Assembly (NCBI RefSeq): GCF_018977255.1
Contig: NW_024704742.1
Location: 69,194,001 to 69,258,000, forward strand
DNA: 64,000 bases
Direction: 5' to 3'
DNA from: Callorhinchus milii
Taxonomy: Eukaryota
Part shown: positions 1 through 64,000 of the stretch, piece by piece
How the letters are laid out: every line of letters begins with the position of its first letter
Numbering within the stretch: position 1 is the stretch's first letter
The notes under the pieces: model-generated
Database searches by the model: none
Told to the model about the DNA's origin: nothing
The model's input: the letters and a program-made list of their open reading frames with translations, nothing else
Made by a program: the position numbers and the translations under genes

Positions 1-264
1 AGGGTGGTCCTAGTTGGACAAGCAGCAGAAAAGCTTCCCAGACAGTGATATTAATGGTAAGCTATGCGGTTTTAGTTGGTTAGACTCCAGCAGTTACTCC
101 CAACTCACACTCTGGGTCCCCAAGCCTTGGCTCTTGGCAACTTGCACCTAATACTTTCCCAGAATTAGGTAAGCAGGATGCATCCCTCCAGGGAGAGAGT
201 GTGTATTCCATTCCAACAATCTATCTCTGGGATTTCCGCAGATACCTGGCTGACGAAAAAAAAA
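1..264 (+). mobile_element. Element X (unclassified structured poly(A) retroposon), copy cut by the window start
   Basis: Matches 50690-51023 with an internal deletion; ends CTGGCTGACG followed by poly(A). Confidence 0.75.
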
Positions 265-512
265 GGTAAAAGTCAAAAAGGAAGGTCTTGAGATGGCCCT
301 TGAAGGAGGCAAGGGAGAGGGTGAGGCATAGGGATTCTGGGATGGAAATTCCAGAGGGTTGGGGCAGAGAGGCTGAAGGTTCGACCATCGATGGTAGACC
401 GGGCAGGGAGGAGGACATGGAACAGGCCAGTGCCTGCAGGGAACAGGAAGACTTTAATAGGTCACAGAGGTTGGGATGAACAAGACCGTGGTGGGCTTTG
501 AAAAGATCCCAT
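265..512 (-). mobile_element. L2 LINE 3' fragment
   Basis: Minus-strand translation ...ASFKGHLKTFLFD is the L2 ORF2 C-terminal motif; similar to 4700-4940. Confidence 0.75.
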
Positions 513-844
513 GGCACTGTTCAAAATGACAAGGTGTTTCTCCCTCCCGATGTCCTGGCCAACAATCCTCCAGATAAAGTTAATCATTTAGCTCATAGCT
601 GTTTGCAGGAACACTGCTGTGTACATATGGGCTGTTGCATTTGCCACAAAACACACGGTCACTACACTTTATACTATATTTTACCCACAAAATATAGTCA
701 ATTCACTTTACAGTATATTCCGTGAAGCGCTTTGAGGTTTCTTAACGGTGTGATAAGGTACTATATCAAATGCAAGGATTATTATTATATGTTGTGAAGC
801 GGCTTTGAGACATCCGCTTCATGTGAAAACCACAACACTGTGTA

Positions 845-1231
845 TAATAAGAATAAGAATAATCCTTGCATTTGATATAGCGCCTTACCACATCATTTAA
901 GATGTCTCAAAGCGCTTCACAGAATACACTGTAAAGTGAATTAACTATATTTTATGGCCCGAACCATGGCAGCCAATTGTGCACAGCAGTGTCCCACAAA
1001 CAGTTGTGGATTGAAGTGACCAAATTATTATTATTATTATTTTTGGAAGGAATTATTACTCCGGGAAAAGCGATCCGTCAATTGACTAACAACCGGGTTC
1101 CTACGTACTGCTAGGTAAACAGAAGAGTGCAGAGTAAGGAAACTTGCCCAACATTTTGCCCTGCCGGGAATCAAACCCAGGTCTCTTGCTTGCGAGGCGA
1201 GTGCTCTAACCACTGAGCTACAGGACTCCAC
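845..1231 (-). mobile_element. SINE family A (tRNA-Ala head, CORE-like block, Deu 3' part, L2-type tail), full length
   Basis: Reverse complement begins GTGGAGTCCTGTAGCTCAGTGGTTAGAGCAC (A box), carries a B box, and ends in a stem-loop tail with (TTA)n. Confidence 0.85.
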
Positions 1232-1604
1232 AAATATGAAATGTAAAAAAGTATTTTTAATATAATTTTCACTCATTGAAGCACTCGCTAACAACCCACT
1301 GCAGACACTTTGCAGATTTCAGCAAATAAAATTCAGGAATGTATCTGAAAGCTCTATTCAGGAGATAAGAGACTATTTATGACTCACTAAATTGGAAGAA
1401 CCAGCCATTTAGTGGGAAGAAGAAATACTCATTGAATCTTTGTGAAATGATTCAGATGGATTTGGCATTTCTCACTCAATAAAATACAGCACAATTTACA
1501 TTCATACAGTGCCTTTTGTGATGGTTGATTGCTCAAAGCTTGTCAATGCTGCTGATTACCCGAGTTGGGGGAGAGCCACAGGAGATGGGAAGCGAATCCT
1601 CATA

Positions 1605-1968
1605 TTTTTATAATAATATTTCTTGATACAGTGCCTTATCACGTCATTGAGTGGACTGATGGCGTGTTTTGTGGGCGAAACATGCCGACAATTTTTTTAT
1701 TTGGGAAATTGTTGACCCAGACACCAGGAGAGAGAAACTCCTTTCTCTTTGCAAATAGTGCCGTGGGATCTTTGATGTACAGCTGAACAGGCACAGATGG
1801 GGCCTCGGTTTAACGTCTCATCCGAAAATGCAACTCCAAAAATGCAACACTGCCGCGGCATTGAATTGGGGGTCACTTAAGGTTATGTGATTCCAGTCCC
1901 GAAGTGGTGCTTGAACCCACGACCTTCTGATTGAGAGGCGAGAGCACTACCGACTTAACCAGACTGAC
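1605..1968 (-). mobile_element. SINE family B (Deu-domain SINE)
   Basis: Reverse of the tRNA-like head plus the Deu core (GGATGAGACGTTAAACCGAGG...GATCCCACGGCACTATT). Confidence 0.75.
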
Positions 1969-2359
1969 CCACAGGACCAAAAGTAGACAGCTATTACAAA
2001 ATTCACCCATGGTACAGTTAGTTGGAGATTATTGGGACACAATTATTTCTACATCTCGGGAGGCAGCAGGAGGTGTGGCTGTTGATATTTAGTGTTACTG
2101 TTGTGTTTCTTTCTGTCTTTCATGCCTTCCTTCACCACAATCATTTTCCTTTCACCCATCTATCAAAGGATGCTAGTTATCATCCATCAGCGCTGTAAGC
2201 AACATAGCACAAAGGCATCAGCAATTGATCAACAGCCCAGATTACAGACTGGGAGCTCACGGGTTCAAATCCCAATCCGTGTTGAGTTTCCTGGTCTCAG
2301 CTGGGGCTGTGTGGGGAGACTAGATTGACTAGTCTTCCGAGGTTCTAGTACTCACTACA

Positions 2360-2765
2360 CCACACTCTGAGTCAGGATGTTGTGGGTTCAAGGTTGTGGA
2401 ATCACAGTCTAAGCTGACACTCCAACCAGTGTCCATGTGGGGTGGGGTGTGTTGCACTGTCGGAGGTGCCGTCCTTGGATGAGACATTAAACTGAGGTCC
2501 CATCTGCCTGTTCAGGTGGATGTTAAAGAACTCATGGCACTATTCAAAAAGACAAGGGAGTTTCTCTCTCCTGGTATCCTGGCTAACAAGCTCCCAATTA
2601 AGAAAATTGTTGTTTGTGGGATATTGGCTGTGTACAAATTAGCTGCCGTATTTGCCCACAAAGCACACAGTCACTATACTTGACAGCAAATCCTGTGAAA
2701 CGCTTCAAGATATCCTGCTGACGTGATAGGTGCCATATCAAATGTAATGATTATTGTTATTATTA
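2360..2765 (+). mobile_element. SINE family B (Deu-domain SINE)
   Basis: CTCTGAGTCAG..GGGTTCAAG head, GGAGGTGCCGTCCTTGGATGAGACATTAAAC Deu core, L2-type tail. Confidence 0.8.
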
Positions 2766-3459
2766 CCTCCCCCTCCCCTCGCTCAGGTGCCCAGTTAACT
2801 GTGAGAAGCACTCTGAGACATTCTACCCACTTGTAGAGCAATGTAAATTGTATTGTGTTGACATGTGTAGTTAAAGAATAAAATACAAGCAAGCTGGGCT
2901 TAATTTCGGAGAGAGAGTGAACGAACTTTATATATGTCAATTTAACTTGTTCTGCTTCACTTCCTATGAGTCAGTGGATGTGAGCACAGTTAAAGCTGTG
3001 ACAGGTTAGAGCTGTCCTTGCTGCGTGATAAAGGTTAGCCTTGTTTATGACAGAAAGCAATCAGACCGTGTGGGGTTAATATTCCACACAAGCCCCCACC
3101 CCTCCCGTTTCCTTCTCCCGCATCTGCATCGTGGAGTCCTGTAGTGTATTGGCTGGAGCGCTCACCTCGCAAGCAAGACCCGGGTTTGATTCCCAGGCGT
3201 GGTGAAACCTTAGGCAAGTTTCAAGTTTCCTTGCTCCACACTCCTCTGTTTACCTCACAGTAAGTAGGAACCCGGTTGTTAGTCAATTGGCAGATTGCAT
3301 TTCCAGAGGTAATAATTACTTCAAAACATTTTTTTAAACTAATAATTTGGCTACTCAATTCTCCACTGTTTGTAGGACAATTGGCTGCTGCATTTCGCCC
3401 ACAAAACAGAAAATTAATTCACTTTACAATGTATTCTGTGAGGCGCTTTGAGACGTCTC

Positions 3460-5093
3460 CTCAAAACAGCCACTATCACCCACACCTTGAAGAAACCTTC
3501 CCTTGACCCATCACAGCTATCCAGCTACCGGCCCATCTCAAACCTTCCTTTCCTATCCAAGGTCCTTAAGAGAGCTGTTGCTTCCCAGTTTCGCTCTTTC
3601 CTCTCCTCCCACTCCCTCCATGAGCCCTTCCAATCGGGTTTCTGTGCTGCCCACAGCACGGAAACTGCTCTGGTCAAGGTCACAAACGACATCCTGACCA
3701 TGTGTGACCAGGTCTCCCTCTGCCTCCTCATCCTTCTTGACCTCTCTGCTTCCTTTCACACCATGGACCACTCAATCCTCCTCCACTTCTCCTCCCACCT
3801 CAACCTTCAAGGTTCTGTATTTGACTGGTTCAGGTCCTACCTTTCACACCGCCTCCACTTCGTCGCGGCAAATGGCTTCTCCTCCAAACCCCGCACCGTC
3901 TTATGCACTATTCCTCAGGGCTCTGTCCTCGGTCCCCTCTTCTTCACCCTCTACATGCTCCCCCTTGGTGACATCATCCGCAGACATGGGGTAAATTTCC
4001 ACATGTATGCGGATGCCACCCAACTCTATCTCTCTGCCTCCACCCTGAACTCCAGGACTACCGGCGTCGATCAACTGCCTGTCCGCCATCAAGTTCTGGA
4101 CGAGGGACAACTTTCTCCAACTGAACGTTAGCAAGGCCAAGGCCCTCCTGATTGGCTTGCGCCAGCGCCTTCGTACCTCAGGCGTTGGCAGCATCAGCCT
4201 CCGCGGCTGCACACTCAACCTCACTAAGCCAGTCAGGAACCTGGGTGTTTTGTATGATCCTGAACTGTCCTTTCTCCCCCACATCTGCTCCATGACCAGC
4301 ACTGCCTACCACCACCTCCGCAACATTAATGATAATAATAATAATCCTTGCATTTGATATAGCGCTTTTCACGTCTTCTAAACATCTCAAAGCGCTTCAC
4401 AGAATAGACTGTAAAGTGAATTGACTGTACACTTTGCCAGACTTCACCACTGCCTCACCCCTCAGGCTGCCGAAACCCTCATCCACACATTCATCATATC
4501 AAGGCTCGATTACGGGAACTCCCTCCTCATCGGGCTTCCCAACTCTTCCCTTCACAAGCTGCAGATCATCCAAAACTCTGCAGCTCGTGTACTCTTGCGC
4601 ACCAGGCTCCGAGATCCTATCACTCCCACCCTCGCCCGACTCCACTGGCTCCCCATCCCCCAGAGGATCGAGTTCAAGATCCTCGTCCTCACCTTTAAGG
4701 CCATCCATGGCCTTGCCCCCTCCTACCTCTCTGACTTGCTGACTCCCTACCCACCTGCCGCTCCCTCCATTCAGCGGGCTCCGGCCTGCTCCATGTCTCC
4801 CGCCCGACCCGTCCTACCATCAGTGGCCGGGCTTTCAGCCTCTCTTCCCTCATACTCTGGAACTCCATCCCACGGTCCCTTCGCCTCGCTTCCTCCCTTG
4901 CCTCCCTCGTGGCCAGACTCAAGACCCTTCTCTTCGACCGTGCCTTTGGTCTCCCTCCCACCTCTCTGCCTTCCCTCACCCCTACACCACCATACCCCAT
5001 GCTCGGGTCCTGACCCTTGAATGTCCAGCGCCTTGGGACGTTCTCCTGACATGAAAGGCGCACTATAAACGTAATTTTGTTGTTGTTGTTGTT
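3460..5093 (+). mobile_element. L2 LINE, 5'-truncated, degenerate ORF2 reverse transcriptase through the 3' tail
   Basis: YRPISNLPFLSK, FQSGF..HSTETAL, LLDLSA, PQGSVLGP, YADATQLY (catalytic YADD altered), SRLDYGNSLL, LHWLP motifs; frameshifts; 3' stem-loop and (TTG)n. Confidence 0.92.
4328..4433 (-). mobile_element. SINE A 3' tail fragment inserted antisense into the L2
   Basis: Interrupts the L2 HHLRNI|ARL motif; reverse tail with (TAA)n. Confidence 0.8.
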
Positions 5094-5334
5094 GTCTCGA
5101 AGACATGATAAGATGCTATATCAAATGCAAGGATTATTATTATTATTATAACATCCACCTGAACAGGCGGATGGGAACTCGGTTTGACTTCTCACCTGAA
5201 GAAAACACTTCCAACAATGCAACAAACCCCAAGGACTGCATCGGAGTGTCACCTTAGACTATATGAGTGAAAGGAGCTGTGTAGATGGAGGTTGTCGTTG
5301 TTGTACTGAATCTTATATTTATCTATCTTAGATT

Positions 5335-5642
5335 TAATGGGTAGGGTGGTCCTAGTTGGACAACAGCGGGAAAGCTTGTCAGACAAAGGCAAGCTATGCA
5401 GTTTTAGTTGGTTCCAGCAGTTACCCCAAAGCACACTCTAGGGTCCCAAGCCTTGGTTCTTGCTAATCTGCACCTAATACTTTCCGGGAATTAGGTAATC
5501 AGGATGTTTCCCTTCAGGGAGAGAGCGCATTCCATTCCAACAATCTATCTCTGGGATTTCCATCTGTAGATGGGATGCATCGAATTCTCAGTTTGGTGAT
5601 TGGTTTCCATATGTGTCAGACGCCTGGCTAAACAAATAAAAA
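5335..5642 (+). mobile_element. Element X copy
   Basis: GGGTAGGGTGGTCCTAGTTGGAC...TGTGTCAGACGCCTGGCTAAAC followed by an A-rich tail. Confidence 0.8.
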
Positions 5643-5895
5643 TATTATCCCCTACAGTTTTGGGCTCACAAAATTGATGGCAGTGCAGGGCAGTCGAAAT
5701 TGAATATTTTCCGGCTCAAAGGAGACCAGACTGTGTCCCTTTAAAGATAAGACTAAACAAACTATCCTTCATCATTTTTTATTTGACAACTTTACAATCA
5801 GGTTTTTGAAGAGTGAATGAAGTCCTCTCACAGTCCATCGAATGCTTGAAGCTCTCAATGGTATTCATTACCTTGTTGATTGATGCAGAGAGATT

Positions 5896-6305
5896 GTATC
5901 AGCCTGGTTTAGTTAGTTGCACCCTTGACTCTGAGTCAGAAGGTTGTGGGTTCAAGCCCCACATCAGGACTTTGAACCATATAGGCTGTCACTCCAATGC
6001 CATGCTTTGTCGGCGGTGCCGTGCTTTGGGTGAGACATTAGAGGTACCGTCTTTCTGTTCAGGTGGACATTATAGATCCCATGGCACTACTTGAAAAGAG
6101 AACTGAGTTTCTCTCAGTGTCCTGGCCAACGATTCCCCAAATTAATATTGGATAGTTCACTTCATAGTTGGTCATGGGACACAGTTGTGCACACTGGCTG
6201 CCGTGTTCCCCTACAAATACACAGTCACTACATATCACAGTAAAATCCTGTGAAGCGCTTTGAGACGTCTCAACGGCATGAGACGGTGCTATATCAAATG
6301 CAAAG
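5896..6305 (+). mobile_element. SINE family B (Deu-domain SINE), full length
   Basis: Head, Deu core and L2-type tail are all present. Confidence 0.8.
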
Positions 6306-6668
6306 GAATCTTTTGAAGAGAAAGCAAATAATTCAGGTATTTAATGACTTTTATGCAGATGAGATGGGGAAACATAGGTGCCTGTGAATGAGCTTTATTG
6401 CTATCTTAGTTTTACAAGGATACTATAAACCTCCTAACCATTCACAATCAATAATGGAACACAAAATAATCTTGAACGCCCCACTAGATGTACACTAAAC
6501 CCTGCCAATGTTGAACAGTTTTCCAATGTTCAATTTGCCTGAAGGAAAATAATTATCTTCCAGGCAATAAATGTTCCTTTCAAGTTGAAATAACCACAAG
6601 GCTTGCACTTATCTAATGCCTTTTGCACAGGATAGTGTCTCAAAGCATTTCCTTCAAAAAGGTAGAGT

Positions 6669-7170
6669 GTGTCAGCCTGACTCAGTCACCTCTGAGTCAG
6701 AAGGATGGGGGTTCAAGCCTTATGTTGGGAATTTGAACTCACAGTCTAGGCTGACCCTCCAATGAAGTGCTGTGGGTGTGCTTCATTGTCAGAGGGGCTG
6801 TCCTTCAGATTAAACATTAAAACCAAGGTTTTATAAGTGTTTTCAGGGGGACATTGAAGATCTCATTGCACTACTCGAAAAGACAATGATGTTTCTCTCT
6901 CCCGGTGTCCTGGCCAACAATCCCCCAGATAAAATTGGGCGAGGAGGAGGGACTGTGGGATGGAGTTCCAGAGGGTGGGGGCAGAGTGACAGAAGGCCCG
7001 CCCGCCAATAGTGGGACGAGCGAGGCGGGGGACGTGAAGCAGGCCGGAGCCCACTGAAAGGAAGGAGCGAGCAGGATGGTAGGGGGTTAGGTGGTCGCAG
7101 AGGTAGGGGGGGAGCAAGACCGTGCAGGGCTTTGAAGGGAGTGAACCAAAGGGACTGAGGAGGAAGATGA
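6669..7170. mobile_element. SINE B 5' part (+, 6669-6937) abutting an L2 3' fragment (-, 6937-7170)
   Basis: Deu core, then minus-strand FKALHGLAPP..LARPTIGGRAFCHSAPTLWNSIP. Confidence 0.75.
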
Positions 7171-8237
7171 TCAACTGACAAAGAATTGTGTTTCTTGCAC
7201 AAGATTTAAAAGTAGTGTGTTAGGCAGAGGAATGGTGGGAAAGAGTTCCAGAGAGTGGGGGATCTGTCTGAAAAGCAGAATAATTATTTTCAAATAAGTT
7301 GTGGACTTCTTTCTTTGCTTTGAGTTTTATTAATAATAATCTTTGCAGTGAGTGAGCAACTTGGGAGGGTGTGGGATGAGGAGCAGCTGGACTTGAGCGA
7401 GGAAACAACAACAACAACAAGATTCCATTTATAAAGCGCCTTTCACGTCAGGAGGACGTCCCAACTTGCATTTATATAGTGCCCTTCACCACATGGGATA
7501 GCGTCCCAGAGTGCTTGAGGATGGGTGGTGGTGGGGGGGGAATAATAGTCTTGCTGTGAGAGAGGCCACACACAGGTTGAATAACTCTGGATGGCCTGTA
7601 CGGTTTTAACAAAGTCTGAATTCACTTGCCTAACATGAATGCGTTGTATCAAATCTAAGAATTATTATTCATAAACCCCACAAAGCATGACACATTGGCT
7701 TCTGAAAGGCATTCTAGCTCAGAAAGGGTTAAATTAATGTTTCCTACCCCCCCCCACCCCCGCCACTAACAAACACGATGAGTAAAAGATGACTTGATTT
7801 GGAGTCCAAAAAACTTGTCAATCACAGAGCTGGACAGGAGGAGAATTGAAGGTGTGATAGGACCTCTGTCAGGTATCTGACAACTGAACCTTATTAAATC
7901 CCTTTTAGTGATAACCTATGTTGAATAATGCATGACTATTGTCACTAATGCACAGGCCCCAAGAGTTTGCTCAGAGGGCTGAAATTTACCGTAACAATAA
8001 TAATCCTTTCATTTTTATACAGCCATTTTAGCATTGGTTAAATCCCTGCCAAGATGGCTTTTCCGGGTAATAATCCCATAAAAAATAAAAGTAATAATAA
8101 TTTGGTCACTCAATCCATGAAGAACAATCTGAAGAAAGCGAGAGGTCCGTACGGAGACGGTTATGTCCTAGCGTGAAGCCGACATCTCAGCTCATGTGAA
8201 ATATTTGCTCACATAGAATCCAACAACATCTTGCATC

Positions 8238-8532
8238 GAGGAGTCCTGTAGATCAGTGGTTAAAGCAGTCGTCTCACAAGCGAGAGGATCTGGGTTTGAT
8301 TCTCAGGTGGGGTGAAACCTTAAGCAAGTTTCACCTCTGTTTACCTAGCAGTAAATAGGAACCCGGTTGTTAGTCGATTGGTGGATCATTTCCAAGGTGT
8401 AAAAATCCCTTAAAAAGATTTGATCACTCAATTAAATGCAATTTTGCCCACAAATACAAGTCAATCCTCTTTACAGTCAGGTCAACAATGTGCTAAGGCA
8501 CTGTATAAATGCAAGGATTATTATTATTATTA
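8238..8532 (+). mobile_element. SINE family A
   Basis: Head GGAGTCCTGTAG..., internal deletions, (TTA)n tail. Confidence 0.75.
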
Positions 8533-9517
8533 TATCTGTGTTGTGTGTCTGTACATGCATGTGTCTATGTGTGTGCCCACAGATGTTAAAGATCCTATGG
8601 TATATTCAAAGAGAGAAGGGAGTTTCTCTCTCCTGGTGTCCTGGCCAACAATCACCAGAATAAAATTTGGTCATTTACTTCATGGTTGTGTGCAAATTGG
8701 CTGTTTCATCCACCTACAAAATGCTTAGCCACTACACTTAAAAATCTGTGAAACTCTGAGATGCCTTCTGGATATGAAAGGCTATATGTGAGGATTAAAG
8801 AGGATTATTAAAAGTAAACTGGAAGATACTTAATTTATGCCCTTTTCATATTCAGTTTCCGTGTCTAGGGAGCTGGTTTGTAAGAGGAACCATCTGAGAG
8901 AGACACAAACAGACCTTGATTGAAAGGCAGATTCAAAGAGGAAGGTCTTGAGACGGACCCTGAAAGAGGCAAGGGAAGGGACGAGGTGATGGGACTCCGG
9001 GATGGAGTTGCAGAGAGTGGGGACAGAGAGGCTGATAGTCTGACCTCCTATGATGGGGAAGGGGGCAGGGGGGGAATGTGAAGCAGGATAATTCTTTTCT
9101 AGAGGGACTGGATAGGATTTGCATTAAACAACAATGTTTGGCAGAAGATTCCACATTCTGACATCTGCACTAAGCCTCTCTGTCAATATCAATTTGCCCT
9201 TCTTCAGGAGGAGCATTGCTTGTTAATCCTGTAGTCCTGTATCTTCGTGGTAAGAGCATTTGCCTCGCAAGTAAGAGGACCTGGGTTTGATTCCCAGCAG
9301 AGCGAAACATTGGGCAAGTTTCCTTACTCCACTCGCCTCTGTTTACCTAGCAGTAAGAAGGAACCCGATTGTTAGTCGATTGGCAGATCACTTTCCGGGG
9401 GTAATAATTCCTTCAAAGTAAAAATAATTTGGTCACTCAACCTGGTTGTTAGTCTCGAAGACATGATAAGGCTATATCAAATGCAAGGATTATTATTATT
9501 ATAATCCTAGTGTGAAG

Positions 9518-9895
9518 ATAATAATAATAATACTTGCATTTGATATGGAGCCTTATTACGTCTTCAAGACGTCGCAAAGCACTTCACAGAATATACTGCA
9601 AAGTGAATTAATTGTATATTTTGTGAGCAAAAACCGGCAGCCTATTTTACATAGCAGTATCCTGAAAACAGTCGTGGATTGGGTAACCAAATTATATATA
9701 TTTTTTTGACAGGGTTATTACCCCTGGAAAAGCAATCCTTCAATTGACTGACAACCAGGTTCCTACTTATGGCTAGTTAAACAGAGGCGTGTTGAGTAAG
9801 TAAACTTGCCCAACATTTCACCCTAACCAGGAATTGAACCCGGGTCCTCTTGCTTCCCAGATGAGAGCTCTAACTACTACCCTACAGGACTCCAC
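9518..9895 (-). mobile_element. SINE family A, full length
   Basis: Complete reverse copy; a partial + copy precedes it at about 9232-9500. Confidence 0.8.
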
Positions 9896-10314
9896 AATGT
9901 CTTATTTCTCCCCCTTGCTTAACATCCCCTTTAATTCTGACTTCTCCCTTTAATTCCTCCCAAACGCTTTCCCTCAAGGCTGTGAATTATGTGAATAAAA
10001 AATATCAAAGGAGCTTTGCTTCTTGTGCTATTTTGGGGTATGCAAATTAAGGCTAATGATACCTAACATAGATCAGTCATGAGATTTAAACGTTCAATCC
10101 CATCGGGGGTGCTTGAGAAAACGGCGCAAGACAATGTTTGGTAGATTTAATCAAGTGGGTTTCACTTAACAGGGAATGAATCTACAATGATTTGCACCTT
10201 TTCAACTCAGCAATAGGAAGGGGGTTGTAGAGGGGGGGGTTGAGGGGGGCAGATAGAGGGGTGTAAGGAGAATTGGGGGGCAGCCCCTGTTAATATGATC
10301 TTCCACCCAGAGTA

Positions 10315-11097
10315 CTGCTCTTCTGATTGGCTCCTGTCAGCGCCTCCTCACGTCAAGCCAGTCCGGGACCTTGGCGTCTTGTTTGACCCTCAACTATCCT
10401 TTCTACCCCACATCCATGCCATGACACGCTCTGCCCTCTCCCACCTTCGCAATATTGACTGCCTCCGCCACTGTCTCACACCGCAGGCCACCGAAACCCT
10501 CATACATACATTCATAACATCCAGGCTCGACTATGCAAACTCACTGCTTGTCGGCCTCCCCAACTTCTCCCTCCATAAGCTGCAGATCATCCAGAACTCT
10601 GCAGCCCATGTCCTCTCCTACACCAGGCTCCGTGACCCTATCAACCCCATCCTCGCCCAACTCCACTGGCTTCCCATCAAGATCCTGGTCCTCATCTTCA
10701 AAGCCCTCCATGGTCTTGCTCCCCCCTACCTCTCCGACCTCCTAACCTCCTATCATCCTGTTCGCTCCCTCCGCTCAGCGGGCTCCGCCTGCGTCACGTC
10801 CCCCGCCTCGCCCACCCAACTATCGGCGGGGGGGCCTTCCACCACTCTGCCCCCACCCTCTGGAACTCCATCCCGCAGTCTCTCTGCCTCGCCCCTTCCC
10901 TTCCCTCCTTCAAGACCCATCTCAAGACCCTCCTCTTCAACTGTGCTTTCAATCTCCCTGCTTCCCCCCCGCCCTCCACCCTCCCCAACTCTAACCCTCA
11001 GCTCAGGTCAGTAACTCTGTCTGTCCAGCGCCTTGGGATGTCCTCCTGATGTGAAAGGCGCTTTAAAAATGTAATTTTGTTGTTGTTTTGTTGTTGC
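10315..11097 (+). mobile_element. L2 LINE 3' fragment
   Basis: VRDLGVLFD..SRLDYANSLL..LHWLP..FKALHGLAPPYLSDLL; 3' stem-loop and (TTG)n. Confidence 0.9.
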
Positions 11098-11154
11098 TAA
11101 TCCCAGCCAAAGTTATGACTGCCATCTGCACAGTATTTACAAATGACAACAAGG

Positions 11155-11512
11155 TAATAATAATATAATAACCTTTGCATTTGATAAAGCGCCTTATCAC
11201 GTCATTGAGACGTCTCAAAGCTGTTCACAGAATATATTGAAAACTGGATTTATGGGCAAACCGTGGCAGTCAATTATGTACAGCAGTGTCCCTCAAACAG
11301 TCGTGGACTGACTGACCACATTTCTTTGAAGGATTATTATCCCCGGAAAGTGAACCGCCAATCGACTAACAACCGGGTTTCCTACTTACTACTAGATAAA
11401 CAGGCGTGTGGAGTAAGGAAACTTGCCTAAGGTTTCGCCCTGCCTTGGAATCAAACCCAGGTCTTCTCGCTTGCGAGGTGAGTGCACTAACTGCTACGCT
11501 AGGGGACTCCAC
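11155..11512 (-). mobile_element. SINE family A, full length
   Basis: Complete reverse copy. Confidence 0.8.
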
Positions 11513-11689
11513 AAACTTGAATTGATATAGAGCCCTGCTAGCCTGGCTCAGTTGCTAGCACTCTTGCCTCAGAGTCAGAGGTTTGTGTTTCATGCCCTCA
11601 CTGCACCACTGCAGCCAAGTCTTGAGTTCCTTCACTCCTAATCTCTCTCCCTCCCTCCCCTCTGTCTCGCACTTCCCCAGTCTTTCTAG

Positions 11690-12085
11690 GGACATAGGAA
11701 TTGTTAGACAAAAAATGACCAAGATCCATCTAGTCCGTCTTCTACCATCCTAGTAGTCGCTTGCTACAATAGAGATGTTGAGAGCAATTCATTCTGTATG
11801 GATGTGTCTACAACAGAGTGGAAAGGTTTGGGATCCTTAGATCCAAAGTTGCCTGGTTCTGCCAAGCCATACCACACTTAGTATATGTCCCGCCTCAAAT
11901 TACTTATATACTGAATCCCAAAATATCATTTTCTAAAAGAATTCTTTGTAAGTGAAAGAATCGCCACTTCCTGCTTCCACTGTCTTCCTAGGGAGCCTGT
12001 TCTGTAGATTTACCACTCGCTCAGTGAAATAGTGTTTCCGCAGATTTGTTTTGAATTTATCCCCCTTCAATCGCAGGGGGTGAAG
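11690..12085 (-). mobile_element. CR1 LINE 3' end
   Basis: Minus-strand LKGDKFKTNLRKHYFTERVVNLQNRLP (CR1 ORF2 C-terminus) plus a 3' UTR shared with 42445-42745. Confidence 0.8.
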
Positions 12086-12227
12086 TCTGACCTTTGTGAG
12101 CATGTTTCCCCCCACCTCCGCGCTTGCTCGGTATCCAACTCTGTCACCACAAAGTGCTCTGAAACATTACCCTATGTGAAGGACGTTGTACAAATTCAAG
12201 TTGTTGTTCTTAAACTACACAGTTCCT

Positions 12228-12511
12228 CATGGAAATCTCCCCTGTCTGAAATGGAATACCCACTCTCTCCCTGGAGGGATGTGTCCTGCTTGCTTAATTA
12301 TTAGTATTAGGCCCAGGTTGGAAAGATACAAGGCTTGGAGACCCCAGAGCGTGCGGTTGGAGTAACTGCTGGAGTCTAACCAACTAACCTGACATTGAGA
12401 GCACTGTCTGGCAAGCTTCCCGCTGCTTGTCCAGCTAGGACCACCATACGCATTAGGGCCTTGGTTTGCAGGGTTAACAGTAGCTGCGTGGAAAGCATCC
12501 CTATCCCCAGG
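12228..12511 (-). mobile_element. Element X copy
   Basis: Reverse complement aligns to about 50630-50930. Confidence 0.8.
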
Positions 12512-13268
12512 GTGGTTAAAGCAATTAACATTAAAAGCAATCTCTTCAGACAACAGTATTTGCTTTATGTGAAGATGCACCTTAAGCATTTGTCCACTAG
12601 AGAGCAGGCACACAGCACACAGCATTCAGACCCCAGCTTAAAAAACACAAATTTACCATTTATTTATACAGGACCTTTCACATCAGGAGGACCTTTCAAA
12701 GTACTTCACAGGACAGAGTGTAGAATGTAGTAACTGTGTTTTGGAGGTGAACGTGGCAGCCAATTTGCTCACAGCAATATCCTACAAAAGCCATGAAGTG
12801 AGTAACTGATTATATGTTAGAGGATTGTTGGCCAGAAGACCCAGAGAAGTTCCCTTCTCTTTTCGAATAGCACCATGGGTCTTTTAACATCGGAAAGTAT
12901 ATACAAGCAAGCTGTTGTCGTTGTTGTTGAAACGGGTACAGGTTTAACATTTCATCCAAGGGATAGCACCCCTGACATTGCAGCCCTCCCCCAGCACCGT
13001 CCTGGACTGTCAGCCTGTCAGGCGTCATGGTGTTGTTCTGACCCTGATTCCTCCCTTCATGGGCAGTGAGATGAGATACACAACAACAATTCCAGGCAGA
13101 CGGGACTAATGTTAGTCTAATATCTATCATCTCATCCAAAGGATGGTACCTCTGACAATGCAGTCCTCTCCCCACTTCAGGGTTTCAAAGTTACAACAAC
13201 AATAACTTGAATTTATACAGTGCCCTTCGCGCAGGATCGCGTCTCAGAAACCCCACGTGTTTATTTTC

Positions 13269-13509
13269 TACAGGGCACTGACCAACGGCTGAAACATGTG
13301 GATCAGTGTGTATGAGCCCCATCATTTTCAGGCAGATGATGATCCGTTGCCATGTTCGTTGCAACATCTTCTGTAACGTGATGGAGTGAGGAGGCAGTTA
13401 CTGGTGTCAGACATTGTTACACTCGACTTCATCTGCAACAGGAAATAAAAATTCATTGTTAGAAAAAAAACACGGTGGGGGGGTATCAGGACTTTGTGAA
13501 CACCCTGTA
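13269..13509. mobile_element. Possible Tc1/mariner-type DNA element remnant
   Basis: Ends GGACTTTGTGAACACCCTGTA, nearly the same as the TA-ended terminal repeat at 22931-22950. The left end TACAGGG at 13269 matches only weakly. Confidence 0.4.
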
Positions 13510-13636
13510 GAGTGTCAGCCTAGACTGTGAGTCCCAGGATACTGCCACGTGGCGGCGCTCCATAACAGTGAAACATCCCAACAGACAGTCTGATTCCCGA
13601 ATCAGGATTGTATCTGTATTGAGATAGCGCCTGTAA

Positions 13637-13952
13637 CAATAATAATAAAAATCCTTGCATTTCATATAGCTCCTCATCACATCTCGAAGACGTCTCCAAG
13701 CATTTCATAGATTATATTGTAGATTGAATTGACTGTATATGTTATGGCTGAAACTTGGCAACCAATTACATACAGCAGTGTCCCACAAACAGTCATGGAT
13801 TGAGTGACCATTTTTTTTGAAGGGATTATTATCTCTGGAAAGCGATCTCTGGAAAGCGAGGTGTGTAGGGTAAGGAAACTTGCTTAAGGTTTTACCCTGC
13901 CCGGGAAATGAACCCGGATCCCCTCGCTTGTGAGGCTCTACAGGATTCCGTA
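13637..13952 (-). mobile_element. SINE family A
   Basis: Reverse copy with internal deletions. Confidence 0.75.
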
Positions 13953-14438
13953 GTCATGTAAATTGTAATCGCCCTGAATTAAAGAATCGTCCACTATCAC
14001 TAGATATTTCTAAGACAGTGATGTCAAGGCCCAGTGAGAGCATGAAGTGTCTCGCGGTCTCTGAAAGGGTCAGTTCTCTCCTGTTTGTTGATGTGAAGTG
14101 TGTGAAGTGTAAAGAGGCTTTTGTTTCACTGATGAGGTGCGGAGTGTGAAGTCAGATCTTGTGTCTGGAGCGGCTGTTGAATGATTAGCCAGTCAGCTAA
14201 AGATAAACTCACTTCTCAGCATCGCTGAACCGAGTGGACAGAGAGGACTGAAGTCCCATCTAAATGACAAATCTGCTGTACACAATTGACTGCCGCATTT
14301 CGCCCACAAAATACACAGTCATTACACTTAACAGTATATTCTGTGAAATGCTTTGAGATGTCTCAAGGACATGATAAGGCTCTAGATCAAATGCAAGAAT
14401 TGTTATTGTTATTTTAGTATTATTGATAATAATCCTTG

Positions 14439-14892
14439 TACGGATAAACTCACATAAGTCGTATCAGTTGGGATATAACATTTAATATGTGGAGTCCTGT
14501 AGCTCAGTGGTTAGAGCACTCGCTTTGCAAGCGAGAGACCTGAGTTCAATTCCAGGCAGGGTGAAACCTTGGGCAAGTTTCCTTACTCCACACGCCTAAT
14601 AATAATCCCTCCAAAACTAAAAACAATAATAAAATTGGTCATTTTCAATCTACAACTGTTTGTGGGACATTGCTGTGCGCAATTGGCTGCCGCGTTCGCC
14701 TACAAATATACAGTCAATTCACTTTACAGTGTGTTCTGTGAAGCGCTTTGGGACATCCTCCCGATGTGAAAAGCGCTATATCAAATGCAAGGATCATTAT
14801 TATTATCATTAATATTACTTATGCAAAGAATGAGTTATGGGGAATCTGCATAAGTCGTTATCATATATGACTTATATAAGATTTTTTATGTC
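14439..14892 (+). mobile_element. Small Tigger/pogo-like MITE interrupted by a SINE
   Basis: Flanks align to the reverse complement of 32397-32483 (TA-CAGTAAACCTCACGTAAGTC...); a degenerate inverted end lies at about 14869-14892. Confidence 0.55.
14489..14808 (+). mobile_element. SINE A short (deletion) subfamily, full length
   Basis: Intact A and B boxes, TTTGCAA anticodon loop, TSD TTAATAT at 14482-14488 and 14809-14815. Confidence 0.9.
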
Positions 14893-15561
14893 TACCATAT
14901 GACAATTACGGTACACACATACTGTAATGGCTGGTGGCATTAAGGTAATGTTTCTGTACCATGCATATTAAAGCTGAGTTAGCCCATTCTTTCCATAAAC
15001 AGTACTGCACAGCACTGTACCTCATGTGCAGAAAACATATATTGTGTTTCATGTAGAACCTTAAATGGGAGTCGCGTACGCCCACAAAACAGTCACTACA
15101 CGTTACAATAAATTCTGTTAAGAGCTTTGAGACGTCCTCCTGACAAGAGAGCTGCTGTGTCAAATATAAGTGTTATTATTATCAACACATTATCAAAACA
15201 TTTAAATGGGTTTCATGCGATTTGCTATAAAGTGTGGTGGACTGTGGCATTTTGGAGACGAATGCAGCAGCCAATTTGCGCACAGCAACGTCCCACAAAC
15301 AACCATCAATTGAATGACCAATTGTTTTCTTGGAGATTATTAGCCAGGACACTGGGAGAGAAACTCCCTTCACTTTTCACAGAGCATCACGGGATATTTC
15401 TCCTGTAGAATTAGTTTTGAAAACCAAACTCGAACAGTGTTGGGGCTCGCTCTTTAGCAAAAGACCTTGAGGCGAAAACATTAAGATTGAATCGCATCCC
15501 GAATAAATTGCCGAGACAACCATACTTTCTTGCTCAATTTTTAATCCTAACTTCACAAAAT

Positions 15562-15930
15562 AGTAATAATAATAATCCTTGCGTTTTATTTAGTGCCTTA
15601 TCACATTGTTGAGATGTCTCAAAGTGCTTCACTACAATACAATACAAAATTACATTTGTGCAGCGCCTTTGATTGACTGTGAATTTTGTGGACGAAACAT
15701 GGCATTCACAGCAATGTCCCCAAAACAGTGGTGGATTGAAGTACAATTCTTTTTGAAGGGATTATTACACCCGGAAAACAATCCTGCAATTGACTTACAA
15801 CCGGGTTCCTACTCACTGCTGGGTAAACAGAGGTGTGTGAAGTAAAGAAACTTACCTATGGCTTCGTCCTGCTCAGGAATCGAACCCAGGTACTCTCGTT
15901 TGCGGGTGAATGCGCTAACCACTACACTAT
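15562..15930 (-). mobile_element. SINE family A
   Basis: Reverse copy with a short L2-tail-like insert. Confidence 0.7.
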
Positions 15931-16194
15931 GAGAAATCCTCATCCACGTCATTCCACTCACCCACATAATTGGCGAGTTTTGCCTAATCATTATAGCTGA
16001 CGGCAGCATCTGTTTAAACCCCAAAACTCATTTTGTCTCAAATGGAGTCTCGCTATAAGTATAACTTTGCCTACAAAACAGTCACGGGAAAATCCTGTGA
16101 AGTGCTGGGAGACGTCCTCCTGTCATGAAAGGTGTTGTGTCAAATGGGAGTATCATTAAGATTATTCTGTTTTAATACTAGCCAAGCTGAGACA

Positions 16195-16470
16195 ATTTTA
16201 TTTGGGGGATTGTGGACTAGGCCACCGGGAGAGAGAAACTCCCTTTCCTCGAATCGTGCCGTGGAATCATTAATGTCCAGGTGAATAGGCAGACAGGACC
16301 TTAGTTTAATATCTCCTCTGAAGGAAGGCACCTTTGACATTGCAGCGCTCCACCAGCACTGCATTGATGTGTCAACTTAAGAGTCAATTCAAAGTCCTGA
16401 CGTGGGGCTTGATCCCACGAGTTTCTGGCTGGCTCAGAGGCAATAGTGCCTCCGACTGAGCCGGGTTGCC
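16195..16470 (-). mobile_element. SINE family B 5' part
   Basis: Reverse head and Deu core. Confidence 0.75.
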
Positions 16471-17029
16471 AATCTTGGTGAAGGGGAAAGGGCAAGTCAG
16501 CGAAGGGGAGAGGGGTTTCTGTTTTGTGATACTGATGCACCACGGCTCAGAAAGACTGAGCTCGGAGATGTTCACAGGAGAGAGAGGAAGTGGGAGGAGA
16601 AGCCGAGGGAAAGGCAAACAAGTGCGAGGTTTGAAAGAGGAGATGAGATGCCAGCCTGCCGTGTGATGGAGGCAGCTAATGACCAGATGATGTATGGAGC
16701 TGAGCGGCCTGGCCAAGGGATCAAAGGGGGAAGCCTTGTCGGGAAGGAACATCAAACTGTCATCAAAACTCTTTAAAGCTTCACCTCTCCTGCCATCACC
16801 ATCTCACTTTACTTGACCGGCTGCTCATGCAAACAACTGGCTGTTGACTTTTTTGCTGTTGCGCCAGGCTTGGGTTACCTGAGCAGGTAAAGGGCCAGGT
16901 GTCACCTCAACCTAATGCAAGATTCCCACTCGGAATAATAACACTCGCCTGCAAATTACACAGTCACTACCCTTACAGGACATCCAGCAAAGCCACTTGA
17001 GACATCCTCCCGATCTGAAAGGTGCTGTA

Positions 17030-17400
17030 TCAACAACAAGAACAAAAATTATATTTATATAGCACTTTTCACTTCGGGAGGACATTCCAAGGCACTGGAC
17101 AGTCAAGGGTTTGCACCCGAGCTGGGGGTTGGGATCAGGAGGGGTGGAGGGTAGGGAGGGTGGGGGTAGGAGGGTGACGAAAGGCACAGTCGAAGGGGAA
17201 GATCTTAAGACTTGCCTTGAAGGAATCAAGGGAGGGAACGAGGTGAAGGGATAGTGAGATGGAGTTCCAAAAGGTGGGGGCAGAAAGGCTGAAGGCCTGA
17301 GCCCATGATAGGGCAGGTAGGGTGAGGGACATCTTATGGTCTTATGGACATGGAGCAGGCCAGAGTCTGCTGAGAATAGGGAGCAGACATGTGGCTATGG
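17030..17400 (-). mobile_element. L2 LINE 3' fragment
   Basis: Minus-strand AFSLSAPTFWNSI..SFKASLK and a reverse tail. Confidence 0.75.
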
Positions 17401-17780
17401 AGTTGGGACCTTGGCTTTAACATCTCTTCTGAAAGACGGCACTTCTGACACCCAGTACTTCAATCGTTAGCTTAGATTGTGAGCTCAAGGTCCTGACATG
17501 GGGCTTCAACTCACAACTTGCTGACCCAAACCACCACCCAATGTAAAAAGATTTCTTGCAACAAGACTTAAAACAGAACCTTTTGGCACTGGGAAAGAAA
17601 ACAAATCCTCTTTAGGTTGCACCTGCCCTCATTAAATAGTTATATATCTCGATATCCAGGCTTTCAAGAGATTGTTTCGTCAGCATCGCCCACCTCAGAA
17701 ATCAAACACCGACAAAATTAGCAATAAAAATAACCTCCGATTTCCTCTCTCATCTCAATATATGGTTATGCAGCACAGAA

Positions 17781-18436
17781 AGAGTCCCGTAGCATGGTGG
17801 TTAGAGCACTCACCTCGCAAGCGAGAGGACCCAGGTTCGATTCCTGGGCAGAGCCAAACCTCAGGCACGTTTCCTTACTCCACTCACTTCTGTTTACCTA
17901 GAAATAAGTAGGAATCTGGTCGTTAGTTGATTGATGGATCACTTTCCGGGTGTAATAATCCCTCAAAAAAATTTGGTCACTCAATCCACTTTTAGGATGA
18001 TAAAGGGATTTGATAGGGTAGATACAGAGAAGCTATTTCCTCTGGTGGGAGAATCCAAAACAAGGGGCATCGTCTTAAAATTAGAACCAGGCCACTTAAG
18101 AGTGAAATCAGGAAGCATTTTTTCGCTCAAAGGGTGGTAGAAATCTGGAATTCTCTCCTCTGCTGCATCCATCCACACCTTCAAGAGTGAGCTTGATAGA
18201 TGCTTGGTAGGTCAGGGTATTAAGGGATATGGGGAGAAAGTGGGAAATTGGAATTGACAGGATTAGTTGAGGTACAGATCAGCCATGATCTCGTTATGTG
18301 GCGGAACAGGCTCGAAGGGCTGAATGGCCTCCTCCTGTTCCTATGTTCTTCCTATGTTCCACATTTGTGGGACACTGCCGTGCGCAATTCGCTGATGTGT
18401 TTTGCCCACAAATCCAGTTATCCACTTTAGAATATT
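17781..18436 (+). mobile_element. SINE A split by a CR1 3' fragment (CR1 about 17990-18357)
   Basis: CR1: MIKGFDRVDTEKLFPLVGESKTRG..., 3' GGGCTGAATGGCCTCCTCCTG and GTTCCTAT repeats; TCCAC duplicated at 17985-17989 and 18358-18362. Confidence 0.8.
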
Positions 18437-18597
18437 CAGGCCATCGTGCCCGCGCCAGCTCTCTGAGAGAGCTGTGCGTTCAGTCCCGCTACCATGTCCT
18501 TTCACATTGTTAGAAGTCATGAGTTCAAGCCCCAGTTCAGGGCTTGGAACTCATAGTCCAGGCTGACTCTCTGGTGTAGTCTGCAGGGGCTGCAATG

Positions 18598-19150
18598 ATC
18601 TGGTTTAATTTTTCAATCCCATTTAAAATGCTAAATACCTCTATAAGGTGTGCTCTGAGTGGTCTTCTCTCAAGACTGAAGAGCCCTAGCTTGTCTAATT
18701 GTTGCTCATAGCTCATTGTGGAATCCCATAGCGCAGTGGTTAGCACACTTGCCTCGCAAGCAAGAGAACTCTTGTTCAATTCCCGGGCAGGATGAGACCT
18801 TAGGCAAGTTTCCTTATTCCACACACCTCTGTTTACCTTGCAGTAAGTAGGAACTCAGTTGTTAGTTGATTGGTGGATCGCTTTCTGAGCGTAATAATCC
18901 CTTTTTAAAAAAATTTGCTCACTCAATCCACAACTGTTTATGGGACACTGTGCTATTAGCTGCCACTTTCGCCACAAAATACACAGTCAATCACTTTATA
19001 ATATATTCTGTGAAATCCTTTGAGACGTTTCAATGACGTGACAAGGTGCTAGATCAATTGCAAAGGTTAATATTATTATTTCTCTAACACTGGGGATCCT
19101 CCTCATTGGTTTCCACTGCACTGCCTCTAGGACCTTATGGTGCATTGACC
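18598..19150 (-). mobile_element. CR1 ORF2 fragment split by a + strand SINE A (about 18718-19080)
   Basis: Minus-strand RRIPSVRE|MSYEQQLDKLGLFSLERRPLR rejoins when the SINE is removed. Confidence 0.75.
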
Positions 19151-19339
19151 AAAATGGCATCTCTTTAGGGTCTCCTCTCAACCTCCTTTCGGTCATCTTT
19201 CCACAGCCTGCACTCCCCACCCCTCGGCTCCCACCCCCAGCACTGTGAAGCACTCTGAGAAGTCCTCCCATTGTTAAAGGCGCTGTACAAATGTAAATTG
19301 CGTTGTACCTTAAACATGAAGAATTTTTTTTTAAATAAG

Positions 19340-20062
19340 TGCTTGCATTTGATACAGCACCTTTCATCTTAGGAGGATGTCCCAAAGTGTTTCCGAGACT
19401 TTTCTGTAAAATGCAGTGCCCGTGTTTTGTGGGTGAACGTGGCAGTCAATTTGTACACAACAACTTCCCACAAACAGCCATGAAGTGAGTAACCAATTTT
19501 ATTTTAGGGATTGTTGGCCTGGAAACTGGGAGAGAGAAACACCTTTTTCTTTTCGAATAGTGCTATGGGATCGTTAACGTCCTTTGGATTAGATGTTAAA
19601 CCAAGGTCACATTTACCTTTTCAGATGGATATTACAGATCCCATGGCACTATTTGTAAAGATAAGGGAGATTCTCCTGGTGTCCTGGCCAACAAATTCCT
19701 CAAATAAAATTGGTCACTCACTTCATGGCTGTTTATGGGACACTGCCGTGCACAACTGGTTGCCACATTTCGCCCACAAAATAGAGTCAATCCATTTTAC
19801 AGTATATCCTGTAAAGCACTTTGAGACGTCTCAATGAAGTGATAAGGTGTTATATCAAATGCAAGGATTATTCTTATAACATCCACCTGGACAGGCGAAT
19901 AGGAGCTCAGTTTGACGTCAAGTTCGACAATGCATCACACCCCCAACACTGCATTGGAGATTCAGCTTGGACTATATGAGTTCCATGCCCCGATGTGGGG
20001 TTTGAACCCAAACTCTTCTGACTCAGAGGCGAGAGTGCTACCGGCTGAGCCGGGCTGACACA
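19340..20062. mobile_element. Reverse SINE B interrupted by a forward SINE B (about 19585-19878)
   Basis: Reverse Deu core breaks at TTAACGTCC and resumes at TAACATCCACCTG. Confidence 0.65.
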
Positions 20063-20509
20063 CACCTATCCCATTACCTCACAAGCCGAGCAGACCGTGT
20101 AGAGTGGAAGGCGCAAGGCCACTAAGTGGTGGGATGCAATTACTGGAGAATCAAAGGGAGAGAGGCACTGGTCTTGGCAGCCACCTGTCATCAGCTCTGG
20201 GGATGGAGCGGGGCTGTGAATGAGTTCTAAGCCAGGATTAGCTGCTCTCAGCTCCATATTTATTTCAGGTTAAAAGGTCAGCACGAAAATCTATCCCTCC
20301 GGTCTCTATTTACAGATATCAGAGGGGCAGCTGTCCAGACACTCTGAGAGAGAGATAGAGAGAGAGGGATGAGTCAACGCATACTTGGTAATTAGTATCA
20401 AAGCGCCCACCTTGGTGAGAGATGGAGTTTAGTGTCACTGAGGTAAGAGAAGCGAGTTTCTCTCTCCCACACCCCTCCCCAGTATCCCTGGCCGACAATC
20501 TCCCAGATA

Positions 20510-20877
20510 ATAATAATAATCCTTGCATTTGATATAGAGCCTCAGCACGTCATCGACATGTCTCAAAGCACTTCACAGAATATACTGTAAAATGTATTGA
20601 CTATCTTTTGTGGGCGATATGCGTCAGCCAATTGCACACAGCAGTGTCCCACAAACAGTTGTGGATTGAGTGACCAAATTTTTTTGAGGGGAGGAATTAG
20701 TACCCCCGGACAGTGATCCGCCAACCGACTAACAACCGGGTTCCTACTTACTGCTAGCTAAACAGAGGTGTAGGGAGTAAGGAAACTTGTCTAAGATTTT
20801 GCCATGCCTGGAAATCGAACCTGGGTACTCTCACTTGCGAGGTGAGTGCTATAACCATTATGCTACAGGACTCCACA
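20510..20877 (-). mobile_element. SINE family A, full length
   Basis: Complete reverse copy. Confidence 0.8.
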
Positions 20878-21397
20878 GATAAAAATTGGTCATTCCCTTA
20901 ATGGGGTGAGATGCTGCTCTCCGCAAAATTGACTGAACAAAATTGACCTCAGAAATACACAGTCACTACACTTCACAGTAAAATCTTGCGAAGTGCTTTG
21001 AGTCGTCCTCCCGACATAAAAGGAGCTGTATTAAATGCAAGGATTATTATTATTTGGTTGTTTATAGCCACACCTCCCAACTAAAACAGTGTACATAGAA
21101 TGCTGCATATGAATAGGCTGAACCATAGTAACAGAGAAATGTATAGCACAGAGAGCATTCAGCATCTTTTCTTACTGCAAATGTTATCTTTTCAAATATT
21201 TATCTATTGCTGTGTCGGTTTGGCTCAGTTGGTTGCACTCTCATCTCTGTGTTTAAAGTCCCACTTTAGGATTCATATAGTCTAAGCTGACATTCCAATG
21301 CAGTGCTGGGGGTACACTGCATTGTAGGAGGTGCCATCCTTCGGATGAGACATTAAAACTTGATCAAGGATCATTAATTCAATTCCCTCTTAAATAG

Positions 21398-21765
21398 TGG
21401 CGACTCATAGTATAGTGGTTAGCGCGCTCACCTCACATGTGAAAGAACATGGGTTCGATTCCTGGGTGGAGCAAATCCCTAGGCAAGTTACCTTACTCCA
21501 CATTCCTCTACCTAGCAGTACGTAGGAACCTAGTTGTTAGCCGATTGACAGACCGCTTTCTGGGAGTACTAATCCCTCCTCTCAAAAAAATGTGATCATT
21601 CAATCCACGACTGTTTGTGGGAAACTGCTGTGTGCAATTGGCTGCCGTGTTTCTCCCACAAAATACAGTCAATCCACTGTACAATATATTTTATGAAGTA
21701 TTTTGGGATGTCTCAATGACGTGATAAGGCGCTATGTGAATTGCAAAGATTATTATGTTTATTAA
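21398..21765 (+). mobile_element. SINE family A
   Basis: Diverged full-length copy. Confidence 0.75.
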
Positions 21766-22105
21766 TAGAATATTGAAGTGAATTGTAATGCATTGTATAA
21801 TATGGATTCTGCCTCCACCACGGTCCCAGATCAGGTATTCTACATCCTAGTGACCCCCTGGTAAACTAAATCAAATGGTCTCCTCCTATTTCTTTGAGAC
21901 CTGTCTCCCTGAACAATGCATGTGTGGGTTGGCCAAACGCAATAGACATCCAACACAGGTTGGCACCTCATTACCCTGAGACATCCAGTTAAACAGCCTA
22001 ACATTACTGAACTCACTTTACATGGGGATTTTGAATTCAGACTAGGATCCAGACAGGGAGCAGTGCCACAAGGTCTGTCAATACTGCATTGTCTGCCTAC
22101 ATAAC

Positions 22106-22451
22106 GTGGAGTCCTATAGCTCAGTGGTTAGAGCACTCGCTTTGCAAGCGAGAGACCCGAGTTCAATTCCAGGCAGGGCGAAACCTTGGGTAAGTTTCCT
22201 TGCAAAACCTTGGGCAAGTTTGCTTACTCCACACGCCTAATAATAATCCCTCCAAAAAAACAAAACAATAATAAATTGGTAATTTTCAATCTACGACTGT
22301 TTGTGGGACATTGCTGTGCGCAATTGGCTGCCGCGTTCGCCCACAAATATACAGTCAATTCACTTTACAGTGTGTTCTGTGAAGCGCTTTGGGACGTCCT
22401 CCCGATGTGAAAAGCGCTATATCAAATGCAAGGATTATTATTATTATTATT
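22106..22451 (+). mobile_element. SINE A short subfamily, full length, with a ~23-bp internal tandem duplication
   Basis: TSD ATAAC at 22101-22105 and 22452-22456; AAACCTTGGG(T/C)AAGTTT(C/G)CTT is repeated. Confidence 0.9.
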
Positions 22452-22471
22452 ATAACCTGGGCCGGGGTAAG

Positions 22472-22950
22472 TACAGGGTATTTAACAAGTCACTGGGGGC
22501 AGGGAGTCATCCCACTCAGCTCCTGTTAACCCAAGCCAAAGCCTAACGGGTAGGGTGGTCCTAGCTGGACAAGCAGCGGGAAAGTTTGCCTGACAGCGAT
22601 ATCAATGGCAAGCTATATGGTTTTAGCTGGTTAGACTCCAGCCATACTCCAACACACACTCTGAGGTCCCCAAACCTTGGCTCTTGCCAACCTACACCTA
22701 GTACTTTCCAGAATTAGGTAATCAGGAAGTGTCCCTCAGGGAGAGAGCGCATTCCATTCCAACAATCTATCTGTGGGATTTCCATGTATAGGTGGGAAGC
22801 GTAGAAATCTCAGTTTGGTTTGGATACTCTTAAGCACGATGATGGGTTTCCATATGTGTCAGGCACCCGGCTAACCAAAAGAAACACAGAAAACAAAAAA
22901 TAATTGTAAGAAAAAAACAGAGGCTAACTGGACTTTGTAAACACCCTGTA
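22472..22950. mobile_element. Mariner-type inverted-repeat element enclosing an element X copy (X about 22488-22900, +)
   Basis: TACAGGGTATTTAACAAGTC (22472-22491) matches the reverse complement of GACTTTGTAAACACCCTGTA (22931-22950) at 17/20 positions; TA termini. Confidence 0.6.
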
Positions 22951-23529
22951 GGCAGACTCTTAGCCTGATTCAGTCTGTAGCACTCTCATCTCTGAGTCAG
23001 AAGATTGTGAATTCAAAATCACACTCAGTCCAGTGCTGGAGGTGGGAGTGGGATGGTGTCACTGCATTGTCTGAGGTGCTGTCCTTCAGATGAGTCATTA
23101 AACCAAGGTCTTGTCTGCTTTTTCAGATGGATGTTAAAGATCCCGCATCACTACCTGAAAGGAGAAGGGAGTTTATCCTGATGTCCTGGCCAATATTTTT
23201 TCAGATTGATTGGCAATTTGCTTTGTTGCTGTTTGCAGGAAGCTTCTATGTGCAAATTGGCTCCTACAAAAGCCTACTAAACTACTGTCAAAATGCAAGC
23301 TGTGCCTTAGAGACAAAGCCAATTGCTTGTTAATAATAATTATAATCCTTGAATTTGATATAGATCCTTATCACATCATTGAGATGTTACAAAGTACTTC
23401 ACAAATATATTGTCAAGTGATTGACTGTTTCATTTTGTGACAAAATGTTCTTTGATAACTGGAATTTATGCAGTAAATTAAAAGCAACAAGTGGAACTCC
23501 ACTTCCTATGCTGGAGATAATAACAGATA

Positions 23530-24140
23530 CATCATTTATCACATCGTCAAAACATCTGAAAGTGCTTTGTGGTGTTTACTGTAAAGTTGCTAATTTACAC
23601 ACAACAATGTCCTACAAACAACCACAAGGTGAATGACCAACTTTATTCTTGGGTGGAGGTTGGGGGGGTGGGTGTTGCACATTGTCGGCCAGGATATCAG
23701 GAGAAAAACGACCTTCTCTTTTCAAATAGTGCCACTTGACAGGGCACAGACAGAACCTTGGTTGAACATCTCATCTGAAGGTGGTGTATTTTGTGACCGA
23801 AACGCAGCAACCAATTGCACACAGCAGTGTCCTACACACAGCCATGGAGTGAGTAAATCAATTTTATTTGGAGGATTTGTTGGCCAGGACACTGGGAGAA
23901 AAAGAAACTCTCTTCTCTTCTCTTTCGAATAGTTCTGCGGGATCTTTAAAGTGCACCCGAACAGGCAGACAGGACCTCCGTGTAATGTCTCATCTGAAGG
24001 ACGGCACCTCCAACAATGCAACACCCCACCCAGCACTGCACTGCATTTTAGGACTATGTGATTCTAAATCTCAATGTGGGGTCTTGAACCCACAACCTTC
24101 TGACTCAGAGGTGAAAGTGCTGCCAAGAAGCCTGGTCTAA
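23530..24140 (-). mobile_element. Two adjacent reverse SINE B segments
   Basis: The Deu core appears twice in reverse orientation. Confidence 0.65.
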
Positions 24141-24489
24141 ATGGCTGAATTGTAACTGGAGTAACAAGGTTGCTGTTCAAACAGAGCTACAGGTTGATTC
24201 TATCTCTTCCCAGTGACTCTTGCACTGATGGAGCCTTCCTGCACATCCCACTCCCCAACACCCCCCACCTCTCCTCCCCATGCTTCAACCAATCACAATT
24301 TGCCTGAGCTGCTGAGGTGGCCGGAGAGCTTTTGTGTCTATTTAATTTATCATTCGATCTACTGGGAGGGGACCTGGCTCCTATCTCAAGGCTCTAATCA
24401 TTGGCATGAATGGTCACCAGATCTGGTTCAGTCCCAATCCTTCCTGGGGGCTCTGGCATTCTCACCGCATGGACTGCAGTGGTTTAAAG

Positions 24490-25100
24490 AGAACAACAAC
24501 TTGCATTTATACAGCGCCCCAGGGCAGCGTCTCGGAGCGCTTAACAATGGCAGAGCCTGTCACTGAGCCGGGGGGAGGGAGGAGGTGACCGTAAGTATGG
24601 TTGAAGAGGGAGGTCTGCAGTCGTGATTTAAAAGAGGAGAAGAAGGGGGCAAGGTTGAGGGATTGGGAGAGAGAGTTCCAAAGCTTTGGGGTGTAGTGGC
24701 TGATAGCGCAGCTGCTGATGGTAGAGTGGAGGGTTCGAGGGACAAGCAGGAGGCCAGAGCCAGCCGAGCAGAGGCAGCGGGTAGTGGAGTGGGGAGAAAG
24801 CTGGTCAGAAAGAAGGGATTTATAGATGAGAGAGAGACTCTCCCCAACGACCAACACCTTGCAAGTTGTTGTTCGGTGATCATTCATCATTTTCCCTTTG
24901 AGACATCTCGGAATTACAGCAACAACTTGGATTTATATTGCGCCCTCCACGCCAGACGGCGTCTCAGAGCGCTTCACAGTAACGGATCCCGGGGCTGAGC
25001 CAGGGGAATAAGGTGACCAAAGGCATGATCGAAAAGAAAGGTCTTCAGCCGAGACCTGAAAATAGGAAGAGAGGGGACAAGGCAAAGGGAGTGAGGAAGG
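24490..25100 (-). mobile_element. Two L2-family 3' fragments
   Basis: Minus-strand SAGSGLLLVPR..TPKLWNSL..FKSRLQTSLF and reverse tails with (CAA)n. Confidence 0.7.
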
Positions 25101-25842
25101 CAGCCTGTATCAAATGCAGGGATTATTATCAATGATAAAGTAATAATAACATTTACATTTGATACAGCGCCTTTCAGATTGGGAGGACGTCTCGAACTGC
25201 CTCTCAGGATGTCCTAGAAAGTGTAGTGACTGTGTAATTTATAATAATAATAATCCTTGCATTTGATATAGTACCTTATCATATCCTTGAGACGTCTCAA
25301 AGTGTTTCACAGAATCTACTGTAAAGTGAATTGACCATATTTTGTGGGTGAAATGCAGCAGCCAATTGCACACAACAGTGTCACATAAACAGTCATTGAT
25401 TGAGTGATCAATTTTTTAAACAAAACTTTTTAAGGGATTATTACGCCCGGAAAGCAATACGCCAATCAACCATCAACCCGGTTCTTACTTACTGCTAGGT
25501 AAACAGGCGTGTGAAATAAGGAAACTTGGCTAACGTTTTACTCTGCCTGGAAATTAAACCCGAGTCCTCGTATAAAACTGATGGTAGAAGTGATGCTCCT
25601 TCCCTTGTGAACTGAAGACTCTGGTTAAATCCTGAATTTCAGTGATGTTTATAAAGCATCTTACCATCCATGCGTGCAAACTATTCAACAGGGTGACCGC
25701 CTCATAACTCACTCCCAGCTACCTAACCACTGAGATTTAAGGCACTGGGTGAAAAGGTTGTGGTCTAAAACTCCATAATCAAGGCTGAGACATCAATTTA
25801 GTCTTGTGTTGTCAGAGGTGCTGTTCTTTGGATGAGACGTCG

Positions 25843-26372
25843 AAGTCCCGTAGCGAATTGGTTAAAGCACTTGACTCTCAAGCGAGAGGACCCGGGTTCG
25901 ATTCCCGGGCAGGGCGAAACCTTAGGCAAGCTTCTTTACTCCACACGCCTCTGCTTACCTAGCATTAAGTCGGAACTCAGTTGTCAGTTGATTTGCTTTC
26001 CGGGGGTAATACTACTAATAATAATCCTTGCATTTGATATAGCGCTTTTCACGTCGGGAGGACGTCCCAAAGCGCTTCACAGAATATACTGTAAAGTGAA
26101 TTGACTGTATATTTGTGGGCGAACTCGGCAGCCAATTGCGCACAGCAATGTCCCACAAACAGTCGTGGATTAAAAATGACCAATTTATTATTGTTTTTGG
26201 TTTTGGAGGGATTATTATTAGGCTCTGTGTGGAGTAAGGAAACTTGCCCAAGGTTTCGCCCTCTGCCTGGAATTGAACTCAGGTCTCTCACTGGCAAAGC
26301 GAGTGCTCTAACCACTGAGCTACAGGACTCCACAATAATCCCTACCCAAAAAATAATAATTTGGACAACTCA
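25843..26372. mobile_element. SINE A (+) interrupted by a reverse short-subfamily SINE A (about 26012-26333)
   Basis: The host breaks at GGGGTAATA and resumes at AATAATCCC; the insert closely matches 14489-14808 and 22106-22451. Confidence 0.8.
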
Positions 26373-28318
26373 CTTTAAATACGGGACGCAGTTGACCCAG
26401 TTTTAAAGCGTCTGGGTTCCTTTATTTTCCTACTAGAAAAGGGAGCTTCTCTCTCCCCTGTGTCCTGGCCAACAATCCCTAAATAAAATTGGTCACTCAA
26501 TCCACGACTGTTTGTGAGACACTGCTGTGCGTAACTGGTTGCCATGTTTCATCCACAAAATACAGTCAATCCACTTTACAGTATATTCTGTGAAGTGCTT
26601 TGTGATGTCTCAACAATGTAATAAGGCGCTATATCAGCGACTATTATTAATAATATTAATATTATTATTGTGCAGTGAAGTGCAGATGGGAAGAACAGAT
26701 TTGGTTTGTTCCTGTCCTATTTGTTTAAAAAATAAACTTTTTGTTTTCTTAAAATTCGTTTGTCAAATATTCTGAATGGGGCAAATTTTAGCTGGAGATT
26801 TCTTTTAATGTTACATTTACATGTTGGATATATTAAATATACAAGGATTATTATTATTATTAAATAATGATAATATTATTAGTTATTATTAACTCTGTCC
26901 CAAATTACAAATCATATTAAATATTGGATACACACAACCTGCCATCAATTATCTCGAAAAATACATTATCCTTTTTTTAAATATATATATATATGTGTGT
27001 ATATGTATGTTTATTTTTTTGAAAGGCAACTAACTCTGTGTGTAGTTTTTTATATATAAAAAGAAAAAAAAGTGAGAAGTAAAGAGACTGAAAGGAGATA
27101 GAGGAATAAAAAAAGAAAGAGAATGAAAAAGACGGGTGAGAAAATACAAGAGAGGAAAATACGTGAAAAAGAGTAAGAAAAAAAAGGAGAGGGAGAAGAT
27201 TTGGGATTAAAAATGACTAAGTTCCCATTGACCGTTTTACTGAACAGTTTACAAGTTGATGAAACTATACCATTTTGTCATATGTAATTGCTAACTTTGA
27301 ACAAAAATTCCTCAGCCCCTGAAAGTCAACAATTTGGGCATAAATTGATTTTTTTTTCTTCATTCGTTTTCTATTTACTTATATACTGTATCTCTCTCTC
27401 TTTCCCTTTTCTTTCTCGTTCGTTGTTTCTTTATCTCTACACCTTCTCTCTTTCCTTCTACTTGTTTTCTTTCACTCTTTTAATTTATCGCCATCTCTTG
27501 TATTTTCTCTTTTTTCTTTATCTTTCTTTTTAAATTCCCTTTCTCTCTTTCTTACTCCACCTTTTCTCTTCCTCTTTCTCTCTCTCTCTCTCTTTCTTTC
27601 CCCACTATTCACATCTCTGTTTTCACTGTTAAAAGGTAACGTTTCTTTTAACCCCAAATAGACAAATGAGCTTTGCATTTATTTTACAGTCGGTTCCAGA
27701 CATGAAACCTCACCACGACCCCAAAGTAAAGATTACTTCGACTTTGCAAAACAAGTTATACTTTTTGACTGTACAAAAGCAACACACAGATGTGCAAATG
27801 AAATGCACTTTAATATTATAAAGCTGCAAACCTTCATATTATCACCTGTCCCTCGTAGAGTGTGCAATAGCCAACAGGATCAGGCGTGTGGGTAAAACAA
27901 GTTAGTTTACCAGGTTTAACGAATCCCCTTCGAATTCAGCGCATTTTGAGGGTTTAAAAGTCTTCTTTTTGCTGTCAATAACACATGCAATTGCAAGTGT
28001 CCATCTCTCCCACTTTTGCCCCAGGGGCCAGCAATGCAGATTGCAAGTCGCAATGATTTTGTGTTGAAACGAAAGATTTGTATTAGTGTTAAAAGCAAAC
28101 TCCCCCTTCCAAAAAAATGCAACTGCAGAATATAATATATATTATAATTGCAGAATACAAACGTGTGGAGTTTTAGGTGGTATGAGTTGGCCTGAAAATG
28201 GGGAGGGAGAGGGAGGGAGACATGAATGCCTTTTAACTGGTTTTGCCTTTGCAAAATGGGCTGAAAAGGCTGTGTAACAAACACACAGTCACACCATCTC
28301 CTCTGGGAGTGAGCAGCT

Positions 28319-28589
28319 GGAGAGGGAGAAGGGGGGAGAGAGAGAGAGAGAAGAGAGGGGGGGGGGGGGGGAGAGAGAGAGAGAGGGGGGGAAGAGGGGG
28401 GGGAGGGAGAGAGGGGGGGAGGGAGAGGGGAGAGGGGGGGGAGAGGAGAGAGAGAGAAGAGGGGGGGGGAGAGAGAGGGGGGGGGGGGGAGAGAGGGGGG
28501 AGAGGAGAGAGGGAGGGGATGAGAGAGAGGGAGAGAAAAGGGGGAGAGAGAGAGAGAGAGAGAAGGGGAGAGAGAGGGGTGGAGGGGAA
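28319..28589 (+). repeat. ~270-bp polypurine (G/A) tract
   Basis: Only two pyrimidines (T at 28520 and 28580); long G runs. Confidence 0.95.
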
Positions 28590-29626
28590 CTGGTGTGTTT
28601 TTCTTATCCTAAGAGTTGGATAAATTCTTTGCAGTGATCTGGGTTTCCAGACTTGTTTTCTTGTTAAGTTATTTGAAAGGCAACACGAGGTGTCCAGAGT
28701 TGTTGTTGTTGTTGTTGTCGTTGTTAGCAATGATCAGAATAAGTGACTGTGCCTTTTGTGGGCGAAATGGGGGTGGGGGGGACAGCCAAACGGTGGTGGG
28801 TTGAGCCCCCGACTGATTCATTCGCAAAAACCACTCCACATATTGGCTGTTCGGCAACGCTGTCCCTTTGCAAAGCGCACAGTTAGCGAATCGGGCCACG
28901 CATTTTAACGCTGTAACGAATGAGGTTTGGGTAAAGAAGCAAATGCACAGTGACTGCTGCTGTTCGGGAGGACCCCCAGCGAAACCCTCCCCGCATTATA
29001 GAGCACCAGACAAGCGAGGAGAGAAGGCAGGGCATGAAAATGCGCCCTTTCGCTACTTTTTTTCGAAACGACAGAGGGGGTTTGGTCGCGAGTTTGCATT
29101 GTTTGGTTTGCATTGATTATTTTGCACAATAAAAGGTGGGGCTTTTTTTAACAGTTTTTTTTTAAACTCCCCCCCACCCCCCCACCCCCCCCATCCCCAT
29201 CCCCTCTTTCTCGAAATGCTGCCTTTCCAATTTCATTGAAGTCGTTGAAAAACAGAAATGAAAGGTATTTATTTAAAGGGTTAAAAAAAAATACTCCCCC
29301 CCACCACCACTTTCTGTCAAATGTTATTTTGCTTTTGCATTGCAATATCTCCCTTTGTGCAAGACTTGATCCCTGCAAATAATGAGACATTTTCTCTCTC
29401 TCTCTCTCCCAATCAATTCAGATAAACTTTCCTACTGGGAACAGAGAGAGAAAGACAAGAGAGAAATGTTAAGGGGATCTCAACGTGTCGTTGTCTGTCT
29501 CTGGTCTGTCTCTGTGTGTCTGTCTGTCTGTTTAGCCCCCTCCCAAGTGACCATGATGGGAAAGGAGGGAGTGAGTATGAGGAGAGTGGGAGGGAGGGAG
29601 GGGAGGGACAGAGAGAGAGAGGGAGG

Positions 29627-29646
29627 AGATAAGCCACATATAAATA
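29627..29646 (+). promoter_or_regulatory. Candidate core promoter: GATA site next to a TATA box
   Basis: AGATAAG 29627-29633 and TATAAATA 29639-29646, about 260 bp upstream of the ATG. CCAAT (29409-29413) and AGATAA (29420-29425) lie further upstream. The TSS is inferred near 29670. Confidence 0.6.
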
Positions 29647-29900
29647 CAGGATCACTAGCATTTTTTCCCCACCTGTTGGTAGAAAATACCTGAAGAGCTT
29701 TCCTCTTGTCCTCTCTCGGTCTCTGTGTCTCTCATACACCTACACACAAAAGTTCTCTCTTACACTCACACCTCTCACACACATAAGTTCTGTGTGTGTG
29801 TGTGTCTCTCTGTGTGTGTGTGTGTCTCTCTCACACACACAAGTTCTCTCTCTTGTCTCACACACACACAGAAGCTCCCCCTGGGTGGGGCTGATGGATT

Positions 29901-30459
29901 ATGAAACCTGTTGGCTTGCATGACTTGGAGCCACCTTATCTACGTCCTAGGACAGCACAGGAGATGTACTGCGAGAACTTGAGCGCCTACCAACATCAAC
30001 AACAGCACCAGAGACCGGCCACTTACCCCATCGGTGACTACTCTAACCCCTACTTGTGGCTCAACACCCCGGGGGCAGTCAGCGCCTCCCCCCCACCTTA
30101 CCTGCACCCTAGTGGGGGCGCGTCTCCATCCTTCGTGCCCTCTTCTTCCTACGGCTCCCAGAAGCCGTTTGTGCCTGGCTCTGGTGGCTTCTCAAACGCC
30201 GATCTGGGCTGGTTGTCCATCAGCAGCCAAGAGGAGCTTCTCAAGCTGGTCAGACCGCCTTACTCCTACTCTGCTCTCATCGCCATGGCCATTCAGAGTG
30301 CCCCAGACAAGAGGTTGACCCTCAGTCACATCTACCAGTATGTGGCTGACAACTTTCCCTTCTACAAGAGGAGCAAAGCTGGCTGGCAGAACTCCATCCG
30401 ACACAACCTCTCCCTCAATGATTGCTTCAAGAAGGTGCCCAGAGATGAGGACGACCCGG
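29901..30459 (+). CDS. foxi: FoxI-class forkhead transcription factor, coding exon 1 (N-terminus and first part of the forkhead domain); closest in character to Foxi3/Xenopus foxi1c-type proteins, paralog not certain
   Basis: Translation contains the FoxI N-terminal motifs NPYLWLN and [32 protein letters not shown]...[23 protein letters not shown]. It ends at donor CCG G|GTAAGA (GT at 30460-30461), the conserved FoxI intron position. An alternative in-frame ATG lies at 29964 (MYCEN). Confidence 0.95.
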
Positions 30460-30584
30460 GTAAGAAGGCGAGCGCTCCCAGGCGCTATCATGATAATCAG
30501 AAATAATAGTAATAATCTTTGCATTTGATATAGTGCCTAAGAATGTCAGAAGGACATTGCAAGGAGCTTCTTGGGATGTACCGT

Positions 30585-30835
30585 GAAATAATAATAGTTC
30601 TTGCATTTGATATCGCGCCTTATCACGATGTTGTGAAGTCTCAAAGAGCTTCCCAGAATATATTGTAAAGTGAAAATTGACTATATTTTGTGGGCAAAAC
30701 ATAGCAGCCAATTGGCACAGCAGTGTCCTACAAATTCAGTGACCACATATTTTTTTGGAGGGATTATTACCCCCCGGAAAGCAATCCGCCAATCGACTAA
30801 CAATCGGGTTCCCACTTACTGCTCGGGATTCCACA
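30585..30835 (-). mobile_element. SINE A fragment (intronic, antisense)
   Basis: Reverse tail and middle domain. Confidence 0.75.
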
Positions 30836-31201
30836 GTAAAATTATAAATAATAATACTTGCATTTGTTACAGTGCCTTAACACGTTGGAAGTACATCTCA
30901 AACCAGTTCTCAGGATTTACCATGAAATAACGGAGAGGCTGTATAGTTTGTAGGCAAGTGCGGCAGCAAAATTTTCACACAGCAATGTCCTGCCAACACT
31001 AGTAGATGCAAAACGCTCGCTTCCTTTTGCTTATTCTCTCTCTCGCTTCTCGGCTCTAAAACACTCTGAAACCTCCTTTGCTCAATAAATCCTTATTTCG
31101 CCCACAAAACGCGGTCAATCCTTTTTACAGTGTATCCTGTGAAGCACTTTGAGATGTCTCAAGGGCATGATAAGGCGCTATATCAAATGCATTATTATCA
31201 T

Positions 31202-31484
31202 TCAGGATGCGTCCCTCCAGGGAGAGAGTGCGCATTCCATTCCAACAATGTATCTGGGATTTCCATGTGCAGGTTCGCCCACAAATATACAGTCAATTCA
31301 CTTTACAGTGTGTTCTGTGAAGCGCTTTGGGACGTCCTCCCGACGTGAAAAGCGCTATATCAAATGCAAGGATTATTATTATTATTATAGGTGGGATGCA
31401 TGGAATTCTCAGTTTGGTTTGGAGACTCTTAAGCATGGGGATGGGTTTCCACATGTGTCAGACACCCGGCTGTCCAAGCAAAAA
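31202..31484 (+). mobile_element. Element X 3' part split by a 5'-truncated short-subfamily SINE A (about 31275-31388)
   Basis: AGGT is present on both sides of the insert (31271-31274 and 31389-31392). Confidence 0.8.
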
Positions 31485-31989
31485 TAATTATTATAGATGC
31501 CATCTCCTAATAGTTATCTCTACCACCCCAAAACCCAACCGCACCAACCTCTAACCTACAAACTACCCCACCCCACCCAGCCCCGTAAAGAGAGTGATTA
31601 ATGTCATTTTCTGTGGCAGATTTGGACCACGATCACTATCCTGTAAAATGTGATAATTATTGCATCGAATCTTCTATTGAGAGTTTGCACTGTAGTAAGT
31701 CTCTTTTTCTCTTTGACTCACACGCAAACAGAGCTCAATTATTCCAACTGATTGCTTTGAAATAGACAATTGTGATATATATATATATATATTTTGATGG
31801 ATCCCGTTCCTTTAAGTGGTTACCACTAGCCACTGTCTGTCACTCTCTCTGTTACATTTTCGAAGGGGGAAGTGGGGTTGTTATGGGGAAGAGGGGCGGC
31901 ATTTAACAAGAAAATAATACAGTAAAACTTGCATTAATCTGATCTGTGTAAATCATACAATTGTCTAAGTTGTACATCTGTTCAACTTT

Positions 31990-32370
31990 GTGGAGTCCTG
32001 TAGCGTAGTGGTTAGAGCACTTGCCTTACAAGTGAGAGGACTTGAGTTTGATTCCCAGGCCGGGCAAAATGTTAGGCAAGTTTCCTTACTCCATACGCCA
32101 CTGTTTATCAAGCAGCAAGTAGGAACTTTGTTGTTTCGCTATTGGCAGATTGCTTTTCTGGGGGTAATAATCACTTAAAAAAAGTGATTCCCTCAATCCA
32201 CAACTGTTGGTGGGACACAGCTGTGCGTAATTGGCTGCCACGTTTCGCCCACAAAATATACAGTCAATTTTACTTTTACAGTATATTCTGTGAAGCGCTT
32301 TGAGATGTCTCAAAGAAGTGATAAGGGGCTGTATCAAATGCAAGGATTATTATTATTGTTATTATTATTC
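31990..32370 (+). mobile_element. SINE family A, full length (intronic)
   Basis: Complete copy. Confidence 0.85.
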
Positions 32371-32396
32371 TAAGTCCTGTTCAAGAGTTTATATTC

Positions 32397-32483
32397 TATG
32401 TAAATGTGACATAACTCATACTCTGCATAAATCATATTAAATGTACAGTCCCAACTGATAAGACTTACGTGAGGTTTACTGTA
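32397..32483 (-). mobile_element. Tigger/pogo-like MITE end
   Basis: Reverse complement TA-CAGTAAACCTCACGTAAGTCTTATCAGTTGGGA..., homologous to 14439-14488 plus 14816-14850. Confidence 0.55.
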
Positions 32484-32794
32484 TTACAAATCTCCCTGTA
32501 TTTTGTGTCTAGTTTTATGCTTTTTTGTCTTGCCTCGGCATTGGAATTTAAAATTTATTTTGTGATATATATTTAAAATAGTTTCTCTCCATACAATATG
32601 GGTTGAGTGATTGATCCCAGGTTGATTGGAAGGCTGTGTGGGTTTGACAATGTAACATCTGCTGTTCATTTTGCTTCGCAGTCCCAAATTTTTGTTTTGA
32701 TTGAATTTCTATTTTTTGGGGTAAGGGGGCTTAATTTGAAAATAAATATAAATTCAAAATAATGTGATGGGGGCGCAGGAAAGTTGTGGGGGGA

Positions 32795-33222
32795 ATAGAA
32801 TCCTATAACGTATTGGTTAGAGCACTCGTCTCGCAAGAGTGAGGACCCGGGTTCGATTCCCAGGCAAGTTTCCTTACTCCACACGTCTCTGTCGGGTCTC
32901 CATCCCGATGTGAAAGGCATTTACAAATGTAATATCATTTGTTGTTTACCTAACAGTAAGTAGGAGCCCGGTTGTCAGTGGATCACATTTCTGGGAGTAA
33001 TAATCCCTTAAAAAAAATTGGTCCCTCAATTCATGACTGTTTGTGGGACACTGCTGTGCACACTTGGCTGCGGCGTTTCACCCACAAAAATACAAAAATA
33101 CACAGAATATATTGTATATTCGTATACGTCAATTCACTTTTCAATATACTCTGTGAAACGCTTTGAGACGATTCAATGATGTGATAAGGGGCTACATCAA
33201 AATGCAAGGATTATTATTATTA
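32795..33222 (+). mobile_element. SINE family A (intronic), with an L2-tail insert
   Basis: Head, middle and tail are recognisable. Confidence 0.75.
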
Positions 33223-33341
33223 CTTGGGTGCATCTGTAATGACAGTTTTGCAAGATGAGTGTTGATGTGGTGGGGAGAATTGACATCTATATACTGTATA
33301 AATTACATTATATTTTTTTTGTTTGCGACTGATTTGCACAG

Positions 33342-33874
33342 GGAAAGGCAATTATTGGACTCTGGACCCGAACTGCGAGAAAATGTTCGACAACGGGAAT
33401 TTCCGCAGGAAGAGAAAGCGCCGGAGCGAGTCCGGCTCGGGTCCCCTGAAGCCCGGGGACAGTGGCTTAGGGGCTGGCTTGAAGGCGGAGGAGAGCCCCA
33501 CAGGCGGGCTGGACACGGGGGTGAGGGAGCTCGAGCGGTCGGGGGGCTCCCCAGACCCCGAGGGCAAACCCAGTCCGTGTCTCAGTGGCTTTTTCAGCAG
33601 CGTTGCAGCCATCAGTGGCGCTCCGGCCAACAGGCAGGTTTCCGTGGGATTCACCGGGAACTTGACTCAGAGGAGCGTCACAGGAATGGCCGCTTCCTAC
33701 TGCACGAGTGGTGCCGGCCTGTCCTCGCACGAATCCTCAGATACAGTGGACGCAATCCACCTGAACCGTCCCGCTTACTACAACTCCTTCCCCACCGGCC
33801 AAGCCAGCTGTCACTTCTACAACAGCTTCAGTGTGAATAGTTTGATCTACCCCAGGGAAGGCACCGAGGTCTGA
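33342..33874 (+). CDS. foxi: FoxI-class forkhead transcription factor, coding exon 2 (end of forkhead domain, NLS, C-terminus)
   Basis: T-rich tract and TTTGCACAG acceptor (AG 33340-33341). G|GG restores the Gly codon, giving [30 protein letters not shown] ... [19 protein letters not shown], the FoxI-typical C-terminus. Exon lengths 559+533 = 1092 nt = 363 aa plus stop. Confidence 0.95.
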
Positions 33875-33984
33875 GGATTGCAAGGGACGGGCATCGACTC
33901 TGCAAAGATTCCCTCCCTCCCTCTCTCACTCCCACACATAAGTTCCTTTCTTTTTTCTTAACTTCCCGCTCATATGTTTATGTA

Positions 33985-34915
33985 TCATAATCCTCATGTT
34001 TGATACAGCCCCTGCCTTTCTACCTCTGGGAGGACGCATCAAAGCACTTCACTGCGTTGTGATCCACCAATCAACTAACAATCTGGTTCCTACTCACCGC
34101 TCGGTAAACGGGGCTTGCGGAGTAAGGAAACTTGCCTAAGGTTTCTCCCTGCCCTAGAATTGAACCCAGAATTGAATTGAATCCTCTCGCTTGCGAGGCT
34201 GACGTGCTAACCACTATGCTATGTCTTAAGTGCTTCACAGGATTTACTCTGAAGTCAGGTGAATGCATTTTAGGCAAATGCAGCAGCCCAATTGCACACA
34301 GCAACATCGTACAAAATGGCCATGAAACAAATGATTGTTTTTTAAAAAAAATTGAAGTACAATATACATCCTGTCTCCACACTCTCTCTCTGGCTTTCTC
34401 ACTCCCACTGTCCCTCCCTCCATCTCTCCCTTCTTCCCTGCCTCTCTCCCTCCCTCCCCAACTGAAGCAGGTTCTGTACAGTGAGCATGCTGTGTTGCAA
34501 CTAATTCCTATTCCTTTATAATAATAATCCTTGCATTTAATATAGTGCCTTATCACATCATCGAAATGTCTTAAAGCGCTTCACAGATTATACTGTAAAG
34601 TGATGTGACTGTATATTTTGTGGGTGAACTCGGCAGCTAATTTGCACACAGCAATGACCTACAAGCCGCCATGAAATGAATGCCCAATTTTATCTGGGGG
34701 ATTGTTGGCCAGGACACTGGGAGGGAGGAACTCCCTTCTCTTTTTGAAAAGTGCGTGGGATCTTTAACGTCCACCTGAACAGGCACAGAGGGGACCTCAG
34801 TTTAAAGTCTCATCTGAAGAACGGCACCTCCCAACATTTGCTGCACGGTACATGCACTGCATTGGAGTGTCAGCCTAGACTGTGAGTTCAAAGTTCCTTC
34901 AAGGGACTTGAATCC
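33985..34915 (-). mobile_element. Antisense SINE pieces in the inferred foxi 3' UTR (A head about 34064-34220, tail pieces, near-complete SINE B about 34517-34915)
   Basis: Reverse matches to families A and B. Confidence 0.75.
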
Positions 34916-35135
34916 ACTGGAAATACTGTATTTTTGACTATACATTGAGGTAATATCATGTGTATATATGCTCCATTACAGTTTATATTGTGTAAATTAT
35001 ACTTTTGGAAGTTACCTACTGGAAGTATGGACTTATTTATACTTTTTCAACTATTTTATTACATTCATGTGTATGATCTTTTTTCAGAGCCTAAAAATGT
35101 TGGAATCGATCAAAGAACCTGGAAATTACTTTTGG

Positions 35136-35180
35136 AATAAAAAATTGTACAGATCATTTGTCCATATGTGTTTCTGCTTT
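35136..35180 (+). terminator. Probable foxi polyadenylation signal with downstream GU-rich element
   Basis: AATAAA at 35136-35141, at the end of a unique AT-rich stretch, followed by TTTGTCCATATGTGTTTCTG. Confidence 0.55.
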
Positions 35181-35217
35181 GAGCTCGGTCAATCTCTTCC
35201 CCTCCGGGACTCCCTTT

Positions 35218-35570
35218 TAATAATAATAATCCTTGCATTTGATATTGCGCCTAATTATGTCACTGGGAGGTCTCAAAATGCTTCACAGGACATACTGTTA
35301 AGTGAATTGACTATTTTGTGTGCGAAACACTGCAGCCAATTGCACACATCAGTACCCCACAAACAGTCGTGGATTCAGGTTTTTTTGGAGGGCTTATGAA
35401 CCCCAGAAAGCAATCCTCCAATCGACTAACAACCGAGTTCCTACTTATTGCTAGATAAACAGGCGTGCAGAGTAAGGAAACCTGTGTAGATTTCACCCTG
35501 CCCGGGAATCAAACCCAAGTCCTGTCACTTACAAGGCGAGTGCACTAACCACTACAGTATGGGACTGCAC
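35218..35570 (-). mobile_element. SINE family A
   Basis: Complete reverse copy. Confidence 0.8.
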
Positions 35571-36867
35571 AAATGAGAATCATTGCTTTTAATATATTTC
35601 CTTTCACATTAGGGTGATGCCTCAGAGTGCTTCAGTGGACTTACTGTAAAGTGTAGTGACTGAGGTGAACACAGCAGCCATTTTGCATACAGCGTTACCT
35701 TACAAACAAACTTGAAATGAATCACCCATTTTATTTGTTTTTGGTCAACACAACAGGAGAAACTCCCTTCTTTTTTGAATAGCACCACGGAATCTTTAAT
35801 GTCCACCTGAGCAGGCAAAGATAGGACCTTGGTTTAACGTCTCATCCAAAGCAAAGCACCTCCGACAATGTAGTGGAGGCTCCCCCCATCTTTGGGCTGG
35901 AGTCTCCACTTTCTCACTGAAGGATAAATAAAAAATAATTCTACGCTTCGCAGAATATACTGTAAAGTGATTTGACTGTGTATTTTGTGGGCAAAACACA
36001 GCAGCCAATTGCACACAGTAGTATCCCACAAGTAGTCTTAGTTTGAATGACCACATGTTTTCTTTCTCAGTAATTGAGAAACAGAATATTTAAGAGGAAA
36101 TATAAAATGAATTTAATTTTAAAAAAAACAAAGAAGTTGTAAAATTGCCCGTTTTTGTTGTATCCACAAAGATTGGAAAGGCAATTGGTCTTAAATAGGA
36201 TTTTAAATAATTCACAGCCCCTCCACCAAATAAAACAGCCAATTCTGATCAGGAAGAACTTTGAACTGTGTGAGGGGTGGGAGAGAGAAAAATCATCTGC
36301 ATCTCGTTCTTTCCTGTTGAAAGGAAAGTTCTGATAAACTTTGCTTTGAAAAGTTACACTATTTTTAAAAAAAACAAGCAATTGTTTTAAAAAAAACTTT
36401 TGTTCATTTTTTTATATAAAAAAACGTTGAGACTGGGGATTTCCATTGATCTGTTTGCAGTGCAGACACAATGTCACTGGGGTGGGTGGTTTTGGTTTGT
36501 CTATTCACCACTCCCTACCTCTCTACAGCTCTTAAAGGGCTTTGTTTCAATGTAAAGTGTCTCCCATTGGGAAACGCCCAGACAATTACACAGGCGTCAG
36601 GTACAGACTGAGATATCCATTGAGAGGACATTAACCTGAAAACAATCACAAATCGACTCCCATCAACTGACCCTCAGGGAAAGACTTGAAATGCTCCCAT
36701 TCCACACTCCCATTAACCCCTTTCACCACATATCAACAGGTTCATTGATTTTTTTTTGGGGGGGGGGGGGGGGGTGTGTGGGGGAGATTTTACCTGGAAA
36801 GATGTTTCCCTTACCAGTTGGTATTGGTAGGTATTGCCTTGAAAATAATATATTTGTCAGCCTGGCT

Positions 36868-37255
36868 CAGTAGTAGTAGTAATAATATAATAATAATAGT
36901 CCTTGCAATCGATATAGTGCTTTTTACGTCTTCTAGACATCTCGAAGCGCTTCACAGAATATATTGTAAAGTGAATTGACTGTATATTTGTGGGCGAAAC
37001 GAGACTGCCAATTACGCTCAGCAGTGTCCCGCACAAACAGTTGTGGATTGAGCAACGAAAAATTTTTTTTTGAGAGATTATTATCCTCGGACCAGCGATC
37101 CGCAAATTGACTTGACAACCGGGTTCCTACTTACTGCTAGGTAAACAGAGGCGTGTGAAATAAGGAAACTTGCCCAGCGTTTCGCCCTGCCTGGGAATTG
37201 AAACCAGGTCTCTCGCTTGCGAGGTGAGAGCTCTAACCACTGAGCTATAAGCCTC
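36868..37255 (-). mobile_element. SINE family A (TAGAA-loop tail variant)
   Basis: Complete reverse copy. Confidence 0.8.
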
Positions 37256-37259
37256 TAAT

Positions 37260-37700
37260 AACAACAACAATACCAACTGGCATTTACACAGTGCCTCTCA
37301 TGCAGGGTAACATCTTGGAGCACTTAACAGCACTTAAGTGCTCCTAGCCGGGGGGAGGGAGAAGGTGACCGTAAGCACGTTTGAAGACGAAAGTCTTCAG
37401 TCATAATCTGAAAGAGGGGAAAGAGGAGGCATAGCGAAGGGTTTGGGGGAGAGAGTTCCAAATTTTTGGGGCGTAGTGGCTGAAAGCAAGGACTTTGATG
37501 GTGAAGCGGAGGGGACGAAGGGAAAGCAGGAGGCCAGAGCCAGCCAAGCGGAGGCAGCAGGTAGTGGAGTGGGGGAGAAAGCAGGTCAGAAAGGTAGGGA
37601 GGTGCCAGGGCATAAAGAGATTTGTAGACAAAAGAGGATCTAGAAATCAATCCATTCTGTGACAAGGAGCCTGATAAGGACTGGTATGGTGCGATTTACA
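37260..37700 (-). mobile_element. L2-family 3' fragment
   Basis: Minus-strand VYKSLYALAPPYLSDLL / AFSHYAPKIWNSLP. Confidence 0.8.
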
Positions 37701-38657
37701 GTGGGTTGGAAGTAGGACCCCTGTTGTTAATCGATTGGCAGATTGCTTTCCAGGGGTAATAATCCCTCCAAAAAATAATAATGATAATTTGGTCCCTCAA
37801 TCCATGACTGCTTATGGGACACTGTTGCACACAATTGGCTATGGTGTTTTGCCCACAAAATATAGTCAATTCACTTTACGATATATCCTGTGAAGCTTTT
37901 TGAGACATTTCAATGACGTGAAATGGCGCTATATCAAATGCCAGGATTATTATTATATTCATGTAACCCTCATGACTCAGGGGTGAGAGCATTAATGACT
38001 GAGCCAGGCCGACACTGACAAATCATCTCCATGCTGGCTGATGTTGGGGTTAGCTGGTCTGTTTGCACACATTGCCGTATTCAAATCAATTTCTCTGTTT
38101 ATTTCAGTCCAGTTCAATTGCTCAATTTGATTTTGATGGAGTCGTTAATTTACATTACATCTGCCTTGTGAAAGTCTTGTCTTTCTCTCTCTAACTCCTT
38201 CCATACTCCCCTCTCCATTGTATTGTGTGCGGACGTCACAGAAACAGATTAGCTGCTTTGCTCGCCTCCCTAACAATACTCACTTCATCTCTAATTAATC
38301 TCATTCTGACTAGCGTTTCGAAATGCTTCTATTTTACGTGCAAAACGCTGCATAAATCTCTTTCCATTAGTTTTGGGGATGTGTGGTTGGCGAAATGTGT
38401 GTTCGGGGTGGAGGTTGATCAGTCCACAGCCGTTAGCAAAAAATTCAGAGACAGTTCCGAAAGAGTTTGGCTACTTTGAGTCGTTGGGAGTTTCAGAACA
38501 TCTCAAAGCACTTCACAAATCTTTACTGTAAAGTGCAGTGTCTGTGTACTTGAAGTGAAATGCAGCAACTGATATGCGCACAGCTAATATCCTGTAAATA
38601 GCTGTTAGCTGTTAAGTGAAAGGACCAATTTTTTATCTGGGGGGTAGTTATCCAGGA

Positions 38658-38721
38658 TTTTGTTTGGTCAGCGGGTATCTGACACTTGCAGAAGCCCATC
38701 ACCATGTTTATCAGTATCCAA
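38658..38721 (-). mobile_element. Element X extreme 3' fragment inside a reverse SINE B
   Basis: Reverse complement ...CATGGTGATGGGC..GTGTCAGATACCCGCTGACCAAACAAAA. Confidence 0.7.
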
Positions 38722-39204
38722 TGGCTAACAGTAGAAACTCCCTTCTCTTTTCGTAAAGAGTCTCGGGATCTTTAACATCAACATCAACAGGCAGATGGGA
38801 TCTAGGTTTAACTTCTCATCTGAAAGAGAGCATCTCCCACAATCTCATCCACCAGCTGAGGTGTGAACTTACTTTCGGTCATCTTTTCCCTCCGTGCCCC
38901 CTTGCTTCCCACCCTCAGCTCGCGATGTGTTCCAAGCTCTGATGTGGGGATTGAACCCACAACCGTTGTGTTGTCAGCCGAGACAATGTGAATTCACGAG
39001 GTCATAATAAACAATAGAGGAAATTGGATTAATAATAAAAAGTGATTGATTTAGTAATACAGTTCAGAGTGGTGCAGGAGCATGGGCTGAATGGCCTTTG
39101 TCTGTGCAGAAAACAATAATAATGATAATAATAATAAAAACTAATAATTTTTGCATTTGATATAGTGCCTTTCACATTGGGAAGGCGTCTCAAAGCGTTT
39201 CACA

Positions 39205-40305
39205 GGATATAATAATAAGAATCCTTGCATGATATAGCGGCTTATCACATCTTCGAGACATCGCAAAGACCTTCAACGAATATACTGTAAAGTGAATTGA
39301 CTATATTTTGTGGATGAAATACGGCAGCCAATTGTGCACAGCAGTGTATCACAAACAGTCGTGGAATGAGTGACCACATTATTTGAAAATTAATTTTTGA
39401 AGGAATTTATTACCCCCGGAAAAGCGATTCGCCAATCGACTAACAACTGGGTTCCTACTTACTGCTAGGTAAACAGAGGCGTAAGGAAACTTGCCCAACA
39501 TTTTGCTCTGCCAGGAATCAAACCCAGGTCCTCTCGCTTGTGAGGCAGGTGCTCTAACCACTAAGCTAAAGTGTGTTTTGTGACCTGAATTGCTATATTT
39601 CTGCAAATGTGAGTTGTTGCTGACCAATTGTCAATGCGTGTTCTCGTGTGTGAGACTTGACAATCCTGCTGCTATTACTTTAAGCTGCTGTTTCCGATAG
39701 CATTCCGGGTTTTAAATTACTAACACTGCACGAAATCTGATAGGTGCCTATGTCTTCCGTGATCAACGCTTCACATTTCCCCTGACAGATGTTGTAGATT
39801 AACATCTTATTATACATCATACTCTCACTCTATTTCCATCTCCGAACCTGGAGTCCTGTATCGTATTGGTTAGAGCACTCGCCTCACAAGCGAGAAGACC
39901 TGGGTTTGATTCCCAGGCAGGGCAAAACCTTAGACACATTTCCTTACTCCTCATACCTCTGTTTACCTAGCAGTATGTAGAATCCTGGTTGTCAGTCGAT
40001 TGATGGATCGCTTTCTGGGAGTTATAATCCCTTTTTAAAAAAATTAATTGGTCACTCAATCCAACAACAACAACTTGCATTTGTATAGCGTCCTCCACAT
40101 GGGGTAGTATCCCGGAGAGCTTCACAGTGGCGGAGTCTGACAATCCACGACTGTTTGTGGGACACTGCTGTGTGCAATTGGCTGCTGCGTTTCGCCCACA
40201 AAAAATACAGTCAATTCACTTTACAGCATATTCTGTGAAATGCTTTGAGACATCTCAATGACGTGATAAATTGCTATATCAAATGTAAGGATTATTATTA
40301 TTATT
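39205..40305. mobile_element. Divergently oriented SINE A pair (- 39205-39570; + 39848-40305)
   Basis: Two near-complete copies in opposite orientation. Confidence 0.8.
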
Positions 40306-40707
40306 TAGTCTCAGATCAAGACTATGTAGTGCTGGGACACTCTTTTGTCTTTGTCTCTCTCTTTCTCTCTCTCTCTACTGCCTTTGATAAGTGTCAATGT
40401 GTAGTTCCTGTGTGCTGGGAGTGAATGCTCTCTATCCTCATTAAAACCCTGAGCCTCGGGACCACAGTTCATTCTGTTTGACTTTTTATTATTTTTAATT
40501 GAGAAACTGGGGTGAAAGGTGGCGGCCCACAGTGCAGGGAGCCACCAAGGCTGAAAAACAGTGCCAGGAGGGAAGTCAAGATAAATCAAGGTAAGAGGCA
40601 TTCGGGTGGTTGTGATGCAGTGTTTGGAGTTTGAACTATTATAGGTTGTTGGAGGAAGGGAAAGGCTCCTGCCTTGTTAATGCTAGCCTTCTTAGTTATC
40701 GAATTGG

Positions 40708-41425
40708 ATGTCAACCTGGCTCAGTGGGTATTGCTCGCACCTCCGAGTCAGAGGTTGTGGGTTCTTAGCCCCACATCAGGACTTTGAACTCACACAGTCT
40801 GGGCTGATCCACCAATACAGTGCTGAAGGGAGTGTTACATTGCTGGAGATGCCATCTTTTCGGCTGAGATATGAAACCAAGGTCCCGTCTGCCTGTTTAG
40901 GTTAAAGATCCCATAGCACTATGAGAAAAGAGAAGGGAGTTTCTCTTTCCCGGGATCCTCAAATAAAATTGGTCACTCAATCCATGACTGTTTGTTGGAC
41001 ACTGCTATGCGCAACAAAACACAGATTCAATACACTTTACAGTGTATCCTGTGCTTTGAGACATCTCAATGATGTGATGACATCAGGAAGGAAGTTTACC
41101 CACAAAACACAAAGTAGCTGCACTTTACACTATATACAGGATGAAATGTTAGGCAAGTTTACTTACTTCGCATGCCTCTGTTTACCTAGAGGTAAGTAGG
41201 AATCCGGTTGTTAGTCGATTGGCAGAGATCACTTTTCAGGAGTAATAATCCCTTAAAAAAAAATAATAATTTGGTCACCCAATCCACACTGCTGTATGCA
41301 ATTGGCTACTGCATTTCATCCACAAAGTATACAGCCAATTCACTTTACAGTATATTCTGTGAAGCGATTTGAGACGTCTCAAAGACGTGTTAAGATGCTA
41401 TATCAAATGTAAGGATTATTATTAT
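40708..41425 (+). mobile_element. SINE B (40708-41080) followed by a headless SINE A (41137-41425)
   Basis: Family consensus motifs. Confidence 0.7.
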
Positions 41426-42444
41426 ATCTTAAGCACTTAATGACATCCTTCCAATGTTAAAGGCCCTGTACCAAACGTACATAACATCGAGCTGCTTTTT
41501 TTGTATGAGTTCAGTGTCCTGGCCTTCCTGGTGAACTGTTCCAGTCATTAATTACTTGCTGGGTAAAGAGAAAACTCCCTGGTGTCTGTCTTGAAATTGC
41601 TCTTTACAGTTCAAAACCTGTGTCCTCTGGTTCTATCTTGGTGGATCCTAAAGCAATATTAATAATAATAATAATCTTTGCATTTCAAATAGCACCTTAT
41701 CACGTCGTTGAGATGTCTCAAAGTGCTTCACAGAATATATTGTAAAGTGGAATGACTGTAGTTCTTGTTGGTGAAAATAAAGTATTTTTCGAGGTTTACT
41801 TTTTCAATCTAATTTATACACCTCTATGAGGTCCCCTCCGACTTGTTGTCTCTTAAGACTGAGTGAAAAGGAGTTTTGCCAACAATCCTCCTTTGGATTA
41901 ATTGGTCATTAACGCATAACTGTAATTACTGTAATTCTCTATGAGACGTTTCAATGTGTTAAAAACCTGCAGAAATGCAATTCCTTTCTTCCTTCCTCCT
42001 CCAGACTGCACCAAGTCAGATGCTTTGTTGCTCCATCCAGTAATGCAACCAGGTGCCGACAGATGTTGTCCATTGTGGGTAGCCATAGACTGACATTTAA
42101 AGTCAAGCATCTTATTGTGGTTCACACAGTCTTAATCTACTGTTTAATAGCTTCAATCCCCAGTTAAAAATGAACTAGTCTGAGGTCCAGTGGGCAGCAC
42201 TTTTGAACACTGAATCAGAAGGTTGTGGGTTCAGTCCCACCTTAGAATAATTTATAATAATCCTTACATTTGATATAGCACCTTATCACATCGTTGAGAC
42301 ATCTCAAAGCGCTTCACAGAGTGAATTGACAGTATATTTTGTGGGTGAATGCGGCAGCCAATTGCGCACAGCAGTGTCCCACAAACAGTCATGGATTGAT
42401 GGACCAAATTATTATTTTTTAAGGGATGACACAATCCAGGTGGA

Positions 42445-42745
42445 AATAGGAACATAGGAATTGCTAGACAAAAAAAGACCAAGGTCCATTTAGTTCGCCT
42501 TCTACCATCTTGATAGTCGCTTGCTACAATAATAGAGATGTTGAGAGCAATTAATTCTGTATGGAATTGTCTACCGCACAATGGAAAGCTTTGGGAACCG
42601 TAGATCTAAAGTTACCTGCTTCTTCCAAGCTTGCTATATGTCATGTCTCAAATTACTCACACGTTTTAACCTAAAATATTATTTTCTAAAATAAATCTTA
42701 CCTGATTTGTATTTGAATGAATTGACACTCTCTGCTTCCACCGTA
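42445..42745 (-). mobile_element. CR1 LINE 3' UTR fragment
   Basis: Homologous to about 11690-11985. Confidence 0.75.
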
Positions 42746-43339
42746 AAGGAATGTTTCTGTGCAGCGCAGATTGGGACTTGCTGCAATGTCAGAGATGCCG
42801 TCCTTCAGACGAGACAAAATCTTGTTCGTGTCTTTTCATGGGGACGTTAAAGATCCCGCGGCATTACTCAAAAAGAGAAAGGAGTTCCTCTCTCCCGTGT
42901 CCTGGCCCAATCCCCCCCCCAAATTAAATATTTACTTCATGGCTGTTTAGCGTCTCATCTGAATGACAGCACATCCGATAACATAGCTCACCTCCCCCAC
43001 AGCCCCCACCCCCCACCCCCACTGCACTGCATTGGAGTGATAGTCTGGATTATGATCTTAATGTACCGATTTGAGGCTTGAACCCCAACCCTTGTGACTC
43101 GGTAATGAGACTGTGACTGACGGAGCCAGGCTGATGTGAACATCTATTAGGTTTTTCGGGTGCACAGACAACAACAACTTGCATTTATATAGCGGCCTTC
43201 ACGCGGGGGAGGATGCCGGGACACTGTACCCAAATTGGCTATAGCCTATTTACACTGGGGCAAATCGCTAAGGAGACACTTTTATCTGCTGTTTAATGAG
43301 ACCAAGTGAGAGAGAGAGAGACAGAGAGCACACAGAGAG

Positions 43340-43625
43340 CACAAACACATCCACACATAGAATAACACGCACAAACAAACACACACATGCACAAACATGC
43401 ATACACATACATACAAACACAGACACAAACACAACCACACATAAAAACGCACAAGCACACATATACACGCACACGCATAGGCACAAACACGTAAACACAC
43501 ATTATACACAAACATACATGTGTGCATAAACATACACACCCATACACGTCCCCCACACACACAAAAAACAAAAAAAAATATACACACAAACCCCAAAACA
43601 CACATGCACATAGACACACACATAC
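43340..43625 (+). repeat. Degenerate (CA)n microsatellite
   Basis: Direct reading. Confidence 0.9.
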
Positions 43626-44454
43626 GGCATTTGTTTTCCTTTGGAAACAATGTATGTTCTCGAAACTGTTCTTCGCATTCAGTAACTCGGGCAGGTCGCT
43701 TACTTGTTGGTAAAACAAGATAAACAGCGACCACAACATTGCCGTCATGTAAAGCTTCTGAATGGAGTTGCATTGATATGTGTCCCCTTCTGCTGGTCAA
43801 TTAAATGGTTAGGTCATGAAACTTCTCTCCTTTCTGAATCTGCAGGTCAGCGCTGGGGTGAGGTATCATTAATTATTTTTACGCCTGTCAGATCGTATGA
43901 AAGGAATGTGAAAGTGGCCAGTGTATGAAAGGCAGCGGGGCAGAGACTCTGAACTGATTATGTCAAACATATTCAAAGTTTTCCCTCCGCGAAAAAAAAT
44001 AAAGATTTTGATCAACAAAGCGTATCCCCACCTGCAGACTATTTACACAGGGGCAAATCGCTAAGGAGGCACTACTCTCTGCTGTTTAATGAGAGCGCAC
44101 ACGAGAGACAACCAGAGAGTCAGAGAGAGCACCCACAGAGCACAAATTAACCCTGTGCAGTAAGTAGCACATTGGCACAGCATAGGTATCTCATCAGTGA
44201 AAAGCCACTGTCAAGAAAGACTCGCACTCGCCCAGCACAGCACCTTTCAGTGGGACAACAGCAATAATAATAATAGTTTGGTCACTCAATCCATGACTGT
44301 TTGTGGGACACTGATGTGCACAATTACACAGACAATATTCAATCAATTCACTTTACAGTACATTCTGTGAAGCGGTTTGAGACATCCCAACAATGTGATT
44401 ATTTATAATAATAATCCTCAAGTTTCATATAGAGCTTTTAGCATCAGGTCTGAT

Positions 44455-46457
44455 AGAGACCCACCACCCGGCTTCACCTTCCATCATACCCCATGACCTA
44501 ACCACCGTGGTGGTGGTGTGGCTCTCATCTCCCCGTCCCCGCTCGGCCTATTCCTTACTCTGGAACCTTCTCCTCCTTTGAGCACCTTATTCTTTATCAC
44601 CTCTCCAACCTTTCTCTCAAAATTCTCCTTACCTATCGCCCTTTCAAGTCCTCCTTCATCCCCGACATCTCCACCCTCCTATCTTCCCTCTCTCTCTGGT
44701 CCGAAACGCCTCCTCATTCAACCTTCACTTCACCCGCTCCTGCTCTACCTCTGCTGACTTCTCATCCCTTATCTCCTCCCTCAACCTCTGCCTCCACATC
44801 CTCTCTGCCAGCCACGTCTGTGGTCACCTCCTTGACCTGGTGATCACCCGGGGCCTCACTGTCTCAGACCTCACTATAATCGACAAAGTGATATTGGACC
44901 ATCACTTTATCTCCCTTAACTCCTCAATCCCTCTCCCCACTGCCACCCAACCCACCTCCATCTCCTACTGCCCCTGGAAAAAAATCTCCCCCTCCTCCTT
45001 CTCGTTGGAGTCATCTGAACTTTTTCTCCTCTGGGCTTCCTCCGGCAATGACCTTACCTCCTCGGTCACTCTTCTCCACAGCTCCCTCTCCTCCACTATT
45101 GATTCCCTTGCTCCCCTCTCTTCCCGAACAATCTCCTATTCAAATAAGTCACCATGGTACACCAGCCACCTCTGCTCCCTTAAAGCATAGTTGTGTACCG
45201 CTGAATGCACTTGGCTTAAATTGAACTTAACGCTCCATCAGCAGATCTGGCTGGACTATTATCGGACTATAGCCCTGCCTGCGCCTCCGCCAAATCGTCA
45301 TTCTACTACAAGACAATCTTGGAGGCTAAGGACAACCCCAGGCTCCTCATCTCCATCACCAGTCAGCTCCTCCACCCACCCTCTCATGCTTGGCCCATCC
45401 TCACCTCCAATGCCAACTGCAAGGCGATGCTTGATTTCCTTGAATCCAAAGTTGAGGGGATCCACTCAGCTTCCTCTGCCCTTCCGTCTACTACAACTAC
45501 CCATCTCCCCGTCCCACCCCGGCCCCTACCCATCCCTCCCTCCACACCTTCGAACCTGTCTCCCACTCCCCTCTCACCACCACTATAACCCGCATGAAAC
45601 CAACCACCTGCTACCTCGACCCCATCCCTACCCCCCTCCTTACTTCCCAGCTCCATCTCCTTGCCCATCTACTCACAGACATCATAAACCTCTCCCCTGT
45701 CCACTGGTTCTGTTCCCACACTATTAAAAATCACCGTCATCACTCCTATCCTTAAAAACCCTTTCTGGACCCATCTCTATTCTCAAACTACTGCCCCAGC
45801 TCCAACCTCCCTTTCCTCTCCAAGGGCCTAGAATGGGTTTTTGCTTCCCAGCTTCTCTCCTTCCTCTCCCGCCACTCCCTTCATGAACCCCTCCAATCGG
45901 GTTTCCGTGCCGCCCACAGCACAGACACAGTCCTGGTCAAAGTGACAAATGACATTCTGTTAATCTGCGACAAGGGCTCGCTCTGCCTCCTCATCCTCGT
46001 TGACCTCTCTGCTGCCTTTGACATAGTTGACTACTCTATCCTCATCCACCGCTTCTCCTTTCACCTCATCCTGGTCCTCACCTTCAAAGCCCTCCATGGT
46101 CTTGCTCCCCCTACCTCTGTGACCTCCTTAACCCCCTACCATCCTGTCAGCTCCCTCCGCTCAACGGGCTCCGGCCTGCTTCACGTGCCTCGGCTCGCTC
46201 GCCCCACCATTGGTGGGCGGGCCTTCTGCCACTCTGCCCCCACCCTCTGGAACTTCATCCCACAGTCCCTCCACCTCGCCGCCTCCTTCAAGACTCATCT
46301 CAAGACCCACTTCTTTGACCGTGCTTTGGATCTCTCTGCTTCCTCCAATCACCCCGATCCCAACCCAAGCTCAGGTCCAAAGCTCAGACTCTCCAGCACC
46401 TTGGGACGTCCTCCCGACGTGAAAGACGGAATACAAATGTAACTTTGTTGTTGTTGA
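44455..46457 (+). mobile_element. L2 LINE with endonuclease-region remnant and a large internal deletion of the RT domain
   Basis: APE-type motifs (..RGGGVALI, GHLLDLVITRG, DHHFI, SPWYT). The RT start (QSGFRAAHST, LVDLSAAFD) is joined at about 46066 directly to ILVLTFKALHGLAPP; intact tail. Confidence 0.85.
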
Positions 46458-46896
46458 ACAGGGACGGACAGGACCTCAGTTTAATGTCTCATTGGTGGCA
46501 CCTCCCTACAGTACTGCATTGGAGTATCTATGTGAACTCAGTGTCCCGACGTGCGGCTTGAACTCACAATATTATGATTCAGAGGTGAGAGTGTTACCGA
46601 CTGAGATTCTGTAGCAATGTAGTTGGAGCATTCATGGGCTAACATCTGGCAAAGAGTGGAAGATGACTAGTTAGGCATTTTTCCAGCAAATCCCGTAATC
46701 AGACATTCTTATCTGGGACGTCACAATTACAGCACCAAACAGCCTGTAACTATCGCTGATCAGATTTTATCAAAAAGATAGCAATTCGCTGCAAGTTATT
46801 GGTAAATGTAGAGCATGATATAAGTAAAGAGAGGCACAGCAGCGTATTGCACATTAATGAAATGGCACTGAAGCAATTGAGCTGCTCTGAATTGAG

Positions 46897-47725
46897 TTAA
46901 TAATAATAATCCTTGCATTTGATATAATGCCTTATCACGCATCGAAAAGTCTCAAAGCATTTCACAGAACATATGGTAAAATGAATTACCTTGTATTTTG
47001 TGGGCAAAACGCAGCAGCCAATTGTGCATAGCAGTTCCCACAAACAGTCATGGATTGAGTGACCAAATATTTTTTTGGAAGGGTTTATTATCCCCGGAAA
47101 GTGATCTGCCAATCGACTAACAACCAGGTTCCACTTACTGCTAGGTAAACAGAGGCAAGTGGAGTAAGGAAACTTGCCTAAGGTTTGCCATGCCTGGGAA
47201 TTGAACCCAGGTCCTCTCGCTCGCAATGTGAATGCTCCAACCACAATGCCACAGAACTCCACATTGTTGGTAAATGAAAAAGTTAGTGAACAGCGCTGCT
47301 TGGCAACACTCTATCCCAGAGCCTGTGTCAGTCTGGCTCAGTCGCTTGCACTCTCGCCTCTGAATCAGAAGGTTGTGGGTTCAAGCCCCACGTCAGGACT
47401 AGAAACTCATATAGTCTAGGCTGACACTACAATACAATGCATTGCTGCAGATGACGTCTTTTGGATGAGACATTAAACCTAGGTCGCATCTCCCTGTTCA
47501 GGTAGATGTTAAAGGTCCCATGCTACTATTTGAAAAGAGAAGGGAGTTTCTTTCTCCCCGTGTCCTGGCCAACAATCCCTGGATGAAATTGGCGAGACAT
47601 TGCTGTGTGCAAATTGGCTGCTATGTTCACCCACAAAATGCACGGTTTACAGTATATCTTGTGAAGTGCTTTGAGACATCTTGTTGTTGTAAGGCAAAGA
47701 ATCAAATATAAGGATTATTATTATT
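46897..47725. mobile_element. SINE A (-, 46897-47262) and SINE B (+, 47325-47725), divergently oriented
   Basis: Both are near-complete copies. Confidence 0.8.
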
Positions 47726-48239
47726 AATTTATTATAATTGAAATAATAATCCTTGCATGTGATATTGCACCTTATCACGTCGTTGAGATGCCTCAAGGTG
47801 CTTCACAGAATATACTGTGAATTGAATTGGCTGTGTATTTTGTGGGTGAAATTATAGGTACTGGGAGCTGGGTGGAGGGCGCAAGGGGATGGGGGAAGGG
47901 GGACAGACAGGGGAGGTGAGTGCCGGGAAGGGTCTTGTGGTGAGACTAAATTCATTAGCGAGGCTCCTTAAAGCATCTCTGTAATGTTTCCGCTAATTCC
48001 ACTTGACAGTCTTGGAATGACTTTGGCATCCCGCCAGATCAGAGTGTCATTTATGCTGTATAATAAGCTCCTATTGTTGTTGGGTTTGTGGACTCTGATT
48101 GTCCTGTGGTAACCAACGTGGACAGTTCATTGTTCCATCGCAAAGGAACACAGTCGCACCATTGTGGAAAGTGCTCACATACAGGTCCTTTCTGGGCTAA
48201 AGTGTGCGGTTAACATTGGGCCAATAGTGACCAGCTGGG

Positions 48240-48570
48240 GAGCGAGAGTGAGGAGAGAGAGAAGATAGAGAGAGGGGGAAAGACAGAAAGAGAAAGAGAA
48301 TTAGAGAGAAGGAAAGACAGAGAAAGAGAGCATCAGAGAGAGAGAGAGACAATGAGAAAGAGAGCAAGAGAGAGACAGAGAGAGTGAGAGAGACAGTGTG
48401 AGGGAGACAGAGAGAGAGAAAGAGAGAGGGAAAGAGAGAGAGAAAGAGAGAGAGAGACAGAGTGAGAAAAGCGAGAGCAAAAGAGGGAGTGAGAGAGAAG
48501 ACAAAAAAAAGGAGACGGCGAGAAAGAGAGAATGAATGCGCGAGATGGAGAGAGAGAAAGAGAGAGAGGA
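48240..48570 (+). repeat. GA-rich polypurine tract
   Basis: Direct reading. Confidence 0.9.
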
Positions 48571-49879
48571 CGATTTCTTCCAGTTTCTGACTGAAAACAT
48601 TTCACAACACGCCACCTCAAAATGCGCAGGAACGGAAAAGATTAAAGAATCGATTCATGTTTTTAAAAAAATTGTAATGTTTCACAAAATGAACATATTT
48701 TAAAAAATCAATATATTTCTTATATATATTCCATATATGTATGTAGGTAAAAGTATGTTGCTTTGAGGGAAAATCCAGCTGGTGTCTGCATTTGATCTGA
48801 GACAAAAATATTCCCAATTATTTTTTCCACTTAGTTGGGAAGACAGACAGACAGACCACAATGGAAAGGTTGAGAGCACTGGATATGCATGCTCACACTA
48901 ACACTGAACTTGTAACCTCGTTCATGGAAGATTATTCAAAGGAATGTTAATCTTAGCCCACGTTCTCCCCGTCCCCTTCCTCGTTCGATTCCCCCCACTC
49001 CCCCCCCCCGAAAGACACTCTTGTAGCAGAGAAGAAATTCCACGTCTTTCTGACCTTCTCCACCTCTCTCTCCCCTCCGCCACCCTCATATCCCATCCGC
49101 GCTCTCTCTGCCGATCAACTTCCCTTGAGCTGTAGTATATATTTATTGCTGGGAGTTTCAGGTGGGTGGAAAATACAACATTTCCTAACTGATTGGATGT
49201 GGTAATTATCACATCCCAATTGTCACATCCAATCTGCTTGGAAACGTCACATTTTTGACCCTCTACTGTCACGGTTGGAATATTTCTGCATGGTTCAGGA
49301 TCTCGGGGAGCTTTAGTGTAGCTGAACGATGCGCTCAGCAGAGAAACTTCAAATTGTAACCGCCCCAATGCTCTCCCTCCCAACCTCCCGCTGGTCTTGG
49401 CCTGTGAGACAGTTTTACCTTTGAAAATTAAGACCACGCAGAATTGTGCAGGAATTCAGGCTTAATTTGGAAGCCAGTCTTAAAATAATAATAATAATGA
49501 TGATGATGATAATAATGGTGACATTTGATTTAGCGCCTTCCACGTCTCACAGGATTTCCTGTAAAGTGTAGCGATGTTTCGCCCACAAAATATACAGTCA
49601 ATCCACTTTACAATATATTCTGTGAAGTGCTTTGGTTCATCTCAACGACATGATAAGGTGCTCCATCAAATGCATGGATTATTATTATTATTTGTAGGTG
49701 AATACACTTATGAACAGCAACCTCCCACAAACTGCCGTGAATTGAATGACCAATCTTTTTTATCAATTGGTCATTAAGACTGAATTCACGAATTCTCTGA
49801 ATTTCTACATCTTCTTAACTTTTAAGGGAAAATTAGTTTACAGGCTAACTGGAATTTTGAACTCTAACCAAAGGGGACC

Positions 49880-49981
49880 TTTTTTTGGTCAGCCCGGTGC
49901 ATGACACATCTGGAAAGCCATCACCATGCTTCAGAGAATCCAGACCAGACTGATAGTTCCATGCATCCCATCCACACATAG
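49880..49981 (-). mobile_element. Element X 3' fragment
   Basis: Poly(T) followed by GGTCAGCCCGGTGCATGACACAT..CATCACCATGCT. Confidence 0.75.
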
Positions 49982-50450
49982 ACCCTTTATAAATTGACTG
50001 TGCTAATCTTTGCTAATGTCTACCCAATCGGTCCCCTTCAAATACCTATTAAATTCCCTTTTAAAAGTTGTTATTGAATCTGTTTCCACCACCCTTTCAA
50101 GCAAGGATTATTATTAATAAACCCTTTTGTCTCTGAGTCAGAAGGTTATGGTTCAAACCGCACACTGGGACTTTGAACTCACATAGTCTAAGATGACACT
50201 ATGTTGCAGTGCTAGGGGTGTGATGCATTTTTGGAGGTGACATTCCTTTGGATCAGATTTAAACTGAGGTCCCGACTGCCTGTTCAGGTGGACATTAAAG
50301 ATCCTATGGCACTATTTGAAAAGAGAAGGAAGTTTATCCTGGTGTCCTGGCCAACAATCCCCCAAATAAAATGAGTCATTCACTTAATTGTGGGACATTG
50401 CTATGTTTAAATTGACTATAGCCTTTGCCACAAAACGCCCGGGGTCTCCT

Positions 50451-51023
50451 TGGAACTGAACTGACTCCAAGGTAACATGCTTGACAACAGAATGTCGGAA
50501 TCGAGCCAGTCCTCAGTGGTGGTCTCTAGTCTGGTTCCTGAGCCAGGCGGGTCTGCAGTATTTCAGGGCATTGCTGATGACAACACAGCCCAGCCTGGCT
50601 CATCAGCAGGACTTGGAGCAGACCAGTCCCTTGGGGCAGGGAAGTCATCCCACGCAGCTTCTGATAACCCTGCAAGCCAAAGCCCTAATGGGTAATGTGG
50701 TCCTAGCTGGATAAGCAGCGAGAAAGCTTGCAAGTCAGCAATCTCAATGGCAAGCTATGCAGTTTAGCTGGTTAGACTCCAGCAGTTACCCCAATACACG
50801 CTCTGTGACCCCCAAGCCATGGCTCTTGCCAACCGGCGCCTAATATTTTCTGGAATTAGGTAATCAGGATGTGTCCCTCCACGGAGAGAGCGCATTCCAT
50901 TCCAACAATCTCTCTCTGGGATTTCCATATGTAGGTGGGATGCATGGAATTCTCAGTTTGGAGACCCTTAAGCATGGTGATGGGTTTCCTCATGTGTCAG
51001 ACACCCGGCTGACCTAAAAAAAA
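50451..51023 (+). mobile_element. Element X, longest copy with a complete 3' end (about 570 bp)
   Basis: Follows a truncated SINE B (50128-50435); ends GTCAGACACCCGGCTGACCT followed by A8. Confidence 0.85.
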
Positions 51024-51239
51024 TTTGACCAGATGCTTTTAATAATCCCAGCCACAGTAATCCCTACTAAAGAAGACGCCAGGCTGGCCACATATCAATA
51101 ACAATATGCACTTATACAGCTTCTTTTATATAGTCAATTTCACAGAGACAAGTGGCACTCCGGGTGCAATACAATACAATGCAATTTACGTTTATGCAGC
51201 GTCTTTCACATTGGGAGGACGTCTCAAAGGGCTTGACAC

Positions 51240-51550
51240 AACAACAACCACAAAATTATATTTGTGTAGCGCCTCTCCCATCAGGAGGATGTCCTAAGGT
51301 GCTAGACAATCAGTGTTTCAGACCCGAGCTGCGGGTTGGGATTTGGGAGGGTGGAGGGCAGGGGGAGAAGCAGGGTGATTGAAAGTACAGTCGAAGAGGA
51401 GGGTCTTGAGATGGGTCTTGAAGGAGGTAAGGGGGCAGCGGTGGGGGGGGGGTTGTGAGGCGGAGGATCTGCGGGATGAAGTTCCAGAGGGTGGGATCAG
51501 AGTGGCTAAAGGCCCACCCGCCAATGGTGGGGCGGGCGAGGCCGGTGGGC
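51240..51550 (-). mobile_element. L2 LINE 3' fragment
   Basis: Minus-strand TSFKTHLKTLLFD and a reverse tail. Confidence 0.75.
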
Positions 51551-51595
51551 GGGCAGTGGGGGTGGGATCTGAGAGGAGTGGGGGAGGTAATGATG

Positions 51596-51870
51596 AAGCT
51601 TGCTGGACAGTACTATCGATTGCAGTTTTAGCTGGTTTCGACTCCAGCAGTTAAGCTAACGCACATTCTGGGGTCCCCATGGCTCGGCTATTGCCAACCT
51701 GCGCCTATTACTTCCTAATATTTTCCAGGGAGAGAGTGCGGATTCCATTCCAGCAATCTATCTTTGGAATTTCCATGAGTAGGTGGGATGCATGATATTC
51801 TCAGCTTGGTTTGGATATTCTTAAGCATGATGATGGGTTTCCTCATGTGTCAGGCTGACCAAAAAAAGAA
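51596..51870 (+). mobile_element. Element X copy
   Basis: Aligns to about 50725-51023; ends GGCTGACC followed by A7. Confidence 0.8.
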
Positions 51871-52164
51871 ATAGACAAAAAGTAGAGAAGGGATTTAGGG
51901 AGAGAAATCCAGTAGATAAAGATGTGAGAGACTCTTTTCCTTTACATGACCCAACTGTGCAGCGCCTTGGGACGTCCTCCTGACGTGAAAGGCGCTTTAT
52001 AAATGGAATCTTGTTGTTGTTGTTGTACATTAATTCACACGGGTATAGTTTGCAGCATTGTATAACGTATCACTTGTGTTAATTAACCTAAGGAATGAGT
52101 TATGAAATGGTGGAAAATGTATCCTTTTTTGGCTCAGTCGGATATGGTTTGAAGCTACCATATT

Positions 52165-52520
52165 GCTCCCTCTACACCCTGCTCCCTCCCTAACTCACTC
52201 TCCCCTGACTCGCTCCTTCGGCATTCCTCCCTCCTGCTGTACCCCTTCCTCCCTCCCTCCCTCTCTCTCACCCTGCCTCATTCCCTCACTCCCTCAATCT
52301 CCTCCCTCCCTCACTCCCTCCATCATTACCTTCCTCCCTCGCTCCCTCCTTCCTTAACTCTCCACCCTCCCTCTCTACCCTTCCCCTTGTCAACACTCCC
52401 TCCCTCTTCATTCCTCCCTCTCGCTGTACCCTTCCCTCCCCCTCACTATCCCCCGCTCGCTCCCACCTCACTCATCTCCCTGTATATACACACGCACACA
52501 CACACACACACACACACATA
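52165..52520 (+). repeat. CT-rich polypyrimidine tract followed by (CA)n
   Basis: Direct reading. Confidence 0.85.
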
Positions 52521-53959
52521 CGCTACAGCTGAACTACGGTTTCCTCCACACAAAAGAAAACAATTACATAATCCGATTTATTTTAATAATTAATAAAAAT
52601 AACAAGTGAGCATTGTTCTTTGTGTAGAGAGGTGACCCCGGCCCCCCCCCCCTGCCCCGGCCTCTCACACGTTCAGGTCTCTGAGGTCCCCCTCGCCTCC
52701 GCCAGAGAACTGGGAACCGAGCTGAGCTACTGGTCTGAGGCAGCGGATAACACTGTTTGTTTTACATTGGCGGCAGCCAGAGGCAAGTCAGACTGTTACA
52801 CTCATAGAAAGGGACCCTATCAGGGAGTCGGGCCAGCCAAGGCCAACATAGCCCCGACTGCAATTATCCTTTTTACCAACACGTTTCTCATCAGCTACAT
52901 ATCAAGCTGTGCGCTTGATGGTAAACTAATGAGAGGGCGGAGGGGGAGGGGGAGGCTGGCAGGTGGCGGATTTGAGTTTGTGGGGTGTCACCAAGACCCC
53001 AAAACATTTGGTCTCTCAATCTTTGACTGTTTGTGGGACACTGCTGTACGCAATTGGCTGCTGAGTTTCGCCCACGAAATATACAGTCTTTACAGTATAT
53101 TCCTTGAAGCGCTTTGAGACGTCTCAAAGACGTGATGAGGTGCAATATCAAATGCATGGATAATTATTATTATGATTATAACAACTGGGTTCCTATTTAC
53201 TGCTAGGTAAACAGAGACGTGTGGAGTAAGGAAACTTGCCTAAGGTTTCGCCCTGGCTGAGAATCGAACCCTGTTCCTCTCGTTTGCGAGGCGAGTACTC
53301 TAACCAATACCCTATGGGACTCCACAGTATATTTTCAGGCGAACATTTTGCGCACACCAATGTTCCATCAAAAACAGCTATGAAGTGAATGACCGATCTG
53401 TATTTGGAGAATTGTTGGCCAGTACACTGGGAGAAACTCCTTTGCTTTTGGAGCAGCGCAACGGGGAATCTTTAAGATCAAACGTTACCAAGGATACTCT
53501 CGAGCCAAGTGTTGGACCAAAGTCTTGACGGCAAGGAAAGATCAATGGAGGAGAAACAAAGGGACGTCCTTCACGTTTCACTGTGCAGCCTCACTCATTA
53601 CTGGAACCTACACAGGGGCAGGAGGTGGTGCTACCCTACCGTGGACCTAATTCCTCATAATCCTTTAGCACCTTTAATTGCCTGGGAGAAGAGAGGAGGG
53701 GAGGGGAGCGGAGGAATGGAATTGCAGCCGAGCATCCAAAGCGTGTCATTTCAGCCTGGCTCAGTCAGTAGCGGTCTCGCCTCGGAGTCAGAAGGTTCAG
53801 GGTCCATTCCCCACGTCGGGACTTTGAACTCACAAAGTCTTTGAGGCTGATGCTCCAGTGCACTGTTGGGTGTAGCACTGCTTTGACGGAGGTGCTATCC
53901 TTCATAAGAGTAGAACTAAGGTCCCCCCTGTGCCTGTTCTGAGAGACAGGCCTGGGATG

Positions 53960-54115
53960 TTAAGAATTCAGAGGCGTAGGTTAGAAGACATTGACTGGAG
54001 CCAAGGAGGTTGGCAACATTCAGCTGCAGAAAGTTGGCGCTCATCCAGGCCTTGATCACTGACAAACAAGAGGACAGAACATCGATGAACCTGGGGTCGA
54101 GGCTAGTGGAGGATT
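53960..54115 (-). mobile_element. L2 RT-region fragment
   Basis: Minus-strand CLSVIKAWMSANFLQLN. Confidence 0.7.
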
Positions 54116-54977
54116 TCATTTAATCCACAAGTGTTGTCCACATACCTTTTAATACCCTGTCTACCCAATATGAATGTATGTACCTACCTACCTATCTACT
54201 GACCTCGTTACTGACAGATTGACCGATCTATCTAACTAGTTTGTAGTTTGTGTGTGCAAACTCTGGTAATCTCGTTCAGCTACAGTCATTACATTTGACA
54301 TCACTTCCCTGTAAAGGGAGATTTGAGGCCTCTCAACATTAAAGGTGCTGTACTAATGCATGGATCATGTTATTATTGTAATATCAAGAAGGACCCTCTT
54401 ATTATCAACACATCAAATACAAAAAGAAACATAGGCAGCCTATTAATAGCTGATATTAAATCGCTGGCATTCAAGAGCTCTGTTATTCTCGGAATAAAAA
54501 CAAAAGGTAGCAACTCTCTGAGGTCACACACTCCCCCTCAGCCGATACTTTTATAGCCTGGTGTTTAAAGTTCCTTTGCAATCTATTGCTCTCCTGTTCT
54601 AAGGTCCCATTGTTCCTCTTTGAATTCCTGTGTCTCAGAAGGTATCTAATTACAACAGAAAAAAACACACTTTGCCTTATTAAAAAAATTGTCTTTGGCA
54701 TTGGGTGCTCTCTCTCTCTCTGGGTTTCTGATCCTGCTATCAACTTAAAAGATCAACCAAGCAAATATCTCTCCTCGAGGCGTCAAGATAGCACAACAGA
54801 AAGAAGACACTTTGTGACCCATCTCCCCTGCTCACATGTGACAGCTCATAAAAGACGCCTTGTTGTTTGTCACTGGATTATAACTGTTGATTCCCTATCC
54901 CTACCGATAGCTCCACAAGACACTGAGAGAAAGGGAGAGAGAGAGAGAGGGAGGAAAAGAAAGAGAAGGGGAAGGAA

Positions 54978-55013
<36 letters not shown>

Positions 55014-55214
55014 TGGGGGAAAAACAAAATACATGCTTTGGTCAAACGACCCTGCAGATACATCAGTCGTTCACTTTACTGTGCATGTTCGGCTCCCATG
55101 ATTATTAAGCACCTTCCCGCTGTGAAAGGCTGTACATAAATGAATAATAAAATAATCCTTGCATTTGATGTAGTGCCTTATCATGTATGAAGTGAATTGA
55201 CTGTATATTTTTGT

Positions 55215-55920
55215 GCAATCCTATAGTGTAGGGTTAGCACACTCGCCTCGCAAGCAAGAGGACCTGGGTTGGATTCCATGGCCAGGCGAAACCTTAGGCA
55301 AGTTTCCTTACTCCACACGTCTCCGTTTACGTAGCAGTAAGTAGGAAACCGGCTGTTAGATGATTGGCAGATCACCTTCTGGGGATAATAATCCCTTCAA
55401 AAAATAAATAAATCATAATTTGGTCACTCAATCCATGATTGTTTGTGGGACATTGGCTGCTGCGTTTTGCCCACAAAATATAGTCAATTTAAGTCACAAC
55501 AAGGCGTCTTTTGGGAGCAGCTGTCACAGGTGAGCAGTGGAGATGGCTCACAAAGTCTATTCTGTGAAGCGCTTTGAGACTTCTCAATAACATGATAAGG
55601 CACTATGTCAAATGCAAAGATTATTATTGTTATGATTATTATACAACGTTTCCAAGCTACAGGATATAAAATGTCAGCCTGGCTTGGTTGGGAGCACTCT
55701 CGCCTCTGACTCAGAAGGTTGTGAGTTTGAACTCTAGGGCAGGACCCTGAATTCACAGTTCAGTCTGATGCTCCAACATAACATTGAATTGTCAGGGGTG
55801 TCATCCTTTGGATCAAATATTAAAAACCTAGGTCCCATCTGCCTGTTCAAATGAACATTAAGGATCCAACAGCATGATTTGGAAAGAAAAGAGTTTCTCC
55901 TCAAATAAAATTGATCATTC
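55215..55920 (+). mobile_element. SINE A (55215-55640) and SINE B (55672-55920)
   Basis: Family consensus motifs. Confidence 0.7.
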
Positions 55921-57619
55921 GCACTGAGACGCTACCCTGCATGGAGGACACCGTATAAGTGCAAGTTGTTATTGTTGTTGTTATATCATTCACTACGTTA
56001 CTGCTTACGGGACATTGCTGTATCTAAATTGACTGCCTCATTCACCCACAAAATAACAATAATAGTCCTGGGAATTGAAATAGCGCCTTATCACGTCGTT
56101 GAGACATCTCAAATTGGAAAGTCCTCCCAAAGTGAAAGACTCCATACAAATGTAATTTGGTTGTTGTTGTTCACGGAATATATTGTAAAATGGATTGACT
56201 GTGTATTTTGTATGCAGAAAGGCAGCAGCCAATTGCGTGCAGCAGTGTGCCACAAACAGCCATGGATTGAGTGACCACATTTTTGGGGGAGAGGGATTAT
56301 TACCCCTGGAAAGCGATCCACCAATTGACTGACAACCGGGTTTCTACTTACGGCTAGGTAAATAGTTTGCTTAACTCAAAGTAAAGCTTGCATTTGAAAA
56401 GTGTTTTAGCTGCTGCTCTGGGAGGGTGGGATCAATGCACTATCTGGTGCTCTATCTCGTCTCAGGCATCTTATTTTACGAGCAGACCTGGCAGCACATG
56501 AGACAGCCACAGATTTTCATCCCCACCACCTCCCACCTTCCATCTCTCTTTTATTACTGCTTGAATATCACAGAGCGAATTTTTATCAGAGGGCTCCATA
56601 CTGGCAATTATGTTGACAGAGTAACTATGTGTTTCTGCTTGCGGTTATTGTAATGAAATTAATTTTAGAAATGTCCTCTGATTTATTTATTTTCCTTTCT
56701 GACTCATCCGACTCAGAGGCAAACGTGCTACCAACTGAGCCAGGCTCATACAAACGGGGATGAAAAATGTGGAATCAACACATTGAAGACACTACCCTAC
56801 AATTGTGCCTCCCGTCTGTGCCTGTTCAGGTGGACATTAAAGGTCCCATGGGCACAAATAATAATAACAATAACAATAATAACTATTATGAATAATTAGA
56901 ATAATCCCTACATTTGATATAGTGCCTTATCACGTCACTGAGATATCAATAGCTTCACAGAATATACTGTAAAGTGAATTGACTGTACATTTTGTGGGCA
57001 AAACGTGGTAGCCAAATGTGCACAGCAGTGTCCAACAAACGGTCATGTATTGAGTGACCAAATTATTATTTTTTGAAGGGATAATTACACAGGGAAAGTG
57101 ATCTGCCAATTGGTTGACAACTGGGTTCCTACTTACTGCTAGGCAAATAAAGACATATGGAATAAGAAACCTTGCCTGCGGGTGAAACGCTGCAACCAAT
57201 TGTGCACAGCAGTGTCCCACAAACAGTCGTAGATTAAGTGACCAAATATTTTTAAGGGATTCAACTACTTGAAAAGAGAAGGGAGTTTCTCTCTCCCGGT
57301 GTCCTAGCTGACAATCCTCTCAAATAAAATGAGTCACGCACTTCATGGCTGTTTGAGGGACTTTGCTGTGTGTGAATTGGCTGCATCCCTGCCTACTATA
57401 CACAATCACTAAACTTTGCAGTTCTGCTAAGCGCTTTGAGACGTCCTCCCGATGGGAAAGGCGCCGTATCAAATGTAAGGCTTATTATTATTTTATTAAT
57501 TGATGATACAAGGGAACGAAGGCTGACTTTTCAGTGTGTGCTTTCTGGTATCTCGGGAACACAAGTCATCATAAGTCTGAAATTCTAAATATTATTACTG
57601 ATTATTATCTATCTGTATA

Positions 57620-57960
57620 TCTATTTAAAATGATAAAGAGATTCAATCGGGTAGCAACAGAGAAATTATTTCCTCTGGTGGGGGAATCCAGAACAGGGGG
57701 GTGGGCATCATCTTAAAATTAAAGCGAGGCCATTTAGGGGTGAAATCAGGAAGCATTTTTTCACACAAAGGATAGTGGAAATCTGGACCTCTCTCCCCCA
57801 AAAGACTGTGAATACTGGATCCATTCAAGGCTGAGGTGGATAGATTTTTGTTAGGTCAAGGTATCAAGGGATATGGAGCATAGGCGGGTAAATGGTACAG
57901 ATCAGCCATGATCAGACTCGATGGGTTGAATGGCTTCCTCCTGTTCCTGTGTTCCTACCT
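57620..57960 (+). mobile_element. CR1 LINE 3' end
   Basis: FKMIKRFNRVATEKLFPLVGESRT; same family as 17990-18357. Confidence 0.8.
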
Positions 57961-58569
57961 GGTTTAGTCTTGACCCATATGAAGGTGCAGAGTTATAATG
58001 ATCCTTGCATTTGATACAGCGTCTTATCATGTCGTCGAGGCATTTCAAAGAGTTTTACAATGGAGTGTTGGGACTGTGTGTTTTGTGGACAAAAACAGCA
58101 ACTAATTTGTACACAACAATGTCTCACAAACAGCCATGAAGTGAGTAATATTCTTTATTTGGGGGCAATGTTGACCAGGACATCGGGAGAAACCATCTTC
58201 CCCTTTCAAATAGTTGACGTGCATTTGAACAAACATAGAAGGGACCTCAATTAAATGTTTCATCCCCAGCTGGAGTGCTAGCTTGGACTAGTTGTGACTA
58301 GTTCTCAAGACATACGTGTTTCACCACATGTTCGATCATCCTTCCCCTCCTCCCACCCCACCTTCGTCTTCACCCTCGGCTCAGATACCCAACCAGCAGT
58401 GTTGAGCATTCCGGGGCATTCTACCAATTTGAAGGGAGCTAGATAAATGCAGAGTTTATGAAACCTTAGGCAAGTTTCCTTACTCCACACCCCTCTGTTT
58501 ACCTAGCAGTAAGTAGGAACCCGGTTGTTAGTCGATTGGTGGATTGATTTCTGGGGCAAATGGTTTTGT

Positions 58570-58965
58570 GTGTCAGCCTGGCACAGTTGTAGCTCTCTTG
58601 CCTCTCTGTCAGAAGGATGTGGGTTCAAGCCCCACATCAGGACTTGGAATCACATAGTCTAAGCGGGGGGAATAGTATTATCGGAGGTGCTGTCCTTCCG
58701 ATGAGATGTTAAACCGAGGTCCCGTCTGCCTGTTCAGATTGATGTTAAAGATCCCATCCCATCTCTTGGTGTCCTGGCTAACAATCCACCCAAATAAAAT
58801 TTGGTCAGCCACTTCACAATCGTTCGTGGGACACTGCTGCGTGCAATTGGCTGCCGCATTTCACCCCAAAATACACAGTCAATTCACTTTACAGTATATT
58901 CTGTGAAGCGCATTGAGATGTCTTAAAGATGTGATAAGGTGCTATATCAAATAGATTATTATTAT
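58570..58965 (+). mobile_element. SINE family B
   Basis: Head, Deu core and tail. Confidence 0.8.
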
Positions 58966-59589
58966 ATCCTGTGAAGCGCTTTGAGATGCCTTCAACGAAG
59001 TGATAAGGCGCTATTTCAAATGCAAGGAATATTATTATAAATTACATTGTATTGTGGAAAATCCTTGCATTTTTAGACAAATGTTAATAATAATAATAAT
59101 AATCCTTGCATTTGATATAGCACTTTTCACATCTTCTAGATGTCTCAAAGCTCTTCACAGAATATACTGTAAAGTGAATTGACTGTATATTTGTGGGCGA
59201 AACGCGGCAGCCAATTGCGCACAGCAATGTCCCACAAACAGTCGTGGATTGAAGTTAAGGCTTGGAACAAGCAAAATATCGGGCAACAGAATTGTAAAGG
59301 AATTTTCATTAAAAATTACACATTCATATTGCATTTCAGCTTATAATTAAGATTCTTTTCCTCTTTTGACACCTTTAAATACTCTCTTTATGTTCCGTCC
59401 TCTCCCAGGTAATATCTTCCTTCCAATTTCCTTTTACTTGTCACCCCCTGGGGCAGCTTGTGTCTGGAACCTGATCTGTGCCCGACTTTTGGGCAGAGTT
59501 TCATCTCTCCTCCCAACAGGAGAGAGAAAGAAAGAAAGAAGAGAGAGGGAGCAAACCTTATTAAATAGAACACAACATTACATAAAACA

Positions 59590-59940
59590 CCAGCGTCCTG
59601 TAGCCTGGTGGTTAGCACTTTAGGCACTCAAGTGAGAGGCCACAAGTTCAATTCAAGTTTTGCAGGGCGAAACCTTAGTCAAGTTTCCTTACTCCACACG
59701 CCTCGCAGTAAATAGGAACCTGGTTGTTAGTTGATTGGCGGATCGATTTCCAGGGGTAATACTCCTTCCAAAAAAAAATTAGGTCACTCATTCCACGACT
59801 GTTTTGTGGGACACAGCTGTGCACAATTGGCTGCCACGTTTCGACCACAAAATACACATTCAATCCACTATACAATATATTTTGTGAAGCACTTTGAGAT
59901 GTCACAATGACGTGATAAGGCGCTATAAATGCAAAGATTG
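59590..59940 (+). mobile_element. SINE family A
   Basis: Near-complete copy. Confidence 0.8.
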
Positions 59941-60659
59941 TAAATAGAACAATACACTGCATAAAACATGTTACACTGGAAACAGGTTTCAGCTTGGCTC
60001 AGTCTTGCTTCTGAGTCAAAAGCTCATGGGTTTAATCCCAATTTTTATTTTACAATTTCACAATCTAGGCTACCATCCAATACAGTGCTGGGGACTGCAT
60101 TGTCAGTGGTGCCATCGTTCAGAAGCACAACTTTTCTTCCTTAAAATGTGTTTTGAATTTACAACCACCTGCTCCTTCCCCCACTGGACCTCTGAAAATT
60201 GATTATGCCATACCTAGCTGTGTGCAAGTGTGCTACCAACTGACCCAAACCTCTGTTTTTCCAGTAGTTTTGCCCCATGTGGCTACAGTTAACTTCTTGG
60301 TAGTGATGAACATTTGCTGGCATCTATTTGACAATAGGAGACTTCAGGCCAGGTTTGAGCCCACCCTCAGCCGAGGCCCGAAATTTCCCACGGTCCGAGC
60401 TGTTAGACCTCATCCCCGTGCAGATCGTTCAATCTGCCCATGGCTTGTAAGATGGCCCTCCACAGTCCTTGGGATGAGAAAATGTCTGTCAAATCAAGGT
60501 GGAAATTTAAGGTTGTTTCCAAATTCAGCTCATGACTGGAGCATTTGGTTCACATTTCCCACATCCACCCCACCCTTTCCCAGTACGATCATTGAAAAAA
60601 TGGTAGAGAAGCACTCTGAGATTGTTATCCTGTGCTCTGAGATGATATCCTCAGCTACG

Positions 60660-61015
60660 TAATAATAATAATAATAATAATCTTTGCATTTGATATAGCA
60701 CCTTATCACATTGTTGAGATGTCTCAGAATATATTGTAAAGTGGCTTGACTGTATATTTTGTGGGCGAAACGCAGCAGTCAATTGTATGCATAATATCCC
60801 ACAAACAGACTTGGATTGAGTGACTAATTTTTGTTGGTGTCGAGGGATTATTACCCCTAGAAAGTGATCCGCTAATCGACTAACAACCGGGTTCCTACTT
60901 ACTGCTGGGTAAACAGAGGCGTGTGGCATAAGGCAACTTGCCTAAGGTTTCACCCTGCCCGGGAATCAAACGCAGGTCCTCTCGCTTGCGAGGCGAGTGC
61001 TCTAATTACTACATA
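60660..61015 (-). mobile_element. SINE family A
   Basis: Near-complete reverse copy. Confidence 0.8.
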
Positions 61016-61649
61016 AAGCTATTGTTGTTGTTGTTGAGAAAGAAGTCAGTGTATTTGCTGGCTGGAGGCATCACATTCTGCACCTTCCCCTTCCCCCGCT
61101 CCCCTCCCCCTCACAAGTCAATTGTCTTCCCTAATGTAGACACGTATCAGACAATGGCAGATATCATCACAACAAACTCTCATCACAGCAAACTCATGCT
61201 CAGCTCGCCCCGACCTGCTCTGCCAAGACTCAAGCACCGACAAGCTGAAGTGACAGGTGGAATCACTGGGAGGTCCGAGGTGCACACAGCCTGTTTGGGT
61301 TGCGAGCTCCGAGCGAACGTGTGAGTGGGGGAGGCTATCAGGTGTCTCCTCGTGCCTCCAAAGTCTCTGTTCAGCTCTGCCAAGTACGGACAGCAAGTGC
61401 AGCTGAAACTCATTTGACAGCTGACTTTACAACTACAAAGGTGATAGATTAAGTATAAACAGGTTATTAAACAATTTCTGTTATTATTCACTTGGCCACA
61501 CTTACGAGTATAAAAAGCCAGGGTTTGCAAAGGAAATAGGCATTAGTGTTTCTGTTGCTGCACTCTCCTTTGGAGTCACACCAGAAGGAATGTAAAGAGG
61601 GATTATGTAATAGGAAGATTGGAGGATTGTCTGTGTGTGTTCTCTTCAA

Positions 61650-62030
61650 GGTTTCCTGTAGCATATTGGTTAGAGCACTCGCCTAGCAAGTGAGAGGACC
61701 CGGGTTTGATTCACTTGCAGGGTGAAACCTTAGGCAAGTTTGCTTACTCCATATGCCTCTGTTTACCTAGCAGTAAGGAGGATCCCGGTTCTTAGTCGAT
61801 TGGCTGGTTGCTTTCCAGGGATAATAATCCCTTAAAAAAAACTTTGTTATTATTTACTCCATGATTACTTGTGGAACACTGCAGTGCGCAATTGGCTGTC
61901 ATGTTTTGCCCAGAAAATAAACAATCAATGAAATTTAAAATATATTCTGTGAAGCGCTTTGAGACATCTCAACAATGTTAAAAGGCGCGATATCAGATGC
62001 AAGGATTATTATCATCATCATTATTATTAG
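61650..62030 (+). mobile_element. SINE family A
   Basis: Near-complete copy. Confidence 0.8.
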
Positions 62031-62489
62031 AAATAAAAGTGAATGTTGTTATATGATATAATAATCATTGCATTGATGCAGTGCCTTCTGCATCGTCAGG
62101 AGTTCTCAAATTGCTTCACAGGATTTACTATAAAGTGCACTGACTGTGTGTTTTGTAGGTGAATGTGGCAGCCAATCCGTAAACAGCCACGAAGCGAATG
62201 ACCAATTTTAACTATCTTTTTCCCCCTCTTCACTCACCACAAAGAACGACTAAGAGGAAGGCTTAATATCCAGTTTATGTTTAAGAGCTAACAATTCGAT
62301 AATTGCTGCCTCGCTAAAATTCGTTGGATCAGTCTCCCAATAATTGGCTTAATTGATATTTTCGTTCCAGTCTTAAACTGGGCTGCATAATGAGGCTGGC
62401 ATTACCAACAATAACTTGCACTATATAGCGCATTTCACACAGAGCGAGTGAGCGTCTTAAAGTACTTCACAGACACGTTGTGAGCCACC

Positions 62490-63125
62490 GAGTGAGGGAG
62501 CGAGAAAGGTGCTGCATTATCAGAGGCACTGTGCTTCGGATGAGATGTTAAACCAAGATCCCGTCTATGCTTTGCTTTCGATTTCAAGAATCCTTTAACC
62601 CATTTACAAATCTCACTACCCACTGCTTCCGCTCGGCTATCTCTGGCATCCCGCTTGTCCCTCGTCCACTCCGCTCCACCATTGGTGGCTGTGCTTTCAG
62701 CTACTATGTCCCAAAGCTTTGGAACTCTCTTCCCCCAATCCCTCCGCCTTTCCCCTTCTCTTCTTTTCCGGTCACCTCCTCCCTCCATCTGGCTTCGTGT
62801 CAGTCTCCGCCAATGTTAAGCGCTCTGAAACGCTGCCATGCATGAAAGGGCACTATATAAATCAAGTTATTGTTATTGTCTGACTAGGTGGACGTTAAAG
62901 ATTTCATGGAGCGATTCGAAAATAGAAGGGAATTTCACTCTCTCGCTTCGTGGCCAACAACCCCCCAGTTACAATCAGTCACTCAGTCCATGGCTTTGTG
63001 GGACGTTGCTGGGTGAAAATTCGCTGTCGAGTTGGCCTTACCATATCACTTTACAGTATATCTTGTGACGTGCTTTGAGATGTCTCAACGATGTGATAAG
63101 GAGCTGTATCAAATGCAATGACAAT
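62490..63125 (+). mobile_element. SINE B split by an L2-family 3' fragment (about 62580-62880)
   Basis: Deu core breaks at CCCGTCT and resumes at GTCTGACTAGGTGGACGTTAAAG; the insert encodes RSTIGGCAFSYYVPKLWNSLP. Confidence 0.7.
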
Positions 63126-63189
63126 TTCAAGTCTCCAAATCAAATGACTGAGAACTCCAGTGTGTGTTTGAAAAATGAGACCCATTTAT

Positions 63190-63605
63190 CTGATATGGAG
63201 TGCAAACTCTCTCTCTTTCCCTCCTCCCTGGAAAGATTTGATCTAATTCCCAGACATTTAGGCAAAGGTTGGCAAGTGCCAAGCCTGAGGAACACTAGAT
63301 TATATGTTTGGGGGTAACTTCTTATTGTAATCACTGTCTGGCAGGCTTTTCTGCAGCTTGTGCAGATAGGACCACCCTAGCTGTCATGGCCTTTACTTGC
63401 AGGTTAACAGGAGCTGAGTTGGAAGAGTCCCTGCCCCAGTGACTGATCTGCCCTTCCACGTCCTGCCATTGAGCCAGGCTGGGCTGTGCCCTGGAATACC
63501 GCAGACCCGCCTGGCTCAGGAATCGGACTAGAGACCGTCACGAAGGATGGGCTTGATTCTGACATTCCGTTGCCGAGCACGTCAGCCTAGGGCTAGCTCA
63601 GCCCC
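63190..63605 (-). mobile_element. Element X, diverged copy containing the 5' region
   Basis: Reverse complement aligns to about 50451-50900. Confidence 0.75.
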
Positions 63606-63787
63606 TGCTAACCTCCCCCCAAACCCCAGGAGGCAAACACAGTCACTACACTTTACAATAAATCCTATGAAGCTCTTTGAGGATTGCTCCCGTCATGAAA
63701 TGAGCAAAGTCAAAAACAGGGATTGTTTGTGATTTATCACTTCAGCCACAAGATTATTAATAGCTCTGATAATATTTTTAAAAAAGG

Positions 63788-64000
63788 TTTTTTTGATCAG
63801 CCGGGTCTCTGACCCATCACCACGCTTAGGAGTCTCCAAACATGGAAATCCCAGAGATAGATTATTGGAATTGCTCTCTCCCTGGAGGGATACATCCTGT
63901 TTACCTAATTCCAGAAAGTATTAGAGGCACAGGTTGGCAAGAGCCAAGGCTTGGGGATCCCAGAGTGTGCGTTGAGGAACTGCTGGAGACTAACCAGCTA
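63788..64000 (-). mobile_element. Element X 3' part, cut by the window end
   Basis: Poly(T) followed by GATCAGCCGGGTCTCTGAC...CTGGAGACTAACCAGCTA. Confidence 0.8.

Follow-up and report, generated by a model that had tools for sequence, protein, structure and literature searches.

The window analysed here, a stretch of 64,000 nucleotides from the elephant shark Callorhinchus milii (contig NW_024704742.1), contains a two-exon forkhead gene at approximately 29895-33874 (+), the first exon of which is 100% identical to C. milii foxi2, the next best match lying at 65-70%. The window is rich in LINE fragments that we take to be L2-like, and longer L2-like ORF2 remnants with deletions are found at 3442-5020, 10244-11014 and 44582-46442 (+). 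Rfam reports 12 tRNA matches, which, judging from the comparison of the window with itself, would be the heads of a tRNA-headed SINE densely represented here. SINE/L2 tail stubs, about 110 bp long and with similar 5' ends, occur by the dozen (e.g. 671-790, 31275-31387 and 49574-49692). A further repeat, referred to here as family X, is the subject of this analysis.

BLASTN and nhmmer recover all 11 copies or fragments of family X that the first-pass annotation had claimed, six on the + strand and five on the - strand. They appear as 12 segments at E <= 2e-6, since a SINE tail interrupts the copy at 31200-31485, which is counted as two. Family X totals 3,191 bp, or 5.0% of the window, with a GC content of 52%, and its segments are 72-88% identical to the longest copy. 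This copy (575 nt), likely a LINE 3' UTR, occupies 50440..51014 (+) as delimited by alignment and by a step in sequencing depth; it had been annotated at 50451..51023, where a copy does exist, but contig depth places its start at 50440. Its A8 tail lies at 51016..51023 (+), and the contig loose ends past 51014 are A-runs in the four sequencing runs analysed. The second long copy, at 63130..63625 (-) by nhmmer and alignment, has lost its 3' end and is the most diverged, with 69% identity to the column majority (the majority letters of 12 family X fragments), as against 85-97% for the other 11 fragments. The 5' ends of these two copies map within about 20 nt of each other, and each adjoins, at its 5' side, a SINE piece cut near the same point as the tail stubs. 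BLASTN and alignment delimit copies truncated 393 nt (22485..22884, +), 387 nt (12228..12512, -, 3' end lost), 329 nt (5335..5642, +) and 291 nt (51596..51868, +, with an L2 fragment adjoining) from the 3' end. According to BLASTN, nhmmer and alignment, the copy at 1..264 (+), which has lost about 70 nt internally, is cut by the window start, and that at 63786..64000 (-), with two internal deletions, by the window end. The shortest copies comprise one of 153 nt in the foxi2 intron (31200..31485, +, nhmmer), split by the nested SINE tail at 31275-31387, one of 92 nt (49879..49983, -, BLASTN) and one of 57 nt (38657..38721, -, BLASTN and nhmmer). The internal deletions (copies 1-264, 5335-5642, 51596-51868, 63786-64000 and 63130-63625) often lie between short direct repeats of family X. 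Upstream of the copy at 22485..22884, some 35 nt that separate it from a SINE tail (22450-22484, +) have no other match in the window; they could be flanking DNA, additional 5' bases of that copy or a variant form of its upstream part.

The copies had been described as ending alike in CTGACC(A)n and as differing in 5' truncation. The 3' terminus and an A-rich run of 5-9 nt are kept in nine of the 11, but the exact CTGACC is present in only four of these nine. The 5' ends, for nine copies and leaving out the two cut by the window edges, lie 57, 92, 153, 291, 329, 387, 393, 575 and ~576 nt from the 3' end, which agrees with the truncation described. A common 3' tail end, staggered 5' ends and dispersed insertion are the footprint of target-primed reverse transcription, and the attribution of this pattern to family X holds. 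The copies reside in SINEs, L2 fragments, an intron and unique DNA. The 5' flanks of nine copies, a small sample, consist of varied SINE, L2 and unique sequence in which no common site is seen, and the 3' flanks of nine copies are 68% A+T against 56% for the window, partly owing to tail remnants. Seven copies, 7-15% diverged from the majority, have both ends, and they yield two target duplication candidates, both weak: one of 8 bp found by script within an ATT repeat (copy 31200-31485) and one, degenerate and of about 10 bp, found by eye (copy 49879-49983). The spread of identities, together with the variants common to several copies, suggests that more than one source element was active over time.

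Beyond the window, part of the longest copy is present in 20 of 24 listed public sequencing runs; these bear the codes of four organisms or a fish-gut label, and some bear no label. Contigs were analysed for four of the 24 runs, from three organisms, and 37,887 (run X1, organism A), 23,237 (X10, organism B), 16,158 (X14, organism C) and 7,580 (X12, organism A) of them fall on the longest copy. Their depth is about zero in its flanks, starts abruptly at 50440-50441, passing from 36-133 in the bin 50418-50440 to 3,919-20,271 in the bin 50441-50463, and ends at about 51023. Within the copy, depth falls from 3' to 5', with a rank correlation between depth and position of 0.86-0.87 and a ratio of the mean depth of the first four bins to that of the last five of 0.043-0.059 in all four runs, so that the 5' end stands at about 5% of the 3' end. 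Such depth gives no copy number, and its dips track the private changes of the longest copy; only the direction of the trend is used here. Over the first bins the depth is level (17,208, 16,954 and 18,098 in run X1), and listed contigs extend 32, 146 and 223 letters upstream of 50440 (three + strand records). Position 50440 is absent from the best-supported 24 of 3,418 loose ends. The commonest letters at 40 listed sites agree in direction across the four runs, which indicates that family X is common to the organisms and, as far as such sequence agreement can tell, probably older than the split of the three. None of the runs that contain the longest copy is recorded as RNA. Run X12, which is RNA only by guess, shows a depth profile parallel to that of the DNA run, with a rank correlation of 0.99 and a ratio of 0.20-0.50, and its contigs are evidence neither for nor against a transcript.

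The first-pass annotation had seen no tRNA, 5S or 7SL head and no L2 or CR1 tail on family X, and both observations are borne out. Rfam reports no match to family X in the window at the gathering score and six sub-threshold matches at E <= 10, and ARAGORN finds no tRNA in 49500-52200; no tRNA, 5S or 7SL head is found. A scan of the two long copies with Pol III box motifs returns no A+B pair and one isolated match per copy. Comparison with one SINE copy of the window that retains its tail shows no likeness (best E 0.91), and BLASTN and nhmmer searches of the whole window with the longest copy return family X copies only. Neither AATAAA nor ATTAAA occurs in the two long copies, nor does either precede the tail in the alignment, and no rRNA in the window is matched by Rfam. 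With hammerhead and HDV-like descriptors, no hammerhead core is found in eight strand tests of family X copies, and the relaxed HDV-like matches vary in position from copy to copy, with 4-16% of shuffles reaching the same frequency.

Coding signals were sought on both strands. On the sense strand, a frame of 76 codons is largely open in both long copies; its translation has no match among longer proteins and four repeat-driven matches among 1.84 billion representatives. On the antisense strand, a near-open frame of about 190 codons spans 50440-51014 (-) with five stops in the longest copy, the first of which recurs in all three other copies examined, and a 47-residue piece of it finds no relatives among the proteins searched. 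Pfam returns no match for 18 read-through frames around the long copies, and tblastn with five LINE ORF pieces from the window matches no family X copy. Nucleotide scans are equally silent: prokaryote genomes give 0 and three matches, none past 19 nt; a metagenome scan gives a single 22-nt match, by chance, inside a gene that we take to be uvrA-like; and of two patterns scanned against IMG/VR, one has 0 matches and the other 16, all by chance and none past 17-18 nt. IMG/VR is poor in animal RNA viruses, and this last scan is a weak test. Five DNA words of family X occur in no paper text, and no title or abstract names it in the literature searched, a search outside which Dfam, Repbase and most subscription papers lie. 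The part of the supplement of the elephant-shark genome paper (PMC3964593) that was searched, which probably excludes its repeat section, holds no match to repeat terms.

Family X had also been described as a chain of RNA hairpins, on the strength of eight stems drawn by eye. The longest copy folds with a z of -1.85 (four of 100 shuffles as good) and ten single copies with z between -1.6 and +1.0. Folded in sense, the 400-nt column majority reaches -2.1 and -2.3, equalled by 5 and 4 of 200 shuffles respectively, and folded in antisense it reaches -1.4 and -1.0; one 100-nt window of it reaches -3.3. Background windows of 300 nt average -0.62, and five of 40 have z <= -2.1. These predictions suggest folding modestly above chance, which is visible against shuffled controls for the majority (z about -2.2) but not for single copies, which lie near background; together with the lack of covariation described below, this makes the chain of hairpins an overstatement. 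Six of the eight stems recur in the folded column majority with pair probabilities of 0.90-0.99, but those of GTCC with GGAC and GCTGG with CCAGC lose to other pairings, and five of the eight are imperfect in the longest copy itself. Five stem arms that are imperfect there are restored by the commonest letters in the sequencing runs. In the majority, a 3' run of predicted hairpins spans 50725..51013 (+), with individual hairpins at 50725-50756, 50819-50832, 50833-50868, 50874-50885, 50916-50955, 50972-50995 and 50996-51013; the long stem consists of 6+10 pairs around a mismatch. Further upstream, the longest perfect stem (10 bp, 50539-50548 with 50593-50602) is predicted in the second long copy as well as in the longest; a predicted 9-bp stem that competes with it (50572-50580 with 50600-50608) is confined to the longest copy, one of its arms being deleted in the second. 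The two overlap by 3 nt within 50539-50608 (+) and could, if the predicted pairings are right, form a pseudoknot or a switch in the longest copy. Several predicted stems use common arms and are therefore mutually exclusive.

The number of perfect stems of at least 7 bp in the longest copy is 10, against 2.95 in dinucleotide shuffles, only one of 500 of which has as many. This excess is not significant in five other copies, is absent at a shorter stem length in six of six, and 10 stems are also reached by six of 96 background tiles. Covariation, which was to be expected of a conserved structure, does not appear: four cells are changed on both sides of a pair against 2.7 in shuffles, with 162 of 500 shuffles as high, in a count of low power (60 pairs and 392 cells from 12 decayed fragments). 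Two of the four cells come from the most diverged, poorly aligned copy. A second test gives the same result (522 of 2000 shuffles), and RNAalifold returns no pairs on the gappy alignment and is uninformative. At non-CpG sites, divergence is 0.119 for paired and 0.111 for unpaired positions (p 0.52), an equality that corresponds to dead copies under neutral decay. Single changes keep a pair in 30 of 75 cases, against an expected fraction of 0.29 (p 0.03), though these copies themselves supplied the structure, and variants held in common are not independent. The retention of pairing as G-U in copy variants, which the first-pass annotation had noted, was rejected as a weak sign of selection; C-to-T and A-to-G transitions in stems yield G-U anyway, and the variants are mostly what ordinary transitions give. 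Overall, the modelled folds make it likely that the source RNA of family X carried some real hairpins.

Family X is a real, very abundant and old retroposed family. With a probability of roughly three in four, it is the non-coding 3' UTR (~600 nt) of an old, abundant, poly(A)-tailed LINE, the copies of which are 5'-truncated; this was the first of three origins proposed by the first-pass annotation and is the best reading of the data. We favour it because nine of the 11 copies keep a common 3' end with an A-run while the 5' ends are staggered and depth falls from 3' to 5', because depth is level over the first bins and contig letters continue upstream of 50440, and because there is no Pol III head, no coding signal in the two tested frames and no difference in divergence between paired and unpaired sites. 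The parent is likely distinct from the surrounding L2 and CR1 elements, and family X may already be catalogued in a repeat library. Mechanistically, the ORF2 protein of the parent, once attached to its own RNA, would have nicked A/T-rich DNA and primed reverse transcription there from the poly(A) end. As reverse transcription would mostly have stopped early, nearly all copies would keep only the last 50-600 nt, which are UTR, and would then have decayed neutrally; the parent would be an autonomous LINE, with copies that seldom extended as far as the ORF. By analogy with stringent LINEs, the predicted terminal stem-loop GTCAG/CTGAC before the A-tail would be the likely recognition signal. Against a LINE 3' UTR speak the absence from the window of an ORF2 joined to the repeat, as judged by Pfam on 18 frames and tblastn with five ORF pieces, the start of the two longest copies within about 20 nt, as a discrete element would give, the weak target duplications of seven copies and, from the accessible part of PMC5203782, the apparent rarity of L1 proper in C. 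milii.

The same coincidence of the two longest 5' ends, and the lack of an ORF2 beside any copy in the window, would suit a promoterless and non-autonomous retroposon, some 575 nt long and with a fixed 5' end of its own, that a poly(A)-priming LINE would mobilise in trans, comparable to Sadhu, SINEU-1 or a LINE-tail derivative; such elements exist, according to the accessible text of PMC4494074. However, depth drops to about 5% of its 3' value towards the putative 5' end, no promoter pair lies near the start and 50440 is missing from the 24 best of 3,418 loose ends, and we regard this origin as rather unlikely. No more probable is its fuller version, in which family X, about 575 nt long and with neither Pol III head nor protein, would be a retroposon in its own right, amplified to the percent level in three related organisms. 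Its source RNA, with hairpins under selection, would recruit a third, unclassified poly(A)-priming LINE, and its 5' hairpins would set a fixed start or a strong stop to reverse transcription.

R2 has a structured 3' UTR, and an origin from a restriction-like-endonuclease LINE, either R2 or the non-site-specific Hero/NeSL type, would account for the poly(A) tail, the hairpins and the weak target duplications. R2 is present in Chondrichthyes as far as the accessible text of PMC12247875 goes, but the 28S specificity of R2 finds no counterpart in a window devoid of rRNA matches and in flanks lacking a common target, and no HDV-like ribozyme is convincing, the relaxed matches being equalled by 4-16% of shuffles. 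The R2-like flavour given to family X by the first-pass annotation is not sustained by the varied insertion sites of the copies described above, and this origin is improbable. About as improbable, or slightly more so, are retrocopies of an abundant structured host ncRNA. The majority does fold better than shuffles, and better in sense than in antisense, the longest copy has its 10 stems against 2.95, and pair-keeping changes exceed expectation (p 0.03), but no Rfam family reaches the gathering score, there is no covariation, the stem excess is missing from five other copies and matched by six of 96 background tiles, and the diagnostic variants in common point to several successive source copies. 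The ncRNA option lacks support, as does the third one raised, an endogenised 3' end of an RNA virus, which has in its favour the general look of hairpins before an A-tail and nothing else. IMG/VR gave 0 and 16 chance matches (17-18 nt), Rfam no viral element and the protein searches no relatives, while the abundance in three organisms is very high, and such an origin is hardly credible.

If family X is the tail of a LINE, little is at stake beyond repeat annotation and the addition of a third abundant family to the LINEs of the elephant shark; at best it would serve to mark insertions when related species are compared and would add another example of a folded LINE tail. If it is instead a discrete retroposon, it would represent a vertebrate retroposon that spread widely without small-RNA promoter or coding capacity, and its RNA would offer a substrate on which the choice of structured templates by a LINE protein could be tested. 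Family X is probably ordinary.

LINEs dominate the C. milii genome according to the accessible text of PMC4350176, and their clades are listed in that of PMC5753468. The poly(A)-tailed AP-endonuclease LINEs (L1/Tx1) serve as the working model for the LINE 3' UTR reading, with the same common 3' end, A-tail, staggered 5' ends and dispersed insertion. A 3' UTR several hundred bases long is nothing unusual in a LINE, and the length of family X falls in the usual range, zebrafish L1 having 167-807 bp in the part of PMC5381506 consulted. The L1s reported there carry AATAAA and long T/C/G tracts, whereas family X, at 52% GC, has neither, and membership of the L1 clade proper was rejected on the absence of AATAAA before its tail. 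A supplement row of PMC5203782, the header of which lies outside the part available, holds only 113 short entries for C. milii, read here as L1 matches. Many Tx1 members have a target-sequence preference (PMC4494074, in part). Zenon, of the CR1 group, has a poly(A) tail as does family X and is present in cartilaginous fishes, but makes up 0.018% of the C. milii genome (PMC13343379, accessible part, Table S4) against 5.0% of one window for family X. Four DNA words of family X are absent from the accessible portion of the same supplement; Zenon identity was rejected on abundance, which is not strictly defining. R2 and its kin have an A-tail like that of family X, which in contrast does not lie in 28S rDNA, has no common target and shows no ribozyme in the searches made; R2 was rejected on its 28S target site (PMC12247875, in part), Rfam matching no rRNA in the window.

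The known SINE/LINE pair of the elephant shark, SINEX-1_CM/SINE2-1_CM with CR1-2_CM (PMC3747384, accessible part), belongs to the same species and is likewise abundant and often truncated, but family X has no tRNA head, unlike the tRNA-headed SINE of the window, which we infer to be SINE2-1_CM. A SINE identity was accordingly rejected for want of a small-RNA head and of a Pol III A+B pair, and that of an L2/CR1-dependent SINE for want of a 3' tail in common (best E 0.91). Sadhu in plants and SINEU-1 in crocodilians are non-coding and devoid of a recognisable promoter, as is family X, and SINEU is poly(A)-tailed (PMC4494074, in part); family X differs by its steep 5' fall-off, neither a fixed 5' start nor an snRNA head being demonstrated in it. 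Recognition of a stem-loop in their own 3' tail is characteristic of most LINEs (PMC4176376, accessible text), and the stringent tails of zebrafish ZfL2-1 and ZfL2-2 and of silkworm SART1 resemble family X in that a stem-loop, predicted in the latter, stands at the terminus before the 3' repeat (PMC4176376 and PMC3747384, both in part). Tails of the ZfL2 type end in a short tandem repeat, whereas family X ends in an A-tail and is unlike the SINE/L2 tail of the window. However, poly(A) tails occur in stringent LINEs too, and SART1, which is stringent, ends in poly(A) as does the tail of family X (PMC3747384, accessible part).
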